Origin: a virus
Taxonomy: Duplodnaviria > Caudoviricetes
Virus record (IMG/VR): IMGVR_UViG_2934377003_000001
Span: 1 to 64,000 of that record
Direction: 5' to 3' (one strand)
DNA length: 64,000 bases
Shown here: positions 1-64,000 of the stretch, piece after piece
How positions within the stretch are numbered: the stretch's first letter is position 1
Layout: each line of letters begins with the position of its first letter
The notes under the pieces: model-generated
Database searches by the model: none
Told to the model about the DNA's origin: nothing
The model's input: only the letters and a program-made list of their open reading frames with translations
Translations under genes and position numbers: made by a program

Positions 1-119
1 GACGAACCTCCAAGGCAGCCCCGAGCAGCATCAGACTAGGCGATTAGGCGCAAAAGCGGCGCATGGGGTGAGGGAGACGTGGAACTCCGACTCCCGACCC
101 CACAGGAACGGAGCCACCA

Positions 120-371
120 ATGATCGTCAAGAAGCTGCACGACACGGGCGTCAAAAGCGAGCACGCCTACCTCGCCGCGTTCGCGTCCATCGGCCTCACC
201 GTCGCCGCCTGGGCCGCCAGTCTCAAAGCCGAACCCGTCGGCGGCGTCGCCCGCGCCGACCGCTGGGGCCTCTTCGTCGGCGAATGGGCGCCCACCTTCT
301 TCGGCCTCGGCCTCGCCCTCTCCCACTACGAGCAGCAGGACGGCAGCCTCACCCACATCCACGAGAGCTGA
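120..371 (+). CDS. Small membrane protein, hypothetical
   Basis: GGAG before ATG, two hydrophobic segments, GC3-rich codons, downstream hairpin. Confidence 0.75.
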   Translation: MIVKKLHDTGVKSEHAYLAAFASIGLTVAAWAASLKAEPVGGVARADRWGLFVGEWAPTFFGLGLALSHYEQQDGSLTHIHES

Positions 372-396
372 GCCAGCCGGCCCCCGGCACCGTGGC

Positions 397-428
397 AGCG
401 CCCGCCTCTGACGGAAGGGGCGGGCGCT
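397..428. terminator. GC-rich hairpin, probable terminator
   Basis: AGCGCCCGCCTC...GGGGCGGGCGCT after the stop at 371. Confidence 0.5.
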
Positions 429-471
429 TCCTCCGGAACCACTGTCAGTGCCACCGGGCAAGATGCGTCCC

Positions 472-657
472 ATGACCGCAACGATGCAGAGCTTCGGCTT
501 CACCTGGACCGCCCCCGACGGCACCCGACGGGCCTCAGCCGTCGCCTACGACCGGGTATCCGCCGACCGGCAGCGCCGCGAGCTGGAGACCGCCGGAGCC
601 CGCGACATCAACGAGGTGACCGTCAAGCCCGGGGAACTGCCGAAGCTGGAGGGATGA
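472..657 (+). CDS. Hypothetical protein
   Basis: GC3-rich ORF MTATMQSFGFTWTAPDG...; start uncertain. Confidence 0.6.
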   Translation: MTATMQSFGFTWTAPDGTRRASAVAYDRVSADRQRRELETAGARDINEVTVKPGELPKLEG

Positions 658-666
658 ACGCGCGCC

Positions 667-1314
667 CTACGGTGCGGGCTCGTAGTCGACGGTCTCCTGC
701 CCGCACCCGCCGGCCAGCTCGGCGAGCGCCTCCCGCTCCGGCTCGTCGACGCTCAAGCCCCAGCGGAGTTTCGTGCCCACCCAGTCGGCGAGGTACGTGC
801 AGCGGGCGTCCGCGAGAGGCGGCAGCCAGTCCGCCGGGTCCTGATCGGATTTGCTGCGGTTGGTGCGGGCAGTCACGGCCACCAGGGACCGTTCGGCGTC
901 GAGGTCGTTGGCGTACTGCTCCCGCCGTTCCGCCGACCACGCGCTTGCACCCGAGTCCCACGCCTCGGCGAGCGGCACCATGTGGTCGATGTCCAAACCA
1001 CCCGGGGCGGTCACCGTCACGCCGTCGTAGTACGAGAACCACTCCCCCGCCGTCACCTTGCAGCCCGAACCGACCGTGGCCGGCACCCGCGACTCGGCGA
1101 TCAGCACCTCCATGCGCGTGTTGCAGCTGTCCTTGTCGGCGTCGACCCAGTGCTTGAAGGCGCTGCGGGTGTAGCCGTCGCGGGATTCGTCGGCCACCGG
1201 TAGGGCGGCGACCGCGTCAGCGATCGGCAGCGCCTCCGCAGGTGCGGCGGCAGCAGGAGCAGCGAGAGGCAGGGCGAGGAGAGCGGCAGCAAGCAGGCCG
1301 CGTGCGGTGATCAT
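667..1314 (-). CDS. Secreted HNH nuclease, DUF1524-like
   Basis: Signal peptide ending in AxA motifs; DIDHMVPLAEAW and NRSKSDQDP His-Me finger motifs. Confidence 0.85.
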   Translation of the reverse strand: MITARGLLAAALLALPLAAPAAAAPAEALPIADAVAALPVADESRDGYTRSAFKHWVDADKDSCNTRMEVLIAESRVPATVGSGCKVTAGEWFSYYDGVTVTAPGGLDIDHMVPLAEAWDSGASAWSAERREQYANDLDAERSLVAVTARTNRSKSDQDPADWLPPLADARCTYLADWVGTKLRWGLSVDEPEREALAELAGGCGQETVDYEPAP

Positions 1315-1410
1315 GCGTCGGTGATATCGGAACACGCCATCCCCAGCGGCAGGTTCAACGACACGTCACCCAAGTGCAGGCACTCATCAGACCGGCGAGC
1401 GACCACCAGA

Positions 1411-1444
1411 GACCCCGCCGCGACGGGGGATGCGCGACGGGGTC
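1411..1444. terminator. Hairpin after the zinc-ribbon gene
   Basis: GACCCCGCCGCG...CGCGACGGGGTC. Confidence 0.45.
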
Positions 1445-1473
1445 AAGGCCAGTCTGGCACGAAGGGCTGACGC

Positions 1474-2781
1474 TCAGCGCGTCAACGCTGCGACAGCCCT
1501 CAGGTCGTCGGAGTCGAAGACGACGGCCGTGTCTACGTCGAGGTCCACCACGTCAGGCGACCCAGTCGTTCCGGCGGCTTCGAGGATGTCGCCGGCGTCG
1601 ACGACGATCGGGCGGGTGGAGAGCCCAGGCTGGTCCGTGAACCACTCGCCCACCAGATCTATGACGTCCGTGAGGGCTGCCGCCGGGAAGTATTCGACGC
1701 CTCGCGTGGACACCCATCCCTCCCTGTCGAGCCCGGCGAGGACGAACGTCTCCAGCGCCCTCGCCATACCGAGGGGTAGTCCCTGGATCCGAAGATGCTG
1801 TGCCTTCAGGCCGTCCTCGGCGTGCTGTCGCAGCCGGTTGTAGCCCTTGCCGGAGCTGATGCCGGGCTTCACGGTCTCCTTGCCGGTGGTGACGTCGAGC
1901 CCGCTCACGACGTAGTAGACGTCGTGGGGTGGGACGGCGCCGCCGTACATCCCGCGCGGGCATTCGGGGCACCCTCGCTTCATCTTGTTCGGGATGAGGC
2001 CGAACTCGTGCCCGGCGAAGCAGACCGCCCGGTGGGCACGGGACTTGGCTATCCACTGTGACTCAAGCACCGTGATCCCGAGATCCTTGGCCTGCTCCAG
2101 GAACTCCTGGAACTGGGCCAGCCTTCCGCAATCGCCACAGAAGTCCGAACGGATGGCGTCGCGTCCATCCGGACTGTCGACGTAGAACGTGTGCAGGTGG
2201 CCGCGACGGCATCTGACTTCGGCGGCGTTGCGATACCTCTTCACCACGGTGGATCGAGTCTCTCGGAGAACCTGCTCGATCTTGGCGAACCCTTCCGCTG
2301 CCCTGGCAGCCACCCGACAGTCGGGGCACAGGATGTCGACCGGCTCGCCGCGCCAACTCCTCGCGTCACGCCCAGACAACTGGGAGCGATGCCCTTTCGG
2401 GCACGTCGCCGCGAACACGACGTGCCCCTCCCCGAACTCGTCCCGCTCGTCCGTGGCCGTAAGTTTGATGCCCTCAGCTTGAGCGGCGGACTCCAGGCGG
2501 ACCAGGCACTCGGCAACCCAGACGGCGTTGTAGCACTTCTTGCACCACGACTCGCTAGGGTCCAACCCGAAGGGCCGAGGTGTGGTCACGAGATCCAACG
2601 CGGTGACGCTGAACTCGTGCCCCGCGCTGCACTGGACTTCGGTCCAGCCGGTCAGGCCGCGCCCCTCCGTTATCGTCCACCCCTGCCGCTGGCACGCTTG
2701 ATGGAACAGGTTCAGCAGCGCGCTGATATGCGGAGCGGCCTCGGCGTGCACATCCCAGGGCTCCACCCGGCTGTCCGTCAC
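1474..2781 (-). CDS. Protein with four zinc-ribbon repeats and a C-terminal GIY-YIG/T5orf172-like domain
   Basis: Four CxxGH...CxxC units, then YYVV...VKPGIS...RLRQH...LE...GVEYF; GTGA overlap with the resolvase stop. Confidence 0.7.
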   Translation of the reverse strand: MTDSRVEPWDVHAEAAPHISALLNLFHQACQRQGWTITEGRGLTGWTEVQCSAGHEFSVTALDLVTTPRPFGLDPSESWCKKCYNAVWVAECLVRLESAAQAEGIKLTATDERDEFGEGHVVFAATCPKGHRSQLSGRDARSWRGEPVDILCPDCRVAARAAEGFAKIEQVLRETRSTVVKRYRNAAEVRCRRGHLHTFYVDSPDGRDAIRSDFCGDCGRLAQFQEFLEQAKDLGITVLESQWIAKSRAHRAVCFAGHEFGLIPNKMKRGCPECPRGMYGGAVPPHDVYYVVSGLDVTTGKETVKPGISSGKGYNRLRQHAEDGLKAQHLRIQGLPLGMARALETFVLAGLDREGWVSTRGVEYFPAAALTDVIDLVGEWFTDQPGLSTRPIVVDAGDILEAAGTTGSPDVVDLDVDTAVVFDSDDLRAVAALTR

Positions 2782-3347
2782 GTGCGCTCCAGGTGGCGGT
2801 AGATGGTGGGGCGGCTGACGCCGAACTCGTCGGCGATCTGCTGCACGGTGTACTTGCGCTTGCCGTCCGCTCCGAGCTCGTCGTACATCTGCTGGGCGAG
2901 CTGGATCTGGCGGGGGCGGAGCTTGGGCTTCTGCCCGCCGGTCCGGCCACGGGCGCGTGCGGCTTCGAGGCCCTGCTTGGTGCGCTCGACCATGAGGGAG
3001 TGCTCGAATTGGGCGATGGCGCCGAGGATGTGGAAGAACATCTCGCCGACGGGCGTGCTGGTGTCGATGCCCTGGTCCAGGACTTCGAGGGCGACGCCTC
3101 GTTCACGGAACAGGTCGGATAGGTCCATGAGGTTACGCAGGGAGCGGCCGAGCCGGTCCAGCTTGGTGATGACGAGATGGTCGCCCTCCCGGAGCGCGAC
3201 GAGCGCTTTGTCGAGTTCGGGGCGTGAGGCGAGCTTGCCGCTCAGCTTGTCGATGAAGATCTGATCGCAGCCGGCGGTTTCGAGGGCGTCGCGCTGAGCT
3301 TCGGGGTGTTGGTCGGTGGTTGAGACGCGTCCGTAGCCGATTCGCAT
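2778..3347 (-). CDS. Small serine recombinase (resolvase/invertase family)
   Basis: MRIGYGRVST catalytic Ser motif, KLDRLGRS, C-terminal HTH IADEFGVSRPTIYRHL. Confidence 0.95.
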   Translation of the reverse strand: MRIGYGRVSTTDQHPEAQRDALETAGCDQIFIDKLSGKLASRPELDKALVALREGDHLVITKLDRLGRSLRNLMDLSDLFRERGVALEVLDQGIDTSTPVGEMFFHILGAIAQFEHSLMVERTKQGLEAARARGRTGGQKPKLRPRQIQLAQQMYDELGADGKRKYTVQQIADEFGVSRPTIYRHLERT

Positions 3348-3349
3348 GC

Positions 3350-3490
3350 CTCAGTGTATTGCAAAAGGGGGAGCGCGTTACATAGATGCGGACACGGGTT
3401 CCCTTACAGCAGCACCCCAGGATGGCCCAGTTGATGGCAGATGGCTCACAGACGTTCGTTTGCGGACACACGCTTCAGTCGACGTTGCGC
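3350..3490. promoter_or_regulatory. Candidate res site and promoter of the resolvase
   Basis: Relatively AT-rich intergenic DNA with TGCGGACAC repeated at 3387-3395 and 3461-3469. Confidence 0.35.
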
Positions 3491-3621
3491 TACCTCATCC
3501 CCGGGACCCTCTCCGCCGCGGCGCCGACACCCCCTCCCCCTGTCACGGTTCGGCGACTCGTGTGCACATTTTCATCACACGTGCTCTACGGTGTCGTCAC
3601 GCAACCTAGGGGGGTTCCACC

Positions 3622-4236
3622 ATGTCGTTCAATCAGCCGCCTGCCCAGCCGCCGTACCCGGGGCAGCCTCCGGTGCCGCCCGGCCCGCAGCGGGGCGGGC
3701 CGAAGTGGGCGCGGAAGCGGTACGTGATCCCGGCCGCCGTCCTCACCCTGTTCGTTGGAGTCGGCATCGGCTCCGCAGGTGCCGGCGAGGAGAAGACGAG
3801 CAGCGAGGCGAAGCCGCAGCCGACCGTGACCGTCACCGAGTCCGCTGCTGCGGCGAAGCCGGCGAAGGACGACGCGAAGCCGGCGCCGACCGTCACGGTG
3901 ACGAAGACGGTGAAGCCGGAGGCAGAGGAGAAGCCCGCCGACGAGGCGTCGTCGGGTGAGGTGGTGTTCAAGGCGTGGGGTTCGGGCCCGGCTGGGGTCG
4001 ACATCAACTACGGCAGCGACTCCGACAGCCGGTCCGGTAAGGGTCTGCCGTTCGAGAAGACGCTGAAGCTCGACGGTGACGCCCTCTACTACCACGTGTC
4101 GGCCCAGCTGATGGGCAGCGGCGACATCAACTGCTCGGTGACGGTCGGCGGTGAGACGAAGAAGGGCCACGCGGAGGGCGACTACAACATCTGCACAGCC
4201 CAGCTGAACAGTGGCCTGCTGGGCGGCTGGGACTGA
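3622..4236 (+). CDS. Single-pass membrane protein with MmpS-like extracellular domain
   Basis: Pro-rich N-terminus, TM helix, PTVTVT linker, beta domain with two Cys. Confidence 0.75.
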   Translation: MSFNQPPAQPPYPGQPPVPPGPQRGGPKWARKRYVIPAAVLTLFVGVGIGSAGAGEEKTSSEAKPQPTVTVTESAAAAKPAKDDAKPAPTVTVTKTVKPEAEEKPADEASSGEVVFKAWGSGPAGVDINYGSDSDSRSGKGLPFEKTLKLDGDALYYHVSAQLMGSGDINCSVTVGGETKKGHAEGDYNICTAQLNSGLLGGWD

Positions 4237-4253
4237 CCCGGAAACGTCGAAGG

Positions 4254-4284
4254 CGCCCCGCCCTCCACAGTGGAGGGCGGGGCG
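4254..4284. terminator. Bidirectional hairpin terminator
   Basis: CGCCCCGCCCTCCAC-A-GTGGAGGGCGGGGCG between convergent genes. Confidence 0.75.
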
Positions 4285-4454
4285 TTGTCATGCCGACTGC
4301 TCGTCGGGTAGACCGGGGTAGACCGGTTCCTGGAACGGCTGCGTAGCCGGTTCGGGGATGGGCTGCGGGTCGATGCGGCCCATGCGTTCGAGGCTGGCCG
4401 TGTCGGCGGCGCCCGGGTCGGGCCGGGGCTGCAGCGGAATCGGGTCGGACATGG

Positions 4455-4817
4455 TCAGACTCCAGTTCGGTTGTACTCGTCGACCAGAGGATGCGCAGGC
4501 TCAGGGTCGATGCCGGCGCGGAGCATCTGGCGTGCCCACCGGTCGGTGGTCCAGGCGAAGGCGCTGACGACGCGTTCCAGGCGGGACATCTTGCCGCGTA
4601 GCTGCCCGTTCTCTTCGTCGACGCGGCGGACGGTGGCTTCGAGGACGGCGAGGTTGGCGGCCTGCTGTGCGGGGGCGGCGTTGGCTCGGGCCGCGGCTTC
4701 GGTGGCTGCGGCTGTGGCCTGGCCGGCGCGGACGGTGGCGCGGGAGACGAACCAGCCTCCGCCTCCGAGGACGCTTCCGGCGGCCGTGATGATTCCCGCC
4801 CATTCGCCGACGTTCAT
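4455..4817 (-). CDS. Lysis-cassette membrane/coiled-coil protein
   Basis: MNVGEWAGIITAAG TM segment then coiled coil; ATGA overlap with the upstream gene. Confidence 0.7.
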   Translation of the reverse strand: MNVGEWAGIITAAGSVLGGGGWFVSRATVRAGQATAAATEAAARANAAPAQQAANLAVLEATVRRVDEENGQLRGKMSRLERVVSAFAWTTDRWARQMLRAGIDPEPAHPLVDEYNRTGV

Positions 4818-5254
4818 GCGGCCTTGCCTCTCCGGGGCCGCGGAGCTGGGGGGACCGAGTATTCGGGCACCGTGGCCGCCCACATGATGACCCCGACGTG
4901 CGAGGTCAGATACCAGATGGCGACGAAGCCGCCGCGTGAGTAGTCGCCGGTGATGACGGCGACGGTGTAGGCGAGGGCCCACACGGTGGGGGGAGCGAGT
5001 GCGGCGAGGAAGCCGAGCCAGTCCCGGCCAACTTTGACGAGTGCTGCGGCGAGGGTGCCGATGCCGCAGCCGATCCACAGCCACGCCCAGTGGCGAAGGC
5101 TGCACACGCTGGTGAGCAGGGTGAGGCCGTGGTCGCCGGGAGGGTCGACGAGGAACGAGATGCCCCAGCAGGTTTGTCCGACGCCGAGGATGGCGAGGAA
5201 TGCGCCGCGGCGGCCCAGCTTCTTCTGTAGCCGCCGGGCCGCACGGCACCCCAT
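4814..5254 (-). CDS. Lysis-cassette multi-pass membrane protein
   Basis: About four TM helices; TGATG coupling to the holin. Confidence 0.7.
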   Translation of the reverse strand: MGCRAARRLQKKLGRRGAFLAILGVGQTCWGISFLVDPPGDHGLTLLTSVCSLRHWAWLWIGCGIGTLAAALVKVGRDWLGFLAALAPPTVWALAYTVAVITGDYSRGGFVAIWYLTSHVGVIMWAATVPEYSVPPAPRPRRGKAA

Positions 5255-5616
5255 CAGACCGTCCGCTGGGGTTCGGCCGCGGCTGGCGTGCTCGGGTTGG
5301 CGGGGGCGACCTGGCCGCGGGTGAGGAGGGCGAGTCCGGCGAGGACGACGGCGTTGAGGGCGCCGATCTTCTCGGTGGACAGGTCGAGGCCGTAGGCGGC
5401 GAGGAGTGCGGCGACGGCGGCGACGAGGCCGGTGAACGCGGCCGGTGCGATCGGCCGGGTGATCGCGGCGGTGGCGGCGGCGAACACGGCGCTGATGACG
5501 GCGACGATCGCGCCGGCCTGTTCCGCGGACAGGCCGAACCCGAACGTGACGAGCAGGCTGAGGCCCGCGGACACGCCGGCGATGATGAGGGCAGGCTCTC
5601 TGCCGAAGATCTTCAT
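5254..5616 (-). CDS. Putative holin
   Basis: MKIFGREPAL start, several TM helices, directly downstream of the endolysin. Confidence 0.75.
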   Translation of the reverse strand: MKIFGREPALIIAGVSAGLSLLVTFGFGLSAEQAGAIVAVISAVFAAATAAITRPIAPAAFTGLVAAVAALLAAYGLDLSTEKIGALNAVVLAGLALLTRGQVAPANPSTPAAAEPQRTV

Positions 5617-5643
5617 GGGTGCTCCTGGTAGAGGTCGGGTGGG

Positions 5644-6717
5644 TCAGAGGGCCCAGAGGTGGGCCTTGAGTTCGGCCCGCTTGAGGACGAGGGGGCTGTC
5701 GCTGTAGTGGGCGATCTGGAACTTGACGCGCCGGTCCTTGCCGATGACGCCGACGGCAGGGATGTAGCTGTAGGTGCCGCCGCTGGAGCCGATGACCTCG
5801 GTCGGCGGGAACGCCTTCACTGTCCGGCCCTCGGCGATGCTGTCTTCGACGAGGCGGATCTGGAGCTCGTCGCCGCGGGCGAGGTCGTCGGTGTAGACGT
5901 AGAGGACGCCGTTGTAGTGGGCGCTGGTGGCGAAGGTCTGCCCGCCGTCGTAGTGCTGCTTGAGGTCGTCGACCCATTCGGTGTCGAACGCGATGGTCTT
6001 CCACGTGTCGGGCTGGAGGGTGAGCGGCTTCGTCATGCCGAGGCTCGTGTAGGCGGGCATCGGGTCGGCCTCCTTCGTGGGCGCGGTGTCGGGGGCGGTG
6101 GTGGTGCCGGCGGCGCGGGCGAGGATCTCCGCCATCGGCAGGGCACCCGGATCCCCGTGCTGGTTTTCGGCGACGTGCTGATGTCCGCAGTGCCCGCGGA
6201 AGTTGGACCACTGCGCGCCGGTCATGCGGACGCTGGAGTTGCCGTAGCTGCTGGGGTAGGCCTTGAAGGTGAGGCCGCTGGTGAGCGGGACGCCGTGCTG
6301 TTCGTGCGCCCACCGGGCGAACGCGGCCAGGTCCCGGATCACCCAGTCGGGCAGCTCGGGCGTGTACAGGTGCGGGGTGCTGCCCCACTTCTTGTGGGCG
6401 GTCGGGTCGCACGTGCCGACGATCTCCACCTGCACCGCGTTGAGGGTGTTCGTCTCCACGCCGCCCGGCTGGTTGACGAGGGCGCGGGCGGACTCGTCGA
6501 AGTCGAAGTGCTGGTACCAGACGAGCCGCCGGGCGGCGAAGTCCGGCTTGGCGGTGAAGTTCGGCGCCGACGCGCCGCCGCCGTAGGTGGGCACCGACGT
6601 GCCCTCCGTGGTGTGCCACACCACGACGTTCGACTCCATCGCCGACCCCGGGTACTTCGATCCGTACCAGTAGGCGGTGGACGCGCCGGGGTAGCGCTGT
6701 GGGCCGGTGCGGGTCAT
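5644..6717 (-). CDS. Endolysin, N-acetylmuramoyl-L-alanine amidase type
   Basis: VVWHTTEG, VQVEIVG and GHQHVAENQHGDPG zinc-amidase motifs; GGAGG RBS. Confidence 0.85.
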   Translation of the reverse strand: MTRTGPQRYPGASTAYWYGSKYPGSAMESNVVVWHTTEGTSVPTYGGGASAPNFTAKPDFAARRLVWYQHFDFDESARALVNQPGGVETNTLNAVQVEIVGTCDPTAHKKWGSTPHLYTPELPDWVIRDLAAFARWAHEQHGVPLTSGLTFKAYPSSYGNSSVRMTGAQWSNFRGHCGHQHVAENQHGDPGALPMAEILARAAGTTTAPDTAPTKEADPMPAYTSLGMTKPLTLQPDTWKTIAFDTEWVDDLKQHYDGGQTFATSAHYNGVLYVYTDDLARGDELQIRLVEDSIAEGRTVKAFPPTEVIGSSGGTYSYIPAVGVIGKDRRVKFQIAHYSDSPLVLKRAELKAHLWAL

Positions 6718-6934
6718 GGGTGCCTCCGGTGGGTGTGCGGGCGGGTGCCCCATACAGCAGTAGACCTTTGAATCGTAGGCCACAGCCTACGATTAGCCTA
6801 CGTTTCTCAGGTGGTTGGGTTATGGTGCGGTGGATGAGGAGGCGACCCGTTTCGGTCTCCTCACGTGGTGGGCCTGGCCGTGCGGGTCCGGGCCCACCAC
6901 CAAACCCGCACCACCCGCACCGGAGGCACCCATG
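6715..6934. repeat. 17-bp perfect inverted repeat flanking the divergent control region
   Basis: CATGGGTGCCTCCGGTG at 6715-6731 and CACCGGAGGCACCCATG at 6918-6934. Confidence 0.85.
6771..6802. promoter_or_regulatory. Palindromic operator or bidirectional promoter element
   Basis: AATCGTAGGC-CACA-GCCTACGATT plus a third half-site AGCCTACG; gives TACGAT on both strands. Confidence 0.55.
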
Positions 6935-7099
6935 GCCAAGCACGACCCCTGCCCTCAGGATCCGGTTACGCATCTCGCCGCTGCCACCGTGCAGTTGCAC
7001 GAGCTGTACGGGGCATACATCGCGGCAGGGTTCACCGAGGCGCAGGCGTTGGAGCTGGTCAAGGTGGTCTTGGCTGTGAGTATGGGCGGTGCCGGTTGA
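6932..7099 (+). CDS. Hypothetical protein
   Basis: GGAGG RBS; LHELYGAYIAAGFTEAQALELV. Confidence 0.7.
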   Translation: MAKHDPCPQDPVTHLAAATVQLHELYGAYIAAGFTEAQALELVKVVLAVSMGGAG

Positions 7100-7431
7100 C
7101 CAGCAAGGATGCCGCCCGCTACGCCCGGTACGCGGAAGCCGTGAGCACCATCATCGGCTACCCCTCGAAGGCCATGGTCCGCGCGCTCATGGACGTGGCC
7201 GACGCCGAACTCGCCGAACAGGAACAGCCCGACCCGCTCGTCGGACGCCTCATCGCCTGCACCGACCCCACCACCGGCCACGTCCTCGCCGTCGGCAAAG
7301 TCACCGACGTCGACCGCACCAGCGGCAGCCTGCGGCTCACCGCCACGCAGTACGAGAAACCTGACGCACCCAGTGTGGACGCCGAGCCGGCAACCCTCCC
7401 GCCCGGCGCCGTTGATAGCGACGTGCCATGA
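7096..7431 (+). CDS. Hypothetical protein
   Basis: TTGA overlap with the previous gene, C3-rich codons. Confidence 0.55.
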   Translation: MTSKDAARYARYAEAVSTIIGYPSKAMVRALMDVADAELAEQEQPDPLVGRLIACTDPTTGHVLAVGKVTDVDRTSGSLRLTATQYEKPDAPSVDAEPATLPPGAVDSDVP

Positions 7432-7661
7432 GTTCCGGCTGGGTCCTGGTCGCCGCCGAGACGGTCACCACCCTCCTGCTGGCCGCCTACAACATCCGCC
7501 TGGCCCGCGCCTGCGCCCGCTCCGCACGAGAGGCCAAGGCATTGGGGCGCCTCGCCGACGAGTCCGCCAACCGGGCCGAGGAATCCGCCCGGCGGGCACT
7601 CGCCTCGTTCCCGCCCGCTACCCGCGCCCGACTAGAACACCAAGCTGCGGCCCGTAGGTAG
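7428..7661 (+). CDS. Small membrane/coiled-coil protein
   Basis: ATGA overlap, N-terminal hydrophobic helix. Confidence 0.55.
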   Translation: MSSGWVLVAAETVTTLLLAAYNIRLARACARSAREAKALGRLADESANRAEESARRALASFPPATRARLEHQAAARR

Positions 7662-7896
7662 CCCGGAACTGGTCCGGCGTCCACGCCCGCCCCGCCGCGA
7701 GGAACACCGGATCCACCCGCACCCCACCCGCGCTCGCCGGGTCGGTGACCAGCACCCAGCCGACGACCACTCCCCCGCCCGGCACTCCCGTCGTGTCCGT
7801 GCCCGGCGGAGCCGTCACATCCGCGCGCAGCCCATCAAACGCCGGCAGCATCCCCAGCACACCGCCCGCGCCGTCGCCGTCCGCCACGATCAGCAT
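7618..7896 (-). CDS. Hypothetical protein at the end of the tail operon
   Basis: TGATG coupling to the tailspike stop. Confidence 0.55.
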   Translation of the reverse strand: MLIVADGDGAGGVLGMLPAFDGLRADVTAPPGTDTTGVPGGGVVVGWVLVTDPASAGGVRVDPVFLAAGRAWTPDQFRATYGPQLGVLVGRG

Positions 7897-10553
7897 CAGC
7901 CGGCCACCAAAGGCAGCAGCACGTCGGCCATCGCCGCGAAGCCGGCGTCCGACAAGTGCACGCTGTCCGTGCCCGCCGCTCCCGTACCGGCGTTCGTCCC
8001 CCAGTAGCCGAGGCTGTTCCAGTACTGCCAGGAGTTGCGGCCGATCGTCCACCAGTCGACGAACGCGCACCCGTAGGCCTCCGCCAGGGCCCGCCCGCGG
8101 ATCGCATAGTCCTGGTACTTGAAGTTCGTGACGTCGTGCGTGCCGAGATGTGGCAGGGCCAGGATGATGTCGCAGTCTCCGACGGCCGCGCCCGTGTCCT
8201 TGACGGCCTTCATCCACTTCGCGACGTTCGCCACCCACGCGTCGCCCGTCGTGTTCGCCGCAGCATCGTTGGGGCCCGCCGTGTAGATGACGAGGTCGCC
8301 GGGGAAGTCGACACCGCCGTTCCACGTCGCGTTCAGGGCCGTCGTCGCATTGTTCCCGAAGGTCTCACTGCGCGCGCCGGCGAGCGCCAGGTTGTGGACG
8401 ACAACGCCCGTCGCGTTCTCGCCGGAGACGCCGCAGACGCTGACGTACTGGCCGGCCGTCGCGGTGCCGACCTTCACGACGACCGTGTGCGTGGTGTTGC
8501 TCAGACCGGTCACGGTGGTGACCTGGATCGCTGCCGTCCCCGCTGGCTGAGTGACGGTGACGTCCGCGCCGCCGTCGATGCTGTAGAGCATCGGGGCGCG
8601 GGTGCTGCCGCCGATCACCGTGTAAATCTTGACGCTCGTCCCGCGGGCCTTGAACGTCAGAGTGCTGCCGGTCGTCTCGGAGTAGAGGTAGTTCACCCCA
8701 GGCCCGTACTTGGATCCGCCCTGCGACCACGTGCCCGTCTGTGTGACGACGGCGCCCGCCGTGGTCCACGCCGCGAGCGCCGCCGCGTCGCCGGAGGCGA
8801 GGATCGTCGACGACAGAGACGTCTGCTGCAAGCCGCTGCCGCCGTCGCCGTACACGCCCTGCAGAGTCGTGGCGAGCTGGCCCGGCCAGGACTTGGTGCG
8901 CGGATTGGAGGCGTACATGCCCTGCGTCGCGGAGCCGCCCAGCGTCACGATCCTTGCCAGCCCGCTGCCTGCCGCCTCGCGCTTCGCCCGCCAGAACCGC
9001 CCCCACCCGGACGGCGCGTAGATGCCGAGGTCGCCGCCGGGGCGGGGGCGGGTGCGTCGGGCCGTCGAGGTCGTCGCCCCCACGGTGGTGAGGACGCCGT
9101 CGCCGAGAGACACGCTGCCGTTGGTGCCGTCGTCGAAGAGGCCCGCAGATGCGGCGTGAAGGGTGGCGCTGCCAAGGACGACGGTGGTTGATCCGGACAG
9201 GCGGGCCCCGTACTGGGGTGAGTTGGTTGAGCCTCCGGCGTCGTCGACGCCGGGATAGCAGGAGATGACGTCGGCGACGACAGGCACGGTGGCGCCGATG
9301 ACGGCAAGCCCGGCGTACTGGCCGCCGCCCGCGCCGCCGTTGCGGCCGTCACGCCGGGTGTTGATGTTGGAGAGGGTGATGGGCGTGTTGCCGGTGGCGT
9401 CGATGAGGATGCCGTGCTGGCCGTTGCGGTCGGTGGAGCAGCTGGTCATCTGCATGCCGCCAGAGCCCTGCCAGTCGCCCCAGGCGCCGGTGATGTGGTA
9501 GCCGTGGCTGCCGTTCCATTCGGTGCGGCAGCCGATCAGCTGGGTGTTGGTGCAGTTGGTGAGGACGATGCCCTGTGCCCAGCAGCCGATGACCTGCACG
9601 TCGTCCAGCGTGAGGTCGGTGTTGCCGGTGAACAGGATGCCGTTGGCGTGGCAGTTGTCGATCATGACGTGTCGGAGGCGCCACGAGTACGGGAAGATGC
9701 CACCCGCTTCGCCGGTGACGAGGCCGTTGTTCGGCATCTGCCGCACCGTGAAGTTGTCCATCACGACGTTCTGTACGTTGCCCTTGGCGAACACGCCGTC
9801 GATGCTGCTGCCGGTGAGCTGTGAGCCGTCCAGCATCAAGTTGACGAGGCGCTGCTCGCCGGAGATCGCCGGGTGCTGCCCGTCGTCCTCGCCGATGATC
9901 TCGATGACCGACCCGCCGGTGAAGGGGGCGGTGGGCTGGATGTAGCAGGGGTAGTCGGCGTCCGTCATGCCCGGCCCGACCATCATGTTCGCGTGCGACC
10001 CCACCAGGGAGACGCCGTTCTTCAGGTCGAGGGTCGCGGTCGTCCGGTACACACCCCGCGGCAGGTAGACCACGCCGCCCGGCGCGCACGCGTTGATCGC
10101 GTTCTGCAGTGCGATCGTGTCGTCGGTGGCGCCGTCGCCTTTCGCACCGTGCGTGCTGGCCACGATCCAGTCCAGCTGCGCCGGGAGCTGACCGGGGTCG
10201 ATGGTGCCGGTCTCGTCGAGCTGCGCCCAGCCTCCCGGCGCCCCACCGGACTCGATGAACTCGGCGAGACGCACGCCGGTGTCCACGGCGGTGAGGCAGT
10301 AGCGGCGCCCGTACCCGAAGTCCACGTACAGGCTGGTGGTGTCGTTGTCGGGCCCCATGAAGGCGACCGCGCCGTCCGAGTCTGCGGTCAGGCCTGCGAT
10401 CGGTGTGCCGGCCAGGTCGGTGAGGTCGGTGATCTGCGTGCCGCCGGTACGGGCGGTCCAGGCTGTTCCCGTCGCTCCTGGGCGGAGGAGGAGCTGGTTG
10501 CCGACGCGTTCGGCGGCGTAGTCGGCGGGGCTGCCCCCGAATTGGTGGCGCAT
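7896..10553 (-). CDS. Tailspike/receptor-binding protein with pectate-lyase-like beta-helix and SGNH hydrolase domain
   Basis: GAKGDGATDDTIALQNAI...VYLPRGVY beta-helix cap; SGNH blocks GGSATQG, GARS, GPND, DSVH. Confidence 0.85.
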   Translation of the reverse strand: MRHQFGGSPADYAAERVGNQLLLRPGATGTAWTARTGGTQITDLTDLAGTPIAGLTADSDGAVAFMGPDNDTTSLYVDFGYGRRYCLTAVDTGVRLAEFIESGGAPGGWAQLDETGTIDPGQLPAQLDWIVASTHGAKGDGATDDTIALQNAINACAPGGVVYLPRGVYRTTATLDLKNGVSLVGSHANMMVGPGMTDADYPCYIQPTAPFTGGSVIEIIGEDDGQHPAISGEQRLVNLMLDGSQLTGSSIDGVFAKGNVQNVVMDNFTVRQMPNNGLVTGEAGGIFPYSWRLRHVMIDNCHANGILFTGNTDLTLDDVQVIGCWAQGIVLTNCTNTQLIGCRTEWNGSHGYHITGAWGDWQGSGGMQMTSCSTDRNGQHGILIDATGNTPITLSNINTRRDGRNGGAGGGQYAGLAVIGATVPVVADVISCYPGVDDAGGSTNSPQYGARLSGSTTVVLGSATLHAASAGLFDDGTNGSVSLGDGVLTTVGATTSTARRTRPRPGGDLGIYAPSGWGRFWRAKREAAGSGLARIVTLGGSATQGMYASNPRTKSWPGQLATTLQGVYGDGGSGLQQTSLSSTILASGDAAALAAWTTAGAVVTQTGTWSQGGSKYGPGVNYLYSETTGSTLTFKARGTSVKIYTVIGGSTRAPMLYSIDGGADVTVTQPAGTAAIQVTTVTGLSNTTHTVVVKVGTATAGQYVSVCGVSGENATGVVVHNLALAGARSETFGNNATTALNATWNGGVDFPGDLVIYTAGPNDAAANTTGDAWVANVAKWMKAVKDTGAAVGDCDIILALPHLGTHDVTNFKYQDYAIRGRALAEAYGCAFVDWWTIGRNSWQYWNSLGYWGTNAGTGAAGTDSVHLSDAGFAAMADVLLPLVAG

Positions 10554-10573
10554 CGGAACACTCCAGGTCAGGG

Positions 10574-12925
10574 TCAGGTCTGGGGGACGTTGAGGTTGTC
10601 GAACTCGGAGAAATTCAGCGTTCCGGCGTCGCGGTGGGATTCGAGGGTCACCGACACGTCGGCCGCGCCGGTAATCCAGGCCGGGGTGGCGAGGGTGCGG
10701 CGGGACGTCCACGTGGTGCCGTTGGCGCTGGTCTCCCAGTGGAGGGTTCCGGCGGCTTCGCGGATGCGGACCCAGGCGTGGTCGGTGGGGCTGTAGGTGA
10801 GGGAGACCGCGTCGTTGTCCCAGTAGCCGGTGTTGGAGTTGAAGCGGATCGCGCCGGTCGACGTGTTGATGTTGATGCTGGCCGAGGTGCCCGCCGGCGC
10901 TGCGGCGGACGCGAGTTGGAGGCTGGCGTAGGCATCGCCGACGGCGCCGTTTACCTCGGGCGGATAGATCCGCACGAATGCGGCTGATTCGGCGAGGGTG
11001 TAGGTGCTGCCGGACTTGTAGGCGCAGTAGTCCGGGCCGCAGGGGACGCGGGCGCGTCCGCCGACTTCGGTGACGGCGGGGTCGCCGTACCGGTCCGGCC
11101 ACAGCCCGGTGTTGATCGTGTTGTCGTCGAAGTTGTCGACGAGTGTCCCCACCAGCGTGCCGCCTCCGCCGCCAGGGTCGGTGACGGTGATCGTCGCATC
11201 CGAGTTGCTGGTGCCCGCCCCGTTGGTGGCCGAGTACCGCAGCAGGTAGGAGCCGATCCGCGCATCCACAGGTGGTGTCGGCCGGTTGAAGCTGTAAGGG
11301 TCGCCGTAGATGGACCAGCTGATGGTTCCGGTCAGGTCGAACTTCCCCGCGCTGATCAGCGGCCGGAACATGCTTGAGCGCCCGTCGGGCTGGTAGTCGC
11401 CCCAGCCAACGAGGACGGCGTCACGAAGGTCGCACAGTTTCGTCAGGTAGGCGCCCTCGGAGCCGCCCTTCGACGGGGCCTTCGACGAGGAGGCGCGGGC
11501 CGCCGCGATGATCCCGCCATAGCTCTCGGAGTCGTTGCCGACGCCGTGGTTGACGAGGATGTCGTAGTGAATGCACAGCCCGAGCGGCCCGACCCCGTCC
11601 GCGAGAGCCTGGACGAGGCAGTCGTCCCAGTACATGGACTTCCGCAGGTCCCGCTGGCACTCCCGGAACACGGGGTCGGTGGTGGCCGCGGTCGCCCACG
11701 CCGTCTGGAACGCCGACCCCAGGTAGGTGGCAGCAGCAGCCGACGCGCCGCTGCCGTAGCCGACCGCCACGCACTGCTGTAGGCCCGTGAGGTACGAAGC
11801 CAGTCCGTTGCCGGGCTTGCGGGCCGTGTACAGCTGGACGAGCTGCAGCATGTCCCCCGACGCCGACACGAACCCGACGATGCCCGCGGTGTAGCCGCGC
11901 TGGTCGCCGATGTCCTCGATGTAGTCGTAGGCCGTCGTCCAGTCCGTCGTGCTGTTCTCGGCCGTCGAGGTCATCTCGAAGGCCATCTCCTGACAGACCG
12001 GCTGCCGGATGTCCGTCGTCCCCGACGGCGACGACCCGGGCGTCCAGGAGAGGGCTGCGGCGGTGCCGATGGTGGTGCCGGCACCCATCGGCCCACTGAT
12101 GATCTTCCACAGGCGTTCGGTGATCGCGCTGCCGTTGGCGGACTCCGTCGCCGTCCGCGAGAACGCCACGTTGGCCGGCGTGGCGGTGCTCGCCCCGGCG
12201 TACACCGTCGGCCGCGACCCGCTGCCTCCTCCCGAGTCCGCACCCGCGGTAACCGCGGTGCTGACGAGGATCCACGACGACACCAGCGTGCTGTACTCGG
12301 CCTCCGCCAGCAGCAGCTGCCCCGCCGGGACCGTGATCGACCGGGACGGGATGGCGCTGGTGAGGAGGTAGCCCACATCGAATGCCGCGGTCCGCTGCTG
12401 GCCGCCTGCCGCGTAGGCGCGGACCTGGTGGACCTGCCGGTCCTGCGCCATTCCGCCCGGCAGTGCAATCGTGGTGGCGCCCGTCATGCTGTACGAGGCC
12501 GCGCCGCGGCCTGGACCCTTCGGCTCGTACAGGGTGTCCGCGGTCTGCCGGGTGAGGAGGCTGCTGCCACCCGCCACCGACAGCACGCCGAGGATCGCGA
12601 GGTCGCCGGTGACGGTTCCGCCGGCCTTGTCGAGCTTCCCGTCGACGGCTTCGCCGAGGTCAGTAGCGACGAGGATGTACTGGCGGCCGTACCCGAAGTC
12701 GACACGCAGAGTGGTGACGTTGTCGGGGCCGTAGAAGAGGACCGCGCCGTCGCTGTCGGCGGTGACGGTCTCGATGGGGTTGCCGGCCGGGTCGGTGAGG
12801 TCCGTGTAGATGTCGTTGGTGGTGGCGGATCGGACGGTGCCGGTGGCGCCGGGGCGGAGGAGGAGTTGCTGGCCGACCTTCTCCATGGCGTAGTCGGCGG
12901 GGGACCCTCCGAACAGGTGCCTCAT
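10574..12925 (-). CDS. Tail-associated protein with GH46 chitosanase domain, Ig/PKD-like domain and C-terminal beta-sandwich
   Basis: TSTAENSTTDW...YIEDIGDQRGYTAGIVGF matches the GH46 catalytic signature; N-terminus homologous to the tailspike. Confidence 0.85.
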   Translation of the reverse strand: MRHLFGGSPADYAMEKVGQQLLLRPGATGTVRSATTNDIYTDLTDPAGNPIETVTADSDGAVLFYGPDNVTTLRVDFGYGRQYILVATDLGEAVDGKLDKAGGTVTGDLAILGVLSVAGGSSLLTRQTADTLYEPKGPGRGAASYSMTGATTIALPGGMAQDRQVHQVRAYAAGGQQRTAAFDVGYLLTSAIPSRSITVPAGQLLLAEAEYSTLVSSWILVSTAVTAGADSGGGSGSRPTVYAGASTATPANVAFSRTATESANGSAITERLWKIISGPMGAGTTIGTAAALSWTPGSSPSGTTDIRQPVCQEMAFEMTSTAENSTTDWTTAYDYIEDIGDQRGYTAGIVGFVSASGDMLQLVQLYTARKPGNGLASYLTGLQQCVAVGYGSGASAAAATYLGSAFQTAWATAATTDPVFRECQRDLRKSMYWDDCLVQALADGVGPLGLCIHYDILVNHGVGNDSESYGGIIAAARASSSKAPSKGGSEGAYLTKLCDLRDAVLVGWGDYQPDGRSSMFRPLISAGKFDLTGTISWSIYGDPYSFNRPTPPVDARIGSYLLRYSATNGAGTSNSDATITVTDPGGGGGTLVGTLVDNFDDNTINTGLWPDRYGDPAVTEVGGRARVPCGPDYCAYKSGSTYTLAESAAFVRIYPPEVNGAVGDAYASLQLASAAAPAGTSASININTSTGAIRFNSNTGYWDNDAVSLTYSPTDHAWVRIREAAGTLHWETSANGTTWTSRRTLATPAWITGAADVSVTLESHRDAGTLNFSEFDNLNVPQT

Positions 12926-12974
12926 CGAAACGCTCCAGGGCGAGGAGGGGCAGGGGGCGTCTGGGGTGCGGCCA

Positions 12975-13988
12975 TCACGGGGTCCAGTAGGAGCCGTCGA
13001 TGGTGAGGATGTCGCCCGAGCGGATGTTGTACGGGAAGTTCGTGCGGAGGCTGAACCCGCCGGGTACCGAGCTGGTGGTGTTGCCGTTCGATGTGGGGTA
13101 GATCAGGCGGGCGATGCGAGTCGGGGACACCGTGGGGAACACGACGCCCGCGCCGGTGGCCTGGCCTTCGCCGTTGTTGGACTCCAGCAGCCACGTGAAG
13201 ATCGCCCGGTGAGTGCTGTGGGCGGGCAGGCCCGGCGGCAGCGTCACCTGGATCGGGTCAGGGAACCCGGCAGGGTTGCCGGACACCTGCAGTTGGATGG
13301 TCAGGTCCACGCGTCGCCCGACGACCTGGTAGTGGCCGACGTTGACGGATGCCGCGCCCCAGCCCAGGCCCCACTCCCCCGCGGACCAGACCGGCGTGTA
13401 CCAGGACTCCTGCACCCCGACCCCCGCCAGCCACCGCCAGGCCGCGCCGTCGCCGACGTGGAGCTGCCCGTCTTCGATCAGGAGCTGGTTCTTCACCGCG
13501 GGCGGGCGAGCCCCCGCGACGGCTGGCAGGACAGCGCGCCCGGTGAGGTAGCGGCGGTCGACCGTGTTGGCGGCGGTCACCACACTCGACCCCGCGGACA
13601 CCGTGCACTGGGCGAGGGGGATCTCCCACACCCCGTCCTCGACCTGGGTGAGCGTCGGCGCGGTCGTGCCGCCCGTCTTGTACTCGGCCGTGACCTTCTT
13701 CGCGGCCATGTCCGCGCGCAGCACCACCAGATCCACGCGCGCCGCGCCCCCCGCGTTGGCGGTCACGGTCAGGGTCTTCGCCGCGTCGAGGTAGTAGTAG
13801 AAGCCGTTCACGAACGCGTGCCCCGGCCCGACGGTCACGGTGGTGGTCGCTGACCCGGTGACCTTCAGCGCCGTCGATGTGGGGTCTTGGGCGTGGACGC
13901 CGTCCAGACCCCAGCGGCGCGCCACACGCGACCACTGGACTTGGGTGGTGATCGGGGAGCCGTCGAACGGCGCGGAGAACTCAGCCAT
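12975..13988 (-). CDS. Minor tail/baseplate protein
   Basis: VGPGHAFVNGFYY...RVDLVVLR...WEIPLA pattern and position in the tail operon. Confidence 0.75.
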   Translation of the reverse strand: MAEFSAPFDGSPITTQVQWSRVARRWGLDGVHAQDPTSTALKVTGSATTTVTVGPGHAFVNGFYYYLDAAKTLTVTANAGGAARVDLVVLRADMAAKKVTAEYKTGGTTAPTLTQVEDGVWEIPLAQCTVSAGSSVVTAANTVDRRYLTGRAVLPAVAGARPPAVKNQLLIEDGQLHVGDGAAWRWLAGVGVQESWYTPVWSAGEWGLGWGAASVNVGHYQVVGRRVDLTIQLQVSGNPAGFPDPIQVTLPPGLPAHSTHRAIFTWLLESNNGEGQATGAGVVFPTVSPTRIARLIYPTSNGNTTSSVPGGFSLRTNFPYNIRSGDILTIDGSYWTP

Positions 13989-13990
13989 GG

Positions 13991-15166
13991 TCAGGCCGCC
14001 TTCCTGGTCTTGACGCGCCCGACGTCCTTCTTGATCTGGGCGATGTACGAGTAGATGCGGGCGACGACACTTTCGCCGGTGCTGTCCCCGCCGACCGTCG
14101 CCTTCACCGACGAGCCCGCGGTGGAGCTGGTGAGGGTGACCTCCCGGCAGACGTCCGTGTACCAACTGCCGCCCCGCAGCTGGGCGCTGACGGTGTCGCC
14201 GACGTTGTAGTCCCGGCCATAACGCAGGAGCGGCAGATCCACGGGGCTGATCGACAGCGAGCCCTGTCCGGCACCGCGGGTAAGGGCCTCCTCGGCGGCC
14301 TGGTCCATCTGCGCGACGAGGTCGACGGAGGCGGAGTCCACGGACGTCTGGTCGACGAACTGCTCCAACACGAGGTCGGGGAAGAGGGGGTCGACGCGGT
14401 CGTAGGTCTTGCAGATGCGGGGGCTGGTGCCGCCGCCTGCGACGACGATCGCGCGGGTGCAGGTGGGCGGGGTGGTCGTGTAGTTGGCGTCGGTGAGGTT
14501 GCCCAGGCCGAAGGAGAAACGGGCTGTGCGGGACAGGTCGGCGGGCTCGAACACCTGGAACTGCAGGCCGCTCCCGACCTGGACGACGCGGAAACCCAGC
14601 CCGGCGGCCTCGGCGACGTCCTGCAGCACGGTGAGGAGGTTGTCGAACTGGTTGACCTCCCGCACCAGGGCTGGCCCGTGGGCGCCGTTCGCGGCGAGGG
14701 TGAGCAGCGGGTTCCGGCGCGACGACAGGGCACCCGGCCCGACGTTGAGGTTGACCAGGTTCCGCATGCCGGTCTCGGCGGCAGCCACGTCGATCTTGTA
14801 CACGGATGCCGACTGCGAGCCGATCACCGCCGTCGGCGACGGCCAGCACGTGTACCGGGCCAGCAGCTCGTCATCGGAGACCGCGCCGACGGTGAGCTTC
14901 CCGCCGCCGGCGTCCGACTCCGACCGCGACCAGTCGACCGTGCGGATCGGCCCGGACATGACCGTGTCGCCGTCCATGGTCTTCACGATCAGCCCGTTGC
15001 CCTCGGCGAGCAGCGGCGTCATCGGGGAGTCCGCGGCGATCTCCATCGTCATGGCGCCGATCGCGTTGTGGCGGGGCACGACGGTGAGCTGGGTGTAGTC
15101 GGCGACCTGCCCGATCCGCTCCAGTGTCGAGTTCCGCACGTACACGCGCTGCGCAGTGGGGTCCAT
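13991..15166 (-). CDS. Minor tail protein, ReqiPepy6 Gp37-like
   Basis: Position after the distal tail gene; YGRDYNVGDTV motif. Confidence 0.8.
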   Translation of the reverse strand: MDPTAQRVYVRNSTLERIGQVADYTQLTVVPRHNAIGAMTMEIAADSPMTPLLAEGNGLIVKTMDGDTVMSGPIRTVDWSRSESDAGGGKLTVGAVSDDELLARYTCWPSPTAVIGSQSASVYKIDVAAAETGMRNLVNLNVGPGALSSRRNPLLTLAANGAHGPALVREVNQFDNLLTVLQDVAEAAGLGFRVVQVGSGLQFQVFEPADLSRTARFSFGLGNLTDANYTTTPPTCTRAIVVAGGGTSPRICKTYDRVDPLFPDLVLEQFVDQTSVDSASVDLVAQMDQAAEEALTRGAGQGSLSISPVDLPLLRYGRDYNVGDTVSAQLRGGSWYTDVCREVTLTSSTAGSSVKATVGGDSTGESVVARIYSYIAQIKKDVGRVKTRKAA

Positions 15167-15176
15167 GGCCTGCCTC

Positions 15177-16142
15177 CTAGGACGCCAGGTAGCGGGGCTG
15201 GTAGGTCATGGACACGCTCGTCGTGCCGGTGGAGCCGTCGACGATGAGGTTCAGCTGGTTGCGGCCCTCCTCCAGTGGCCACATCACGGATGCGTCCGAC
15301 AGGTCCGGCCACAGGTTGGTGGTGCCGTTGAGGAGGGCGGTCTGGCGGCGTTCGCGGGTGTCGAGGACGATTGTGTCCGTGTCGGTGAGCGTCCGCTCGA
15401 CGGTCAGCTCCCGCACCGCGCTCTCGCCTGTGGCGAAGTCGGTGACCGTGTTGGTGAGGGTGATGCCGGTGGCGGGTCCGTGGATCGTCCACACCGGGTA
15501 GGCGACGTCATCCCCGAGATTGTCGACGGTGACTTCACCGAGGACTTGGGAGTCGCCGACAACGAGCGGCAGCAGCGGAAAAAACTCGTCGTCGCTGCCG
15601 GCCTTCCAGCTTTGGGTGACGGGCTCGCCGACCCAGTACGGGGAGGGCACGCCGAAGGTGAGGGCGTTGATGCACCAGCGCTCGCCCGCGGCGTCGAGAC
15701 TCTCGTCGCCTTCGAGGCCGCTCGTGTAGTAGGCGCCGATGGAGCGGGTCGCGCCGTCAGGCTCGGTCAGGGTGAGCGTGCCGACGCCGCGCTTCGGATT
15801 CAGGCTGTTGATGAGGGCCCGGCGGCGCGCCTTGTACGCCTGCCTGCTGTCATTGGCCCAGAACGCGATCGGCAGGATGATCTGCTTGCCCTGGGCTCGG
15901 ATGTCGCGGACTTCGTAGCCGTCGATGCCCGGCGACTCGTCGGTGGCGACCTGGTATTCGGGCATGTCGAGGCCCTTGGCGCCGGGCTGGAGGAGCCAGC
16001 CGCGTTCCCAGTCGGAGAAGAGCGTCGTCACACCGCGCGGGTCCGTGAAGCTGACCCGCGGCATCCAGTTGATGCGTGTCGGCCAGCCCGGGCCCTCCTG
16101 CTCGCCGGGCGGGACTGCCTGTGACGGGACGAGGATCGGCAT
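15177..16142 (-). CDS. Distal tail protein
   Basis: Follows the tape measure gene; NLGDDVAYPVWTIHGP and WPLEEGRN motifs. Confidence 0.8.
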   Translation of the reverse strand: MPILVPSQAVPPGEQEGPGWPTRINWMPRVSFTDPRGVTTLFSDWERGWLLQPGAKGLDMPEYQVATDESPGIDGYEVRDIRAQGKQIILPIAFWANDSRQAYKARRRALINSLNPKRGVGTLTLTEPDGATRSIGAYYTSGLEGDESLDAAGERWCINALTFGVPSPYWVGEPVTQSWKAGSDDEFFPLLPLVVGDSQVLGEVTVDNLGDDVAYPVWTIHGPATGITLTNTVTDFATGESAVRELTVERTLTDTDTIVLDTRERRQTALLNGTTNLWPDLSDASVMWPLEEGRNQLNLIVDGSTGTTSVSMTYQPRYLAS

Positions 16143-19100
16143 TACTGCATCACCACCGGTCGGTTGAGCATCTCGTCAGTGGCGAGCGCATCGAGGACGC
16201 TCTTGCGGGAGGCGACCTCGCGGACGAGGGCGCTGTAGTGTAGATGCCGGTCGCCGCCGTAGCGGATGGCCTGGCTGTTCTGCACCCGGGCCGACGTTGC
16301 GGAGGCGGTGGCCCGCACCGTGCCGGCCATCCGCAGCGCCGCCGCTTCCACGTCGGGTACGGTCCGCTCCACACCGCGGGCGTAGCCGAGTCCGGTGAAC
16401 CGGCCGAGGGCCTCGAGGACCCGCGACGGGGACTTGATCTTCAAAGCCTTCTTGATCGACGCCTGGATGGCCTTCGCCATCTGCGCCATCTGCGCCTCGA
16501 TCGCCTTCTGCTGCGACGCAAGCCCAGTCAGGTAGCCCTTGCCGGAGTCGGCGCCGGCGTCGTACATGGCGTCCGCCGCGTCCTTCCCGAACGCGGATGT
16601 GGCCGTGCTGATCGCGGACTGGGCGGCGTTGATGTCCTTCAGCTGTGCGGGCGTCGCGTCGACGAGAGCTTGGGCGTAGGCGGCGCCCTGCTCGGGTCCG
16701 GCGGTGATGATCTGCTGGAGGAGCGTCTTGTTGAGGCCGCGGGTGGCGAGGGCCTTCAGGTTGGCGCCGAACTTCTTCAGCTGCCCGAGCCGGGTGTTGA
16801 GCCCGGCGAGGATCCCGCTCGCGTCGAACGTGTTGCCGCCGTTGGGCAGCCCGGTCATGGAGGTGTAGCTGACGGCCTGCTCGGTGGATGCTTTGGCGAG
16901 TTCGTTGGCGGCGGTGATTTTCGCGGCGATGTCGTCGCGCTGCTTCGACAGGGCCTGGAGCTTCTTGTTGCTGTCGGCGATCTGCTTCAGCAGCTTGTCG
17001 TCGAGGCTGGTCTTCACGCCCTTGAACGCGGCCTTGACCGCGTTGGCGACCTTGGTCATGGCCGTGTTGATGGACGTTGCCGTTCCGGCGAGGGCCTTGA
17101 GGAAGTCCGCACCGACCGCGTTCTTGATGGCGTTGGTGTTGACGTTCTTCCCGCCGACCCGGATCACGCCGCCGCTCGCGTAGCCGCGGGGCAGGCCGCG
17201 GCGGACACCGACCATGCCGCCGAGGGCATAGCCGCCGGGCCGGTTGTACGCCTTCGCCAGGCTGCCGTAGCGGGCGAGGGCGTACCGCATCGACGCGTAG
17301 ATGTTCGCCGTCGGGTCGGTCGACACCCCGTACATGAACGGGCCGGTCCGCTTGTACTTCCCGGCGTAGGCGGCGAACGTGCCCTTGATGACCTGCATGA
17401 GGCCGACAGACGGAGTGCCGTTCTGCCAGTTGATGTCGTTCCGGTTGACGGCCTTGGGGTTGCCGCCGGACTCCTGGTTCATGCGGCGCAGCGTCGTGTT
17501 CGTCAGCGACAGGGACTGCTTGACCTGCCCCAGCACCTGCTGCACCACGCCCGTCCACCGCTTCACGCCGGTGCCGCCGACGTCGCCGCCGGACAGGTAC
17601 TTCATGGGGTCGACGGTCTTGCCGCTGACGCGGGCCTCGAGGTGGAGGTGCGGGCCGGTGACGTTGCCGGTGGCGCCGACCGAGCCGATGCGGGCGCCCT
17701 GCTTGATGCCCTGCCCGGCCTTGGCGGCCATCGCGGACATGTGCGCGTACAGGCTGGTGAGGCCGCCGCCGTGGTTGACGGTGATGTGCTTGCCGTAGGG
17801 GCCGCCGGACTGGGCCTTGGCGACGGTGCCGTTGTCGACCGCCACGATCTTCGTGCCGGTCTTTGCGGGGAAGTCCAGGCCGGTGTGGTAACCCGAGGAC
17901 CACATCGACCCCTTCTTCCCGAACGGGGTGCCGTAGGGCGCGTTGACGGGCTTGATCCAGGCGCCGGACGACTCGGGGATGTCCTTGCCGCGGATGTAGT
18001 CGATCGCCTTGTCGATCAGGTTCAGTGGGGCGCCTGCGATGGCGCCGGGCCAGCCGGACTTGTTCTTGCCCAGGGCCTTGGTGATGCCGGACTTGACGGG
18101 CTTGAACGCTTTCGCGGCCAGGTCGGCGAGGCCGCCGCGGACAGCATCCTTGCCCTTGTTGAGGGCGTCGCCGACGCTCGACGCGATGCTGGAGCCGACC
18201 GACTTGATACCGCCGAGGATGCCGCCCTCGGCGAAGCCGCGGAACGGGGCCAGCGAGCGGCCGGCCATGGCGGCGGCGTTCACCGCGTGGAGGCGGGCCT
18301 GCTCGTAGGGGTCGCGCATGGCTTCGGAGACGTAGACGCCTTCGCCGCGGCGCATGGGGACGAGCTGGTCGTCACCGTCGCGCCACGTGGACCATCCGGG
18401 GAGGATCCCGCCGCGGGCGAAGCCCTTCGGCATCGCCATCTTCTTCAGGTCCGGGACGCCGGGGATCTTCGCGGCGGTGGCGTTCCACACGCCGACCACG
18501 CCACGGTTGAAAACCGTCTCGATCCAGAAGCGGATGGGGGCCTTCACCAACTCCTGGAGGCCCTTCCAGGCCACACCAAGGCCCTTCACGGCGTACTTGA
18601 AGCTGCTGGTCAGGCTGCTCGCGAACTTGTCCCAGCCCTCCCGCACGAGCGACCACGACCGGGAAGCGATGGCCCTGACACTGCCCCAGAAGGCGTCCCA
18701 GACGGCCGTTGCGCCGGTCTTGAGGGCGCGGAAGCCGGCGAGGACGCCGTCCTTGATGCCCTTGACGACGGCGACGAGCCACGTCCACATCAACTTGAAC
18801 CAGTAGGTGGCCCCGTTGACGATGTCCGGGATGATGCTGTGCCCGAGGAGCTTGTCCCACAGCCAGTAGAAGCCGTCGTAGACGACTTTGACGCCCTTGG
18901 TCAGGACGTTCACGAACCACGTGATTCCGCCGATGACCTTCGTCAGGATCGGCACGAGGTAGCCGACCGCTGCGCCGAGGCCCTTCATCATCAGGGTGAA
19001 GAGCGGGATCAGCGGCGTGATGGCCTGCAAGCCCAGGGTGATCAGCGCAAGGGCCAGTTGCGTCAGCGGAGGCAGCAGCGGGAACAGTGCCTGCAGCAGC

Positions 19101-22009
19101 GCCGTGAACACTGGCGTCAGCTGCTTGACGAGCGTTCCGATCATGGCGAATACCGGAACCAACGCCATGATCACCGGGTTGAGTGCCTGGATCAACGGCG
19201 GCAGCAGCGTCGTCAGGAGCCCGCCGATCAGTGTGATCAGCGGGCCGATCGCTTGCAGGATCGCCGCGATCAGCTGAGCGACGGGCATCAGCACCGGCAG
19301 CAGCTGCACCGCCAGCTTCGCGATGATCCGCACCACGTCCGCGATGATCGGCATCAGCGCCTGAACCACCGGCATCAAGGCCTCACCGATCGCGGCAAAG
19401 ACCTGCGCGACGACCGGCCCCAGCTCTTCGGCGAGCTGCTGGATGACCGGGGCCATCGCCGCGAGCAGCGGCAGCAGCGCTTGCAGTGCCGCACCGAGTG
19501 CGCCCGCGAGGAGTCCCGCGACGGCGTTGAGCGCCCTGAAGATCGCCGTCAGTGCGGCCTGCACCTCGGGCATCTCGACGACGCGGCGGATTTCCTTGAT
19601 GGCGGCGCCGATGACGCCGAAGAAGTCCCCGCCCGCCGCCCCCGCCGCCTTGAAGATCCCCGCGAAGATCCCGCCGAGATCCGCGAGGACCCCGCCGAAC
19701 TTCACGGCCACGTCCAGAGCGGTGGATATGGCCTCTTCGAGGCGGCCGTCTTCGAAGGCTTTGCCGAGCTTGGCCATGACCCGGTCCATCGCGGAGCCGA
19801 GGCCGGACGTCATCCGGTCGAACGCGGGCTGGGCCGCCACCGACAGCTGCGCGAACCCGGTCACGAGCTGGCCGGGGATACGGTTGAGGTTGCCGAGGCT
19901 GGTGCGGACGCCGTCGAAAACCTTCCCGAGCGTCCCGGCCTTCTCCAGGTTCGACACGGCCGACAGCGCGTTCAACGCCATCAGGTTCAGCTCGCCGGCC
20001 GCGCCCACCAGGCCGGTACGGACCGTGGGCAGGATCTGCCCACCCACCGCCTGCAGCCTGGTGCCGAGGTTCGCGAACAGGGCATCCTGCACGTCGAGAC
20101 GCATCGCCCCCCACGCCGGGGCCATCGCCTGCAGCGCCCCGACGAACGCCCGCGCATTCGGGGACAGCCCAGCCAGAGCGTCGTCGACCTTGGACGTCTT
20201 CTCAGCCGCCGTCTCCTGCGCCTCAGCAACCCGACGGACCGCGTCCGCGACCGCCTCCTGGGCGTCCGCGACCTGCCGGCTCCCCTCTGCCTGCGCGTCA
20301 CTGACGCCGCGTTGGGCGTCCGCGAGAGCACGCTCACGGTCGGCGACCTGCTCGTTTGCCCCGGCGATCTGCCGCTTGGCGTCCGTGACCGCCTTCGAGC
20401 CCTCCACCCCGGCCCTGTTGGCGGCGGCCGTGTCCTGTTCGAGGCGGGCGACCTGGACGCGCTGCTCTTCCAGAGACTGCACGGCGCGCTGCCGGGCAAG
20501 GTCCGCCTGCTCGATCTGCAGCTGGGTCGCGGTCGGGTCGGAGCGCACTTCCTGCAGGTCCAGCTCCGCCTGCTGGACGGCGAGGGTTGCCTCTTCCTCC
20601 GAGAGGCGGCCAGAGGTGAGCTGCTGGTTCAGGTCTTGCAGGTCGCGGACGGCTTGGCGGCGGACCGCTGAAAGTTCCTGCTGCGCCTGGCGGGCGTCGC
20701 GCTGGGCCCGGGACAGGTCCCGTTCGGCATCAGCAACCTGCCGGTTGGCCTGGGCGACGCGCTCCGCGGCCTGCCGTTGGGCGTCCTGCACGCTCCGCTG
20801 TGCCTTGGCGAGGGAGCGTTGGGCGTTCTCCACCTGCTTCGTCGCAGAAGCAGCCTTGGCGCCTTCCGTGGCGACCGGCGCGAACGCGGCCTTGATGGCC
20901 TCCCCGATGCCCTTCGTGCCGACCTTGATAGCGGCGAACCCGCCGATGAGCGCCGCCAGGCCGGGCGCCGCCGTCGCCGCCAGCGGGCCCACCTGCGCCA
21001 GGGCGGACCCGACGGACACGATGGTCGGCAAGACGGCCCCGGCGACCGCCCCGACGCGTCCGAGGGACGCCGACAGCGACGCGAGACCCCCCAGCGCATT
21101 GCTGCCGAGACCGGCAAGGGTGCTGACCAGTGACGACAGGCCACCCGACTGGGTGCGGATGTTGATGCGCCGGTCGCGGGTCAGCGCGTTCAGGCGGGCT
21201 GCGGCGCCGGCGGTGTCGGCGTCCGCGCGGACGGTGACGGTCCGACGGCGGGTGAGGTTCGCGAGGTCGTCTGCGGCTGCCCGGGTGTCGGCGTCGGCGT
21301 CGATGCGGACCTGGCGGCGCCGGGTGAGGTTGGCCAGGTCGTCGGCGGCGGCGCGGGTGTCAACGCGGACGATGACGTTGACGTAGCGGTCGCGGCACAG
21401 GCGGGCGAGTTGGCGTTCGGCCCGGTCGTAGGCCGCCTGCTGGATCCTCGGCAGGATGTCGACGGTGCGCTGCCGTACCAGCTGGTCGATCTTCTTCTCG
21501 GCGTCGGTGGTGTCGGCGGTGGCCGTGACCTTCACCGTGCGCGCCTTGGTGAGCTTGTCGAGGGCCGCCGATGCCTGACTGTCTGAGAGCTGAGCGGTGA
21601 CCTTGACGGTGCGCGCCTTGGTGAGCTCGTCCAGCTTGCTCTTCGCCGAGCCCGTGTCCAGGTCGACGGACACCTTGACGGTGCGTGGAGCGGTGAGCTT
21701 GTCGAGGGCGGCTCGGGCCTTGGTGTCGTCGAGATCGACGCCGACCTTGATGCGGCGGGCGGCGGTCAGCTGGTCGAGCTTGGTCTTGGCCGCGGCGGTG
21801 TCGAGGTCGAGGCCGACCTTCACCTTCGGCTTGAACTCGGTGAGGCGGGCGGTGGCCGCGCTGATGATCGACTTTCCGAGGACGTCGCCCGCCTTCAGGG
21901 CGGCGGGCCGGACCGCCTTGGGCAGCTCGACGAGCAGGACGGGGCCGAACTTCGACGTGTCCGGGGTGATCGAGACCCGGGTGCGTCCGACGATGGTCGC
22001 CTCGGCCAT
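16142..22009 (-). CDS. Tape measure protein with M23 peptidase and lytic transglycosylase domains
   Basis: 1955 aa, Ala/Leu-rich helical body, HTGLD and HLH (M23), ESGGNP and GLMQ (SLT). Confidence 0.92.
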   Translation of the reverse strand: MAEATIVGRTRVSITPDTSKFGPVLLVELPKAVRPAALKAGDVLGKSIISAATARLTEFKPKVKVGLDLDTAAAKTKLDQLTAARRIKVGVDLDDTKARAALDKLTAPRTVKVSVDLDTGSAKSKLDELTKARTVKVTAQLSDSQASAALDKLTKARTVKVTATADTTDAEKKIDQLVRQRTVDILPRIQQAAYDRAERQLARLCRDRYVNVIVRVDTRAAADDLANLTRRRQVRIDADADTRAAADDLANLTRRRTVTVRADADTAGAAARLNALTRDRRINIRTQSGGLSSLVSTLAGLGSNALGGLASLSASLGRVGAVAGAVLPTIVSVGSALAQVGPLAATAAPGLAALIGGFAAIKVGTKGIGEAIKAAFAPVATEGAKAASATKQVENAQRSLAKAQRSVQDAQRQAAERVAQANRQVADAERDLSRAQRDARQAQQELSAVRRQAVRDLQDLNQQLTSGRLSEEEATLAVQQAELDLQEVRSDPTATQLQIEQADLARQRAVQSLEEQRVQVARLEQDTAAANRAGVEGSKAVTDAKRQIAGANEQVADRERALADAQRGVSDAQAEGSRQVADAQEAVADAVRRVAEAQETAAEKTSKVDDALAGLSPNARAFVGALQAMAPAWGAMRLDVQDALFANLGTRLQAVGGQILPTVRTGLVGAAGELNLMALNALSAVSNLEKAGTLGKVFDGVRTSLGNLNRIPGQLVTGFAQLSVAAQPAFDRMTSGLGSAMDRVMAKLGKAFEDGRLEEAISTALDVAVKFGGVLADLGGIFAGIFKAAGAAGGDFFGVIGAAIKEIRRVVEMPEVQAALTAIFRALNAVAGLLAGALGAALQALLPLLAAMAPVIQQLAEELGPVVAQVFAAIGEALMPVVQALMPIIADVVRIIAKLAVQLLPVLMPVAQLIAAILQAIGPLITLIGGLLTTLLPPLIQALNPVIMALVPVFAMIGTLVKQLTPVFTALLQALFPLLPPLTQLALALITLGLQAITPLIPLFTLMMKGLGAAVGYLVPILTKVIGGITWFVNVLTKGVKVVYDGFYWLWDKLLGHSIIPDIVNGATYWFKLMWTWLVAVVKGIKDGVLAGFRALKTGATAVWDAFWGSVRAIASRSWSLVREGWDKFASSLTSSFKYAVKGLGVAWKGLQELVKAPIRFWIETVFNRGVVGVWNATAAKIPGVPDLKKMAMPKGFARGGILPGWSTWRDGDDQLVPMRRGEGVYVSEAMRDPYEQARLHAVNAAAMAGRSLAPFRGFAEGGILGGIKSVGSSIASSVGDALNKGKDAVRGGLADLAAKAFKPVKSGITKALGKNKSGWPGAIAGAPLNLIDKAIDYIRGKDIPESSGAWIKPVNAPYGTPFGKKGSMWSSGYHTGLDFPAKTGTKIVAVDNGTVAKAQSGGPYGKHITVNHGGGLTSLYAHMSAMAAKAGQGIKQGARIGSVGATGNVTGPHLHLEARVSGKTVDPMKYLSGGDVGGTGVKRWTGVVQQVLGQVKQSLSLTNTTLRRMNQESGGNPKAVNRNDINWQNGTPSVGLMQVIKGTFAAYAGKYKRTGPFMYGVSTDPTANIYASMRYALARYGSLAKAYNRPGGYALGGMVGVRRGLPRGYASGGVIRVGGKNVNTNAIKNAVGADFLKALAGTATSINTAMTKVANAVKAAFKGVKTSLDDKLLKQIADSNKKLQALSKQRDDIAAKITAANELAKASTEQAVSYTSMTGLPNGGNTFDASGILAGLNTRLGQLKKFGANLKALATRGLNKTLLQQIITAGPEQGAAYAQALVDATPAQLKDINAAQSAISTATSAFGKDAADAMYDAGADSGKGYLTGLASQQKAIEAQMAQMAKAIQASIKKALKIKSPSRVLEALGRFTGLGYARGVERTVPDVEAAALRMAGTVRATASATSARVQNSQAIRYGGDRHLHYSALVREVASRKSVLDALATDEMLNRPVVMQ

Positions 22010-22024
22010 GCGCCCTCCCCTCCG

Positions 22025-22854
22025 CTATCCGTTTGCTGCGTTGTCGAGTTCGGCGAGTCGCGCCTGCCACTCGTCGATCTCTGCCTGGTCGGTCTCCGTG
22101 GCCCGGACCGGGGCGAAGCCGTCCAGGTACTGCTCGGTGCGCTGCTGTACGGCGGCGGTTGCTTCGTCGTCCGCCTGCTGCCCGGCCAGTACGGGCGGCT
22201 GGATGGGTTCCATCTCCGGCGCACGGCCTTTGAGGTGGGCGGTCCAGAGGATGCGGATGACCATCAGCAGCGCGTTGTACTGGGCTGCGCCGACGAACGT
22301 CGCGCTGGTCCAGCGGCGGCCTTCGACATCTCCGGCGAGGGCCGCCTTGGTCGCCGAGTCCTCCGGCAACGCCACGATGAGGTCGCGGAGTTCGGCCCAG
22401 TTCATGGAGCCCTCACCCCACGACATGGCCCAGAACTCGCTCAGGCGGCGGCCGGGGTAGTAGCGCTGGATGTCGGCTCGGAGGCTCCCGGCGTGCTCGT
22501 GGAGGACGTCGAGGAGCCACTGCCTTCCCCCTCCGTCGTCCCGGCCTCGTCGGCGAGGGCTTCGACGATCTCCTTGAGTTCGCCGACGGTGAGCCGGCCG
22601 ACCTTCACGAGCCGGTCGAAGGACTCCGGGGGCAGGGCCAACTCGCGGAGGAGGCCGATGTTGGCGTCGCCGCCCTTCTCCTGGACCTCCTCGATGACCT
22701 CGACGGGCCAGTCGTCCTGGGTGGGGAGGGTGCAGACCTCTTCGACGCCGTTCTCGTTTTCGAAGTAGATGTCGACGAACTGGGTCTTGGCGGCCTGCGC
22801 GCGCTGGGCGCGCATCTGCTGGAGGCGGACGATCTTCCGGTTGGGCTTCGACAT
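22025..22854 (-). CDS. Tail assembly chaperone, long form made by -1 frameshift
   Basis: GGGGGAA slippery site joins the short chaperone frame to GRQWLLDVL... Confidence 0.8.
22441..22854 (-). CDS. Tail assembly chaperone, short form
   Basis: Between major tail and tape measure genes; Ser/Thr-rich tail after the slippery site. Confidence 0.85.
   Translation of the reverse strand: MSKPNRKIVRLQQMRAQRAQAAKTQFVDIYFENENGVEEVCTLPTQDDWPVEVIEEVQEKGGDANIGLLRELALPPESFDRLVKVGRLTVGELKEIVEALADEAGTTEGEGSGSSTSSTSTPGASEPTSSATTPAAA
22525..22531 (-). other. Programmed -1 ribosomal frameshift site GGGGGAA
   Basis: Plus strand TTCCCCC; heptamer typical of actinophage tail chaperones. Confidence 0.8.
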
Positions 22855-22963
22855 GGCTGCGGTTCCTTCTCGGGCGAGGGCGGGGCGGGGGCTGTGTCAG
22901 GTGGCCCGTCGTGCCGCCCCCGCCCAGGAGATGAGCGCGACGGACCACCAGTCAGAGGGGGGA

Positions 22964-23563
22964 TCAGCCAGGGTCGGGCTCGGGCTCGACGGGCAGCGTC
23001 ACTTCGGTGATCATGTGCTGGACGGACTGGGCGCCGCCGGGCGCGGCGAGCGCGGTGAACGTCATGCCGAAGTTGCTGCTCTCCTCGGAGGAGTGCTTGA
23101 CGGCTTCGCGGTCGGACACACCGCAGCGGGCGATCATGATGCGGTGCCGCTTCCCCGACATGATCACGTCGAGGCCGAGGGCGACCTCCACCGTGTCCGT
23201 CACGCTGCCCGAGCCGAAGGACAGGAACTGCTTCTTCGGTGTGGCCGCCGCGGTCGACGTCATCGACGCCAGCTTCACCTGGTAGTACAGGGAGAGGTTG
23301 AACGCGTTCGTCTCGCGGAACACCAGCTTGAACGTCTGCGTCCGCTTGCGGGCGAGGTCGACGACCGGGGCATCTTCACCCCACGCATCCAGCTGTGTCC
23401 GCTCCTCCTCCAGCGCCTCCTCCAGGCCGTCCGGGGTGATGAACCCCATGTCGGAGAAGTCCGCCCCCCACGGCTCTTCCGGGCCGGTCGGGAACGTCGC
23501 CCCGACCTCGGCCCGGTACGCCTTGCCGGCTGTGCCGACGATGATGTTCGCTGCGTCGCCCAC
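22964..23563 (-). CDS. Major tail tube protein
   Basis: GFITPDGL...AWG...FRETN pattern, size and synteny. Confidence 0.85.
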   Translation of the reverse strand: MGDAANIIVGTAGKAYRAEVGATFPTGPEEPWGADFSDMGFITPDGLEEALEEERTQLDAWGEDAPVVDLARKRTQTFKLVFRETNAFNLSLYYQVKLASMTSTAAATPKKQFLSFGSGSVTDTVEVALGLDVIMSGKRHRIMIARCGVSDREAVKHSSEESSNFGMTFTALAAPGGAQSVQHMITEVTLPVEPEPDPG

Positions 23564-23573
23564 GACGGGCCTC

Positions 23574-24005
23574 CTAGCTGGTGGATCGGGGTGGGCTGAC
23601 GCTCATCCCCAGGGTCATCCCGACGCGAGGCACGTCAGGGTTGAGGTCTTCGGGCCGGTCCTGCGGGCCGGTCTCTTCGCTGATCGCGAGGACGATGCCG
23701 TCCGCGGTGTCGCGGCCGGGCAGCAGTTCCCATGCGGCGCGCACCCGCAGCGCGAGGCGCATCGCGGCTCCGCGGTCGGTGGCGTAGCAGTCGACGGAGA
23801 ACCGCGGGTTGTCGCGTGACGCCGGGTCCGCCCAGCCGCGCTGCCCGGCCGTGCCGCCGATGCGTAGCACCCGCACCGCAGGCAGCACCGCGTTCAGCGC
23901 CTTGCCTTCCGGCAGGGAGCCGGTGACGTGCACGTCGGGCAGGTCGGCGGCGAGGAGGGTCACGGCGATCTGCTTGCCGTCGGGGAGGGTGGTCGGCGTC
24001 GCCAC
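23574..24005 (-). CDS. Tail terminator-like protein
   Basis: VRVLRIGG...VDCYA pattern and synteny. Confidence 0.7.
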   Translation of the reverse strand: MATPTTLPDGKQIAVTLLAADLPDVHVTGSLPEGKALNAVLPAVRVLRIGGTAGQRGWADPASRDNPRFSVDCYATDRGAAMRLALRVRAAWELLPGRDTADGIVLAISEETGPQDRPEDLNPDVPRVGMTLGMSVSPPRSTS

Positions 24006-24007
24006 GG

Positions 24008-24226
24008 CTACGCCTTCGCCGGGGGCTTGGTCGTCTTGTCGCTGGCCGCCGCGGGGGTGGTGGACTGCCCGGACGGCTTGGGGGTGTCGACCGGCTTGGC
24101 GAAGCCCTTCCAGCGGTGGACCTCGTCGGCGGGAACCTCGATGAGGTCGCCGGGCTTCTGCGTGCCCCGGGGGAACGTCAGCCGCATCTTCACGGTGTCG
24201 CCGTCAGCCATCGTCTGCTCCTTCAA
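24008..24226 (-). CDS. Hypothetical structural-module protein
   Basis: Fills the operon gap; start may be 24211. Confidence 0.6.
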   Translation of the reverse strand: MKEQTMADGDTVKMRLTFPRGTQKPGDLIEVPADEVHRWKGFAKPVDTPKPSGQSTTPAAASDKTTKPPAKA

Positions 24227-24562
24227 CTAGTGGTCGCCGCCAGCGGCGTCGAGCGCGTGCCCGAGGGTGTGATGCGGCAGATGAATCCGCCTGCCGGTGC
24301 GGTCGGTCTGCCGCGTGCCGTACTCCACGTAGATCGAGTGGTCGGCATCCGCGTCGACGTGGACGGTGCCGTCGTCGTCGTGACCGTCGACGCGGTGGAT
24401 CTTCGACCGGTACTCGCCGGTGTCCACCGGCGCGGTCGCCTGCCCGACGTCGACGACCCGCTCCATGCGCGCGCCGAGGTCGGCCTGTACTTCGTCGCTC
24501 ACCGCCAGATCGCGGACGGCTTCGTCGTCGATGTTGACGGCGATCTCCACGCGGGTGGCCAT
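24227..24562 (-). CDS. HK97 gp10-like neck protein
   Basis: APVDTGEYRSKI and YVEYGT motifs. Confidence 0.8.
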   Translation of the reverse strand: MATRVEIAVNIDDEAVRDLAVSDEVQADLGARMERVVDVGQATAPVDTGEYRSKIHRVDGHDDDGTVHVDADADHSIYVEYGTRQTDRTGRRIHLPHHTLGHALDAAGGDH

Positions 24563-24903
24563 TAGCCCGCCACCTCCCGCAGGTTGACGACCTGCCCGGC
24601 CAGCGGCCCCGTCGCCTCCGGGTTCGACGGCACCCCGTCGACCTCCCAGATACGGCCCTGCCACGAGACCCGCATCCACTCCGTCACCACGACCGGTGCA
24701 CGCGGAGGCAGGTCGAGGCGTGCCGTGGTCACGGTCTGGTCGGCGGCGTTCTTCGTCTCCGTCGCGCCCGTGATGTCGACCGTGCAGCGCCCCACGACCG
24801 TCTCGGCGGCCTGCCCCCAGTCCCGGAACTGCTCGTTGTACGAGGCCGATACGAGCGGCGCGTCAAGGACGGTGACGGTCTGGCGTCCGATGTGGCCCGG
24901 CAT
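24562..24903 (-). CDS. Head-to-tail stopper/closure protein
   Basis: RVSWQGRIWEVDG pattern and synteny. Confidence 0.7.
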   Translation of the reverse strand: MPGHIGRQTVTVLDAPLVSASYNEQFRDWGQAAETVVGRCTVDITGATETKNAADQTVTTARLDLPPRAPVVVTEWMRVSWQGRIWEVDGVPSNPEATGPLAGQVVNLREVAG

Positions 24904-25283
24904 CAGCCCTCCACCCACACGAAGCCGTGAAAATGGCCCGACGTGAGCAGGACGTCCGCCGCGGACTGCGTCAGCCGCGCCGAACTACCCGCCGAGGACC
25001 CGTCCGCCGCAGACCGCCGCGTGAACGACCGCTGGCCCGTCGACATCGACGCCAGGTCGTCCTGGGCGCCGGTCTCGTCGTCGCGGTCCATCGCCCACTG
25101 CACCTGCTGCACGCAGGCCAGCGACAGCGTCGCCTGCACCTCGATGTCGTCGGCGTCGTATGCGAGGCCGTACAGCGCGCGGTCGATCGCCGTGGACGCC
25201 CGCGTCAGCAGGCGCACAGCGTTCGCGGGGGCAGGCTCAGGGGCGAGCCACTCCTCCAGCGCGGCGACGGTCGCATACGGCAC
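24903..25283 (-). CDS. Head-to-tail adaptor
   Basis: YAT...LLTRASTAID...ACVQQV pattern and synteny. Confidence 0.7.
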   Translation of the reverse strand: MPYATVAALEEWLAPEPAPANAVRLLTRASTAIDRALYGLAYDADDIEVQATLSLACVQQVQWAMDRDDETGAQDDLASMSTGQRSFTRRSAADGSSAGSSARLTQSAADVLLTSGHFHGFVWVEG

Positions 25284-25286
25284 AGG

Positions 25287-25625
25287 TCAGCCCTCCGACG
25301 TCTCGGAGTCGGCGACCTTCACCCAGTCCTGCAGCTCGGTCTTCGTCGCGTCGGCCGCGTCCTCCTCGGACATGCCGAGCGACACGGCGTAGGCGCGCCA
25401 GTCGTCGACCTTGCTGTTGGCGTTCGGCCGCCGCGGGCCGTCGTCGGCAGGGCCGGGCTCGGTCTCGTTCTGCGGGTCGGCGGGCGGCTGCGCCTTCGGC
25501 TCGTCGGCCGGTACGCTGTCGGCGACCGGGACGAGGTGGCCCTTGCGGATCTGGTCCGCGATCTGCGGCGACACCGGCTCGTCCAGGTGCAGACGGAGCC
25601 CGCCCGACCCCACGTACTCGCCCAT
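25287..25625 (-). CDS. Hypothetical protein with a small helical (HeH-like) C-terminus
   Basis: RPNANSKVDDWRAYA...TKTEL. Confidence 0.65.
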   Translation of the reverse strand: MGEYVGSGGLRLHLDEPVSPQIADQIRKGHLVPVADSVPADEPKAQPPADPQNETEPGPADDGPRRPNANSKVDDWRAYAVSLGMSEEDAADATKTELQDWVKVADSETSEG

Positions 25626-25999
25626 CAGTAGGCCTTGGGGAGCTTGAGGACGGTGATCGTGCCAGTCGTACCGGAGGCGAAGTCCACGAAGAGCTTCGTG
25701 CCGGTCTGCTGGAACCGGGCCGACGTGAACGGGCCGATGTAGGAGACGCCGGTCTCCGACGCCACCGACACCGCCAGGTCACCCTGGCCGGCCATCCACG
25801 CCGTACCGTCCCCGGCCCGGACGGTGACGGTCTTGGCGCCGGTCGACGTGTTCGCGACCCGGAGCAGCGTCCGCTCCGGATCCGCTCCTTCGACGACGAC
25901 ACCGTTCGTGACGAGCGTCGGGTTGATCGTGGTCCCGGCCGGCTCGGCGAGGCCGCCGTTCGGAACGAGGCTGCTGTACGTGACTGCTGTGCGAGGCAT
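25625..25999 (-). CDS. Hypothetical virion protein, possibly capsid decoration
   Basis: Beta-rich, directly after the capsid gene. Confidence 0.65.
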   Translation of the reverse strand: MPRTAVTYSSLVPNGGLAEPAGTTINPTLVTNGVVVEGADPERTLLRVANTSTGAKTVTVRAGDGTAWMAGQGDLAVSVASETGVSYIGPFTSARFQQTGTKLFVDFASGTTGTITVLKLPKAY

Positions 26000-26053
26000 G
26001 GGAGGACTCCCGGGGTCAGGATCGGATGCGGCGACGAGGATCACGCCGGGAGA

Positions 26054-26911
26054 TCACGCAGGGTCGATGAACGCGACCGCGATACCGGTCGGCCGCAGGA
26101 GCTTCGCGCCGTACACGTGCAGGCCACGGATCGCGTCCGCGATCGTGTTCTGCAGACGCAGCGCCTCGGTCTCGAGGATCTGCTCGGCGTAGGTGATCGC
26201 GCCTGGGTAGCCGGCCTGGACGACCTGGATGTCGCCGGTCGGGTTGGGGGTGTTGTTCGATTCGAGGATGTCGAAGCCAGCAGCCCGGCCGACGAAGCCG
26301 TTGCGGAGTCCCTCGGTGGTGCCGGAGGCGTCCGCCCGGACGAACCGGTCGTCGTTGAGCATGGAGCCGATGAACTCCGGGCTACCGACCACGTAGCGGC
26401 CTTCGGTGGGGACGTTGGCCCGGTTGAGCTTGGTGCGCAGCGGCACGAGCACCTTGGAGTAGGCGTCCGTCGGCGCGGTGAACGTGTTGATCGGGGCGCC
26501 CGTGGAGCCGAGCGTGTTCGCCGAGGCGACTCCGGTGTACAGGTTCGCGACGAACGCGTCGGCCTTGTCGCGCAGCCCGTAGGCCGCGTTCTGGGCCATC
26601 TTCACCATGGGGTTGAGGAGGGCCTGCGCCTTGTCGACGTCGTCGAGGCGGAACGCGAACGCCTTCGCCTGGTCGATGATCAGGTCCGTGCCCGCGGTCT
26701 CGACTTCCTCGTAGTTGAGGTTCGCCGACTTGTCGTAGTCGAAGATCGTCGGGTCGCCGATGCTGGTGATGTGCACCGACTGGCCCTGCGTGGAGATCTC
26801 GCCCTCGTAGTCGCGGTTCACCAGCTGCGGCTGGGCGTAGACGAGGGCGTTCTCCAGTGCGTCGAGGAGCTGGGCGGACCAGATCTCCGGCTTGAAGTTG
26901 TTGATCGACAA
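26054..26911 (-). CDS. Major capsid protein, P22 coat-like family
   Basis: FKPEIWSAQLL, NRDYEGEI and GLHVYGAKLLRP motifs. Confidence 0.9.
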   Translation of the reverse strand: MSINNFKPEIWSAQLLDALENALVYAQPQLVNRDYEGEISTQGQSVHITSIGDPTIFDYDKSANLNYEEVETAGTDLIIDQAKAFAFRLDDVDKAQALLNPMVKMAQNAAYGLRDKADAFVANLYTGVASANTLGSTGAPINTFTAPTDAYSKVLVPLRTKLNRANVPTEGRYVVGSPEFIGSMLNDDRFVRADASGTTEGLRNGFVGRAAGFDILESNNTPNPTGDIQVVQAGYPGAITYAEQILETEALRLQNTIADAIRGLHVYGAKLLRPTGIAVAFIDPA

Positions 26912-26931
26912 CGGAGGCTCCTAGGGAGGCA

Positions 26932-27720
26932 TCAGCCGCTGCCGAGGTAGGCGTTGAGCCTGCCCTCCTGCACGGCCTGAGTGATCTGCTTCGGGGTCAT
27001 GCGCGCCACGTCCGCCGCTCCCAGCTGCCGCTTGCCGCCCGCTGCTCCGCCCATGTCCGCGCCGCCCGCAGGGGTCTCCGGCTTCTTCGGCTCGGGCGCC
27101 TTGGCCGCGAGCTTCGCGTTGCCGTCGACCGCCGCCTTCACGGCCTCGCCGACCTTCGCGTCGAAGTCGGCCGCGGTCGGGTCGAGTTTCGCGATGGCGT
27201 TGGCGAAGGAGCGTGAGTCGAGCAGGGCGTCGGGGTCGCCGCCGTGCTTTCCGGCGGTCTTGTAAACGGCGAGCTCCACCTGCGTCTGGCGGGCGCGATC
27301 GTCGGACGCCTTGGTCCGGGTCTGCTCCTCTTCCAGCTGCTGGGCGAGCTCTTCGGGGGTGGGCGGCTTGGCCTCGTCGGTGGTGACGCCGAAGATCCCG
27401 GCCAGCTTCTTCATGAAGTCGGCCTGGTCGTCGGTGGCTTTCTTCTCTGCGGCCTGACGCTTCTGCTTCTCGGCTTCGACGTCGCCGCGGAGGTTCTCGA
27501 CGAGCTTCTCGAACCGGGCAGGGTCGAAGTCGCCTTCGAACTTGGGCGCCTTGGCCTTGGGTTCGACGGTCGGCTCGGCGGACGGTGCCGGATCGGGAGG
27601 TGTGGCGGGTGCGGCCGGCGCTGGCGGCGTCGGTGCGGGGGCGCCTTCGGGTACGGGCGGGGTGGCCGGCTGGTTGCTCGGGTCCGCGGGCGTGCTCTGG
27701 GGCTGGGCGGGGGTCGTCAT
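26932..27720 (-). CDS. Capsid scaffolding protein
   Basis: Pro-rich N-terminus, coiled coil, DALLDSRSF, upstream of the capsid gene. Confidence 0.8.
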   Translation of the reverse strand: MTTPAQPQSTPADPSNQPATPPVPEGAPAPTPPAPAAPATPPDPAPSAEPTVEPKAKAPKFEGDFDPARFEKLVENLRGDVEAEKQKRQAAEKKATDDQADFMKKLAGIFGVTTDEAKPPTPEELAQQLEEEQTRTKASDDRARQTQVELAVYKTAGKHGGDPDALLDSRSFANAIAKLDPTAADFDAKVGEAVKAAVDGNAKLAAKAPEPKKPETPAGGADMGGAAGGKRQLGAADVARMTPKQITQAVQEGRLNAYLGSG

Positions 27721-27876
27721 CTGCGGTGCCTCCTCGGGCGGCCTGCGCGGTGTGGGCGATGCCTTGATCGCTCCGCGTTAGCCCAGATGTTAACCCTGAA
27801 CCCACCACCATGCTGCACAATCAAAGGCAAGAAGGCAAGAACACCTTACGATCGAAGGCTCGAAGGGGGTGGTGGG
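27721..27876. promoter_or_regulatory. Divergent late promoter region
   Basis: AT-enriched gap; TAACAT on minus (27787-27792), TACGAT on plus (27847-27852), tandem AGGCAAGA. Confidence 0.45.
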
Positions 27877-28740
27877 ATGGACACCGGACAGGCCGCAAAC
27901 CAAGCACAACAGCAATCCGAACGGCAGCGCGCCCACGAGCAGCGCGCCATCGCCGCCGCAACCCAAGCCCTCGCCCAAGCCCTCACCGACGCCCAGAACA
28001 GCGCCCTCACCCGCTGGATCCGCGAAACCGTCACCCGCCGCATCCCCGAGAAACTCGCCGAGTTCACCGCCTGGGTTCGCGCCCTCATCGGCCGCGCCTT
28101 CACCGGCAAGGGCCGCCATGCCCAAACCGTCGCCGAACACGCCGCCCACACCGCAGCCCAAAACAGCGCACAACACGCTGCCGGAATTGCCGCCGCCCTC
28201 CGAGGCCAGCCCACCCCACCCGTCCAAGCTCAGCCCGGAGACGACGCGCTCGCCGCCGCCGCCAGCATCCCCGCCGCCGTCGACGAAGAACACGGCCACA
28301 CGCTCGCACTCCTCACCACCGCCGGACTCACCGCCATGGGCCTCGCCGGGCTGACCGCCGCCTTCACCCGGGCCCGGCGCGCCATCGGCCGCATCGCGCG
28401 CGCCACCGCCACCGCCATCGGCACAGCAGCCGCACACGCCGCCCAACTCGTCGCCCACACCATCAGCCCGAACACCCGCCTCCTGTGGGTCGCCGAACCC
28501 GACGCCTGCCCCGCCTGCCCCGCCTACTCCGGCCACCACATCCGCCGCGGCGGCCGATTCCCCGGCGGCCTCACCCTCGACCCCCGCCGCCGCGCCGTAT
28601 TCCCCACCGCCATCCCCGCACCACCCCGGCACCCCCACTGCCGCTGCGTCTTGATCCCCTGGTCGGCCGCCTGGCCGGCCACCGGAACGCCCCTGCCCAC
28701 CCTGCTGCGCCAGCGCGCACGCACCGCCCGGAGGACCTGA
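27877..28740 (+). CDS. MuF-like head morphogenesis protein
   Basis: WVAEPDACPAC and PPRHPHCRC motifs. Confidence 0.75.
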   Translation: MDTGQAANQAQQQSERQRAHEQRAIAAATQALAQALTDAQNSALTRWIRETVTRRIPEKLAEFTAWVRALIGRAFTGKGRHAQTVAEHAAHTAAQNSAQHAAGIAAALRGQPTPPVQAQPGDDALAAAASIPAAVDEEHGHTLALLTTAGLTAMGLAGLTAAFTRARRAIGRIARATATAIGTAAAHAAQLVAHTISPNTRLLWVAEPDACPACPAYSGHHIRRGGRFPGGLTLDPRRRAVFPTAIPAPPRHPHCRCVLIPWSAAWPATGTPLPTLLRQRARTARRT

Positions 28741-29255
28741 TGCCGAAAGACATCATGACCGAAGACAAGTGGCCCAAGCTGCGGGAACTTCACGCCCTCG
28801 GCATGGGCCGCAACGAGATCAGCCGCGAGATGGGCATCACGAACTCGGTGATCTCCCGCACTGCCGCGCACATTGGGCTGACGTTCGACCGGTCGAAGAT
28901 CCGGGCTGCGTCCGAGGCGCGCGCTGCCGACCTTGAGGAGCGCCGCTCTCTGATCGCCGAGCAGTTCATGGCGGTCGCTGAAGATTCACTGCGCCGCATC
29001 TACGAGCCGACCACCGTGTTCTCCTTCGGCGGCAAGGACAACGACTACAACGAGCACGAGTTCCCCGAGGCTCCGAACGCGGACCGCAAGGCCCTCATCA
29101 CCGCGGCGGCGATCGCCGTGGACAAGGTGCTCAAGCTGGTGCCGCCGGCCGAGGCATCCGGGCTGGACTCGGCGAAGAGCATGCTGGGGTCGCTCGGGGA
29201 TGCCCTTGCCCGGTATTCGCGGGAGCAGGACGAGACCGAGGACGACGAGGCGTAG
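28740..29255 (+). CDS. Probable terminase small subunit with HTH
   Basis: LHALGMGRNEISREMG HTH; immediately upstream of TerL. Confidence 0.7.
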   Translation: MPKDIMTEDKWPKLRELHALGMGRNEISREMGITNSVISRTAAHIGLTFDRSKIRAASEARAADLEERRSLIAEQFMAVAEDSLRRIYEPTTVFSFGGKDNDYNEHEFPEAPNADRKALITAAAIAVDKVLKLVPPAEASGLDSAKSMLGSLGDALARYSREQDETEDDEA

Positions 29256-29257
29256 CC

Positions 29258-30508
29258 GTGCTCGACTCCCTGCCCTTGTCCCGGAAGCAGATCAGGTCTG
29301 TCGCCGAGTCGACGACCAAGATTTCCTGCTGGGAGGGGGCGATTCGGTCGGGGAAGACGATCGCTTCGCTGCTCAAGTGGTTGATCTTCATTGCGGATGC
29401 GCCGACGACGGGCGAACTCGTGATGATCGGCAAGACGTCGCAGACGATTCACCGCAACCTTTTCCTGCCTATGCAGGATCCGGCCCTGTTCGGAGAGATC
29501 GCCCACCACGTCCACTACACGCCGGGCGCGCCAACGGCGATCATTCTGGGCCGGGTGGTGCACGTCATCGGCGCCAACGACGCGAAGAGCGAACCGAAGA
29601 TCCGCGGCATGACGGTGTGCGGCGCCTACGTCGACGAGGTCACTCTCGTCCCGCAGATCTTCTTCGAGCAGCTCTACGGCCGCATGTCGGTACGCGGCGC
29701 CCAACTGCTGTGCACCACCAACCCGGACAACCCCGCGCACTGGTTCATGCGGGACTGGCTGTCCCAGGCCGGGAAGAAGCCCGTGTCCCGGTTCAGCTTC
29801 ACCATCGACGACAACCCGTTCCTCGACGAGGACTACGTCGCCGACATGAAAGCCTCCCACGAGGGCCTGTTCTACCGGCGGTTCATCCTCGGGGAGTGGG
29901 TCGCCGCAGAGGGCGCGATCTACGACTCGTGGGACCGCGACCGGCACATCGTCACAGCCCTCCCCCGAGACGGCATCCACAAGTGGATCAGCCTCGGCGT
30001 CGACTACGGCACCAGCAACCCGTTCCACGCTGTCCTCCTCGGCCTCGGCCGGGACCGTCGCCTGTACGCGGCGGCGGAGTGGCGGTACGAGGCGCGGCAG
30101 ACGAAGAAGCAGCTCACCGACACCGAGTACTCGGCCCGCCTCCGCGGCTGGCTCGGCGAGGTACCCGGGATCGGCGCCGTTCGGCCCCAGTTCATCACCG
30201 TCGACCCCAGCGCCGCCAGCTTCGTCACCCAGCTGAAGCGGGACAAGCTCACCCCGACGCCGGCGAAGAACGACGTCATGGACGGCATCCGTGTCGTCTC
30301 CAGCCTGCTCGCCTCGAACAAGCTCCTCGTCCACGAGTCCTGCAAGGCGCTGATCCAGGAGATCGGCGGCTACAGCTGGGACGACAAGGCCGCCCTGCGC
30401 GGCGAGGAGCAGCCACTCAAGGTCGCCGACCATGGCGTCGACGCCCTCCGCTACGGAATCTTCACCACCCGCCCCCTGTGGCAGCGCCAGCTCGCCCTCG
30501 CAGCCTAG
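29258..30508 (+). CDS. terL: Terminase large subunit, PBSX-like
   Basis: GAIRSGKT, YVDEV, TTNP, GVDYG, DHGVDALRY. Confidence 0.95.
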   Translation: MLDSLPLSRKQIRSVAESTTKISCWEGAIRSGKTIASLLKWLIFIADAPTTGELVMIGKTSQTIHRNLFLPMQDPALFGEIAHHVHYTPGAPTAIILGRVVHVIGANDAKSEPKIRGMTVCGAYVDEVTLVPQIFFEQLYGRMSVRGAQLLCTTNPDNPAHWFMRDWLSQAGKKPVSRFSFTIDDNPFLDEDYVADMKASHEGLFYRRFILGEWVAAEGAIYDSWDRDRHIVTALPRDGIHKWISLGVDYGTSNPFHAVLLGLGRDRRLYAAAEWRYEARQTKKQLTDTEYSARLRGWLGEVPGIGAVRPQFITVDPSAASFVTQLKRDKLTPTPAKNDVMDGIRVVSSLLASNKLLVHESCKALIQEIGGYSWDDKAALRGEEQPLKVADHGVDALRYGIFTTRPLWQRQLALAA

Positions 30509-30521
30509 AAGGAGATCCGTC

Positions 30522-32207
30522 ATGCCGCTGCCCCCGTCTGGTAACACGTCGTGGCCGCCGCCCGCCTTGGAGATTCCGCACGCCGACATGGATATGTGGC
30601 GGGCCTGGTACTCCGGCAACACCGATCACCTGGCGGCGGTGTATGGCGGGCCGGCGAATTACCGCAACAACCAGGTGGCCCGCGCGTTCTTCGAGGTGGA
30701 TCAGCGGCGCGCCGGGTCGGGTGAGTTGCGGACGTTTTGGGGTGCGGAGGTGACGCCGGGCCAGCAGTCGGCGAAGCTGCATGTGCCGATCGGCGCGGAC
30801 ATTGCGGAGCTGTCGGCGGATCTGTTGTGGGCGGATGTGCCGACGGTGACGGTGGACGCCGACTCGACGGATGCGGTGACGGCGAAGTCGACGGCGGCGC
30901 AGATCGGCCGGTATCTGGATGATCGTGGGCATGCGCGGATGCGGGAGGCGGCGGAGCTGACGGCCGGCCTGTCCAACGTGTACCTGCGGGTGGTGTGGGA
31001 CACGTCGTTGCGTCCGCGGCCGTGGACGGATGTGATTCAGCCTGAGGCGGTGGTGCCGACGTGGCGGTGGGGTGAGTTGGCGGAGGCGATCGTGTGGCGG
31101 GAGCTGGCTCCGCTGGAGGACGGGTCGAAGGTGTGGCGGCTGCTGGAGCATCACACGGCGGGTGTGATCGAGTACGGCCTGTATGAGGGCGGTGTGGGGA
31201 CGCTGGGGATGCGCGCGGACAGTCTGGGCGCGCATCCGGACACGGAGTATCTGGTGGCGCGCACGGATGCGCAGGGCAGGCAGGCGACGGGCGTCGACCG
31301 GCTGCTGATCACGCATCTGCCGAATGTGCTGCCGAACCGGGTGTGGGATGGCGTGCCGAATACGGCGCCGTTGGGCCGGTCGGATCTGTCGGGGGTGGAG
31401 CCGCTGATGGATTCGCTGGATGAGACGTGGTCGTCGTGGATGCGTGACCTGCGGCTCGGGAAGGCGCGGCTGCTGATCCCGCAGACGATGCTCGACTCCG
31501 ACGGCCCCGGCACGGGCGGCCTCTTCAACCTCGAGCAGGAAGTGCGGGTTGCCCTGTCGGGGCTGCTGGGCGGCGAGACGATGAGGGACTCGATCAGCGA
31601 GATCCAGTTCAAGATCCGGGTGGAGGAGCATGAGCAGACGTCGAAGGCGCTGCGTCTGCAGATCATGTCGTCTGCCGGGTATAGCGCGCAGCATTTCGGG
31701 GAGGCGGGGGCGGTCGCGGCGACGGCGACGGAGGTCGCGGCCCGTAAGGAGGAGTCGCTGACGACGCGTGGGACGAAGTTGCTGTATCAGCGGCCGGCAC
31801 TGCTGGATCATTTGACGGTGATGATGATGGTTGATGTCCGGCACTGCGGTGCGAAGGGTGTGGATCCGGCGGCGGAGTTGACGGCGTCTTGGCCGCAGGC
31901 TGTGCAGCCGGATCAGGAGGCGACGGCGCGCACCCTGTCGCTATTGGACGCGGCGGGGGCGATCTCGACGTTCATGAAGGTGAAGTGGCGGTCGCCGGAG
32001 TTGGATGACGCGGAGGTGGCGGCGGAGGTGGCGCGGATCCGCGCGGACAAGCAGTCTGCGACCCCGGCCGGGGACCCGTTCAACACCGGTGGGCGGCCGG
32101 GCGAGCCGGGCGACGAGAGCGCGGAGAGCGATGACGTCGAGGCCGGCGCGGATGAGGGCTTGGACGACGAGGAAGACGACGACGGGGCGGGGTTGAGGGC
32201 GGCGTGA
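30522..32207 (+). CDS. Portal protein
   Basis: After TerL, AAGGAG RBS, HLPN...LGRSD...LDETWSSW...ATATEV. Confidence 0.88.
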   Translation: MPLPPSGNTSWPPPALEIPHADMDMWRAWYSGNTDHLAAVYGGPANYRNNQVARAFFEVDQRRAGSGELRTFWGAEVTPGQQSAKLHVPIGADIAELSADLLWADVPTVTVDADSTDAVTAKSTAAQIGRYLDDRGHARMREAAELTAGLSNVYLRVVWDTSLRPRPWTDVIQPEAVVPTWRWGELAEAIVWRELAPLEDGSKVWRLLEHHTAGVIEYGLYEGGVGTLGMRADSLGAHPDTEYLVARTDAQGRQATGVDRLLITHLPNVLPNRVWDGVPNTAPLGRSDLSGVEPLMDSLDETWSSWMRDLRLGKARLLIPQTMLDSDGPGTGGLFNLEQEVRVALSGLLGGETMRDSISEIQFKIRVEEHEQTSKALRLQIMSSAGYSAQHFGEAGAVAATATEVAARKEESLTTRGTKLLYQRPALLDHLTVMMMVDVRHCGAKGVDPAAELTASWPQAVQPDQEATARTLSLLDAAGAISTFMKVKWRSPELDDAEVAAEVARIRADKQSATPAGDPFNTGGRPGEPGDESAESDDVEAGADEGLDDEEDDDGAGLRAA

Positions 32208-32223
32208 GGCGCACACTGGTCGC

Positions 32224-32463
32224 ATGACCACAGCGAGCGGATACGAGCCCGGTCAGTGCAGTGCCGCGTGCCACCGGGTGAGGTACTCGTCTGTCCTGCT
32301 GCGTCGGGGGTTTCGGCGGCGGGTCCATGCGGTGCGGGATGCTCACCTGGGTGTGGACTTGTGCGTCGGCGAGTCAAGTGAGTTCGTGCAGCGGCGGACC
32401 GTGACGCTCAACGGCTGGGAGCGGATGGAGCGGTTGGTGGGCGGGGGCTTGCGCGGGGCTTAG
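32224..32463 (+). CDS. Hypothetical protein
   Basis: Short ORF continuing the plus operon. Confidence 0.4.
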   Translation: MTTASGYEPGQCSAACHRVRYSSVLLRRGFRRRVHAVRDAHLGVDLCVGESSEFVQRRTVTLNGWERMERLVGGGLRGA

Positions 32464-32627
32464 CGGCGGCGGGTTCGTTTCCGTGCGGGGAGCCGACGGT
32501 AGCGGGTCACTGGCCCGCCTTTCGTGGCGTGGGCCTTCGCCCTGGCGTAGCGCCGGAGTCGGGGGTTCGCGAAGAACAGCTTCCACTGGGCGCGGCTCTT
32601 GAAGCCGGTGTGTCGTCGTCCGGGCAT
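32460..32627 (-). CDS. Small very basic protein
   Basis: AGGAGG RBS; Arg/Lys-rich, 55 aa. Confidence 0.6.
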   Translation of the reverse strand: MPGRRHTGFKSRAQWKLFFANPRLRRYARAKAHATKGGPVTRYRRLPARKRTRRR

Positions 32628-32717
32628 GGGGTCACCTCCTTCCGGTGCTTCCCGTACAGTCTGCCCGCGCATGCCTGAGGGCCCGCACTGGTCTGGTGCG
32701 GGCCCTCGGCGGTGGGG

Positions 32718-32840
32718 TCACTTCTGGGCGGGTAGTGGTCTGCCGCATCGGGCGCAGTGGGTGTGTCCGGGGCGTCGGATGTGGCCTGCGGTGCGTTCGT
32801 TGCCGTAGGCGTCGACGCATCTGTCGATCAGCGGGGTCAT
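32718..32840 (-). CDS. Small Cys/His protein
   Basis: C...H...CARC, tightly packed operon. Confidence 0.45.
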   Translation of the reverse strand: MTPLIDRCVDAYGNERTAGHIRRPGHTHCARCGRPLPAQK

Positions 32841-32845
32841 CGTTC

Positions 32846-33031
32846 TCACTCCTCGGCGGCACGCTGACGTGCGATGCAGTTGTGGGCGGGCAGGGTCTCC
32901 AGCGTCTTCGTGCGGACGACGGTTCCGCAGTCGGAGCACGGGATCAGGCCGGTGCAGTACCAGTCGCGCTCCTCATCCTCGATCAGAGCTTCCTCGTGCA
33001 GTCGGTCCAGCACGCGCTGCACCACGTCCAT
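32846..33031 (-). CDS. Small zinc-finger-like protein
   Basis: CSDC...HNC; GAGGA RBS. Confidence 0.55.
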   Translation of the reverse strand: MDVVQRVLDRLHEEALIEDEERDWYCTGLIPCSDCGTVVRTKTLETLPAHNCIARQRAAEE

Positions 33032-33032
33032 G

Positions 33033-33251
33033 GCTGGTGTCCTCACTTCTCGGTGGCGCGTCGGCAGGCGGGGCAGGTGACGGGCGCGTTGTCGGGCAGG
33101 AAGTCGCCGGCCTCGGCGTTTCGGTCGCAAGCGGTGACACGGTCGGAGTGGCCGACTGCGTAGCCGACGGCGTGGGTGTGGCGGCCTCGGGGGAGCCTCA
33201 CCCGCTCGGGCCACTTCGCGCTCATGCTGGTCTCCTCACTTCTCGGTGGCG
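33033..33251. repeat. 26-bp direct repeat at consecutive gene boundaries
   Basis: GCTGGT(G/C)TCCTCACTTCTCGGTGGCG at 33033-33058 and 33226-33251. Confidence 0.85.
33043..33225 (-). CDS. Small zinc-finger-like protein
   Basis: H...TAC...VTCPAC; RBS lies in the boundary repeat. Confidence 0.6.
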   Translation of the reverse strand: MSAKWPERVRLPRGRHTHAVGYAVGHSDRVTACDRNAEAGDFLPDNAPVTCPACRRATEK

Positions 33252-33415
33252 GGGTCGGCGGCGGCCTTCTGCTGCTGACGCCACTGGTAGCGGAGTTCCT
33301 GGGCGTCCTCCCAGAGCTGGTCGTAGCGGGAGCGGGCGTTGACGAACGCTTTGCGCGCGTCCTCGATGTCCTCCTCCAGGCGGCGCTTCCGCTCCTCGTA
33401 CTCGTCCTCCGTCAT
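33236..33415 (-). CDS. Small coiled-coil protein
   Basis: GAGGAG RBS, charged helix. Confidence 0.6.
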   Translation of the reverse strand: MTEDEYEERKRRLEEDIEDARKAFVNARSRYDQLWEDAQELRYQWRQQQKAAADPATEK

Positions 33416-33417
33416 GG

Positions 33418-33657
33418 TCAGGCTCCTCGCTCCTCGTCTGCGTTCATGATGCCGATGGCGGCGATGTCGCCCCGGCTGAGTTGGTAGGTGCATCCGTCGG
33501 CCTCGGCGGTGATCCCGCCGGGGCCCGCTTCGGTGATCTCGTAGACGCGGGTCTGGTTGTCGCGCATTCCGGCGTTCGGGAACCGCACCCGGTCGCCGGG
33601 CGCGTACCGGCGGCCGCCGATGTCGAAGGCGGCATCGGTGCGGGGTTCGGTGGTCAC
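33418..33657 (-). CDS. Hypothetical protein
   Basis: GTGA overlap with the upstream gene. Confidence 0.55.
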   Translation of the reverse strand: MTTEPRTDAAFDIGGRRYAPGDRVRFPNAGMRDNQTRVYEITEAGPGGITAEADGCTYQLSRGDIAAIGIMNADEERGA

Positions 33658-33884
33658 GGCTTCTCCGGGTAGGCGGTTTCGAAGTGCTCCCAGCGCCCGT
33701 AGTCGACGCTCCACTTCTCGACGCGGATACGGACGGTCCGGCTGGTTCCGTTGGCGATGCGCTCCTTCTCTGCGGCCACTTCCCGGTAGGTCTCGGGCTC
33801 GGAACGGTGCTTGGTCTCCACGACGGAACCGGGCGTCGTGTGCAGCAGACGCCACGGACGGGACGGCTTCTTCGGAGTGGGCAT
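33654..33884 (-). CDS. Hypothetical protein
   Basis: GAGGA RBS, operon packing. Confidence 0.55.
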   Translation of the reverse strand: MPTPKKPSRPWRLLHTTPGSVVETKHRSEPETYREVAAEKERIANGTSRTVRIRVEKWSVDYGRWEHFETAYPEKP

Positions 33885-33886
33885 GG

Positions 33887-34009
33887 TCAATCCTCGTCTC
33901 GGTCGGTCCAGTAGCGTCTGTCGGCGGCGGCTGCTTGGGCGGGGGTTTCGTCCCACCAGTCGGCGGGAGGCCCCGGCTCGACCAGCGGGGCAGGCGGCTG
34001 GGCGGTCAC
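33887..34009 (-). CDS. Small hypothetical protein
   Basis: GTGA overlap; fills the operon gap. Confidence 0.4.
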   Translation of the reverse strand: MTAQPPAPLVEPGPPADWWDETPAQAAAADRRYWTDRDED

Positions 34010-34530
34010 GTCGGGAACACCTCCGGGTGGGCGGCCTTCCAGTCCAGCCAGTGCGGCATCGGCTCGTCGCCGATGGTGTGGCAGAGGTCCATGACCTGTT
34101 CCAGCGAGAGCGGGCCGGGGTGCTTCGTGTACTCGTGTTCGGTGCCCCGGGTCTTGGGACTGGACGGCACGTAGGTGGGCCCGTTCTGCCAGGTGACGAC
34201 GCGGTATCCCCAGTCGTCGGCGCCGTACTTGATGAAGACGCGGGTGACGACGCGACCTTCGACGTCGAGGGGCCGCTGGAGCATCCGCTGCCGCCCGCGG
34301 TCGCCGAGGAAGTAGTGGATGTACTCGTCGATGTAGGACCGCAGCATCGCGGCCTCGGCGTCGGTGGGCCGTTCGGCGCTGCCCCAGCTGTACGGCCCGG
34401 TGTCTACGTCGATGTAGGCGGCGATGTACTTCCATTCCGGGTTGAAGCTGGTGACGACGGGGATGCGGAGCTTCGTCAGCGGGTCGCTCTCGGCAGCATC
34501 GGTGCCGAACGGCCAGGCGGCGGTCATCAC
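34006..34530 (-). CDS. Hypothetical protein
   Basis: Strong GC3 bias, overlapping start/stop. Confidence 0.7.
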   Translation of the reverse strand: MMTAAWPFGTDAAESDPLTKLRIPVVTSFNPEWKYIAAYIDVDTGPYSWGSAERPTDAEAAMLRSYIDEYIHYFLGDRGRQRMLQRPLDVEGRVVTRVFIKYGADDWGYRVVTWQNGPTYVPSSPKTRGTEHEYTKHPGPLSLEQVMDLCHTIGDEPMPHWLDWKAAHPEVFPT

Positions 34531-34820
34531 TGCTCCTGCTGGTCGTCGCCGAGGGCGATGGCGTGGACGCGGCGGACGGTGAACGGCTCACCCGAGGCGA
34601 TGCCGCCGCGCTCCATCTCGTCGCACAGATCCATCACCCTGCTGAGGCGGTCGGCGGTCTCGGTCTCCCGCTCGAAGTTCGCCAGGATCACTTCGGCGTC
34701 CGCGTGGGTGTGGGTGGCGGACAGTACGGCCAGCAGGTACTGGCGGGCAGTCATCGATCGGCGGGCGGCGATCTTTTCGCGGACCCGGGCCTTTGCGGCG
34801 GCCTTCTCTTCGGCGTTCAT
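34527..34820 (-). CDS. Hypothetical protein
   Basis: AGGAG RBS. Confidence 0.6.
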   Translation of the reverse strand: MNAEEKAAAKARVREKIAARRSMTARQYLLAVLSATHTHADAEVILANFERETETADRLSRVMDLCDEMERGGIASGEPFTVRRVHAIALGDDQQEQ

Positions 34821-34918
34821 GATTCTCCTAGCTGGGTTGGGATGTGGGCCCACCGCGCGGTGAGCCCAGGATTGTGGGCGGTGGGAACCTTGGAGGCCCC
34901 CGGCCCGGCTGCGGGTGG

Positions 34919-35197
34919 TTACAGGAGGCCTTCGGGGTCGGCGAAGCGGGCGGTGGTGCGCGCCCAGTGGTGCCGGGCGTCGTGCCCGTCGGAGATCAGG
35001 ACGGCGTTGCGGAGCGCCGCGATGAACTGCGCCCGCCGCAAGCCGTCGAACCCGAACTCGGTGACCGCCTGTTCGCGGATGAGTCGCACGTCGTGCGGGG
35101 TGACCAGGTCGTCGGTCGGCAGCTCGGACAGGTACAGAGCCTGCCCGGCGGGGGTGAGCGTCGTGTCGACCCAGTCGGGGTTGAGGTCGGGGTTCAC
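34919..35197 (-). CDS. Hypothetical protein
   Basis: AAGGAG RBS, GC3 bias. Confidence 0.65.
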   Translation of the reverse strand: MNPDLNPDWVDTTLTPAGQALYLSELPTDDLVTPHDVRLIREQAVTEFGFDGLRRAQFIAALRNAVLISDGHDARHHWARTTARFADPEGLL

Positions 35198-35374
35198 GGC
35201 GGGCTCCTTCGCGGGGTGATGGGCGGCTGATCAGCGCCGGGCGCGGCGGACGGCCCAGCGGGCGGTTTCGGTGACGGCCATGACGGCGACCGCGACAACC
35301 GCAGCCACCTGCACCTCACCGGTGCGGGCCCAGGCAGCGAACTCGGCGATGAAACCCATGACGACTCCTTCGGG

Positions 35375-35713
35375 TCAGGCGGCGAGGACGAGTCGGGCGG
35401 CGGCGAGCTTGAACGCGAGCCGGCGGGGCCGGTATGCGGCGGCGATGAGGGCGACGGCGGCGGGCGTGTACCGCTGGCAGTCCCGCATCCGCCGGCCGCG
35501 GTGGATGCGGCCCGGGATGCCGACGACGCCCAGCTTGGCGGCGACTTTGCGCAACGTGCTGACCATGCTGCGGGCGTCGCGCGGGGCGAGTCCCTGAGCG
35601 ATGGCGTGCGAGGCGAGGGTGCCGGTGCCGCGACGGTTGATGCGGGAGGCGGCACGGGTGGTGCGGGCGCGAGCCTTCAGCGCGGCGCGGCGGGCGCGGT
35701 TCGAGCGGATCAT
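35375..35713 (-). CDS. Basic hypothetical protein, first gene of the leftward operon
   Basis: AAGGGGG RBS, Arg/Ala-rich. Confidence 0.65.
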   Translation of the reverse strand: MIRSNRARRAALKARARTTRAASRINRRGTGTLASHAIAQGLAPRDARSMVSTLRKVAAKLGVVGIPGRIHRGRRMRDCQRYTPAAVALIAAAYRPRRLAFKLAAARLVLAA

Positions 35714-35734
35714 GCGGGTCCCCCTTGGTGCGAC

Positions 35735-35856
35735 TGCCAACTTTCTTGGCACTTCGATAGTGACACGCCCACCCGGCGGAGTGCAACATAGTTGGCATGA
35801 CGAATCCCCGAATCAGTGCCCACTCGGTTGGCAGTGAGCTGCCTACCGACTTGGCA
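35735..35856. promoter_or_regulatory. Four 17-bp palindromic operators, consensus TGCCaAC-N4-TTGGCA
   Basis: Copies at 35735-35751, 35781-35797, 35817-35833 and 35840-35856 in a divergent gap. Confidence 0.8.
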
Positions 35857-35880
35857 GCCACACGTGAGATCATCTGGGAC

Positions 35881-36123
35881 ATGACGCCACGCCCCGACCC
35901 TCAGACCGAGGCCGCCTGGCTTCGCAAGCTCGACCGCGCAACCACGGCCCACGAGAAGGCCAGGGTCACGCTCGACGAACTCGTCGCTGACGCGCGAGCA
36001 GCCGGCGTCCCCCTCATGACCATCGCCAAGCACACGCCCTACAGCCGCGAGTGGGCACGAAAGATCGCTGACCGCATCGACAAGGAGCGAGCCGCCAGAA
36101 AGGCAGCCGAGGAGGGTTCATGA
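35881..36123 (+). CDS. Small HTH DNA-binding protein
   Basis: ARAAGVPLMTIAKHTPYSREWARKI HTH-like; divergent from the operator cluster. Confidence 0.7.
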   Translation: MTPRPDPQTEAAWLRKLDRATTAHEKARVTLDELVADARAAGVPLMTIAKHTPYSREWARKIADRIDKERAARKAAEEGS

Positions 36124-36593
36124 CGACTGCCGTAACCCGCACGGCCCTCTACCGGCTGTACGACATCGACGACCGCCTCCTCTACATCGGCATAGCTGTT
36201 GATCCGGAGACTCGATTGCGGGTGCATTCGCGCGAGAAGACGTGGTGGCCCATGGTCGCGCAGCGCTCAATCGAGTGGTTCGCCGACCGGCCTGCGGCCG
36301 AGGCGGCGGAGAGGTCGGCCATCGTCACCGAAAAGCCAGTGCACAACGTTTCGCACTCCACCACCCGCAAGCGCGGGGACGCGATCCGCGAGTATCGAAG
36401 CCCTTACCCCAAGCCCCGGCAGGTGCGCATCGCCACCCAGCGATGGGGCGAGTTCGGGCGTGTAGCAAGGCTCGGGGGGACGTCGCGAGGCAAGGTCGTG
36501 GCACAGCTCATCGACTGGTACATCGGCGAGCCTGGAGCCGAGCTGCCGGTTCGGCCCCAGAAGGTCCAGGCCGGGGAGGCGCAGGATGGATGA
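36120..36593 (+). CDS. GIY-YIG nuclease family protein with C-terminal RHH-like domain
   Basis: ALYRLYD...LLYIGI...RLRVH...AERSAI...PVHN. Confidence 0.8.
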   Translation: MTTAVTRTALYRLYDIDDRLLYIGIAVDPETRLRVHSREKTWWPMVAQRSIEWFADRPAAEAAERSAIVTEKPVHNVSHSTTRKRGDAIREYRSPYPKPRQVRIATQRWGEFGRVARLGGTSRGKVVAQLIDWYIGEPGAELPVRPQKVQAGEAQDG

Positions 36594-36960
36594 GCTGGTG
36601 CAGTGGCTGCGCGCGCAGCTCGACGGGGACGAGCGGACCGCGCGGGCGGCTGACGGCGAGCTCTCCGCCGTGTTCACCCGGATCGGCAGCTTCGACCCGG
36701 AGATGGCGGCCGACGAGCGGCACATCATGACGCACCAGCCGGCGCGGGTGCTGCGCGAGATCGACGCCAAGCGGCGCACCTTGGAGCGGCACACCCCCCA
36801 CAGCAGCGGAACAGCCGATTGCTCGGTGCACTGCGAGCGGGCCCATCCTGGCGTACAGGTGTGCAACCACGACGGCCGCCGCTGGCCCTGTCCCGACGCT
36901 CTCGACCTGACAGCCGGATACGCGGACCGGCCCGGCTACCGGGAGACGTGGCGCCCGTAG
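36586..36960 (+). CDS. DUF6221-like protein
   Basis: LVQWLRAQLDGDE, PARVLREIDAKR, YADRPGYRETW. Confidence 0.75.
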   Translation: MDELVQWLRAQLDGDERTARAADGELSAVFTRIGSFDPEMAADERHIMTHQPARVLREIDAKRRTLERHTPHSSGTADCSVHCERAHPGVQVCNHDGRRWPCPDALDLTAGYADRPGYRETWRP

Positions 36961-36968
36961 CCGAACGA

Positions 36969-37009
36969 CGGAAGGCCCCGCACCGGAGCGATCCGGGCGG
37001 GGCCTTCCG
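36969..37009. terminator. Bidirectional hairpin terminator
   Basis: CGGAAGGCCCCGC...GCGGGGCCTTCCG between convergent genes. Confidence 0.75.
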
Positions 37010-37019
37010 CGCTACGTCG

Positions 37020-37580
37020 TCAGGCGCCTTGGGTGATGACGTCGGTGACTTCGACTGTGACCTTCGTACTCGATGACGGGGTGCTGATCGAGGTGGGCGT
37101 GTAGTTCAGCGTCGTCTCGTCCATGAGTTCGGCGGTTTCGATGACGGGACCGGAGTCGCCGCCACGGATCTCGTAGGTGATCTCGTAGATCGCGTCCGGG
37201 TCGATGTCCATGAAGTTGCCGGTGAACTCCATCTTGGGCTCGACGGTGACGTTGCAGCCCGCGGAGCCGAAGCACTGCCGGTCGGTGGTGCGCAGCGTCA
37301 TCTTGAAGTCGTCGGCGGACAGCGGCCCGTAGGTGGGCTCGGCCGGTTCTTCCGCTTCCTCGGCGGCGGGGGCGGCGTCTTCAACGGGCGTGCTGGACGC
37401 GCTGCTGGCGGCGGGCTTGCTGTCGTCGTCCTGCGCCTGGACCACGATGACGCCGGTGCCGATGATCGCGGCGATGACGGCGGCCGCGGACCCGACGATG
37501 ATCAGGTTGGTGCGGGACTTCCTCGGCGCGGGCGGCAGGATCGGAGGCTGCTCGGGCATCGGCGGCGTGGGCTGATTCAT
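37020..37580 (-). CDS. Single-pass membrane protein with acidic extracellular domain
   Basis: Pro-rich start, TM helix, QCFGSAGCNVT. Confidence 0.75.
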   Translation of the reverse strand: MNQPTPPMPEQPPILPPAPRKSRTNLIIVGSAAAVIAAIIGTGVIVVQAQDDDSKPAASSASSTPVEDAAPAAEEAEEPAEPTYGPLSADDFKMTLRTTDRQCFGSAGCNVTVEPKMEFTGNFMDIDPDAIYEITYEIRGGDSGPVIETAELMDETTLNYTPTSISTPSSSTKVTVEVTDVITQGA

Positions 37581-37715
37581 GGTTCCCCCCAGGGAGTTCG
37601 TGCGTGGATGCATGATGCTCGCCTGTGGAGGCGCCGTGAAGGGAAAGTTCCTGATCCGTGACCCGAATCGGCGGAACCCCCGCCACTCCCCCGCGGCGAC
37701 CGGCAGACTGCGGGT

Positions 37716-37916
37716 ATGGCGATCCGGGTGAGCGTCCAGGCGGCGACGGAGGACGAGTGCGTCGAAGGCCTCGCCCAGCTCGTGGATGCCGGGTTCCTGC
37801 CGGTGATGCTGCCCCGGTACCTCACCGACGGCCGCTGGATGGCGCGGGCGGTGCCGGCACCAGCGACGAAGGCCCCGGCCGCGGGTGGCGGTCGGGGCCC
37901 TGTCGTTTCGGGTTGA
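37716..37916 (+). CDS. Hypothetical protein
   Basis: Short ORF between minus-strand units. Confidence 0.5.
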   Translation: MAIRVSVQAATEDECVEGLAQLVDAGFLPVMLPRYLTDGRWMARAVPAPATKAPAAGGGRGPVVSG

Positions 37917-38219
37917 TCAGGTGGCCAAGTCCCGGTACTCGTCGGCCATGTCGCCCAGCCCCGCGAGGCACAGTGCCGCGCACTGCAGGAGTACCTCACG
38001 GCGTTGGGACTGCTCGTCGGAGGCTTCGGAGATCAGGCGGGCGGCGGATTTGAGGTCGTGGTGGCCGACGATCCCGGCCACCTCCAGATGATCGGCGACC
38101 GCACCCAACTGGGCGATGAACCCGGCCACGGTGGTGGCGGGGGTGGGCTCGTGGGCGAGGTAGGCGACGGCGTGCGCGTGCTGCTGGACGAGACCGTCGA
38201 CGGTGAACGTGGCGGGCAT
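37917..38219 (-). CDS. Hypothetical protein
   Basis: Last gene of the long leftward operon. Confidence 0.6.
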   Translation of the reverse strand: MPATFTVDGLVQQHAHAVAYLAHEPTPATTVAGFIAQLGAVADHLEVAGIVGHHDLKSAARLISEASDEQSQRREVLLQCAALCLAGLGDMADEYRDLAT

Positions 38220-38224
38220 GGGGG

Positions 38225-38440
38225 TCACCGGCCGGCGTTGTCGATGAGCCACCGGCCGTATGCGCGGTCGGCGTCGGCGTGGATGCCTGTCCGGTCGCTT
38301 CCGGCGGCGACGGCGGCTTCTACGGCGGGCTGCACGGTGCCGCGGTAGAAGTCGCCGGTGCGCTCACCGGCCCGCTCCCGCCGGTTCAGGTCGACGAGGG
38401 CGGCGACCGCCTTCCTTTCGAACTGCTGCTTGTCGGCCAT
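38225..38440 (-). CDS. Hypothetical protein
   Basis: AGGAG RBS. Confidence 0.6.
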   Translation of the reverse strand: MADKQQFERKAVAALVDLNRRERAGERTGDFYRGTVQPAVEAAVAAGSDRTGIHADADRAYGRWLIDNAGR

Positions 38441-38448
38441 GGTGTCTC

Positions 38449-38679
38449 CTACTGGTAGGCGGGCCCGTCGTATTCGACGGCGGTGATCTGGGCGGACGGG
38501 TTCTCCTGCTGGGTGCGGAGGACGTCGGCGACGAGACTGTCGAGGCTGTTCGTCGAGTTGAACGACAGCAACTTGCCGGTGCGCCGGTCGTACAGCCGGT
38601 AGTGCAGGTTGGTGTGCGTCTGACGGCGGACGGGCAGGGGCTTGCCGTTCCAGGTGTCGGCCATGGTCACCTGGCCCAT
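38449..38679 (-). CDS. Hypothetical protein
   Basis: GC3 bias; start may be 38664. Confidence 0.6.
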   Translation of the reverse strand: MGQVTMADTWNGKPLPVRRQTHTNLHYRLYDRRTGKLLSFNSTNSLDSLVADVLRTQQENPSAQITAVEYDGPAYQ

Positions 38680-38870
38680 CGGTGGGGCTCGTGGTCGGCG
38701 GCGGCGTCGAGGATGGCCATGGCGGCGGCCTGTCGGTCGAGTCCGGCGGCGACGGCTTCCTCGATGACCTGGTCGGCTTTCTTGCTGCTGCCGCGGCCGA
38801 GGAATCCGCCGCGCTGCAACTGGCGGCCGGCTTCCTGGATTTGGGCCGGGGTGGGCTTGGGCATGGTCAC
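38667..38870 (-). CDS. Hypothetical protein
   Basis: GTGA overlap. Confidence 0.55.
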   Translation of the reverse strand: MTMPKPTPAQIQEAGRQLQRGGFLGRGSSKKADQVIEEAVAAGLDRQAAAMAILDAAADHEPHRWAR

Positions 38871-39070
38871 TTCCCGATCGCGTTGCCGGGGGCCATGCGG
38901 ATCTCCCCGTAGGTGTCGAGTACGTCCTGGTGGTGCCGGTTGCAGAAGTACTTGCCGCGGGCCTTCGGGCGGGTGCAGAAGCGGTGGCCGTCGTTCTGCC
39001 GGTGGTCGACCTGGGTCTGGTAGCCGCAGGTCTGGCTGCTGCGGTCGGGTTCGGTGCGGGTGAAGCCCAT
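38867..39070 (-). CDS. Small zinc-finger-like protein
   Basis: C...C...CNRH; TGATG coupling. Confidence 0.6.
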   Translation of the reverse strand: MGFTRTEPDRSSQTCGYQTQVDHRQNDGHRFCTRPKARGKYFCNRHHQDVLDTYGEIRMAPGNAIGK

Positions 39071-39294
39071 CAGAGGCCCTTCCTTGCGGCCTTCCGGAAC
39101 CTCTTCGGCAGCTGCTCCTCGGCGTCGATGACGGCCTGGTTGAGGCGCTGGTACTCGGGCGTTTCGTGGGTGATTCCGGCGGCGGCTTCGCGGGCGGTGT
39201 TCTCGGCGAGGGCGGCAGACGCCTTGTGGTAGTCGGCGATCAGACGGTTCTCGTCGGCGTACACGGCGAGCTCGTCGCGGCTGGGCTTAGACAT
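39070..39294 (-). CDS. Hypothetical protein
   Basis: AGGAG RBS. Confidence 0.6.
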   Translation of the reverse strand: MSKPSRDELAVYADENRLIADYHKASAALAENTAREAAAGITHETPEYQRLNQAVIDAEEQLPKRFRKAARKGL

Positions 39295-39303
39295 GGTGGT
39301 CTC

Positions 39304-39819
39304 CTACTTGTTGTGGGTGTGGGTGTGCTGGGTGGCTCGGTCGAAGGCGGCGAGAACGGGTGCGGCGGTTCGCTGCTGGGCGTTCCAGCTGGGGATCGTG
39401 TCGGCCGCAGGGGAGCGTTCCTGGATGGCGTCGAGGAGCGCCACGCACGCGTCGTGCGTGGCATCCCGGTCGCCGCGGGATTCGAGGCGGATCGCCTGGA
39501 TGGGGCAGACGGCGCCGGCTTCGTCGCGGACGGCGTCCCGGCACCAGCCCGCGGTCTCGATCCGAACGCGGGCCCGGTGGAGGAGGTCGGCGACGGGCGT
39601 CCGGTACGGGGACGGCGAGGCGGCCGGTGCGGGCAGGGGTGCTTCGGTGATGTGCGGAACCTGCCCGGCGCCGGGCAGGTGCGCGGTGTTGACCTCGAAC
39701 TCGACCGCGGCTTCGTCGAGGCGGGCGCTCATGACGGCGCCGGTCAGGGCGAGTCGGGCGTCCAAGTCGAGGACGGGCGGGGCGTGCGGACTTGCGGGCG
39801 CGCGGGTGGTCGTGGGCAT
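39304..39819 (-). CDS. DUF6197-like protein
   Basis: LLHRARVRIETAGWC...GAVCPIQAIR...IPSWN. Confidence 0.65.
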   Translation of the reverse strand: MPTTTRAPASPHAPPVLDLDARLALTGAVMSARLDEAAVEFEVNTAHLPGAGQVPHITEAPLPAPAASPSPYRTPVADLLHRARVRIETAGWCRDAVRDEAGAVCPIQAIRLESRGDRDATHDACVALLDAIQERSPAADTIPSWNAQQRTAAPVLAAFDRATQHTHTHNK

Positions 39820-39911
39820 GATGAGGGTCTCTCCGTCGATCTTCTGGTGGGCGGGTGAGACCGGGGCGCCCCTGGTCGCTGCCAGGCATTCGAGGGGCGC
39901 CCCGGGCGGAG

Positions 39912-40094
39912 CTACAGGTCTTCGCCGAAGCGGACGGTCATGGTGGCGTCGAGGAGTTCCGCGGCCTCGCTGCCGTCGGTGGTGCGAGTGTCGAAGCGGG
40001 CCGTGACCTCGCGGATGATTCGGTCGGTGGTGGCGCGGTCGCCACGCTTCTTCGCCGCCACGTAGTCGCGGACGGTCTGGTGGGTGTACTGCAC
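39912..40094 (-). CDS. Hypothetical protein
   Basis: AAGGAG RBS. Confidence 0.6.
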   Translation of the reverse strand: MQYTHQTVRDYVAAKKRGDRATTDRIIREVTARFDTRTTDGSEAAELLDATMTVRFGEDL

Positions 40095-40121
40095 GGTGAT
40101 CTCCTTCGGGTTGGGGTGGGG

Positions 40122-40529
40122 TCAGATGCGCCAGCCGCCGAGGCGGCGACGGGTCTTCGGGTTGGAGCCCTGCGCGGCCTGCTTCTCCAGGCCCCGCAAC
40201 TCGGCCTCGTCCAAGATCCCCTCGTAGTTGTCCGAGCCCATCGGGCCCGCAACCTGCGGGGCCGGGTCGGCGATGTTCCGCATGCCGCGCGGCGGCGCGT
40301 CGAACACCGGGCCGCGGGTCTGGCACAAGGTCACCGCGCTGTATCCCGACTCCGTGCACGGGCTCCCCGTGAACGGAAGCCGGGACGTGAACCGGTACTC
40401 GCCGTACAGGTGCGCGTCCTCGTAGGGCGCGGCCCGCCGGCTGATGTCGTACACGACGTAGTACGACTTCCCGAGCTCCACATCGCGGGCGAACTTCTTC
40501 GCCTGGCTGGCACTCCACGACTTCGACAT
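40122..40529 (-). CDS. Hypothetical protein
   Basis: GGAG RBS, GC3 bias. Confidence 0.7.
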   Translation of the reverse strand: MSKSWSASQAKKFARDVELGKSYYVVYDISRRAAPYEDAHLYGEYRFTSRLPFTGSPCTESGYSAVTLCQTRGPVFDAPPRGMRNIADPAPQVAGPMGSDNYEGILDEAELRGLEKQAAQGSNPKTRRRLGGWRI

Positions 40530-40568
40530 AGATGATCTCCGCTTCCGGTATGGGATGGTTTGCTCTCG

Positions 40569-40729
40569 CTGCTCAGGACTGCTCAGCGGGAGAAAGTGCA
40601 GGTCGGGTCTGCTCAGCCGCCTGATCAGGCGCTGCTCAGAGCAGACGCTGAGCAGGTCGTGAGCAGCAGCCTGAGCAGCTGTGACCTGCGGGTTTGTGGC
40701 CTGATCAGGGCTGAGCAGGCCCTGATCAG
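40569..40729. repeat. Array of eleven 8-bp CTG(CT/AG/AT)CAG repeats, clt-like transfer locus
   Basis: CTGCTCAG x4, CTGAGCAG x3, GTGAGCAG x1, CTGATCAG x3 in 161 bp directly after the traB stop. Confidence 0.85.
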
Positions 40730-40751
40730 GGGTACATACTTCGCATAGCGG

Positions 40752-43007
40752 TCACAGCAGGTGGCGGAGCCGATCACGCTTGAAGCCGCGCGGATTCTTC
40801 TCCTCGCCGATCGGACCCAGCGTGATCGGCGACCCAGCACCCGCCTGCTTCATCAGGGCCTTGAACGCGACGGCATCCATGTCGCCGTAGGCATCCGGGT
40901 CGTACTCCTGCAGCGCGGCAAGAAGCGGCTCGGTGATCATCCGGTCGACGTCCGCCTTCTCCATCACGTCGACCGCATCCTCGACCGCAGCCCGTGCCGG
41001 CCCGTCCGTCAGCTCCGAGCCGGCGGGCGGCTCTGCGTCGCACAGGCGCAGCAGTTGCTCCCAGGTGAGAAGCTTGACGGGCGCCGGCTTCTTGATCTGG
41101 TCGTCCTTGTCGTACTCGGGCTCGCAGTACTCGGGGAGGTCGACGTTCTTCATCGCGTCGAGGCTGTCCTGGTCGGGCTCGACCAGGCCGGCGTCGCACC
41201 TCTCCTGCGCCAGCTTGCGCAGCGTGGCGGAGGGCGTCTCGTGGACGGCGTACTCGATCGGCTCGTCCGGTCGGCCGGGCACGCCCTGGATGTAGACGTG
41301 GCCAGCGTCCTTAGGGTCGGTGTCGGTGGCGGGAGACAGCTTGTGCGGCATCCAGCCCTCGGCGACTGCCCCGTCTCCGAAGACGGCGCGGGTGTCGCCG
41401 ACCTTGCAGGGCCCGACCGCCTTGAAGGCGATCATCTGGGCGATGTTCTCGCCGAGGTACAGCTTGGTGCCGCCCTGCGAAGCGATGATCAGCGTGACGG
41501 CCTCCTTGCGGCCGACCAGCAGCAGATCGAAGGCCAGCTTCTTCGCCAGCTCGGATCCCTTGGGGAACTCGTCGAAGATGATCGTGAAGTGCGGGTGCTC
41601 CTTACTGACCTTCCACTTCTTGCCCATGCCGAGCTTCGCCCGCAGCCGGGCGCGACCCTTGGACAGCATCAGGAAGAACAGCAGGACTGCTTCGATCTGC
41701 TCGTGGCTGCGCCCGGTGACCCGGACGGCGTCGTGGAGGTCCTCCAGACCGTCGCCGTGGGGGTCGAGGTCGATGGTGATGTTGTCGTAGCAGGCGGTGG
41801 TGATCTCACCGATGGCCTGCAGCAGGCCGGTCTTGCCGCCGCCTGACGCCGCAACGACGAGCCCCATGACCCCAGCGAACGCGGCGTCGAGGGGTTCGCC
41901 GCCCACAGAGGATCCGAGACGGCTCTTGCCCGTGATGGAGATCGACTTGGGGGCGCGATGGGGCAGCCCGGGGGCGGTGGCGAACGGGTCTCCCTCGACG
42001 AGGCGCAGGACCGCGCACGCCCGTCGCTCCAGGATGGGCTGGGGCCGGACACCGTTGGCTTTCAGGTCGAAGCGGGTCTCGAGGTCCCCGCTCTTCGCGA
42101 TGATCGCTTCGGGGGTGCCTTCGCCGACGCGGACGACGCACTGCCAGCCCCACGGCTGCCGCTGCACATCGGCGACCTCGACGATCGGCACGTTCTCGGC
42201 GCGGGCGGCGAGGAGGACGCATTCAGCGAGCTGCTGCGGCGTGGACACGTTCCTGAGCGGGAACGGCTTGGCGCCTTCGTCGAGCTGCTCGACGTTCATG
42301 ACGACGTGCGATCCGACGCTCATCGCTCCCCCGGCCTGCGTCGGGTCCGCCAGGAACGTGGCGGGCAGGCTGACCGGGGCCTGACCGAAAGGGGCCCCCA
42401 CCTCCTTGGCCTCTTCGACGTGCGGGCGGGCCAGGAACCACCAGCCGAAGCCGCCGGCCGGGATCGACAGCAGCAGGAGGGCGGGTTCGGCGGCGATGCC
42501 GTGCAGGTAGCCGTAGCCTCCCGCGAGGACGGCGGCTACGCGGGTGGCCTTCTTCGTCCAGCGGGCACGGTCCAGTTCCCGGTTGGTGGGCGGCATGACG
42601 GCGACCGCGGGTCCTTCCGCAGCGCGGGTTTCGACGCGGGCCTGGAGCGCGGCGAGCTCGCCCTTGAGCCGCTCGATCTGGGGGCTGGTCTCCTCGCCCT
42701 GCCGGGCGGCGTCGATGCGGGCCTGTGCGAGGCGGCTGTTGACTCGGCCGACCTGGCGCAGGAGTTCGTCATCTTGGCGCTGCGCCTGGCGACGCTTGCT
42801 GTCGACGACCTGTTCGGCGAGCTTCTGGTCGTCGATGTCGGCGGTGGCGAACCAGCCGGCGAGGCGCTGCCGGACGTTCTGCTTCTGCTCACCGTAGGCG
42901 GCCTTGGCCTGCAGCTTCACGGTGTCAATCCGCCGCTTACGGGGGATGGTGGGCGGGTTGACGGGCATGGGCGGGATCTGCTCGAAGGGTTCGGTCTCGG
43001 TGGCCAC
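40752..43007 (-). CDS. traB: FtsK/SpoIIIE-like DNA translocase, TraB-like
   Basis: TM hairpin, Walker A AASGGGKT, Walker B IIFDE, GRKEAVTLIIASQ, C-terminal winged-helix-like tail ending NPRGF. Confidence 0.8.
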   Translation of the reverse strand: MATETEPFEQIPPMPVNPPTIPRKRRIDTVKLQAKAAYGEQKQNVRQRLAGWFATADIDDQKLAEQVVDSKRRQAQRQDDELLRQVGRVNSRLAQARIDAARQGEETSPQIERLKGELAALQARVETRAAEGPAVAVMPPTNRELDRARWTKKATRVAAVLAGGYGYLHGIAAEPALLLLSIPAGGFGWWFLARPHVEEAKEVGAPFGQAPVSLPATFLADPTQAGGAMSVGSHVVMNVEQLDEGAKPFPLRNVSTPQQLAECVLLAARAENVPIVEVADVQRQPWGWQCVVRVGEGTPEAIIAKSGDLETRFDLKANGVRPQPILERRACAVLRLVEGDPFATAPGLPHRAPKSISITGKSRLGSSVGGEPLDAAFAGVMGLVVAASGGGKTGLLQAIGEITTACYDNITIDLDPHGDGLEDLHDAVRVTGRSHEQIEAVLLFFLMLSKGRARLRAKLGMGKKWKVSKEHPHFTIIFDEFPKGSELAKKLAFDLLLVGRKEAVTLIIASQGGTKLYLGENIAQMIAFKAVGPCKVGDTRAVFGDGAVAEGWMPHKLSPATDTDPKDAGHVYIQGVPGRPDEPIEYAVHETPSATLRKLAQERCDAGLVEPDQDSLDAMKNVDLPEYCEPEYDKDDQIKKPAPVKLLTWEQLLRLCDAEPPAGSELTDGPARAAVEDAVDVMEKADVDRMITEPLLAALQEYDPDAYGDMDAVAFKALMKQAGAGSPITLGPIGEEKNPRGFKRDRLRHLL

Positions 43008-43064
43008 AAGCTGTCCTTTCCTGGGTCGGGGCGGGGCCCCGGGTTGGGGCCCCGCGGGGCGTGG

Positions 43065-43655
43065 TCAGCCGAGGTTGCCGAGCATGGTGCCCAGCGATCC
43101 GACGAGCGAGTTGGTGAGCTGGCTACCCATGGCGCCGATGACAGTCCCGGACAGGGCGATCCCGAGCAGGCCACCGAGGACCGCGTCGCCAGCCTTGAGG
43201 CCACTGTGCTTGACCTTGACGAACACGATGATCGCCAGGATGAGGATGGCGACGACGCCGACACCGATGGCGCCTCCGCCGGCCTGGGTCTGGTACTGCT
43301 GCTGGGTTCCGGCGGGCATCTGCTGCTGCGGGTTGACGAGCTGACTGCCGCTGCCGCTGTCGGGGGTGAGGTCGTTGGTGATGCCGTCGCCGCTGCCGGG
43401 CTCGGTGTCAGCCTTGAACCCGGCGACGACGGAGATCTGCTCGGTGGTGGCGTGGTGGCCGTAGCCGCCCATGCCGGTGATCCGCAGGGTGCGGCCGTCC
43501 GGCAGGGTCACCGGCGCGGTGACCGCCCGCTCGACCACGTGCTGGGTGGCGGCGGAAGCCGGCGACGGGGCGGCCACGGTGATGGTGGCGGCACCGCCGA
43601 GGACGGCGACCGCGGCACTGCCCGACACGGCGACACGACGAAGGGTGCTGGTCAT
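43065..43655 (-). CDS. Exported/membrane protein of the transfer module
   Basis: Signal-peptide-like start, two C-terminal TM helices, upstream of traB. Confidence 0.7.
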   Translation of the reverse strand: MTSTLRRVAVSGSAAVAVLGGAATITVAAPSPASAATQHVVERAVTAPVTLPDGRTLRITGMGGYGHHATTEQISVVAGFKADTEPGSGDGITNDLTPDSGSGSQLVNPQQQMPAGTQQQYQTQAGGGAIGVGVVAILILAIIVFVKVKHSGLKAGDAVLGGLLGIALSGTVIGAMGSQLTNSLVGSLGTMLGNLG

Positions 43656-43678
43656 TTCGATCTCTCCAGAAAGGTGGG

Positions 43679-45001
43679 TTAGTTGGCGTTCGGGCGAGTG
43701 CTCTTGGCGGCCACAGACGGCTGCTCGAGGCGCGCCTGAGTCTTGGCTGCGGGGGTGTACGGCTGCGTGTCTCCGGCCCGTCGAGTGGGCGGCGTGCCAC
43801 CGTTGTTTCGGCGTCCGTCGGGGGCGTTCGGGTCCTTCTTCTGGCGGGGACCCTTTTGGGAATTGATCAGCGACAACGAGCCCAGAACGGGGGCTTCGGT
43901 GACGGTCCGCATGTGGGCCTGTGCGGCGCGCGACTGGGCTTCGATTTCGGGGCGGATTCCGACCTTCGTGCAGCCCGTCACGAGGGCCCACGACTCAGCC
44001 CAGATCTGCTCCGTGACGTACTGCGAACCACGCGCGGAACGAAGCGCGTCGGCGACCTCCCACACGTCGGGATGCTTGTCCTTGCGGTCGTCGTCGCGGC
44101 GCTTCTGATCCTCCGCGGCGCGGGCCTCCGCGGCGGCCTTCTCAGCGGCAGCCCTCGCCTCGGCGGCTTGCTTCTCGGTGCGCGCCTTCTCCTCCGCGCG
44201 GGCCTTCTCCAAGGCTGTCGTCTTGGCCGCCCGGCGCTCCCGGAAGGACGGGATCCCGTCGGCCTTCTGAGCGATGCCGTGCTCGTAGGCCATCAGGACG
44301 ATCGGCCCGCCCAGGGAGGCGATCGCACCGATCAAGCCGGCGTTGAAACCGATGTGATCGTTGGTCAGCCCGCCGTGCAGGTTGATCGCGGCGGCGATCG
44401 CCGCGGACAGCATGATGCCGACCCGGTAAGGGGCGACGTCCCGCCGGTGAGCGACCGCCCAGGCGGCTCCAAACGCCAGCACCAGCGCGAGGCCTTCGAG
44501 GAGGGCCGGCGCAGCGATCAGGAAGGGCCGCTCGCGGTCCCAGAAATGCATGAACTGCACCGGGGCGGCGATGATCAGGCCGACGGCGTAGATACCGCGG
44601 GCACCCCACTTCCACCAGCGCTCCGACCGCTCCTGCTCTTCCAGCACCTGCGCCTCGGCGGCCTCCTCGTCGGCGGCAGCCTTCTCCGCCTTCTCCTTCT
44701 TGGCCTGCGCCTCGGCGGCCTCCGCTGCCTTCTTCGCGACGTGCGCCTTGTGGTCAGCCTGGTCTTTCTCCAGCCGCATGCGCTTACGCTCGTTACTGAT
44801 CCGCAGCTCTTCGGCCTGCTCGCCGGCGAGGATCCCGGCGGCCTTCGCGTCTCCCTCCGCCTTGATGCGGGCGGCTTCGGCTTCGGCATCGGCGCGTTTC
44901 CGGATCGCCTCCGCCTCGGCCAGCGCCACCGGGTCGAACCGGGGCTCGGGCGAGGCAACGGCGCGGCCGTTGACCTGCTTCTCGACGGATACGGCGGTCA
45001 C
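43679..45001 (-). CDS. SpdB/DUF2637-like spread protein
   Basis: Coiled coil, four TM helices (APALLEGLAL), second coiled coil. Confidence 0.65.
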   Translation of the reverse strand: MTAVSVEKQVNGRAVASPEPRFDPVALAEAEAIRKRADAEAEAARIKAEGDAKAAGILAGEQAEELRISNERKRMRLEKDQADHKAHVAKKAAEAAEAQAKKEKAEKAAADEEAAEAQVLEEQERSERWWKWGARGIYAVGLIIAAPVQFMHFWDRERPFLIAAPALLEGLALVLAFGAAWAVAHRRDVAPYRVGIMLSAAIAAAINLHGGLTNDHIGFNAGLIGAIASLGGPIVLMAYEHGIAQKADGIPSFRERRAAKTTALEKARAEEKARTEKQAAEARAAAEKAAAEARAAEDQKRRDDDRKDKHPDVWEVADALRSARGSQYVTEQIWAESWALVTGCTKVGIRPEIEAQSRAAQAHMRTVTEAPVLGSLSLINSQKGPRQKKDPNAPDGRRNNGGTPPTRRAGDTQPYTPAAKTQARLEQPSVAAKSTRPNAN

Positions 45002-45057
45002 GGTGATCGGTGTCCTTCCAGGGCTCAGGGGGGGGGTGGTGCGGTGGAGGTGGTTGG

Positions 45058-45264
45058 TCAGCGCCGACGGCGGCGGCGGGTGGACCGATAGCCGAACGGG
45101 CCAGGCAGGTCGGCGGAGTAGGTGTCGCGGCCGGTGGAGCTGCGCGTCCACCGGGGCACGGACCCGCCGCCCAACGTGATCGACCAAGACCGGCGGTTCA
45201 GGTTGATGCGGACGCCGGGCAGGATCCGGAAGCTCTTGCGGAACGTGACCGGCACGGCGATCAC
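45058..45264 (-). CDS. DUF4236-like protein
   Basis: FRKSFRILPGVRINL...S.TLG motif. Confidence 0.75.
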   Translation of the reverse strand: MIAVPVTFRKSFRILPGVRINLNRRSWSITLGGGSVPRWTRSSTGRDTYSADLPGPFGYRSTRRRRRR

Positions 45265-45461
45265 GCCTCCCGCAGCTGGTCGGGCGTGTACGACCGGTAG
45301 CCCTTGATCGCCTCGACGGCCCAGCTGTCGATGCTCCTCACGGACACGTCGCCGCCGGACAGGGCCCCGCCATCCACGACGATGCCCGTCTTGCCGACGG
45401 TGCCCTCGTTCTCCGGGCCCGCCGCGACCACGACCACCAGGTCGCCCTTCTTGAAACGCAT
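45261..45461 (-). CDS. Small SH3/KOW-like protein
   Basis: FKKGDLVVV...GKTGIV...QLR. Confidence 0.6.
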   Translation of the reverse strand: MRFKKGDLVVVVAAGPENEGTVGKTGIVVDGGALSGGDVSVRSIDSWAVEAIKGYRSYTPDQLREA

Positions 45462-45541
45462 GGAGTTTCCTCTCGGTTGGGTGAAGTGCTGGCGCGCGGT
45501 GCCCTCACCGCCCGTGAGCGACGGGCGGTGAGGACAGCCGG

Positions 45542-45736
45542 CTACTTGGTGGGCGCGCAGTCCGGGCAGTTCGGGTCGTCGCAGAGGGTGATGCGTCCGC
45601 AGCCGATGGCCTTGGACGCCCGGTTGGCGGCCCGACTGCCGCGCTCCCCGGCCACGGTGAGGCCGATCTGCTGCAGCCGACGCGCGATCCCCTCGCGCGG
45701 GTCCATCTGGTTGGTCTTCTTGGTCTTCTTGGGCAT
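45542..45736 (-). CDS. Small Cys-rich protein
   Basis: GAGGA RBS, CDDPNCPDC. Confidence 0.55.
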   Translation of the reverse strand: MPKKTKKTNQMDPREGIARRLQQIGLTVAGERGSRAANRASKAIGCGRITLCDDPNCPDCAPTK

Positions 45737-45865
45737 GTGAGTCCTCTCGGATCAGTGATCGGATGCTGGTGCGTGCCCTGGTCTGCTTTGAAGCGGTAGA
45801 CCCGAGTTCGGTCGACCAGGGCTGGGGTGCCGGGCGCGATGGGGGCACGCCCGGCAGTGGGTGGG

Positions 45866-46093
45866 TTAGCGGCGGGGGATGAGAGTCTTCGGGTCGGGGC
45901 CGAGCGGGCGGGGCGGCAGCCCGCGGCCCGTCCGCTGGACCGTCTTGAAGCGGCTCTCCCGGTCCTCACGGACCGCCCGCTCGAACCGGTCGAGGAGCCC
46001 GGGGTACAGGGCGTCGAGGGCCTCGGCCTCCACCATGCGCCGGGCAAGATCGGCGTCCAGGTCGGCCAGGAGTCGCTCGTTACGGCCGGGCAT
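45866..46093 (-). CDS. Hypothetical protein
   Basis: AAAGGA RBS. Confidence 0.6.
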   Translation of the reverse strand: MPGRNERLLADLDADLARRMVEAEALDALYPGLLDRFERAVREDRESRFKTVQRTGRGLPPRPLGPDPKTLIPRR

Positions 46094-46229
46094 GTCAGTG
46101 TCCTTTCGGTTGGGTGATTGGGTGGGTGGTGCGTGCCCCGGGCCCGATTCGCTCGGGCACCGTCGCGGCTTGGCCGGGGCCGGGGTGCCGGGGCGCAGTG
46201 GGGGTTTCCGCGCCCCGGCGGTCTCGGGG

Positions 46230-46436
46230 TCAGGCCGGGATGGCGGTGCAGTGGTCGGCGTGCTCCTGTGCCCACCCGGTGAGCACGGTGCGGTATTCGA
46301 CGCCGTGGTCCCTGGACCACTGGCATCCGCGGCAGGTGGCGACGGATCGGCGAGGGCCGTCCTCGATGTCGACGGTGGCGTTGCGGTCGCCGGTCAGGGC
46401 GGCAGCCTGGGTGAGGATGCGGGTGGGGGCAGGCAC
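46230..46436 (-). CDS. Small zinc-finger protein
   Basis: CRGC...AQEHADHC; AAGGAG RBS. Confidence 0.6.
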   Translation of the reverse strand: MPAPTRILTQAAALTGDRNATVDIEDGPRRSVATCRGCQWSRDHGVEYRTVLTGWAQEHADHCTAIPA

Positions 46437-46437
46437 G

Positions 46438-46851
46438 CTAGGAACTCCTTGAGTCGGTGTGGATGGCCGGGTGGCGCTGTACGACGGGGCGACGGATGTC
46501 GCGGTGGGTGACGGTGACGGTGTGGCCGCGGCGGCGGAGCCGGCGGGCGAGCTGGTCGGCGACGACCACCGAGCGGTGCCTTCCGCCCGCGCAGCCGGAG
46601 CCGATGACGATCCGGTCGGCGGACGGGCCGGAGGCGTAGGCCTGCACCTGCCGGGTCGTGGCCGCCAAGAGCTGCCGGATGCCGGGGGTTCCGAGGACGG
46701 CCCGGCGGACAATCCGGTCGCGGCCGGTGAGCTGCCGCATCCGCGGGTTCACGTGCGGGTCGCGGAACGCCCGCCGCAAATCCAGCACGACGTCGGCCTG
46801 CGGGGCAGCGGCGTGCAGGAACCCGAACGACACGATCTCCACGGTGGCCAT
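46438..46851 (-). CDS. Stand-alone RapZ C-terminal domain protein
   Basis: IVSFGF, DLR..RDP, LTG, GCAGGRHRSV, THRD. Confidence 0.8.
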   Translation of the reverse strand: MATVEIVSFGFLHAAAPQADVVLDLRRAFRDPHVNPRMRQLTGRDRIVRRAVLGTPGIRQLLAATTRQVQAYASGPSADRIVIGSGCAGGRHRSVVVADQLARRLRRRGHTVTVTHRDIRRPVVQRHPAIHTDSRSS

Positions 46852-47078
46852 CAGGCGGCGGCGGGCTCGTTGAATCCGTCGAGTTCGGCCAGCAGGTCGG
46901 GGTCGACGGCGAGCCGGATCGTCGCAACCCGCGCCCGGTCCCCGCGGGCCACGGCGGCGGCGTAGTCGGCGAACAGGTCCGAGACGCTGAGGATCGACGC
47001 GTCGGCGACAGTCATCGAGGCGCGGGCCACGCCACCATCGGCGGCAGCATGGTCGGCAGAGAACAGGTACGGAGACAT
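46851..47078 (-). CDS. Hypothetical protein
   Basis: TGATG coupling to the next gene. Confidence 0.55.
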   Translation of the reverse strand: MSPYLFSADHAAADGGVARASMTVADASILSVSDLFADYAAAVARGDRARVATIRLAVDPDLLAELDGFNEPAAA

Positions 47079-47114
47079 GGGTGGCCCTCTCAGGGTCAGA
47101 AGTGCGGGGGTGGG

Positions 47115-47318
47115 TTACAGCTGGTCGGGCTGCAGGTCGAAGAACAGGACCGCGGCGGCCCCGTAGTGCTGGGCCTGCTGCTCGTACAGGCGCCGGAACA
47201 CGTCGTGACGGGAGGCCCTGGCGGGCAGGGTGATGACGCCGGTGTCGCCGACGGTGCCGCGGTCGGTCTGCAGGGTCAGGACCCAATGCCAGTCAGTGGT
47301 CTGGTCGGAAGCGGACAT
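47115..47318 (-). CDS. Hypothetical protein
   Basis: GAGGAG RBS; WVLTLQ...VLFFDL. Confidence 0.6.
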   Translation of the reverse strand: MSASDQTTDWHWVLTLQTDRGTVGDTGVITLPARASRHDVFRRLYEQQAQHYGAAAVLFFDLQPDQL

Positions 47319-47405
47319 GCCTGATCTCCTCGGCGGATGCGGTGGGGTTGGGGGCCGCGGGGGCGGGACGGGGGTGAACACCGCCCCCGCGGCGGAACCG
47401 GGGTG

Positions 47406-47534
47406 CTACTTGGGCCGGTTGGCGGCGATCCGGGCGGCCTCCGCGGCAGCGGCTGCGGCCTTCGCCGCCTCCATCCGCTGCCGGGCCTGCTCGGCGAGCG
47501 CCTTCGCCTGCGCGCCCTGCTCGGCGGGGCTCAC
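47406..47534 (-). CDS. Small Ala-rich helical peptide
   Basis: GTGA overlap, 42 aa. Confidence 0.45.
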   Translation of the reverse strand: MSPAEQGAQAKALAEQARQRMEAAKAAAAAAEAARIAANRPK

Positions 47535-47770
47535 AGGGTCACCCCCTGCGGGTGCGGGCGCGGCGGGCGGATTGGCAGCGGCTCCTTCGCCCGCCCGTGC
47601 TCCGGGTCGGGCTCGCCCTCCAGCACAACCAGGAACGCGTCATCGGCCAGCGACATCACAACCGTCGCCGGGGTACCGGAGGCGGTCAGCTCGGCGGCCT
47701 TCTCCTCCGCCGGCCACGACCCGCGCGGATTGCCCGCCAGGAAGTCGGCCAGGATCTCGCGGCCCGCCAT
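47531..47770 (-). CDS. Hypothetical protein
   Basis: TGATG coupling. Confidence 0.55.
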   Translation of the reverse strand: MAGREILADFLAGNPRGSWPAEEKAAELTASGTPATVVMSLADDAFLVVLEGEPDPEHGRAKEPLPIRPPRPHPQGVTL

Positions 47771-48066
47771 CACGCGCCGCCGATCAGCTTGAGCTGGCCG
47801 GCCTCCGCGAGAACCGACCGCGCGGCGGCCATGACGTCCTCCGCGGCGGCCAGCGAGTCCGCCTGCAAGTCCGTCATCCGACCGGACGCGGCGACACCCG
47901 CCAGCTGCGCGGCGTGCACGGCGGCCGTCTCGTACTCGGCGACCGCCTGAACCAGCGGGAAGTGCGGGAGGGTACGGGCCAGCGCGGCGGCGGCAGCCGG
48001 CGTGAGCGGGGCGGTACCCGCCGTGTCGGCGCACGTCGGCGCCGGGATAAGCTTCTTCGTAGCCAC
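47770..48066 (-). CDS. Hypothetical protein, first gene of the transfer operon
   Basis: GAGGAG RBS before GTG. Confidence 0.65.
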   Translation of the reverse strand: MATKKLIPAPTCADTAGTAPLTPAAAAALARTLPHFPLVQAVAEYETAAVHAAQLAGVAASGRMTDLQADSLAAAEDVMAAARSVLAEAGQLKLIGGA

Positions 48067-48095
48067 AGGATCTCCTCGTTAGAACCTGGTGGTGA

Positions 48096-48187
48096 GGCCC
48101 TGGCCAGGGAGTGGAGTCCCTGAGCTGGGGCCGCTTTTTTGGTGCAGCCGGTGGAGCGACTGCGGGAGCTTCGGGCGGTGGAGCGCC
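48096..48187. promoter_or_regulatory. Structured leader with three hairpins sharing a GTGGAG/CTCCAC loop
   Basis: Loops at 48111-48116, 48151-48156 and 48178-48183, each closed by a different stem. Confidence 0.65.
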
Positions 48188-48193
48188 GTTCGC

Positions 48194-48258
48194 TTCAACA
48201 CCATACTGAAGACGTTCTGAGTCAGTGTCAACACCGTCTTGAGAACTGGCGTGTTGAC
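48194..48258. promoter_or_regulatory. Divergent promoter/operator
   Basis: GTCAACAC (48227-48234) and GTGTTGAC (48251-48258) inverted pair, extra TCAACAC near 48195, TTGACA on the minus strand. Confidence 0.55.
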
Positions 48259-48273
48259 TTCTACTGTGGGTCC

Positions 48274-48609
48274 ATGACAGATGCGTTCACGGAGTCCCTG
48301 GAGGCGCGAGTCGCCGAGATTGCAGCCATCAAAGACCTTGTCGAGCGCGGCCTCGCCGCCCGCGAAGCGCGGGAACACATGGCAGTACGCGACCGCGAGC
48401 TCTACGCGATCCAGAGGGCTGTAGTCCAGGAACTGAAACCGGGGCGCACCTGGGAAGAGGTAGGCCGGCTGTTCGGGCGTTCTCACGCCTGGGCAGAAGC
48501 GCTCGCCACGGCGCGGAGTTCGAAGCGACGAAAGAGTGAGCATGCCGCCCAGCAAACGCCCACCGCGCGCGAGACAGAAGGACACGGCGAGGACACCAGC
48601 ACGCCATAA
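48274..48609 (+). CDS. HTH regulator, candidate repressor of the transfer operon
   Basis: RTWEEVGRLFGRSHAWA HTH; divergent from the operon. Confidence 0.7.
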   Translation: MTDAFTESLEARVAEIAAIKDLVERGLAAREAREHMAVRDRELYAIQRAVVQELKPGRTWEEVGRLFGRSHAWAEALATARSSKRRKSEHAAQQTPTARETEGHGEDTSTP

Positions 48610-48690
48610 AAGCACCACCCCGACACGGGGGCGACACCAACCCGTCGCCACCATGCCAGACCCGAGCGCCACGACACGGGAGCCCCCATT

Positions 48691-49329
48691 GTGGACGTCG
48701 TAGAAACCTGGACCGGCGCATCGGCCTGCCTCCTACAGCAGGCGATGCGGATGACGAACGAGGCGTTCGCCGAACACCTCGGAATCAGCGAACGGACCAT
48801 CAGCCGGTGGCACGCCAGCCCCGGCATGGTCCACCGGACCGAGGTACAGCAGATCTTGGACATCGCTCACAGGGAGGCGAAAGAAGACGTGCGACACCGC
48901 TTCGCGCTCCTACTGCGCCCCCCTGCGCCACGCCTCGAAGCCCAGGCACTGCGGGTAGCGATAGCGGTCGTCGTCCGAGGCGACGACATCCTGCTGGTGT
49001 GCCGGCGCGGCGACGGCGAACTCCGCTGGCAGTTCCCGGCGGGCATGGTCAAGCCGGGCGCCGACCCGGCAACGGTCGCGGTACAGGAGACGCACGGCGA
49101 GACCGGCGTCCACTGCACGATCCGTGAGCAGCTCGGCGAACGCGTCCACCCGGTCACCGGGGTGGTCGCCTCGTACTACCTGGCCGACCATCTGGCGGGC
49201 GACGCGTCGAACCGGGACCCGCTCGAGAACGTCGACGTCGCCTGGGTACCCCACACCGCCGTGACCCGCTTCATTCCTGCGGAACAGCTGTTCCCGCCGA
49301 TCTTGACCGCCTTGGAGGCGACCGTATGA
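48691..49329 (+). CDS. XRE-type HTH fused to a degenerate Nudix domain
   Basis: [15 protein letters not shown]; Nudix box [22 protein letters not shown] lacks several conserved acidic residues. Confidence 0.85.
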
Positions 49330-49739
49330 CGACCGACACCAGCACCGACAAGCCCGGCATCTCTGCCGCGATCATCGTCCGGGACGGCCGGGTGCTGATG
49401 GTGCGCCGCGCCGTGAAGGAGGGCGAGCTGATGTGGCAGTTCCCGGCGGGCGGCATCGAGGCCGGCGAGTCGCCGGAGGAGGCGGCGGTGCGGGAGACGC
49501 TGGAGGAGACGGCGCTCACCGTGAAGGCGGTACGGCTGCTGGGGCAGCGGGTGCATCCGAAGACGGGCCGGGAGATGTCGTACACGGCGTGCGATGTCGT
49601 GGACGGCGAGGCGCGGGTAGCGGACGACGAGGAGCTGGACGCGGTCGCCTGGGTCGCCCACGGCGAGATCGCCGACTACGTGCCCTACGGCCTGTTCGAG
49701 CCCGTCCAGGAGTACCTGGATGATGCCCTGCCGCACTGA
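49326..49739 (+). CDS. Nudix hydrolase
   Basis: Near-canonical box [21 protein letters not shown]. Confidence 0.92.
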
Positions 49740-49936
49740 TCGATTTTCGGCCGTGTCGCTATCGACTCGCTTCCGGACCGCGCCCGTCAAGATGCGCAGG
49801 TCACGACCTCGGTGTGTACCAGTGGGTTAGCGCACGGTCTCGACCGAACGTAAACCTGCTGTCACCCGGGCTGCGGCGCAAATTGCCGACCCGGGAAACG
49901 CGGCCCCGCGAACGCGGCTAGCGTCCCCTTGAACGC

Positions 49937-49994
49937 GAACGGCCGGGCGGTGGCGACCGCCCGGCCAGTTCGACCAGCGAGTGGCGACTCGCTG
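49937..49994 (+). promoter_or_regulatory. Two hairpins with identical GTGGCGAC apex
   Basis: GGCCGGGCGGT-GGCG-ACCGCCCGGCC and CAGCGAGT-GGCG-ACTCGCTG. Confidence 0.55.
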
Positions 49995-50031
49995 ACCTGT
50001 AACCCCGACCCCGTCAAGGATGGAGTTCTCC

Positions 50032-50325
50032 ATGAAGAGTAGCGGCACCACGGCCTTAGCGCCCGCCTCTTTGTCGACACATCACCTGTTGCACGCGCCA
50101 CTTCCCGAGCTGCTCGCCGAGCACGGCGTGGAGGTGGTGGAGCTGGAGGCGGACCCCGGGTTCACGGGCGGCTCCTTCGTCCGTAGCGACGGTTCTGTGC
50201 TATTCGTGCGTCCGGCGGACCGGCCGGTCGTCGAGTGGGAGATCACGGCGCGCGCCTTGTTGGGCCGGGTGTTGCGGGTGGCGTTGCCGCCGATGCCGTC
50301 GCCGTTCGAGGTGACCGAGGTGTAG
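50032..50325 (+). CDS. Hypothetical protein
   Basis: GGAG RBS; LLHAPLPELLAE...FTG. Confidence 0.65.
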   Translation: MKSSGTTALAPASLSTHHLLHAPLPELLAEHGVEVVELEADPGFTGGSFVRSDGSVLFVRPADRPVVEWEITARALLGRVLRVALPPMPSPFEVTEV

Positions 50326-50374
50326 GCGCGGCGTTCCCCTGCGGGCTGTCGGTGGGGCGTGCCATAGTGGGCGG

Positions 50375-50490
50375 GCCGTCGGGTAGCCGGCGGCTGCTCC
50401 CCGCGTCAGCAGGGGTGTTCCTGCTTGGTACTTCGAGTGGTCCCCGCAGTGCGGGGGCGAGCCCCGGCCTGAGGGTCGGGGCTCTTTCCT
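50375..50490 (+). ncRNA. Candidate structured small RNA ending in an intrinsic terminator
   Basis: Four consecutive hairpins, the last GAGCCCCGGCC-TGAG-GGTCGGGGCTC followed by TTT. Confidence 0.3.
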
Positions 50491-50594
50491 GTTGTTGATC
50501 TGTGCTCCCGCCCACATCTCCCCCAACTCGCTTGCTGTACCGACCGGTACCCCCTGACTCTGCTGTCCCGGTCTGCCGCTGCTTGGGAGTTGAT

Positions 50595-50915
50595 GTGATC
50601 GCTTGCCCGTCCGTCAAGTGTTTGTCACCGAATGTTGCGGATCTTCCGCACTACTGGGCGTCCCTGCCCGCCGACTCGCCGCTGAAAGGCCGGTACGCGC
50701 CGCCGGAGGTGCCGCAGGCCTCGTACTGGCTGCCGTTGGCGGCGGTCGCGGTGGGGGTGCTGCTGCTGGTCAGCGGAAGTCTCGCCGGGCTCCTCGTTGT
50801 CGCGGGCGCCGGCGCGTGGGGTGCGCTCGCGTGGCGGTCGGCGCAGCAGGTTGAGGCGAAGCGGACGGCGTGGGAGTCGTCGCACGTGTGCCTGGCCTGC
50901 ACCGGAACGTTCTGA
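50595..50915 (+). CDS. Small membrane protein with Cys pairs
   Basis: CPSVKC, TM hairpin, CLAC. Confidence 0.6.
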   Translation: MIACPSVKCLSPNVADLPHYWASLPADSPLKGRYAPPEVPQASYWLPLAAVAVGVLLLVSGSLAGLLVVAGAGAWGALAWRSAQQVEAKRTAWESSHVCLACTGTF

Positions 50916-50919
50916 ACGC

Positions 50920-50965
50920 GACGAAGCCCCCGCCGCCTCCTGCACGGAGGGGCGGGGGCTTCGTC
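50920..50965. terminator. Bidirectional hairpin terminator
   Basis: GACGAAGCCCCCGCC...GGCGGGGGCTTCGTC between convergent genes. Confidence 0.8.
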
Positions 50966-51212
50966 AGTGACCGGCTTGGGGCGCCGCGTTCTCGGTGCAT
51001 ATGGCCGCCCGGCGCAGGCGGTTGATCTCCGCCCGCAGTAGGTGTGCGCCGAGCGCGTCCCGGGCGTTGACGGCCCAGCTACCCGACTCGTCGACGATCA
51101 CCGCGCCACCTGCCGGCTCGCCCTCGGCGGGCTGGTGGTGCATGGCGTCGCCGCTGAACTCCCAGACGTCGAGGGTGTCGTCGATGCGGGTGAGGATGTC
51201 GTCGCCGCGCAT
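50964..51212 (-). CDS. Hypothetical protein
   Basis: TGATG coupling. Confidence 0.55.
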   Translation of the reverse strand: MRGDDILTRIDDTLDVWEFSGDAMHHQPAEGEPAGGAVIVDESGSWAVNARDALGAHLLRAEINRLRRAAICTENAAPQAGH

Positions 51213-51664
51213 CAGGCCTCCTTCGCGGTGTCGAGGCCGTGGAGGGCGCTGCGGAGTCCGGTGGCGATCCCGTTGTGCGGACTGATCTTCAGCTCATCCC
51301 GGATGCCGCCGCGTTCCTCGGTGACGCGGTCGGCGCGCTCCGCCTTTTCGACTTCCGCGGCCAGCCATGCCCGGTACTTGTCGAGGCGCTCGAGGTCGGG
51401 CTGGAGTTCGGCGAGGACCGCGCGGGCTACGGCACGCCGGGCGGACAGTGGCAGCCACTCCACCGCCTCCCGCAGCGCGGGCAGGACCGCGTTGAAGGCG
51501 CGCGCCTCGAGCTGGGTCCACGGCGGGGTGGGGGCCGGCTCGGGCTGGTCGTGGCCGGGGCAGTGGACGGGGTTCATGCCGGGCTGCGGCTCCCAGCCGT
51601 GCGGGCCGTGCTCCTGCCGCAGACGGGCGTGATTGCAGGGCAGGCTGGTCGGGAAGTCGGTCAT
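51212..51664 (-). CDS. Hypothetical protein
   Basis: ATGA overlap. Confidence 0.6.
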   Translation of the reverse strand: MTDFPTSLPCNHARLRQEHGPHGWEPQPGMNPVHCPGHDQPEPAPTPPWTQLEARAFNAVLPALREAVEWLPLSARRAVARAVLAELQPDLERLDKYRAWLAAEVEKAERADRVTEERGGIRDELKISPHNGIATGLRSALHGLDTAKEA

Positions 51665-52050
51665 GCGGTCCACCTTCGAACGGGGATGCCAGCCTGGTCG
51701 GCGAGGCGTGCGGTGTGGGTGGCGCCGCGGCTGCCGTCCTTGATGAAAGCCAGCACGGTGTCTGCGCCGAGGTTGACCATGCGGGCGTTGCGGATGAACC
51801 CGGCCCGCTTGCCCTCCAGGTCCCAGTTGGCGGGGTGGGCTTCCTCGGTGACGCCGTTGACGAATCCGTTGGCGGTCTTGCACCAGTGGACTGCGTGCGC
51901 GTCGGCGCCTCGAGGGCATGCGCCGTGGACGACGACCAGTCGACGGCTGGTGATCAGGGCTTCGTCGCGGACCTCGTTGAGGGCAGCCCACACCGTCTCG
52001 GGGGCAGGCCAGTCTCTGGAGCCGGTGACGAGCACGCGGTACGGCTTCAT
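51661..52050 (-). CDS. DUF2493/SLOG family protein
   Basis: RVLVTGSRDW, VVHGACPRGAD, AGFIRN..M, SRGA. Confidence 0.85.
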   Translation of the reverse strand: MKPYRVLVTGSRDWPAPETVWAALNEVRDEALITSRRLVVVHGACPRGADAHAVHWCKTANGFVNGVTEEAHPANWDLEGKRAGFIRNARMVNLGADTVLAFIKDGSRGATHTARLADQAGIPVRRWTA

Positions 52051-52286
52051 GCGGCTTCTCTCTGCTGGTCGGGGATGTGGATCTGGTGGATGCCGATCTC
52101 GCCGACGGCCAGGGCGATGGCGACAGCTTGGGCTCGGTCTGTGGCGCCGAGCCGGCGGTAGGCGGCGGACAGGATTTCGGCGACGGAGTGGACGGTGACA
52201 CCGCGCCAGGCGGCGATGGTGCTGTTGGGGTTGCCGTTCGCGGCAAGGATGAGGACTTCCCGCTGCCGGGCGGTCAGCTGCCTCAC
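52047..52286 (-). CDS. LuxR-type HTH regulator
   Basis: LTARQREVL.LAANG...IA...YRRLGATDRAQAV. Confidence 0.85.
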   Translation of the reverse strand: MRQLTARQREVLILAANGNPNSTIAAWRGVTVHSVAEILSAAYRRLGATDRAQAVAIALAVGEIGIHQIHIPDQQREAA

Positions 52287-52468
52287 GGCACCCTCCGCCG
52301 GTGCTGGGTGTGGACTTTGCCGCGGGTGTCCAACAGGCCGTCGGCGTGGGCGAGGAGGAGTAGGGCGCGACGGAGGACGTCGCGGGGCCGGTCTCCGCGG
52401 CGGGTGTAGGCGGCGAGGATCGCAGCCGATGTGTCGTCAGGCTGCCAGTGCAGTGGTCGGCGGGGCAT
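52283..52468 (-). CDS. Small RHH-like protein
   Basis: GGAGG RBS; DVLRRALLL. Confidence 0.5.
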   Translation of the reverse strand: MPRRPLHWQPDDTSAAILAAYTRRGDRPRDVLRRALLLLAHADGLLDTRGKVHTQHRRRVP

Positions 52469-52554
52469 GGTGGCCTCCAGATCGGGGTGCGGGTGGGGGG
52501 GGGCGTGCCTGGCCTGGGGATGTCGAGAGGCACGCCCCTTCGTCGGGTGGCGGG

Positions 52555-52941
52555 TTACTCGTCGTCGGCGGGGTCCCACGTGGCCAGCGGATCGCGGGCT
52601 TCCGTGCTCCACACGTAGGTCGGGCACGGCCACCGGTGCTCACACTCGACGCACAGCCCCGACGTCATCCCGCTGACGACTTCCGCGCGGTGGGCTTCGG
52701 CGATGCGGGCGAGACGGTCGCTCGGATCGTCGGCGAGGACGATGCGGGTGGCGCCGCCGTGACCGTGGACGGCCTTGATGGAGGCGACGCTGGGGTGTGG
52801 GGTGGTCGTGGGCCAGGTGCCGAGCCAGTGGATGGCGGCGTGGCCGTCGCTGAAGATGGCTCCTTCGGCGACCTTGCCGGTGCCGGAGACGCCGGAAACG
52901 TCGACGTCGCGGTGCAGTTCGAACAGCCGGTGGGCGCTCAT
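52555..52941 (-). CDS. Hypothetical protein
   Basis: RDVDVSGVSGTGKVAEG...HGHGG...CVEC...WPC. Confidence 0.7.
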   Translation of the reverse strand: MSAHRLFELHRDVDVSGVSGTGKVAEGAIFSDGHAAIHWLGTWPTTTPHPSVASIKAVHGHGGATRIVLADDPSDRLARIAEAHRAEVVSGMTSGLCVECEHRWPCPTYVWSTEARDPLATWDPADDE

Positions 52942-52943
52942 GG

Positions 52944-53234
52944 TCACTTCTCCGTGGTGGTGGGTCCGGTGATGGCGGCTCGGATGCGGGTGGCGAGTTC
53001 GCTGTGGTTGGCGGTCCAGGGGGCGCCTGCGTGGATGAGGTCGGCGAGGTGGTGGACGCGGACGAGCGCAGCCTCGGCGCGTTCCAGGTCGGGCACGATC
53101 GCCTGCACGTGCCGCTTGTTGCCCGCGGCCACGTGCTCCAGCGTCTTGATCCGGCGGTGCGCAGCGTCGAGCTGGTCGTAGAGGGCGTCCAACTGGTCGC
53201 TGGTGAGGGCGTCGAAGGGGATCCGGTCGATCAT
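52944..53234 (-). CDS. Hypothetical coiled-coil protein
   Basis: LTSDQLDALY motif, ATGA overlap. Confidence 0.6.
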   Translation of the reverse strand: MIDRIPFDALTSDQLDALYDQLDAAHRRIKTLEHVAAGNKRHVQAIVPDLERAEAALVRVHHLADLIHAGAPWTANHSELATRIRAAITGPTTTEK

Positions 53235-53488
53235 GCTGCGCTCCGGTGGTCGGGGTCGGGGTTGAGGAGGGCCGCGTCGGATGCGGCGGCGTGGGTGAGG
53301 TGGTCGTGTTGGGCCCGGCGGCGCTGCTCTGCTCCCCGGGCGGATGCCGCGGCCCACAGGAGGAAGGCGGCGCCGGCCAGCCCGGGGACGGCGAGCCAGG
53401 GGTGCCAGGGGAGGGAGGCGACGGCGCTGAGGGTGGAGACGCCGGCGCCGAGGTGGCAGGCGGCAGCCGTCCGCCGAGCCGGGGTCAT
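53231..53488 (-). CDS. Small membrane protein
   Basis: Two hydrophobic helices, ATGA overlap. Confidence 0.55.
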   Translation of the reverse strand: MTPARRTAAACHLGAGVSTLSAVASLPWHPWLAVPGLAGAAFLLWAAASARGAEQRRRAQHDHLTHAAASDAALLNPDPDHRSAA

Positions 53489-53937
53489 CGGGTCTCGCCT
53501 GCGCTCGCGGCGACCAGCGCGGCGACGAAGATCCAGCCCTTGTGCCACGCCTGGTCCATCAGGTAGCCCGCGTTCGGGTCCCGCTTCAGCCAGCCCGCGT
53601 GCCCGGTTGCGGCGGCGAGACGGACGATGCCGCGCGGCTCCTCGTCGCGCCAGTGGCCGCCTTGCCGGTCGGCGATGTAGTGCGTGCCCGCAGAGATCGC
53701 GAGGCCGAGGGCAGCACGCTTCCAGGACAGCCGCATGCCGGTGGCGCGCTGCACTGCGGCGAGGGCGGCGGCTTGGGTGGCCGTGTAGGTCAGGCAGTGC
53801 TTGGCGCAGGCGACGGCGCCCTCACGGTCGGGCTGGCCCTTCACGGTGGCGTGCGCGTCGATCTGGACCCAGTGGTCGGCGACTTCGTGGGCGGCGACGA
53901 GGGCGGCGTAGACGGCGGCGAAGCGGGTGGCGGTCAT
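53485..53937 (-). CDS. DUF3307-like membrane protein
   Basis: HEVADHWVQ, HYIAD and DQAWH motifs. Confidence 0.7.
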   Translation of the reverse strand: MTATRFAAVYAALVAAHEVADHWVQIDAHATVKGQPDREGAVACAKHCLTYTATQAAALAAVQRATGMRLSWKRAALGLAISAGTHYIADRQGGHWRDEEPRGIVRLAAATGHAGWLKRDPNAGYLMDQAWHKGWIFVAALVAASAGETR

Positions 53938-53994
53938 GGTGGTGGCCTTTCGGGTGGGGCCCCGGCCGGGCGGGCCGGGGCCGGTGAGGGCAGG

Positions 53995-54375
53995 TCAGGC
54001 GGGTGTGTCGGGGAGTTCGATGCGGGCGGTGACGATCAGCCGCGTACCGGGCGGGAACCGCTTCGCTTCCGCCCAGAAGCCGGGGCCGGAGACGATCCCG
54101 TGGTGCGCCTTCTCGGGGTCTCCTTCAGGGCCCCAGTAGTCCCCGCTCGGCACTCGCTCGCCGTGCATGTTGGTGCGCCACTTGGCATGCAGTTCCAGGG
54201 CGGTGGTCTGCTCGCGGTTCGTCGGGGACAGGTACTCGTCGGGCTTGTCGTGCTTGCGGCACGTCCAGGTCTTGCTGACGCCTTCGAGGTCGCGGCGGGC
54301 CGTGTACTCGATGTGGCTGGTCTCGCGGCAGCCGTGGGTGGTGCAGGTGCGGGTGTAGGTGCGTCGGCGGCTCAT
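53995..54375 (-). CDS. Hypothetical protein
   Basis: ATGA overlap; Cys/His-containing. Confidence 0.6.
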   Translation of the reverse strand: MSRRRTYTRTCTTHGCRETSHIEYTARRDLEGVSKTWTCRKHDKPDEYLSPTNREQTTALELHAKWRTNMHGERVPSGDYWGPEGDPEKAHHGIVSGPGFWAEAKRFPPGTRLIVTARIELPDTPA

Positions 54376-54644
54376 GCGGCTTCCTCGTAGTCGGGTGCGG
54401 GCGGGCGGCGTGCGTAGCGGCATGCTGTGCGGCCTCTCAGGGCCCAGGAGGGGCGCGGGCGACGTCCGGGGCGCCAGAGCCGCCACAGGCCGCCCAGCGC
54501 CCGCACAGACCCCCGCACGACGGCGTACACGGTGACGGCGGCCGTCCACAGGACGAGCGTCAGCACGGCCGCCATGCCGAGCAGCCAGAGCCCGCCCGCG
54601 ACGAGCAGCGTCCACAGCACGTCCAACGCCTCGGCGACCATCAC
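54372..54644 (-). CDS. Small membrane protein
   Basis: Long hydrophobic stretch, GTGA overlap. Confidence 0.55.
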   Translation of the reverse strand: MMVAEALDVLWTLLVAGGLWLLGMAAVLTLVLWTAAVTVYAVVRGSVRALGGLWRLWRPGRRPRPSWALRGRTACRYARRPPAPDYEEAA

Positions 54645-55462
54645 GACGACGCCCCGTCCTGCCGCGCCCCGGCGGCGGGCTCGGGGAGGCAGACCGTGTA
54701 GCCCTTGGCGCGGCAGTCGGAGCAGCGGATGGCCTTGCCCGGGGTGTGCTGCACGGGCGCGACGGCCTGCGTCTCGGTGGCTGTCGTCTCGTCGGCCACA
54801 CGACGCAGCGGGTCAGCTGGGGCGTCCAGCAGCTCGCACATGCCGCAGCTGAGGCCGGAAGGGCACGTCTCACGGTGGAGGTCGCGGACGCGCTTGAGCT
54901 TGCGGGTGAGGGCGCCTGCCCCGTCTCCGTACTCGTCGACCATGCAGCGCAGCCGCTTCAGCTCGGCCTCAGCCTCGGCGCGTCGCCGCTGCTCGTCCTT
55001 CCACGCCGCCCGGTACGACTCGCGCTCGCGGGCCACCGTCTCCGTGTTGCGGGCGTGCAGTTCGGCGTCGGCCTCGGCTTGCTCGATGCGCTCGTCGGTG
55101 TCGTGGCGGGTGGTCGCGGGCAGCACGGCGGCGATCCCGGCGAGCGCCTCCGCACGCGCGTCCGGCGTCAGCGTGTCGCCCCCCGCGGCCTCCACGACGG
55201 CGAGCACCGCGGAGGCGATCGCATCGGGGGCGGACGGGACGGAGGGCGGCAGCGGGACGGCAGAAGCGCGGTCCAGCGCGGCACGCAGCGCCGACACCAC
55301 GGCCGGGGTCCGGATCGTCTCGGGGAGGCGCTGCTCCCAGTAGTCGACCATCTGCCGGATACGGGCCACGACGGCACGCAGCCGGTCACGCTCCTCCCGC
55401 CGCTCGGTGGCAGCGTCGTACCAGTACTGCACGGCCTCAGCCGGGGTGTGCGGGGCGGTCAT
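54641..55462 (-). CDS. Hypothetical mosaic coiled-coil protein
   Basis: AGGAGG RBS, coiled coil and CxxC pairs. Confidence 0.6.
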   Translation of the reverse strand: MTAPHTPAEAVQYWYDAATERREERDRLRAVVARIRQMVDYWEQRLPETIRTPAVVSALRAALDRASAVPLPPSVPSAPDAIASAVLAVVEAAGGDTLTPDARAEALAGIAAVLPATTRHDTDERIEQAEADAELHARNTETVARERESYRAAWKDEQRRRAEAEAELKRLRCMVDEYGDGAGALTRKLKRVRDLHRETCPSGLSCGMCELLDAPADPLRRVADETTATETQAVAPVQHTPGKAIRCSDCRAKGYTVCLPEPAAGARQDGASS

Positions 55463-55542
55463 CGGGGTTCCTCCTGGTGGGTGGGTAGGGTTCGGGCACC
55501 GGCCGCCCGCGCACTTCGACTGCGCGGGCGGCCGGCCAGGGT

Positions 55543-56040
55543 TCACGGGGTGGCGGACTCGCAGCCGGGGTAGTCGTCTGGCAGTCGCGGCTCGATGTAC
55601 GCGTGCCGGTAGTGCGGGATCGGATCGACGGCCGGAAGCAGGACGCGCGCGTGCCGGTCCAGTTCGTTGCCGTCGCGGTCGTAGCAGACCGGTTCGGCGG
55701 TCTCGTACTGCGCCTGCCAGGCAGCGAACTCAACGTCGGTGAGTTCCTTCGGTGGGGTCTCGCCGCCGTACCAGTCCTCGGTGATCCCGGCCTGCTTCAA
55801 CTGCTCATCGCCCATCTCGTTGACGATGTGCTCGGTCGCGGCCTGTACCTCGAAACACTCGGGCTGGTCGATGTGCTCGTAGGCGTCGCGGAGTTCTTCG
55901 AGGCAGGCGACCATCCGCTCCTGCCAGGCGACCGGCATGGACTGCATGAGGGTGCGGTGCAGCACCTGGTAGTTGCTGTAGCTGAGGCTGAACCAGCCGT
56001 GGATGGGGCCGTCGGTGCGCTGGTAGGGCTGCTCAGTCAT
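55543..56040 (-). CDS. Hypothetical protein
   Basis: AGGAG RBS; HGWFSLSYSNYQVLHRTLMQSMP..WQ. Confidence 0.7.
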   Translation of the reverse strand: MTEQPYQRTDGPIHGWFSLSYSNYQVLHRTLMQSMPVAWQERMVACLEELRDAYEHIDQPECFEVQAATEHIVNEMGDEQLKQAGITEDWYGGETPPKELTDVEFAAWQAQYETAEPVCYDRDGNELDRHARVLLPAVDPIPHYRHAYIEPRLPDDYPGCESATP

Positions 56041-56098
56041 TGGGTCGCTCCTGGTGGTGTGGGTGTCGGATTATGTGCGGTTTCGACGCCACCGGTCC

Positions 56099-56542
56099 TC
56101 AAGCGGAACCGGCGGGCAGTGTCGGGTCGTCGCGCCGCGTGTAGGGCTGCGGGACGGGTCCGGGGGTCTGGAACCAGGTGACGGGGACCGCGCCGGGCGT
56201 GGTCTCGGCGGCGGCCGTGACCGTCCATCCGCCGTCCGCGCGCCGGGTGAACAGGGCGTGGCCGGCGTCGAGCCAGTAGTAGGCGTCCCGCAGATCCGCA
56301 GTGGCGGCGTCAAGCAGGTTGGGCTGCCCGCAGACGCGCCGGTAGTACTGGTCCAGCGCCTCAAGGGCCTGGCGCTTGTCGCCGGTCAGGGCGATGGCGT
56401 CGCCGGTATCTCCGAGGGAGGCGACGAGGACGCCGTCGTAGCAGTCCTCCATGTCGTCGGGGCCGGGGGTGAAGACGCGGCCCGTGTCGGCGGCGAGTCC
56501 GTACCAGTAGCTGCCGGGGGCGTCGTGGGTGGTGTTGGTCAT
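56099..56542 (-). CDS. Hypothetical protein
   Basis: AAGGAG RBS. Confidence 0.6.
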   Translation of the reverse strand: MTNTTHDAPGSYWYGLAADTGRVFTPGPDDMEDCYDGVLVASLGDTGDAIALTGDKRQALEALDQYYRRVCGQPNLLDAATADLRDAYYWLDAGHALFTRRADGGWTVTAAAETTPGAVPVTWFQTPGPVPQPYTRRDDPTLPAGSA

Positions 56543-56610
56543 CGGGGTCTCCTTGGCGGGTAGGGTCCGGCGGAGACCCGGCGTGTTAGAGGCACGCCGG
56601 GTCGCCTCGT

Positions 56611-56931
56611 TCACGGGGTGGGGGCAGCGGTCTTCGCCGCGGCGTGCTGCTCGCACTCCCAGTTGGCGCCGACGTGCTCGCGGTAGTGGGCCATGGTCAT
56701 CAGTTCGGTTCGCAGCCCGGCCTTGGCGGCGCGGTCACGGTCACGCTTCGTCGGGTTCATGTGCCGGTGGGCCTGGTCGGCGGTGGCCAGGACCCAGCCG
56801 CTGTCGTCCCTGGCCTCCACGACGGCAACGGCGGCGGCGACGATGCAGCCGCACGGGCGCCGCTCGAACCATCCGCAGGCGTCGAGCGGAACGTGCTCGC
56901 CGTCGACAACGACGGTCAGGTTGGTGGTCAT
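56611..56931 (-). CDS. Hypothetical protein
   Basis: AAGGAG RBS. Confidence 0.6.
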   Translation of the reverse strand: MTTNLTVVVDGEHVPLDACGWFERRPCGCIVAAAVAVVEARDDSGWVLATADQAHRHMNPTKRDRDRAAKAGLRTELMTMAHYREHVGANWECEQHAAAKTAAPTP

Positions 56932-56986
56932 TGCTTCTCCTTCGGGTTGGCTGGTCACAGCGACCAGAGGCTGGGCTGGTGGTGGT

Positions 56987-57151
56987 TCAGGTCGAGGGCG
57001 GTCTGGCCGTCGCAGTGGACGACTGCGGGTTCGGCCACCCGGGCAGGCGCCGGACGGGCCGGGCGGGGTTGAGTCGGCGGGCACAGACCGGTCCGAGGCC
57101 GGTGGGCGACGGGCGGCGTAGGCGCCGGCCGCACGCCGTGCAGCGGGACAT
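56987..57151 (-). CDS. DUF6011-like zinc finger protein
   Basis: CTACGRRL...GLGPVC. Confidence 0.65.
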   Translation of the reverse strand: MSRCTACGRRLRRPSPTGLGPVCARRLNPARPVRRLPGWPNPQSSTATARPPST

Positions 57152-58200
57152 CAGGCGGCCTCCGCGATCTGACCGCTGGACAGCGGCAGCCCGAACGCGG
57201 CGGCGATGACGTGCTCGGCCAGCAGGCAGGGCACGGCGTTGCCGATCTGTTCGAACTGCTTGGTGCGGCTCCCCCGGAACGGGTGATCGGCGGGGAACGA
57301 CTGGAGGATCGCCGCGTCCTGGACGGACAGGCGGATGGTGTCCCGGCGTCCGCCGCGGTAGGCGGGCAGGCTGTCGGCGTCGACGATGCGGGTGCAGTCG
57401 ATCCAGCGTCCGGCGTCGCGTTCGCCGTAGAGGGTGGCGCGGGCACCGGATCCGCCGACGCACGACGGATCGGGCCCGCCGGCTGCTGTGCCGACAGCGA
57501 TGGTGAGCGCCGGCCGGGCAGTCATGCCCCAGCCGATCGCGTCGGCCATGGAAATCCACGGCTCCAGCCCGAAGACTTCCTGTACTTCGGTGACGCCCTT
57601 GCGGTACCGGTGGTGCGTGGGCTGCGGCAGCCGGGCCTCCCCGTCCAGGCTGGCGGCGAGAAGGGCACGCACCCGGGTCTGCGCGACGCCGTACTCCTCG
57701 GCGGACAGTCGGCCGGTCGCCACGCTGTAGCCCTCGGCGCGCAGGAGTTCACCGAGCGCCTCCCACACGGGCAGCACCGTCGGCACCTGCTCCAGGAGGA
57801 TCGTCCGGTACGGGCGGCCGGCGTCCATCGCTTCCAGCGCCCACCGCAGCGGCTCCAGGACCAAGCCGGTCCGCTCGTCGTCGAAGCCGACGAGCGCCTC
57901 CCCGATGTCCTGGCGTGCGGCCAGCCGCCGTGCCAGGCCGAGGACGGTGTCCAGGGCGGCCCTGCCGCGGCCCTTGCCGCCAACGGAGAACGGCTGGCAC
58001 GGCGGGGAGCCGATCATGTCGGTGGCGTCGGGGAAGTCTGCGGGCCCGTAGGCGCGGACGTCGCCCTCCACCGTGCGGAGCCCAGCGGCGCGGCGGGTCT
58101 CGCATGCGGCGTGATCGCGTTCGATGCCGGTCACGTCGAGACCGAGACGGGTGGCTCCCACGTCCCAGCCACCGGGACCGGCGAACAAGTCGACGATCAT
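57151..58200 (-). CDS. DNA cytosine-C5 methyltransferase
   Basis: DLFAGPGG, GSPPCQPFS, LEQV, QTRVR, LQSFP, QIGNAV. Confidence 0.92.
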   Translation of the reverse strand: MIVDLFAGPGGWDVGATRLGLDVTGIERDHAACETRRAAGLRTVEGDVRAYGPADFPDATDMIGSPPCQPFSVGGKGRGRAALDTVLGLARRLAARQDIGEALVGFDDERTGLVLEPLRWALEAMDAGRPYRTILLEQVPTVLPVWEALGELLRAEGYSVATGRLSAEEYGVAQTRVRALLAASLDGEARLPQPTHHRYRKGVTEVQEVFGLEPWISMADAIGWGMTARPALTIAVGTAAGGPDPSCVGGSGARATLYGERDAGRWIDCTRIVDADSLPAYRGGRRDTIRLSVQDAAILQSFPADHPFRGSRTKQFEQIGNAVPCLLAEHVIAAAFGLPLSSGQIAEAA

Positions 58201-60002
58201 GCGGCCTCCTCCGTGGTGTCGTCGCCGGCGCGGGTGTGGAGGTCCCGCAGCGCGTAGGCGGCCTGCTGCCGGACGACCCCGTTGCCGAGGGCACGGAGCA
58301 TGGCGGGCCGTGTGAGGCCGGGCGTGTCGGTGACCCAGCCGTCGGGCAGGCCCATCAGCCATTCGGTGAAGACGGGGCTCAGACGTCCCAGAGCGTCGGT
58401 TGGCCAAGGGGCTCGTCGTCCGAGGACTCGCTCCCAGCGGCGGATGGCGGGTCCGTAGTCGCCCCAGTCGAGGTCGGGTTCGCCTTCTCGGAGGTCGAGA
58501 ACTGTTCGACGATCCGCCTGCTGCTGGGCGGCAGATCCTCGTTCGCCGGCAGGTTGTCGGGGCGTTCCCCTGTCGCCAGCTTTGCGATCTCCGTCAGGCC
58601 GAGGGAGCTGGACTGTCCTCCGCCCGTCCGCCGGCCGTTCCCCGTGGACGAGGTGAGGGCCCTGGTGCTCTTCTCCGTCGCGCTGGCTGTCGGTGTCGGC
58701 AGCAGCTTCGGCGGCGCAGACGGGGCAGTCATCGGGGCAGAATCCGGGCTGTCCGAGTTCGGGGTCGGTGCAGTGAAGGCATCCGTTGCATAGCCCGTCG
58801 GGGGCGTGCTCGGACTTGAGGCAGAGGCAGGTGGGGCAGGTGGTTTCGGCAGGAGCTGCGCTGCCGCGCTCGGCAGCATCAGGTCGCCCTTGCTGCCGCG
58901 CTGGTTCGGTCCGCCCTTCGTTCCGTCCGTGGCTCTGGGGGTCGGCAGCAGCTTCACGGTTATCGCCAGCGGCGTGCCCTGCCCGTTCCCGTTGATCCCC
59001 TTCTCCAGGTTGCGCTGCCGCCTGGCTTCCCAGGACTCCAGCGACTCCCCGTCGTTCGGGTTCGACGCTGCTGGCGTCGGCAGCAGCTTCACCTGGCCGT
59101 CCGAGTTCGGGGTCGGTGCAGCCGTGGCATCCTGCGCAGAATCCTCCGGCGTCGTGCATCCACTCGCCGCATCCGCAGGTCGGGCAGACGGGCTCGTCGG
59201 CGACGGCAGGCAGTTCACGACGACCTCGTTCAGCGGCCGGGAGTTCCGGTCCATCAGGTTCGACTCGCCCGACTTCCAGTCCGGGGCGGCCGGGGTCGGC
59301 AGCATCCGCGCCACCGATTCCAGCATCGGCGAGCGCCGAGCCCGCTCCGATGGGCAGTCGCCGCGGTCCATGTCCGAAGCCTTCGGTGTCGGAAGCAGCC
59401 GGCCAGGCGCGGATGATGATGCGGCGGCGGCGGTGGGGGGCGCCGACTTCGTCCGCGCCGTAGCGGCCCCATTCCGCATCGAACCCGAGGCTGGCCAGGT
59501 CCCCAAGAACGGCTCCGCATGCCCGCAGTACAGGCTCAGCGTGTCCGTCTCCCACGCAGTACGGGCAGGGTTCCATGTCGCTGGCAGCCGGCGCCGAGAG
59601 GAGCCCTTCGACATTTTCGATCACCACGAGTTTCGGTTGGAGGATGGAGATGGCGTGGGCCATGTGGTTCCACAGCCCGGAGCGGGTTTCGGGGGTAAGG
59701 CCAGCGCGGCGGCCAGCCGAAGAGACGTCGGTGCAGGGGAAGCCGCCGGTGAGGATGTCGACCGGCCCGTGCTCGTCGAGGACGCCCTGCCAGTCGATCT
59801 TTGTGATGTCGCCGAGGTTCGGGACGTTGGGCCAGTGCCGGGCGAGGATCTTCGCCGCGTACTGGTTCTTGTCTTCCTTGCCGTTCTTGTCCGGCGGCTC
59901 GTACTGCGAGTGCCAAACGACCTCGGCGTCGTACACGTCCATCACGGCCAGGTCCAGGGCCCCGGTGCCGGTGAACAGGGAGCCGATACGCAGCGGGCTC
60001 AT
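58197..60002 (-). CDS. DNA cytosine-C5 methyltransferase with a very long variable region
   Basis: SLFTGTG, GGFPCTDVS, IENV, PHRRRR, RLSPVFTEWLMGLP, LGNGV. Confidence 0.9.
   Translation of the reverse strand: MSPLRIGSLFTGTGALDLAVMDVYDAEVVWHSQYEPPDKNGKEDKNQYAAKILARHWPNVPNLGDITKIDWQGVLDEHGPVDILTGGFPCTDVSSAGRRAGLTPETRSGLWNHMAHAISILQPKLVVIENVEGLLSAPAASDMEPCPYCVGDGHAEPVLRACGAVLGDLASLGFDAEWGRYGADEVGAPHRRRRIIIRAWPAASDTEGFGHGPRRLPIGAGSALADAGIGGADAADPGRPGLEVGRVEPDGPELPAAERGRRELPAVADEPVCPTCGCGEWMHDAGGFCAGCHGCTDPELGRPGEAAADASSVEPERRGVAGVLGSQAAAQPGEGDQRERAGHAAGDNREAAADPQSHGRNEGRTEPARQQGRPDAAERGSAAPAETTCPTCLCLKSEHAPDGLCNGCLHCTDPELGQPGFCPDDCPVCAAEAAADTDSQRDGEEHQGPHLVHGERPADGRRTVQLPRPDGDRKAGDRGTPRQPAGERGSAAQQQADRRTVLDLREGEPDLDWGDYGPAIRRWERVLGRRAPWPTDALGRLSPVFTEWLMGLPDGWVTDTPGLTRPAMLRALGNGVVRQQAAYALRDLHTRAGDDTTEEAA
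58379..59614 (-). CDS. Overlapping same-strand alternate-frame protein with LLPTP repeats inside the methyltransferase gene
   Basis: 411 codons open; ATG created by an AAT codon in ENV with GGTGAT 5 nt upstream; five LPTP units plus degenerate copies. Confidence 0.6.
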   Translation of the reverse strand: MSKGSSRRRLPATWNPARTAWETDTLSLYCGHAEPFLGTWPASGSMRNGAATARTKSAPPTAAAASSSAPGRLLPTPKASDMDRGDCPSERARRSPMLESVARMLPTPAAPDWKSGESNLMDRNSRPLNEVVVNCLPSPTSPSARPADAASGCTTPEDSAQDATAAPTPNSDGQVKLLPTPAASNPNDGESLESWEARRQRNLEKGINGNGQGTPLAITVKLLPTPRATDGTKGGPNQRGSKGDLMLPSAAAQLLPKPPAPPASASSPSTPPTGYATDAFTAPTPNSDSPDSAPMTAPSAPPKLLPTPTASATEKSTRALTSSTGNGRRTGGGQSSSLGLTEIAKLATGERPDNLPANEDLPPSSRRIVEQFSTSEKANPTSTGATTDPPSAAGSESSDDEPLGQPTLWDV

Positions 60003-60313
60003 GCGGCGATTCCTTCCTGCGGCTGGTGGGTCGTGGTGCTGTTGGGGTTGCCGCCGCAGCGGGCGCAGGTGCAGGCGTCCGGCGGCGGCGTCGGGCCCGA
60101 GGCGGCGGTGCCGTCGATGACCCGGAGCAGGGGCCGTCGCGGGCCGCGGGTTTCGAAGCCGACGAGTGCGGCTTCGAGTTCGGCGCGGTGCGCGGCCTGC
60201 TCCTCCGGGGTCCAGGAGGGCCGCGAAGGGGCCTCTCGCGGCCTTTCGGGGCGTGAGTGCCCGAACGTGCCCGTTGGGACGGCTTCGGCCATCAGGCGCT
60301 CGTAGGCGTTCAT
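59999..60313 (-). CDS. Hypothetical protein
   Basis: ATGA overlaps at both ends. Confidence 0.6.
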   Translation of the reverse strand: MNAYERLMAEAVPTGTFGHSRPERPREAPSRPSWTPEEQAAHRAELEAALVGFETRGPRRPLLRVIDGTAASGPTPPPDACTCARCGGNPNSTTTHQPQEGIAA

Positions 60314-60618
60314 GCGGCGGTCGCCTCGGCTTCCTGGTAGCGGCGGGCGTGGACGGTGCGGCGGGCGCGGCCGTCCTCGTGGCACGGGGTGGCCAGACCA
60401 ACCTGGCACTGCGGGCAGCAGGCTGTGGCCTGAGCCCAGTCCGACACCCGCTGCGGGTGCGGCTGGCTGAGGACTGTGTTCCGGGTGCGGACCCGGCACG
60501 GCCGATGCGCGGCAGCCCCGCAGTGCGGGCAGGCGACGGACCGCGCCGGGTGCTGTTTCGCGCGGAGCACGTGCCGCAGGGACTCCGGCATCTGGGCGGC
60601 AGGCTGGCGAGTGGTCAT
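60310..60618 (-). CDS. Tandem zinc-finger protein
   Basis: CPHC.A....PC...H..R twice. Confidence 0.75.
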   Translation of the reverse strand: MTTRQPAAQMPESLRHVLRAKQHPARSVACPHCGAAAHRPCRVRTRNTVLSQPHPQRVSDWAQATACCPQCQVGLATPCHEDGRARRTVHARRYQEAEATAA

Positions 60619-60827
60619 CGACGGCCCCCGTTCACGGCACGGGCGATCAGCAGGGCGTGGTTGCCGTCACACCAGGTGCAGGTGTCGCCGCCGCGGTCCT
60701 CGGGGTCGAGCATGGCCTGGCAGCCCAGCCAGTCGGCCACCTGCTCCATGACCTCGGGGTCCTGCGGCGCGTCGGGCTGGGTGCGCAGCCGCTGGGCCGC
60801 GTTGCTGAACTCGATCTCGGGCTTCAC
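60615..60827 (-). CDS. Hypothetical protein
   Basis: GAGGAG RBS, GTGA overlap. Confidence 0.55.
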   Translation of the reverse strand: MKPEIEFSNAAQRLRTQPDAPQDPEVMEQVADWLGCQAMLDPEDRGGDTCTWCDGNHALLIARAVNGGRR

Positions 60828-61162
60828 TGGTTCTCCTCTGGCGGGCAGTTGCCGCAGTCGCAGGGCTGGTCGGGGAAGTGCTCGGTGTTGCGGTAGTGGC
60901 GGACCGCCGCATCCCAGGCGGCCTTCGGCAGGTCCCACTCCGGCGGCCGGCCGGGTGGCGAGCTGCCGGTGGGCCAGGCGCCCGGACGGTGACCCGGCGG
61001 GCTCGGGGCCGCCGCCGGCTTGGCAGGTTCGGTGCGGCGTGCGCGGCCGATGTCGATCTGCGCCCGCATCAGCGCCCGAAGCTCAGCCCGGCCGCCGGCA
61101 CGGACCGCCCGCATGTCCTCAACCTGGATGCCGTCGTCGTCCGGGATCTGCGCGTCACTCAC
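60824..61162 (-). CDS. Hypothetical protein
   Basis: GTGA overlap. Confidence 0.6.
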   Translation of the reverse strand: MSDAQIPDDDGIQVEDMRAVRAGGRAELRALMRAQIDIGRARRTEPAKPAAAPSPPGHRPGAWPTGSSPPGRPPEWDLPKAAWDAAVRHYRNTEHFPDQPCDCGNCPPEENQ

Positions 61163-61776
61163 GACGCCTCCTCGACGCCGGGACCTTCGTCCGTCTGGCT
61201 GCCGAGGATGCGGGCCGAGGCCGCCTTGCGGCGTTCAATCTCGGCCTGCTCGTCACGGCCAGACCGTGCCGAGTGGGGAGCGCGTTCCCGACCGCTGTCC
61301 ATCCGGCAGGGCCTGCCTATCGGTGCTCCGCACGCGGGGCACTCGATGCCCAGCGGGCCCGGACGTCTTACGACGGCCACCTCGTCCGGGATCTCCCGGC
61401 CGACGCCGGCCAGGAGCTCAGCGACAGGACGGCGCTTCATCACCTGACCGTCCGCTGCACGAGTGCGCTGACCACGGAGGGCCGCCAGGTAGGCCTGGAC
61501 GTCGTCCGGGTCGGCGTCCGGCACCTCGGCGGGCAGGCCAGGCCCCTGAATGTCGGAGGCGCGGTCGTCCCGGGTGCGTCGGATCTCCGCAATGATCTCG
61601 GCGGGGCTGACGAACGGCTGCTTGCGGGCTACGGCGGCGGCGGCGGCACGGGCATCGGCGAGGGCGAAGTCGGCGAGGACGTCGTGCCAGGCATCCGGGG
61701 TGTACTCGTCGAACTTCTGCTGGGGGCAGAGGGCTCGCACGTAGCGGGCGAGCACTACAGCTTCGTCGGGGGTCAC
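61159..61776 (-). CDS. Helicase loader/inhibitor-like protein with zinc finger
   Basis: TPDAWHDVL...FVSPAEI and CPAC.A..G.PC; follows the replication initiator. Confidence 0.6.
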   Translation of the reverse strand: MTPDEAVVLARYVRALCPQQKFDEYTPDAWHDVLADFALADARAAAAAVARKQPFVSPAEIIAEIRRTRDDRASDIQGPGLPAEVPDADPDDVQAYLAALRGQRTRAADGQVMKRRPVAELLAGVGREIPDEVAVVRRPGPLGIECPACGAPIGRPCRMDSGRERAPHSARSGRDEQAEIERRKAASARILGSQTDEGPGVEEAS

Positions 61777-62741
61777 TGATCCTCCTGCATGCGGGACTTG
61801 GCGCGCTGCATGGCGCGGTCGAAGAGGTCGTTGGTTTCCTGCTGCTGACGGGGGACGGGGCCGCTCTGCCCGACTGCGGTGGGCAAGTACGCGATTCCGT
61901 TCTGCTCCTCGGGGGCCTCGAGGGTTCGCCAGCCCTGCACCCAGGCGGAGGCCCCGGCCGGTACGCCTTTGAGGCGGGCGGAGTTAACGGCGAAGGCGAC
62001 CATCGCGGCGACGCCGACGCGGTTGATGGCTTGCCGCGTGTACTCCCAGCCGGACTCTCGGAGGTCCCAGCCGACGCCTGCGAGGCCCGCGTTGGCGATG
62101 CCCCGCTTCAGTTCGGCGAGGGGGTCGGGGAGGCCGTCCGCTCGCGGCTCGCTAGCAGCACCAGTACTTCCGTAGGAAGTACTGGGGTATGGAGTGGCAG
62201 CGGCATGGATACCCGTGACGGAAGCGTCACGCCGTGACAACCCGCTCTGACCTGCACTGCTGTCGGAACTTTGAGATTTTTCCGAAGCACTTTCACTTTT
62301 TTTGGAGGACGAATCGAAGGTAAAGTCCTTCGATTCGTCGGCGTTTCCATCGCCTTTTCGGTCGCTGGGACGCCCCCCGCGGGCGCCCTCGCGGTGCTTC
62401 GACTGGCGGTCGCGGGCCTTCTTCCGCTCGGCCTCGGCGCGGGCGCGGGAGGTGTTGCGGCCGTCGTCGAGGAAGTTGTGGAAGACATAGTCGCCGGGCG
62501 CCGGGGCGGGGCATCCGTCGGGGCAGTTGTGGCCGTGCTCGTGCCACAGGCCGGCCTTGACGAGCTTGGCCGCCTGCGGCTTGGTGCCGTACAGCTCGGC
62601 GACGACGCCAGGCACGATGCCGTCGGTCAGGTGCTGTGCGGCGTAGGAGCCGCAGCGCAGCCACAGACCGAGCGCAGCGTTCCCAGCCTTGATCAGCTTC
62701 GGGTGGGAGTGCGCCTTGTCGTCGATCCTGAACCAGGGCAT
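61773..62741 (-). CDS. Putative phage replication initiator
   Basis: MPWFRIDD..HSHPK...GLW...TDG N-terminal domain; low-complexity middle holding an ori-like sequence. Confidence 0.7.
   Translation of the reverse strand: MPWFRIDDKAHSHPKLIKAGNAALGLWLRCGSYAAQHLTDGIVPGVVAELYGTKPQAAKLVKAGLWHEHGHNCPDGCPAPAPGDYVFHNFLDDGRNTSRARAEAERKKARDRQSKHREGARGGRPSDRKGDGNADESKDFTFDSSSKKSESASEKSQSSDSSAGQSGLSRRDASVTGIHAAATPYPSTSYGSTGAASEPRADGLPDPLAELKRGIANAGLAGVGWDLRESGWEYTRQAINRVGVAAMVAFAVNSARLKGVPAGASAWVQGWRTLEAPEEQNGIAYLPTAVGQSGPVPRQQQETNDLFDRAMQRAKSRMQEDQ
62161..62339. other. Candidate replication origin inside the initiator gene
   Basis: 11-bp and 13-bp perfect inverted repeats, CGTGAC repeats and a T-rich tract. 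Confidence 0.55.
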
Positions 62742-62772
62742 CAGTTCTCCCTGGAGGTTTCGGTGTGGTCCA

Positions 62773-64000
62773 TCAGGCGGCACCGCCCAGCGGCTGCGCG
62801 GCGATCTCCAGAACGGAGAGGTGCCGCGGAAGGCAGGTGGCGAGGTCGGTGTCCTGGTAGGCGCCTGCTGCGGCTGCGGCGGCGAGGACGTCGTTGAGGT
62901 AGAAGTCGCCGTCGGCGACCACGCGGTTGTAGTGGTTCATGAACGCGCTTCGCTCTTCGGCCTCGGGCCACCGGTTGGCACCCGCGCGGAAGCTGCGCGA
63001 CCAAAGGTCGACAGCACGGTGCCGGAATGCATCGACGCCGGTGTACTCAAGTTCGTTCGGGCGCAGTCCGTGGTGCAGCTCCGAGGAGTGGTGGGAGCCG
63101 GCGAGGAGTGCGGCGCGCCTGATGCGGTCCAGCGATACGCCGCCATCCGCGAGGTCGTCGACCTGGTTCTGGACGACCCTGAGCAGGAACGTGTCCGGTG
63201 GCTCAATGTACGTGGATAGCCCGTCGAGCTCGGTCCAGGCGTCGCACCACTCGATGACGACGTCGGCACGTTCCTGGTCGGTGGCCCCGGCCATCGCATC
63301 CTGGATGGTTGAGACGCCTGTAGATCCGCCGAAGATGGCCGCCCTGATCAACTGCTCGGGGTCTGTCCATTCGCTACATGCCTCAAGTTCCATGAGGCTG
63401 CGCGCGAACTGGGCGCGCAGTTCGCCCGAGGGCTCCGCTTCCAGATCAGATGCCCACGCGCGGGCCCAGCGGTCGACGGCCGCCTGTCCGATCAGGCTGA
63501 GCGAGCCGGGGGCCTTCTTCGTTGACGGGGTGACGATCTCTTGCGCGCGCTCATGGAGTTCCTTGACCATGCGCCAGCCGATTCCGCAGGCGTAGCGAAA
63601 GGTGTTGTCGATCCTGACCGTGGGGTTGGTCATGGCCTTCTCGACGATGTCGGGCCAGACTTCCTGCGGCAGGCCGGCCGCATAGAAGGCGTCGAGGCTG
63701 CCCTTCCAACTGTCGGGCAGTTCGACGCGCTCGGTTTTCCAGCCGTTCTCTCGAGTCCATCCGCTCCAGGTCTTCCTGAAGGACTCGCGGTACTCGTTCT
63801 TCGGCGCCTGCAGCTGGCGGAGATCCTCCGCCGCCTGCTTCATGGCGTCAGCCCAGCGGAGGGCGTCGTCGCTGACGTTGGCTACGACGGCGGAGTCGAC
63901 GGTTGCGCTGCTCTTGCCGCTGTTGCACGGCTCGCAGCTGGCGACGAGGTTGTCGGGCGTGTCGGTGCCGCCGAGCGCGACGGGGGTGACGTGATCGACG
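62773..64000 (-). CDS. HNH endonuclease domain fused to a long helical region; 5' end outside the window
   Basis: Frame reads VDHVTPVALGGTDTPDNLVASCEPCNSGK upstream of the listed ATG and is open to the window edge. Confidence 0.85.
   Translation of the reverse strand, partial: VDHVTPVALGGTDTPDNLVASCEPCNSGKSSATVDSAVVANVSDDALRWADAMKQAAEDLRQLQAPKNEYRESFRKTWSGWTRENGWKTERVELPDSWKGSLDAFYAAGLPQEVWPDIVEKAMTNPTVRIDNTFRYACGIGWRMVKELHERAQEIVTPSTKKAPGSLSLIGQAAVDRWARAWASDLEAEPSGELRAQFARSLMELEACSEWTDPEQLIRAAIFGGSTGVSTIQDAMAGATDQERADVVIEWCDAWTELDGLSTYIEPPDTFLLRVVQNQVDDLADGGVSLDRIRRAALLAGSHHSSELHHGLRPNELEYTGVDAFRHRAVDLWSRSFRAGANRWPEAEERSAFMNHYNRVVADGDFYLNDVLAAAAAAGAYQDTDLATCLPRHLSVLEIAAQPLGGAA

Follow-up and report, generated by a model that had tools for sequence, protein, structure and literature searches.

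Gene content of the locus

The window analyzed here is a 64-kb stretch of DNA that opens a Streptomyces provirus record of 77.7 kb (77,686 bp). The provirus encodes tail, tape-measure, tube, capsid, TerL, and portal proteins, and a repressor and a tyrosine integrase are located at its far end beyond the window (75412-77686), in agreement with a preliminary description of an apparently intact phage. GC3-based gene calling placed 20 ORFs in a minus-strand operon at 37917-48066, which confirms the leftward operon of about 10 kb described there, including its FtsK-like ATPase, four-transmembrane SpdB-like protein, and many small genes. Eight proximal small genes (45261-48066; 59-137 aa), one of them encoding a RapZ C-terminal-domain protein (46438-46851), are followed by a 490-aa SpdB2-like membrane protein (43679-45151), a 187-aa protein (43065-43628), a predicted 751-aa Tra-like dsDNA translocase (40752-43007), and, directly past the translocase stop codon, a clt-like repeat array (40535-40751). 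The 187-aa protein has a signal-like segment at its N-terminus and two hydrophobic ones at its C-terminus; of 13 related loci, 11 encode it between the genes for the membrane protein and the ATPase. Nine distal small genes (37917-40529; 60-171 aa) complete the operon; among their products are a DUF6197 protein (39304-39819) and, at 40122-40529, a 135-aa protein found downstream of the array in every related locus. Beyond the last gene, a terminator-like GC-rich hairpin of 12 pairs (37871-37899) marks the left edge of the block.

A rightward unit on the plus strand faces the operon. Its 111-aa leading ORF (48274-48609) is followed by a divergently transcribed 212-aa HTH-Nudix fusion protein (48691-49329), a 137-aa Nudix hydrolase in a position comparable to that of Pif (49326-49739), and a conserved 101-aa ORF (50020-50325), the last of the unit, with a terminator-like hairpin after it (50459-50484). 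Family scans confirmed the domain assignments of both Nudix genes, as proposed earlier, and the HTH-Nudix gene is conserved in three of four wide genomic contexts. The separate HTH gene of the preliminary description is probably the 111-aa ORF, whose HTH is a possible one: the hint comes via a homologue only and falls below the cut-off (HTH_23, 0.018). The homologues of this ORF in two related loci (L003 and L005) are 84-aa ORFs in the corresponding position. In facing the operon, the Nudix pair resembles the regulatory modules of AICEs; Pif is a Nudix protein, and Pif-type Nudix proteins confer conjugal immunity (PMC2440964).

Scans of the ORFs of the block against Pfam, PHROGs, and NCBIfam returned no integrase, excisionase, or Rep family, and a repeat search found no att-like direct repeat flanking it, as had been noted before. 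No Par or Rep family occurred among the 110 ORF translations scanned, and no GntR Kor repressor is present in the module. The G+C content of the block resembles that of its surroundings.

The Tra-like ATPase and its membrane partner

The ATPase contains Walker A (GGGKT) and Walker B (DE) motifs and matches phrog_12531, annotated as 'FtsK/SpoIIIE-like' (3.7e-66); its PHROGs category is 'moron, auxiliary metabolic gene and host takeover'. Searches of Pfam and NCBIfam, FtsK_SpoIIIE included, gave no match even at E 10. The preliminary description had proposed a profile search and a phylogeny of the ATPase, and both place it with plasmid transfer proteins of the FtsK type. The family profile matched the FtsK motor in the PDB (2.1e-23), Foldseek retrieved FtsK (2e-12; TMt 0.65-0.69) and TcpA (9e-12), and the motor residues K392, R452, D479, and E480 are invariant across the family. 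Comparison of the family with pIJ101 Tra gave an hhalign probability of 99.2% (E 9.9e-20; 295 columns), the tblastn value against pIJ101 being E 5. The ATPase is 32% identical to the ORF in the tra position of pFP1 (E 3e-57), 51 Streptomyces and Kitasatospora plasmids have a match at E<=1e-3, and a quick tree grouped the ATPase with pFP1 Tra, apart from host FtsK. Judged from sequence and modeled structure, the protein has the FtsK motor fold and belongs to the plasmid Tra family. The Tra kinship implied by the earlier label 'TraB' stands, but the name is a loose one for an ATPase that Pfam FtsK_SpoIIIE missed and that is distantly related to the pIJ101/pSVH1-type proteins.

Outside the motor, the N-terminus consists of a coiled coil, a weakly hydrophobic helical hairpin (residues about 155-193), and an alpha/beta domain. 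The C-terminal domain (664-751) looks winged-helix-like, a weak likeness with a best Foldseek E of 0.25 and a best VIA Z of 6.9, under the level that the tool calls secure; its sequence profile gave weak EF-hand matches rather than a winged helix.

The 490-aa membrane protein is laid out as a coiled coil, four transmembrane segments, an Ala/Glu-rich helix, and a C-terminal domain, with the four hydrophobic segments at about 183-291 and Ala/Glu-rich helices on either side. Its family aligned with plasmid DUF2637 (SpdB2-like) proteins at an hhalign probability of 99.3% (E 3.8e-20), and its transmembrane core is homologous to these proteins. The DUF2637 family itself matched none of 13 relatives of the membrane protein at E<=0.05, and both this protein and the ATPase fell below every cut-off of the curated families. 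No similarity of the membrane protein to pIJ101 SpdB and no match in the phage collection were found.

The repeat array

The array at the 3' end of the ATPase gene, which had been noted beforehand, contains 10 exact CTG[AC]TCAG octamers at 40569-40729, or 12 slots when variants are counted, compared with only four such octamers elsewhere in the 77,686-bp record. Over the window, 19 strand-wise matches were counted against 4.45 expected, a tally reached in none of 100 shuffles. Seven forward and five reverse slots, with the consensus CTGCTCAG or CTGATCAG, are arranged around a central dyad, and an inverted anchor pair GCAGGTC...GACCTGC (40598-40689) frames the octamers. In single-stranded form, the array folds strongly (z -7.43).

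An array follows the ATPase stop codon in all 38 phage loci and in both plasmids compared, despite about 30% protein identity and unrelated neighboring genes; 35 of the 38 phage loci have the anchor pair in exact form. Octamers vary in concert between loci. CTA/GGTC-type arrays are paired with 'QLG' in the ATPase C-terminal domain in 6 of 6 cases, versus 0 of 32 others. However, the covariation of array and protein is incomplete, because four loci with CTGATCGG-type arrays have the last 30 ATPase residues identical to those of the CTGCTCAG majority. The like arrays after the tra genes of pFP1 and pRVR1 have anchors GCAGGTCA/TGACCTGC and element-specific octamers. Together with the alignments to pIJ101 Tra and DUF2637 proteins, they bear out the plasmid kinship that had been suggested for the module.

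Residency in a phage lineage

In all four other prophages, each examined across 100 kb, the cassette was found at the same position, a check on related phages that the preliminary description had proposed. The order of early genes, Nudix pair, cassette, and virion genes is shared in these four wide contexts, whereas the virion genes themselves differ. In one prophage, the ATPase is 100% identical and the virion module is non-homologous, with a different set of capsid, portal, and TerS genes; the TerL of the window is missing from all five genomes holding the ATPase. Relatives occur at 37 loci in all, counting those in 12 near-complete viral records; 28 IMG/VR viral records contain relatives, and these 12 are the ones with completeness >=90%. 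A tail-tube, portal, or HK97-capsid family is present in 11 of the 12, and one 61-kb relative record with direct terminal repeats and an HK97 capsid is rated 100% complete. The carriers form a mosaic lineage of temperate Streptomyces siphophages, roughly 55-88 kb in size. Given that the block lacks an integrase, a Rep, and flanking repeats of its own, holds the same place in the prophages, and has relatives in viral records, it is very probably resident phage equipment, as the first reading had it, and of plasmid-Tra ancestry.

Comparison with known transfer systems

The Streptomyces theta-type plasmids pFP1 (NC_006912.1) and pRVR1 (NZ_AP018366.1) share with the phage the order of DUF2637 protein, small gene, and large Tra ATPase. 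Their ATPases are 30-32% identical to that of the phage, the cores of their membrane proteins are homologous to the phage membrane protein, and an array of about 190-220 bp after the stop codon has anchors CGCAGGTCA...TGACCTGCG and forward-then-reverse octamers, as in the phage. In contrast, the plasmid proteins have an N-terminal FtsK-gamma domain that the phage ATPase lacks, the plasmid octamers (CTCTAC[AG] and CGGAACCG) are unlike those of the phage, pFP1 has a divergent GntR gene where the phage element has the HTH-Nudix pair, and the cassette is carried by a plasmid replicon and not by an integrated phage.

Plasmid-phage pZL12 (phage ZL12; Zhong et al. 2010) of Streptomyces reportedly forms virions and has conjugal transfer functions. 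Its transfer needs a major tra gene together with two genes next to it (cited in excerpts of PMC3583192), and pSLE1 is described as a syntenic relative with ParAB. Likened here by description, pZL12 is kept as a plasmid with ParA/ParB, unlike the present element with its integrase and repressor. The printed precedents are pZL12 and the SpdB2 homologues in actinophages.

In systems of the pSVH1/pIJ101/pWTY27 type, a single FtsK-like hexameric pump recognizes short repeats near its gene, SpdB2 has a four-transmembrane, coiled-coil architecture, and the spd genes are small and grouped in an operon (excerpts of PMC4447253 and PMC3583192). The likeness to TraB/clt/SpdB2 of pSVH1 refers to the published description of that plasmid, not to its sequence. 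The phage array differs from these systems in its dyad symmetry and fixed anchors, and the relation of the ATPase to pIJ101 Tra is remote in sequence.

The pSAM2 AICE module korSA-pif-traSA-spd also has a Nudix hydrolase gene beside a Tra ATPase operon; a Nudix gene occurs in 13 of 20 AICEs, and AICEs are maintained integrated, like prophages (PMC2440964). The phage block differs in lacking RepSA/RepAM, int-xis, and a GntR Kor, in the fusion of Nudix to HTH with a second Nudix gene next to it, and in belonging to an element of about 78 kb with a complete set of virion genes.

Isolated Streptomyces phages (Karimacvirus and relatives; 89 records) share the ATPase subfamily (phrog_12531; 34-37% identity over residues 200-615), and their FtsK-like translocases fall in the same quick-tree clade; query coverage stays below 80% in all 89 records. 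The gene of phage Wofford lies on its own amid tRNA genes, and the start of the following gene falls at its stop codon; it has no array and no SpdB2-like neighbor. Streptomyces phage authors mention FtsK-like genes without assigning a function to them.

Proposed function and alternative explanations

We propose that the block is a resident module, homologous to tra-clt-spdB2 of pFP1/pRVR1-type plasmids, that pumps phage DNA between compartments (probability about 0.6); that its job is the movement of phage DNA between compartments or cells is rated slightly better than even. We infer transfer of phage DNA between compartments or hyphae. Upon induction or infection, a membrane-associated ATPase hexamer would load onto the array of circular or replicating phage DNA, probably via its winged-helix-like C-terminal domain. 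Aided by the SpdB2-like pore protein and small partners, the hexamer would pump double-stranded phage DNA through septal cross-walls into neighboring compartments and possibly touching hyphae, and the HTH-Nudix/Nudix unit may provide Kor/Pif-like regulation or immunity. Since the phage carries a plasmid-type pump, array, and membrane partner, its DNA may spread without virus particles; such pumping across cross-walls could let it move through the mycelium without, or ahead of, virions. The earlier interpretation as a whole is partly supported. It is not obvious why an integrated prophage would need transfer while quiescent, which counts against this role.

The ATPase may serve other ends, because isolated lytic phages carry a related ATPase, kept alone without array or partner. 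One such end is an FtsK/SffA-like segregation aid within the cell rather than transfer to new cells, the pump and array rescuing replicating or excised genomes from closing cross-walls or sporulation septa, or loading prespores. The motor fold is that of FtsK, and the converging/diverging orientation of the octamers about the dyad recalls the polarity of KOPS around dif; Streptomyces phage authors have tied FtsK-like genes to host development or replication, as conjecture. This handling overlaps mechanistically with intramycelial spreading, purpose being the main difference. We regard it as unlikely, since the nearest partnered relatives are plasmid tra cassettes with an SpdB2-like pore protein, and plasmid Tra/SpdB2 machinery moves DNA across cross-walls (excerpts of PMC4447253).

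The array could also act for another protein, as a replication origin with iterons, a partition site, or a downstream operator or terminator, instead of as the loading site of the pump. Its strong single-strand fold fits this, as do the AICE RepAM proteins that bind hairpin-forming 8-bp repeats (PMC2440964), the four loci where the class of octamer and the ATPase C-terminus do not vary together, and the position of the array before the conserved 135-aa gene. The invariant link to the stop codon and the C-domain substitution accompanying all six variant arrays make it improbable, and the mapped clt of pWTY27 likewise lies at the 3' end of traA with direct and inverted repeats (excerpts of PMC3583192).

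A domesticated Tra with Nudix immunity might serve defense or exclusion, blocking plasmids, AICEs, or other phages or expelling foreign DNA. Prophages often carry exclusion genes, and the PHROGs category of the ATPase family is compatible with such a role, as is the conjugal immunity conferred by Pif-type Nudix proteins (PMC2440964). We consider it quite improbable: no module gene belongs to a defense family in the Pfam, PHROGs, and NCBIfam scans, and the element-specific, concertedly evolving cis array kept on phage DNA speaks for the phage's own DNA as the substrate.

An independent AICE or mobilizable island hitch-hiking in the prophage would account for the Tra-like ATPase, SpdB2-like protein, and Nudix genes as AICE conjugation and regulation content, but is highly improbable for a block that lacks an integrase, an excisionase, RepSA/RepAM, and an att pair, keeps its position beside differing virion modules and in 28 viral records, and resembles its surroundings in G+C content.

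Organization of the transfer-like block

The preliminary description had placed a leftward operon between the packaging and replication genes of the phage, and this operon was recovered at 37917-48066 on the minus strand with 20 ORFs and with terminator-like hairpins at 37871-37899 and 50459-50484. Its main components are also as described earlier: an FtsK-like ATPase of 751 aa (40752-43007, minus strand) with GGGKT and DE motifs and a match to phrog_12531 (3.7e-66), a repeat array with 10 exact CTG[AC]TCAG sites in the 217-bp spacer after the ATPase stop codon (40535-40751), and a 490-aa protein (43679-45151, minus strand) with four hydrophobic segments. The facing HTH-Nudix (48691-49329) and Nudix (49326-49739) genes were both recognized by Pfam (Nudix matches at 6.1e-14 and 4.1e-25), the HTH being fused to the first Nudix domain. 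The separate HTH gene proposed next to them is probably the plus-strand ORF 48274-48609, in which an HTH is hinted at and for which Pfam gave nothing above the cut-off. No integrase, excisionase, or Rep protein was found among the block ORFs in the Pfam, PHROGs, and NCBIfam scans, and a search for att-like repeats around the block found no flanking direct repeat, both as originally stated. A promoter scan, which is uninformative for Streptomyces, returned 0 sigma-70-like sites. The operon also encodes a 137-aa protein (46438-46851) that corresponds to the RapZ C-terminal domain alone (PF22740, 1.7e-29; phrog_18111) and is common to just one of the nine genome loci (L010).

Homology and anatomy link the module to the Tra/clt/SpdB2 transfer systems of Streptomyces plasmids, and capsid-free spread of the phage is a well-founded hypothesis. 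With a probability of about 0.4, we propose that a widespread lineage of integrated temperate Streptomyces phages is dual-mode, forming virions and also using a plasmid-derived Tra pump, a phage-specific clt, and an SpdB2-like pore to spread its genome capsid-free, the anchored array being a loading-site design shared with plasmids.

The ATPase belongs to a narrow Tra-like family with an FtsK fold

The window ATPase matched no family in Pfam, even at E 10, or in NCBIfam, and when one host genome was searched with PF01580 (FtsK_SpoIIIE), the prophage ATPase gene was not among the 11 places found. Close members of the ATPase family are likewise without Pfam matches, whereas distant members of ~600-650 aa match FtsK_SpoIIIE, accompanied in 2 of the 38 scanned by a C-terminal winged HTH; these two domains together form the classical Tra layout. 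An FtsK-gamma domain is found at the N-terminus of four plasmid-like members. Among 1.84 billion cluster representatives, the ATPase matched only 234 clusters at E≤1e-3, and the family is therefore narrow.

A profile of 79 diverse family members ranked FtsK motor domains first in PDB (2ius, 2.1e-23; 2iut, 6.7e-22), followed by EccC/EssC and TcpA; FtsK was reached by this family profile alone, as a single-sequence phmmer search of PDB returned nothing at E 1. Residues K392, R452, D479, and E480 are invariant across the 79 sequences and, judged from their position, would represent the Walker A lysine, the arginine finger, and Walker B (D479-E480). In hhalign the same profile aligned with pIJ101 Tra at a probability of 99.2% (E 9.9e-20, 295 columns), and tra is reported as the transfer gene of pIJ101 (PMC4447253, PMC3583192). 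The AlphaFold model of the ATPase (mean pLDDT 88.3) comprises a coiled coil (34-137), a helical hairpin (142-193), a disordered linker, an alpha/beta domain (236-337), the motor (~360-606), and a C-terminal domain (649-750), and Foldseek again placed FtsK motors on top (E 2e-12, TMt 0.65-0.69), followed by TcpA of pCW3. Membrane association was judged against the two N-terminal TM segments described for TraA of pWTY27: the hairpin 142-193 (pLDDT 71-89) has a maximum Kyte-Doolittle mean of 1.45, and homologues exceed the threshold of 1.5 at about residue 145.

In a quick maximum-likelihood tree, the window ATPase grouped with its prophage relatives (support 100), and this group was nested, along with pFP1 Tra and the Wofford (lytic phage) ATPase, in a larger clade (support 100); host FtsK, pIJ101 Tra, and the classical members fell outside. 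Because the tree is midpoint-rooted and has long branches, it is used as supportive evidence only.

The C-terminal domain, folded alone (pLDDT 85.4), gave a best Foldseek E of 0.25 and no secure match. VIA returned Z 4.9-6.9 with an rmsd of 2.5-3.8 Å over 64-82 residues, the rows listed being mostly winged-helix domains, and a profile of the domain matched no winged-helix protein in PDB. Judged from these models, the domain is probably, though not securely, a winged helix. The profile search with this domain (residues 640-751, window 40755-41090) yielded only weak EF-hand rows (centrin/calmodulin, E 0.002-0.5) around YDPDAYGDMD, and one source labels a relative as an 'EF-hand domain-containing protein'.

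An SpdB2-like membrane protein accompanies the ATPase

Two genes upstream of the ATPase, the 490-aa protein carries its four hydrophobic segments at 183-291, flanked by Ala/Glu-rich helices. This arrangement corresponds to the reported layout of SpdB2, which has a coiled coil, four TM segments, and a C-terminal domain (PMC4447253). A counterpart lies upstream of the ATPase in all 13 loci with enough sequence. The window protein matched the DUF2637 protein of plasmid pFP1 in BLASTP (2e-7), and hhalign of 14 phage against three plasmid DUF2637 proteins gave a probability of 99.3% (E 3.8e-20) over a 110-column membrane core. In keeping with its position beside tra, we take DUF2637 to be SpdB2. 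The Pfam model DUF2637 (PF10935) matched neither the window protein at E 10 nor any of 13 relatives at E≤0.05; NCBIfam gave nothing for the membrane proteins, and no similarity to pIJ101 SpdB was found. In tblastn the window protein had no match in phages and two weak records in plasmids. Between the membrane protein and the ATPase sits a protein of 187 aa whose start resembles a signal sequence and whose C-terminal part has two hydrophobic segments; it is present in 11 of the 13 loci with enough upstream sequence.

A clt-like array with inverted anchors follows the ATPase gene

Exact CTG[AC]TCAG octamers occur 10 times in the 160 bp after the ATPase stop codon versus 4 times in the rest of the 77.7 kb; counted strand-wise, the window holds 19 against 4.45 expected, and no shuffle reached 19. 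We compared the window with 37 related loci, 9 from species genomes and 28 from IMG/VR. The array stands directly after the ATPase stop in all 38 and is collinear across them: two to three forward octamers precede the anchor GCAGGTC(A), after which four more forward octamers lead up to a central dyad; two to three reverse octamers come next, then the inverted anchor (T)GACCTGC, and finally another two reverse octamers. All 38 loci have an exact first anchor, and 35 have the exact pair with a 60-90-nt gap, one-base variants being present in three (L016, L047, and L056); the pair occurs once in the window versus 0.07 expected.

The octamers themselves vary between loci. Taken locus by locus, the slot consensus is CTGCTCAG in 24 loci, CTGATCAG in 1, CTG[AC]TCGG-like in 4, CTGCTCGG in 3, and CTGCTA[GC]G/CTGGTCGG-like in 6. 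Within one array a single variant base is common to many slots, so the repeats change in concert, as would be expected for sites read by one factor. All six CTGCTA[GC]G/CTGGTCGG-like arrays accompany an ATPase with 'QLG' near its C-terminus (TLG, SLG, or GIG in the other 32), and the three CTGCTCGG arrays accompany diverged ATPase C-termini, but next to the four CTG[AC]TCGG arrays the last 30 ATPase residues are identical to the majority type. Octamer class is therefore partly consistent with the ATPase C-terminus or the downstream 135-aa protein; as these four loci break the rule and the loci share descent, the covariation is suggestive only, and for the latter reason no statistics are claimed for it.

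The strongest point on the array is its design in two Streptomyces plasmids, pFP1 (NC_006912.1) and pRVR1 (NZ_AP018366.1). Directly after the tra stop, both carry CGCAGGTCA ... TGACCTGCG framing forward-then-reverse octamers that are specific to the element, CTCTAC[AG] in pFP1 and CGGAACCG in pRVR1. The shared design indicates that the cis element was inherited with the ATPase across about 30% protein identity. The phage array, known here from its sequence, is comparable to mapped transfer sites: the clt of pWTY27, to which TraA binds, spans 16 bp inside traA and 159 bp beyond it and combines direct with inverted repeats (PMC3583192), and TraB of pSVH1 reads 8-bp repeats (PMC4447253). As a sequence signature, the anchor-plus-octamer array can help to locate loading sites used by this Tra subfamily on plasmids and in phages.

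Relatives of the module on plasmids and lytic phages

In tblastn the ATPase was found on 51 Streptomyces/Kitasatospora plasmids at E≤1e-3, all at <60% identity (29-45% in the 30 listed), with pIJ101 appearing at E 5 only. An 870-aa ORF of pFP1 (E 3e-57, 32% identity over residues 247-724) is preceded by the DUF2637 protein, and a divergent GntR gene lies upstream of the tra operon; pRVR1 has the order DUF2637 protein, small gene, ATPase. Profile, fold, synteny, and the shared cis-element design therefore support kinship with the plasmid Tra/clt/SpdB2 systems, as first suggested, with several curated family cut-offs missed. The large Tra ORFs of pFP1 (L037, 6921-9533) and pRVR1 (L039, about 18800-21470) are absent from the PLSDB gene tables, so annotation-based surveys would miss them.

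Related ATPases also occur in 89 records of lytic Streptomyces phages, at 34-37% identity in the 40 listed. FtsK-like genes of Streptomyces phages have been annotated and are mentioned, with no tests described, in earlier reports (bioRxiv 10.1101/2024.02.16.580700, PMC11536984, PMC13587820), and Thoma et al. (2015) suggested that phage SpdB2 homologues may spread phage DNA. A combination of virion and transfer functions is already known from the plasmid-phage pZL12 (as cited in PMC3583192 and PMC4487206); by description, pZL12-type plasmid-prophages are set apart by ParA/ParB and Rep maintenance, whereas a Pfam scan of 110 ORF translations of the window phage record found no Par or Rep family. 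These three precedents limit the novelty of the module. The full-text literature covered, namely main articles outside subscription journals, contains no description of a complete cassette with its array in integrated prophages; FtsK, translocase, Nudix, and SpoIIIE do not occur in the main text of the Samy prophage paper, and the available part of the AICE survey of Choufa et al. has nothing on Tra genes in prophages.

The cassette is resident in a mosaic lineage of temperate phages

The window comes from a single virus record of 77,686 bp with about 70% G+C, in which genes were called by third-position G+C bias and 110 ORF translations were scanned against Pfam. Its left end (667-3347) encodes a GmrSD_C/HNH protein, a 435-aa protein of no known family, and a small serine recombinase. 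The tail-to-capsid genes (7896-27720, minus strand) encode, among others, tail proteins with pectate-lyase/GDSL and with GH46 domains, Gp37-like, Dit, a 1955-aa tape measure, the tail tube, and the capsid. A possible small terminase, TerL, and the portal (28740-32207, plus strand) are followed by small genes and then by the block. The early genes at 51-75 kb (minus strand) encode SLOG, LuxR-type, C5-methylase, HNH, AAA_24, PD-(D/E)XK exonuclease, and RNase T-like exonuclease proteins, and an HTH repressor and a tyrosine integrase, the only integrase found by Pfam, close the provirus at 75412-77686 (plus strand). The temperate siphophage gene set is thus present (TerL, portal by a weak match, capsid, tail tube, tape measure, Dit, Gp37-like, repressor, and integrase), and from its virion genes, repressor, and integrase we concluded that the element is a temperate siphophage in the form of an excised provirus. 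In the stretches examined for whole-prophage att sites, which end short of the left boundary, neither a convincing repeat nor a tRNA was seen. An identical ATPase is also present on a 646-kb contig.

Among 7,999 candidates scored, 300 were related to the ATPase at E≤1e-5, the best 120 of them at 61-100% identity; those listed are mostly named Streptomyces 'hypothetical protein', and none carries precomputed Pfam domains. When all 109 genes of the record were compared by tblastn with 100-kb contexts in four ATPase-holding genomes, the order of early genes, Nudix pair, cassette, diverged tail genes, and left-end genes was kept in all four, with the Nudix pair itself present in three and the terminal integrase in three. 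Related phages thus keep the block at the same locus, the comparison proposed at the outset. The window TerL had no match in any of five genomes holding the ATPase. The prophage of S. olivaceus NRRL B-3009 has an ATPase 100% identical and an integrase 99% identical to those of the window phage, and a wholly different virion module with HK97 capsid, SPP1 portal, Terminase_7 small subunit, and another tube. Twelve of the 28 viral records carrying ATPase relatives are at least 90% complete; the TTP_17 tube occurs in 8, the SPP1 portal in 8, and the HK97 capsid in 10 of these, and at least one of the three in 11, the exception being a 74-kb record (L015). The 28 also include a 61,186-bp record with direct terminal repeats. 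The shared order despite swapped virion modules, together with viral records that hold virion genes, identifies the cassette as resident equipment of a mosaic phage lineage; synteny and the 28 viral records support the earlier view that the module belongs to the phage and is no one-off insertion. When the block was compared with 50,697 phage records by megablast, no match was obtained.

Proposed function of the module

Streptomyces grow as a compartmented mycelium, and the module bears on the question of how an infection or an induced prophage travels through it. Most likely, the array would be the site at which the pump loads onto phage DNA, either excised or replicating, and the pump, with the SpdB2-like protein, would then drive that DNA through cross-walls or into hyphae in contact; as regards binding, expression, substrate, and direction, this model is inferred. 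The dsDNA genome would thereby gain a contact-dependent route into neighbouring hyphae that suits a multicellular host. With its anchors and dyad symmetry, the array (GCAGGTCA / octamers / TGACCTGC) would represent a previously unrecognised modular loading-site design of plasmids and phages, in which some conserved component of the machine may recognise the fixed anchors and the octamers may set element specificity.

The module might alternatively serve segregation within the cell. In phage Wofford the ATPase gene lies by itself between tRNA genes and lacks both array and partner protein, which means that the ATPase by itself is not proof of transfer; the window ATPase has both companions. The array could also be an origin, a partition site, or an operator and no loading site. 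It contains inverted repeats around a dyad and directly follows the ATPase gene in phages and plasmids alike. A role in exclusion or immunity might be considered from the Nudix genes: Pif, the Nudix protein of pSAM2, acts in conjugal immunity and sits with the Kor repressor in AICEs, and Nudix genes occur in 13 of 20 AICEs (PMC2440964). The block has an HTH-Nudix fusion and a second Nudix gene, and Pfam found no GntR Kor repressor in it. An inserted AICE is unlikely, since the comparative data speak against it, and no integrase/excisionase, RepSA/RepAM, or att pair was found for the block itself in the family scans and the repeat search, the only integrase lying at the provirus end.

If the module works like its plasmid relatives, neither lysis nor receptors would be needed for viral DNA to pass between compartments or between cells. 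The boundaries separating phages, AICEs, and plasmids would then be less sharp, and among soil actinomycetes host range, infection containment, and gene flow would have to be interpreted differently. Laboratory strains allow a direct test of the finding, since it involves a small number of well-defined parts: one ATPase, one array, and one membrane protein.

Additional features of the phage genomes

Several observations concern the phages outside the cassette. The late region of the window phage is unusually split, with the terminase and portal genes (28740-32207, plus strand) diverging from the capsid-to-tail genes (7896-27720, minus strand), and the GC3 method called no gene in 27720-28740. 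Compared with a related prophage (L017/L018, G001:C1:280001-320000), the window carries Phage_capsid_4/Terminase_6N in 7896-32207 versus HK97 capsid/Terminase_7, and alongside the 100% identical ATPase and 99% identical integrase many early genes are 83-100% identical despite the different virion modules; on this sequence comparison the pair represents a clean whole-module exchange. The 435-aa left-end gene recurs in the G001 prophage at 89% identity, and the left-end recombinases of the G001 and G003 prophages show 40-44% identity only; the GmrSD_C/HNH protein of this region (667-3347) is nuclease-like. In the 7896-12925 region, an 885-aa tail-associated protein combines a pectate-lyase-like beta-helix with a GDSL lipase, and a 783-aa tail-associated protein has a glycoside hydrolase family 46 (chitosanase) domain (3.9e-52). 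Next to the C5-cytosine methylase gene (57151-58134), ~2.2 kb at 58355-60615 have no GC3-called gene and may hold a disrupted or unusual gene; a 52-aa ORF at 58197-58355 matches the C-terminus of DNA methyltransferases. Finally, a second GCAGGTC...GACCTGC pair was found at 5423-5505 of stretch L026 (G003:C6, about 450.4 kb), ~5 kb beyond the integrase end of the G003 prophage, and may mark another neighbouring Tra-type element.

Follow-up and report, generated by a model that had tools for sequence, protein, structure and literature searches.

Introduction

The closest described counterpart of the locus reported here is M.EcoHK31I of E. coli (YGGCCR), in which a needed second chain, beta, is encoded in another frame inside the gene of the catalytic alpha chain (excerpts of PMC2836561 and PMC3404938), as the first-pass annotation of this DNA had correctly stated. 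The small beta chain of that enzyme gives motif IX and alpha keeps the recognition domain. M.AquI (CYCGRG) also has two chains, the split falling in the variable region between a chain with motifs I-VIII and a recognition chain, and pieces of monomeric C5 methylases can complement one another (excerpt of PMC3404938). The C5 enzymes of the Bacillus phages SPR, phi3T and H2 carry tandem recognition domains between motifs VIII and IX (excerpt of PMC8936443). In actinophage DNA methylases of the same broad family as ours, the ShiLan domain and related hidden HNH insertions are coded out of frame and the host frame reads through them (PMC11855218); the terms subunit, target recognition, frameshift and EcoHK31I do not occur in that paper.

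We analysed a ~1.8-kb methylase gene of a Streptomyces prophage in which two overlapping frames, A and B, lie on the minus strand one base apart. The window, that is, the whole stretch of DNA analysed, comprises 64,000 nt (positions 1 to 64,000 of IMG/VR record IMGVR_UViG_2934377003_000001). The locus is a variant of the kind already known through M.EcoHK31I: a putative second chain is nested in another frame, with B inside the A ORF and B-frame selection present. In contrast to M.EcoHK31I, motif IX is not on the nested chain but in A; the nested frame spans 411 codons and the whole recognition region, the middle of A is only a linker, and the Cys modules coded by A are interleaved with the cassettes coded by B. 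The genes of M.AquI meet end to end, whereas those described here overlap by ~1.2 kb, and B of the window stops before motif IX, leaving motifs IX-X on the catalytic chain. The Bacillus phage enzymes are single polypeptides read in one frame; here five LLPTP-headed cassettes, reshuffled among relatives, form an array on a separate +1 chain that may be multispecific. ShiLan insertions are selfish nucleases, whereas the other frame here encodes part of the methylase itself: the sole PHROG match of B is a DNA methyltransferase family, with no nuclease match.

We consider it probable that one DNA cytosine-5 methyltransferase would here be assembled from two polypeptides encoded by the same DNA, with A as the catalytic and B as the recognition chain. 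Long same-strand overlaps with conserved, structured protein in both frames are, to our knowledge, rare outside small viruses. Among the papers listed by a search of the open literature, none describes such a two-frame layout in actinophage methylases, and two Gogarten-lab papers searched by term do not mention it.

Layout of the two frames

Frame A is open over 58197..60401 on the minus strand, with MSPLRIG at 60002 as its likely start, and in relatives it is annotated as one 'DNA cytosine methyltransferase'. The first-pass annotation had reported C5 methyltransferase motifs and two Cys/His modules in this frame, and both are present. The motif names follow C5 methyltransferase nomenclature (I, FxGxG; IV, PC; VI, ENV; VIII, QxRxR type). 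The features of frame A are:

58197..60002, minus strand: frame A ORF, 601 aa catalytic chain with motifs I-VIII, a long linker and motifs IX-X
59397..60002, minus strand: A residues 1-202, PF00145 match, pLDDT mostly >90, Foldseek matches M.HhaI/M.HaeIII
59952-59978, minus strand: motif I, LFTGTGALD
59721-59747, minus strand: motif IV, GGFPCTDVS
59598-59627, minus strand: motif VI, VVIENVEGLL
59412-59447, minus strand: motif VIII, VGAPHRRRRIII
58491..59396, minus strand: A linker, residues 203-504, pLDDT 25-37, a Gly/Ala/Pro/Arg/Glu/Asp-rich read-through of B-coded DNA
59094..59195, minus strand: A Cys/His module 1 (EPVCPTCGCGEWMHDAGGFCAGCHGCTDPELGRP), A3-dominated diversity, Cys/His invariance
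58707..58847, minus strand: A Cys/His module 2, extended by CPDDCPVC, A3-dominated diversity
58197..58475, minus strand: A C-terminal domain (DLDWGDYGPAIRRWE...), with the stop codon; PHROG hits, pLDDT 87-96, A3-dominated variation
58329-58382, minus strand: motif IX-like, frame A
58260-58289, minus strand: motif X, frame A

PF00145 matches residues 5-200 of A (E 5e-24), and Foldseek aligns the N end with M.HhaI and M.HaeIII at E ~1e-11. PHROG methyltransferase families match residues 436-592 and 510-588, others covering the N end, and LSPVFTEWLMGLPDGWVT and LGNGVVRQQA were located for motifs IX and X. In the AlphaFold model both ends of A reach pLDDT ~90 and the Cys modules 50-58. The recognition region of C5 methyltransferases, which lies between motifs VIII and IX, is absent from chain A, and its homologue lies in frame B. 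Removal of the A linker as an intein by protein splicing was also considered and was rejected because no intein family was matched in A (Pfam).

The features of frame B are:

58379..59614, minus strand: frame B ORF, 411 aa, +1 relative to A, the proposed recognition chain
59612..59625, minus strand: B start, GGTGATC at 59619-59625, a 4-nt spacer and ATG at 59612-59614
59399..59614, minus strand: B N-segment (W-NPAR-WET...EPF..TWPASGSMRNG...), lying over A motifs VI-VIII, with conservation in both frames
59306-59398, minus strand: B cassette 1, LLPTP/MLPTP opening, B3-dominated variation
59213-59305, minus strand: B cassette 2, LLPTP/MLPTP opening, B3-dominated variation
58952-59086, minus strand: B cassette 3, NPNDGESLESWEARRQRNLEKGINGNGQG type, 23 DNA-retrieved copies, variation concentrated at B3
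58856-58951, minus strand: B cassette 4, RATDGTKGGPNQRGSKGDLMLPS type, 13 DNA-retrieved copies, which vary mainly at B3
58496..58705, minus strand: B cassette 5 (LLPTPTASATEK...RRIVEQFS)
58379..58495, minus strand: B tail (…SSDDEPLGQPTLWDV) with the B stop codon; shares its bases with the first part of the A C-terminal domain

Lying wholly within the A ORF, B begins with ATG and ends in QPTLWDV; as the first reading of the letters had it, the frame stays open for 411 codons and its LLPTP units alternate with the Cys modules of A. The ATG does arise from the GAA AAT codons of motif VI: the A codons GTG GTG ATC GAA AAT G supply it, and the GGTGAT noticed upstream extends to GGTGATC. The LLPTP-coding unit occurs in six copies on the minus strand at spacings of 150, 96, 135, 219 and 93 nt, each divisible by three, and the cassettes measure 31-70 residues. 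The 23-bp repeat reported earlier is present in exact copies (58751-58773 and 59099-59121), sitting within a pair of 105-nt repeats (58744-58848 and 59092-59196) that are 70% identical and 348 nt apart. Over the ~1.2 kb of dual-coded DNA, the structured pieces of each chain overlie the linkers of the other, and Cys/His modules 1 and 2 fall exactly within the Pro/Ser/Thr/Ala-rich linkers of B (59087-59212 and 58706-58855). The third frame of the gene has 10 stops in its 600 codons.

No match of B was found in Pfam at E<=1, nor any solved structure in the PDB by sequence at E<=1. Folded alone, B has a mean pLDDT of 49.6 and is confident only at residues 11-30 and 190-210, which weighs against the two-chain reading.

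Relatives and homology

The same layout, with N- and C-end methylase matches in one frame, B at +1 and A uninterrupted, occurs in 22/22 related Streptomyces phage and prophage loci. These counts omit three weak, short matches in unrelated MAGs (L034-L036, E ~1e-4), the duplicates L013 and L020 (of L012 and L019), two loci cut by contig ends (L023, L025), a member of another methylase subfamily (L026), loci with a shorter B type (L022, L003-L006) and one of split type (L002). The layout also spans phages of four host genera, and it comes from isolate genomes, phage genomes and metagenomes, that is, from independent assemblies.

An assembly or sequencing error, in which indels mimic a change of frame in an ordinary single-frame gene, is hardly credible. 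Single-frame relatives do exist (L025, P0018, P0105, P0146), but an ordinary gene could not encode motifs VII-VIII and the B N-segment with one set of bases, the third frame is never visited by the frame changes, and the layout recurs in all 22 loci from isolate, phage and metagenome sequence.

With B as query, tblastn matched genes annotated as DNA methylases in 140 phage records, and 3731 proteins match B at E<=0.001, stand-alone B-type ORFs among them (P0003, P0022, P0047, P0118). In the single-chain enzymes P0018, P0105 and P0146, B-type segments follow motif VIII in frame; the place that B segments take in single-frame relatives, between motifs VIII and IX, is the target-recognition region. 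B residues 10-145 cover positions 72-208 of phrog_1008, and A residues 436-592 cover positions 173-321. B and the recognition region that single-chain relatives carry in frame are homologous. In Arthrobacter phage PrincessTrina the enzyme is cleanly divided between two overlapping ORFs, with its beta chain in one frame; this is the M.AquI type of division, in which the distal variable region and motifs IX-X are on the second chain.

Relatives share the types of cassette but differ in which of them they have and in what order, and the number of cassettes varies widely with no known link to specificity. A separate observation counts against the two-chain model: that segments which are consecutive in single-chain relatives share the same DNA here is hard to explain.

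The Cys module was present in 29 proteins of 89 candidates, and PF00145 in 29/29 of these; 29/29 copies share five invariant Cys and one invariant His. The CPDDCPVC extension of module 2 is also found in P0176, P0178, P0180 and L027. In the alignment there is no start codon upstream of the Cys module, so that the module can be made only by reading A through. A Pfam search at E<=10 returned nothing above threshold for module 1, its hits being Phage_zn_bind_2 (13.5 bits with a cut-off of 27) and DUF7567, and no match for module 2. The modules are coded by A and probably bind zinc. Searches of the ESM Atlas with module 1 returned unnamed clusters at scores <=0.89; we took these as leads only and gave them no weight.

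Selection in the two frames

Retrieval by B-frame protein patterns biases towards B conservation, and modules were therefore retrieved by frame-blind blastn and their diversity was computed at A codon positions 1/2/3. For B cassettes it was 0.383/0.128/0.092 (n=23), 0.332/0.128/0.081 (n=10) and 0.383/0.188/0.131 (n=13), and for cassettes with two sequences each 0.438/0.094/0.031 and 0.493/0.141/0.099. Diversity in the cassettes thus peaks at A1, which is the third position of B, while B positions 1-2 vary little. The peak is at A3 in the A N end (0.161/0.174/0.335, n=17) and the A C end (0.157/0.148/0.376, n=17), and diversity was 0.146/0.201/0.312 in module 1 (9 DNA-retrieved copies) and 0.139/0.202/0.311 in module 2 (6 DNA-retrieved copies). 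Outside the Cys modules, the variation pattern of the A linker gave no sign of A-frame selection. The GC3 profile of the window alternates between the frames as the diversity does. By this pattern, every cassette tested is under purifying selection in frame B, and the two frames are under purifying selection in alternating stretches, with both kept open. The selective load passes back and forth between the frames over ~1.2 kb of dual-coded DNA.

Aligning homologues, as the first-pass annotation had suggested, found A stop-free across the B-coded stretch in 19/19 non-redundant loci and cassettes reshuffled in whole codons, and a B-type ATG kept in 17/22 loci. In simulations that held the B protein fixed, resampled synonymous codons and counted stops in frame A, the probability that A stays open over 315 codons was 0.019 in the window (1.9% of trials). 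Across the 19 loci, 1.3-3.7 stops were expected and the probability of none was 0.019-0.27 (median 0.077); the loci are related, so these per-locus probabilities cannot be multiplied. The third frame contains 6-15 stops across loci. Over A motifs VI-VIII, B is open with a simulated probability of ~0.74, which is uninformative alone.

The B-type ATG is formed from GAR AAT G behind GGTGATC or GTGATC. This ENV-derived ATG is missing in 5/22 loci, and no convincing B start was found in L019, L021, L031 and L032. Mycobacterial and Gordonia phages and L024 have a GTG after AGGGGG or GAGAGGA, built from rare Arg/Gly/Ser codons.

The codon usage of A was consistent with a constraint imposed by B. The share of A/T at the third position of A is 0.31 where motifs VI-VIII overlap B and 0.11 upstream, the overlap having the higher value in 22/22 loci; in the single-frame relative L025 the values are 0.10 and 0.22. 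In 8/8 loci inspected, the Val codons GTA/GTT, the Gln/Glu codons CAA/GAA and the Asn codon AAT of A stand opposite Tyr/Phe, Asn and Met of B. Under the B tail, A/T at the third position of A is 0.44 against 0.14 downstream (22 loci), and in four control loci without tail overlap it is 0.07-0.15. On these counts, A carries rare A/T-ending codons exactly where B requires them, and the B tail is under selection.

It is very improbable, in our judgement, that only A is made, with B being a relic, a recognition region frameshifted in recent times, or a mere shadow that the conserved sequence of A casts in GC-rich DNA. High GC does hold alternative frames open, and B over motifs VI-VIII was open by chance in ~74% of trials; moreover, databases annotate A alone, and the window's B is missing from a collection of 15 billion proteins. 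Yet variation in up to 23 cassette copies lies at the third position of B, with little at positions 1-2, A pays for B in rare codons, the layout is found in 22/22 loci from independent assemblies and in phages of four host genera, and the cassette DNA read in frame A is a low-confidence Gly/Ala/Arg-rich stretch. Selection on the cassettes, conservation of the start codon and of the ribosome-binding-like sequence before it, rare codons and homology support what the first-pass annotation had inferred, namely that B is a genuine partner chain and provides modules for target recognition.

Save for a one-base shift before WGDY, B followed by A runs co-linear with the single-chain relatives, so a shift back into A during translation could also restore the familiar product. 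Ribosomes on B would then slip back one base close to where the last cassette ends, yielding a beta chain with the recognition region and motifs IX-X, and A would matter only as far as motif VIII. Precisely this kind of beta chain is encoded in a single frame by PrincessTrina, the point at which coding is handed from B to A varies between lineages, and the last cassette of the window followed by REGEPDLDWGDY of A is spaced as in the single-chain P0146, where the cassette 5 homologue continues in frame into WGDYEPAIRRWE. We nevertheless regard slippage as quite improbable: a canonical X XXY YYZ site is missing from the last 70 B codons in 20/22 loci, the two exceptions are not conserved, and the tail shapes A codons up to the stop of B itself. 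In addition, mid-linker Cys modules selected in frame A, together with a stop-free A, would be unexpected if A mattered only to motif VIII.

Proposed two-chain enzyme

In the two-chain enzyme that we favour, A would be translated from 60002 straight through to 58197, joining motifs I-VIII and IX-X by a disordered linker of ~300 residues that, bar the two A-coded Cys/His modules, would be simply the other reading of B DNA. B would be initiated separately at the 59614 ATG behind GGTGATC. Its N-segment would be expected to dock on the catalytic body, and the five LLPTP-headed cassettes would read the target DNA, possibly several targets, in the manner of the tandem domains of the Bacillus phages; relatives would reshuffle them in whole-codon units. 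We infer that both chains are made and bind each other, that the cassettes set specificity and the Cys modules hold zinc, and that the enzyme may protect phage DNA from host restriction.

The cassettes of B most likely read the target DNA, and each may be a separate recognition unit. With both chains made, the cassette array might instead work as a single composite domain that recognises or clamps the DNA of one target, which we rate as possible but unlikely. Cassettes of 31-70 residues are short and fold poorly alone, and their number varies without a known tie to specificity; the different subsets and orders of cassette types in relatives, however, are as for independent units, and the tandem recognition domains of Bacillus phage enzymes are a precedent (excerpt of PMC8936443).

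If the two-chain reading is true, the methylases of actinophages and prophages that form this large and common family are wrongly annotated as single genes with a meaningless middle third, and the recognition chains of actinophage methylases are missing from protein databases. Specificity would reside in a modular chain of its own, in which whole-codon cassettes recombine, giving a simple escape from many host restriction systems. The locus would also offer a natural scaffold for split methylase design and would imply that a frameshift in a split enzyme is tolerable when GC-rich DNA keeps the adjacent frame open.

A more elaborate version, to which we would give a small chance, is a reciprocal two-frame cassette system. 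Recombination at LLPTP DNA would shuffle both the recognition units of B and zinc knuckles of A that gather or anchor the linker, each being a harmless linker in the other frame, and the B tail would dock on the host sliding clamp or an SSB partner site, tethering a multispecific methylase to new phage DNA. The first-pass annotation had likened the C-terminus of B to a sliding-clamp-binding motif; the beta-clamp-binding consensus is Q-L-x-L-F (excerpt of PMC4549789). The B tail is short and acidic/aromatic, and its QPTLW fits that consensus only in part; the tails of relatives read QLSLD, QLTID, QLTIE and QLMFG, with Gln in 16/22.

Organization of the dual-coded gene

The provirus record that contains the window is 77.7 kb long, with a G+C content of ~70% near the finding. 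Two frames of the minus strand are open over the same DNA: frame A, the catalytic C5-methyltransferase chain, and frame B, the proposed recognition chain. The first-pass annotation had described the extent of B, its QPTLWDV ending, an exact 23-bp repeat, LLPTP units in B that alternate with Cys/His-rich modules of A, and a B start made from motif VI. Each of these was confirmed, with the strand being minus.

Features of the dual-coded gene
60401-58197, minus strand: frame A, open throughout; the Met at 60002 gives 601 residues
59614-58379, minus strand: frame B, ATG to stop, 411 open codons, +1 relative to A
59094-59195, minus strand: Cys module 1, frame A
58707-58847, minus strand: Cys module 2, frame A
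59087-59212 and 58706-58855, minus strand: two Pro/Ser/Thr/Ala-rich linkers of B, which enclose the Cys modules exactly
58751-58773 and 59099-59121: exact 23-bp repeat, within a 105-nt repeat pair whose copies lie 348 nt apart

Residues 5-200 of frame A matched PF00145 (Pfam), both of its ends matched phage DNA-methyltransferase PHROGs, and its AlphaFold model was similar to M.HhaI and M.HaeIII (E ~1e-11). In that model, the stretches of A beneath the five LLPTP-headed cassettes of B had a pLDDT of 25-37. The LLPTP-encoding DNA unit occurs in six copies, and every spacing is a multiple of three.

Selection on the two frames

The GC3 profile switches frames along the gene, favouring A at both ends and in the Cys modules and B between them. 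We gathered relatives from seven annotated actinophage genes, 18 viral contigs and 10 genome contigs (including seven from Streptomyces). In all 22 Streptomyces-type loci, the N- and C-terminal ends of the methylase lay in one frame, the B match lay in +1, and A was unbroken. An assembly error behind the frame change is effectively excluded, as the layout recurs across independent records.

Copies of each module were fetched by blastn without regard to frame, and nucleotide diversity was scored per codon position of A. Cassette 3 gave 0.383/0.128/0.092 at A positions 1/2/3 (23 copies), and the other four cassettes had the same shape, so that all five peaked at A position 1 (equivalent to B position 3). 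The Cys modules had their maximum at A position 3 [0.146/0.201/0.312 (9 copies) and 0.139/0.202/0.311 (6 copies)], as did the two ends of A (0.161/0.174/0.335 and 0.157/0.148/0.376). We consider it very improbable that B is a remnant or shadow of A, a reading contradicted by the variation at B third positions across up to 23 copies.

Where B overlaps motifs VI-VIII of A, the diversity was intermediate (0.217/0.152/0.272), as would follow from constraint on both frames. A/T-ending codons of A made up 31% of this overlap vs 11% upstream, and the overlap was higher in 22/22 loci; L025, a single-frame relative, lacked such a rise (0.10 in the overlap vs 0.22 upstream). Inspection by eye of eight loci from four host genera found GTA/GTT, CAA/GAA and AAT of A over the Tyr/Phe, Asn and start of B in every case.

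Avoidance of stop codons had been proposed as a check on the two frames. We simulated genes with the B protein fixed and synonymous codons redrawn from those used in the single-coded portions of the genes (GC3 0.88). The simulation predicted 1.3-3.7 stops in A over the B-coded stretch, whereas none was observed in 19/19 non-redundant loci; the third frame of the same genes held 6-15 stops. For the window, the chance of a stop-free A was 0.019; the median over the loci was 0.077. Since the loci are related, these per-locus values cannot be multiplied. The converse simulation, for B staying open over motifs VI-VIII of A, was uninformative (P ~0.74). On this comparative evidence, both frames are protected.

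Cys modules and probable translation of frame A

The Cys module was present in 29 of 89 candidate proteins, all 29 with PF00145. Carriers with a name were DNA cytosine methyltransferases from Streptomyces, and the carriers include genes of a different catalytic subtype. Five Cys and one His were invariant in 29/29 copies, and a sixth Cys, shifted by a two-residue indel, was found in every copy. From this pattern alone we infer that the modules bind zinc; Pfam gave zinc-domain matches below threshold only, and the pLDDT of the modules in the model of A was modest (50-58). The alignment of blastn-retrieved copies contained no start codon ahead of the module. Together with the selection on the module in frame A, this implies that ribosomes translating A would traverse the B-coded DNA in that frame.

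Other insertions were seen in A-type proteins. Between motifs VI and VII, A carries an insertion (59560-59600, minus strand; residues ~141-163) over the WNPARTAWET of B. Its counterparts in relatives often have CP.C plus the Cys of LRAC, and those without CP.C mostly have LRAL; this pair may form an additional small metal site within the dual-coded stretch. In the Streptomyces phages Darolandstone and Raleigh (L001:1410-3104 and L007:1910-3469), the N-terminal catalytic domain encoded by frame A contains one more Cys/His-rich insertion, CGNCRWGDHDHATC. P0179, an A-type methylase with a Cys module, carries intein domains (PF07591, PF13403 and PF14890) directly after the GGFPC of motif IV.

Frame B and the recognition region

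By tblastn, B matched annotated DNA methylase genes of 140 phage records. Positions 72-208 of phrog_1008 were matched by B and positions 173-321 by the C-terminal end of A. An exhaustive HMMER search with B returned 3731 proteins at E<=0.001, whose kinds we describe from nine sequences among them. Stand-alone B-type ORFs among the nine open with the N-segment (the start of B) and, where named, are called 'hypothetical protein'. P0018, P0105 and P0146 are single-chain enzymes in which motif VIII is followed in frame by an equivalent of the N-segment, by the cassettes, and then by WG.Y..AI.RWE and motifs IX-X; L025 is a further single-frame form. By this homology B is the region between motifs VIII and IX, which supports the earlier reading of B as a recognition-region chain. 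In C5 methyltransferases, the specific DNA contacts are made by this region (PMC3404938). The cassettes may be separate recognition domains, for which Bacillus phage enzymes offer a precedent (PMC8936443), or, less probably, one composite domain.

Layouts among the relatives
Clean split into two overlapping ORFs: Arthrobacter phage PrincessTrina
Short B, then more cassettes in frame A: mycobacterial and Gordonia phages, L022
Every cassette in B: Streptomyces type
All in one frame: L025, P0018, P0105, P0146

Motifs VII-VIII of A and the N-segment of B occupy identical bases. One ribosome pass therefore cannot include both, and two products would be needed if both matter.

M.EcoHK31I is an established example of one methylase chain encoded in a second frame within the gene of another (PMC2836561). 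However, its nested chain, a small one, contributes motif IX, whereas B has 411 residues and would supply the whole recognition region; moreover, in the window, unlike M.EcoHK31I, meaning alternates between two frames along the gene. M.AquI is also split in the variable region, but has motifs IX-X on its second chain (PMC3404938). Papers of the Gogarten lab describe out-of-frame nucleases hidden within this actinophage methylase family (e.g. PMC11855218), and a term search of these papers gave no mention of a recognition chain in a second frame. None of the papers listed in our literature search described the two-frame recognition-chain layout.

The B-type ORF P0088 has an N-terminal extension of ~110 residues before the N-segment, which may correspond to a partial homing endonuclease. 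In L026:1300-2500, a C5 methylase that belongs to a different subtype (FAGIGGW, PCQPFS) also has a +1 frame, with a 'WKRWPMQSG...WPTP' segment and a NFNDGESIETWEARRQ cassette over the motif VI-VIII region; the two-frame layout may thus extend beyond the present subfamily.

Start and tail of frame B

The ATG of B arises from GAA AAT G of motif VI, with GGTGATC upstream, a heptamer that presumably pairs with the 3' end of 16S rRNA. Conservation of this start was partial: an ENV-derived ATG behind GGTGATC or GTGATC was found in 17/22 loci and was missing from the other 5. In the mycobacterial and Gordonia phages and in L024, the candidate start is instead a GTG, seven bases past AGGGGG or GAGAGGA, sequences that A spells with rare codons for Arg, Gly and Ser. 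Start-site inspection of the 22-locus set gave no nameable B start in L019, L021, L031 and L032. In two of these (L019:356-1882 and L021:2029-3885), ~50 A-frame residues are inserted between motifs VI and VII, and B-frame stops fall within the insertion, so their B must begin further downstream. The single-chain P0018 has the same insertion, yet keeps everything in a single frame, which points to recent changes from one layout to another.

The final ~16 codons of B lie over the conserved beginning of the C-terminal domain of A. A/T-ending codons of A reached 44% under this tail vs 14% downstream (tail higher in 20/22 loci) and dropped to 1-13% just past the B stop. Four control loci lack B over this region; their corresponding 27 codons were 7-15% A/T-ending. 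From these comparisons, the tail, SSDDEP.GQ[PL]T[LFI]..., is apparently under selection of its own. It may resemble the acidic tail of SSB. Its similarity to the Q-L-x-L-F consensus for clamp binding (PMC4549789) is partial.

Ribosomes could also slip from B back into A, rebuilding a beta chain like that of PrincessTrina. Such a slip fits the co-linearity with P0146, but a canonical slippery heptamer is missing from the final 70 codons of B in 20/22 loci, and selection on the tail, the Cys modules in frame A and the absence of stops from A disfavour slippage as the main route. We consider it improbable, and favour separate A and B products.

Neighbouring genes

Genes flanking the dual-coded gene
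60310-60618, minus strand: upstream gene with Phage_zn_bind_8 (Pfam, E 9e-13)
61159-61776, minus strand: upstream gene with Phage_zn_bind_8 (Pfam, E 1.2e-8)
57151-58200, minus strand: second C5 methyltransferase gene (PF00145, E 3.7e-26)

Phage_zn_bind_8 is a Pfam domain for a putative DNA-binding phage zinc finger; no link between these genes and the A-frame Cys modules was found. The ATG of the second methylase overlaps the stop of A (ATGA) and has AGGAGG six bases upstream, and the two methylase genes look translationally coupled.
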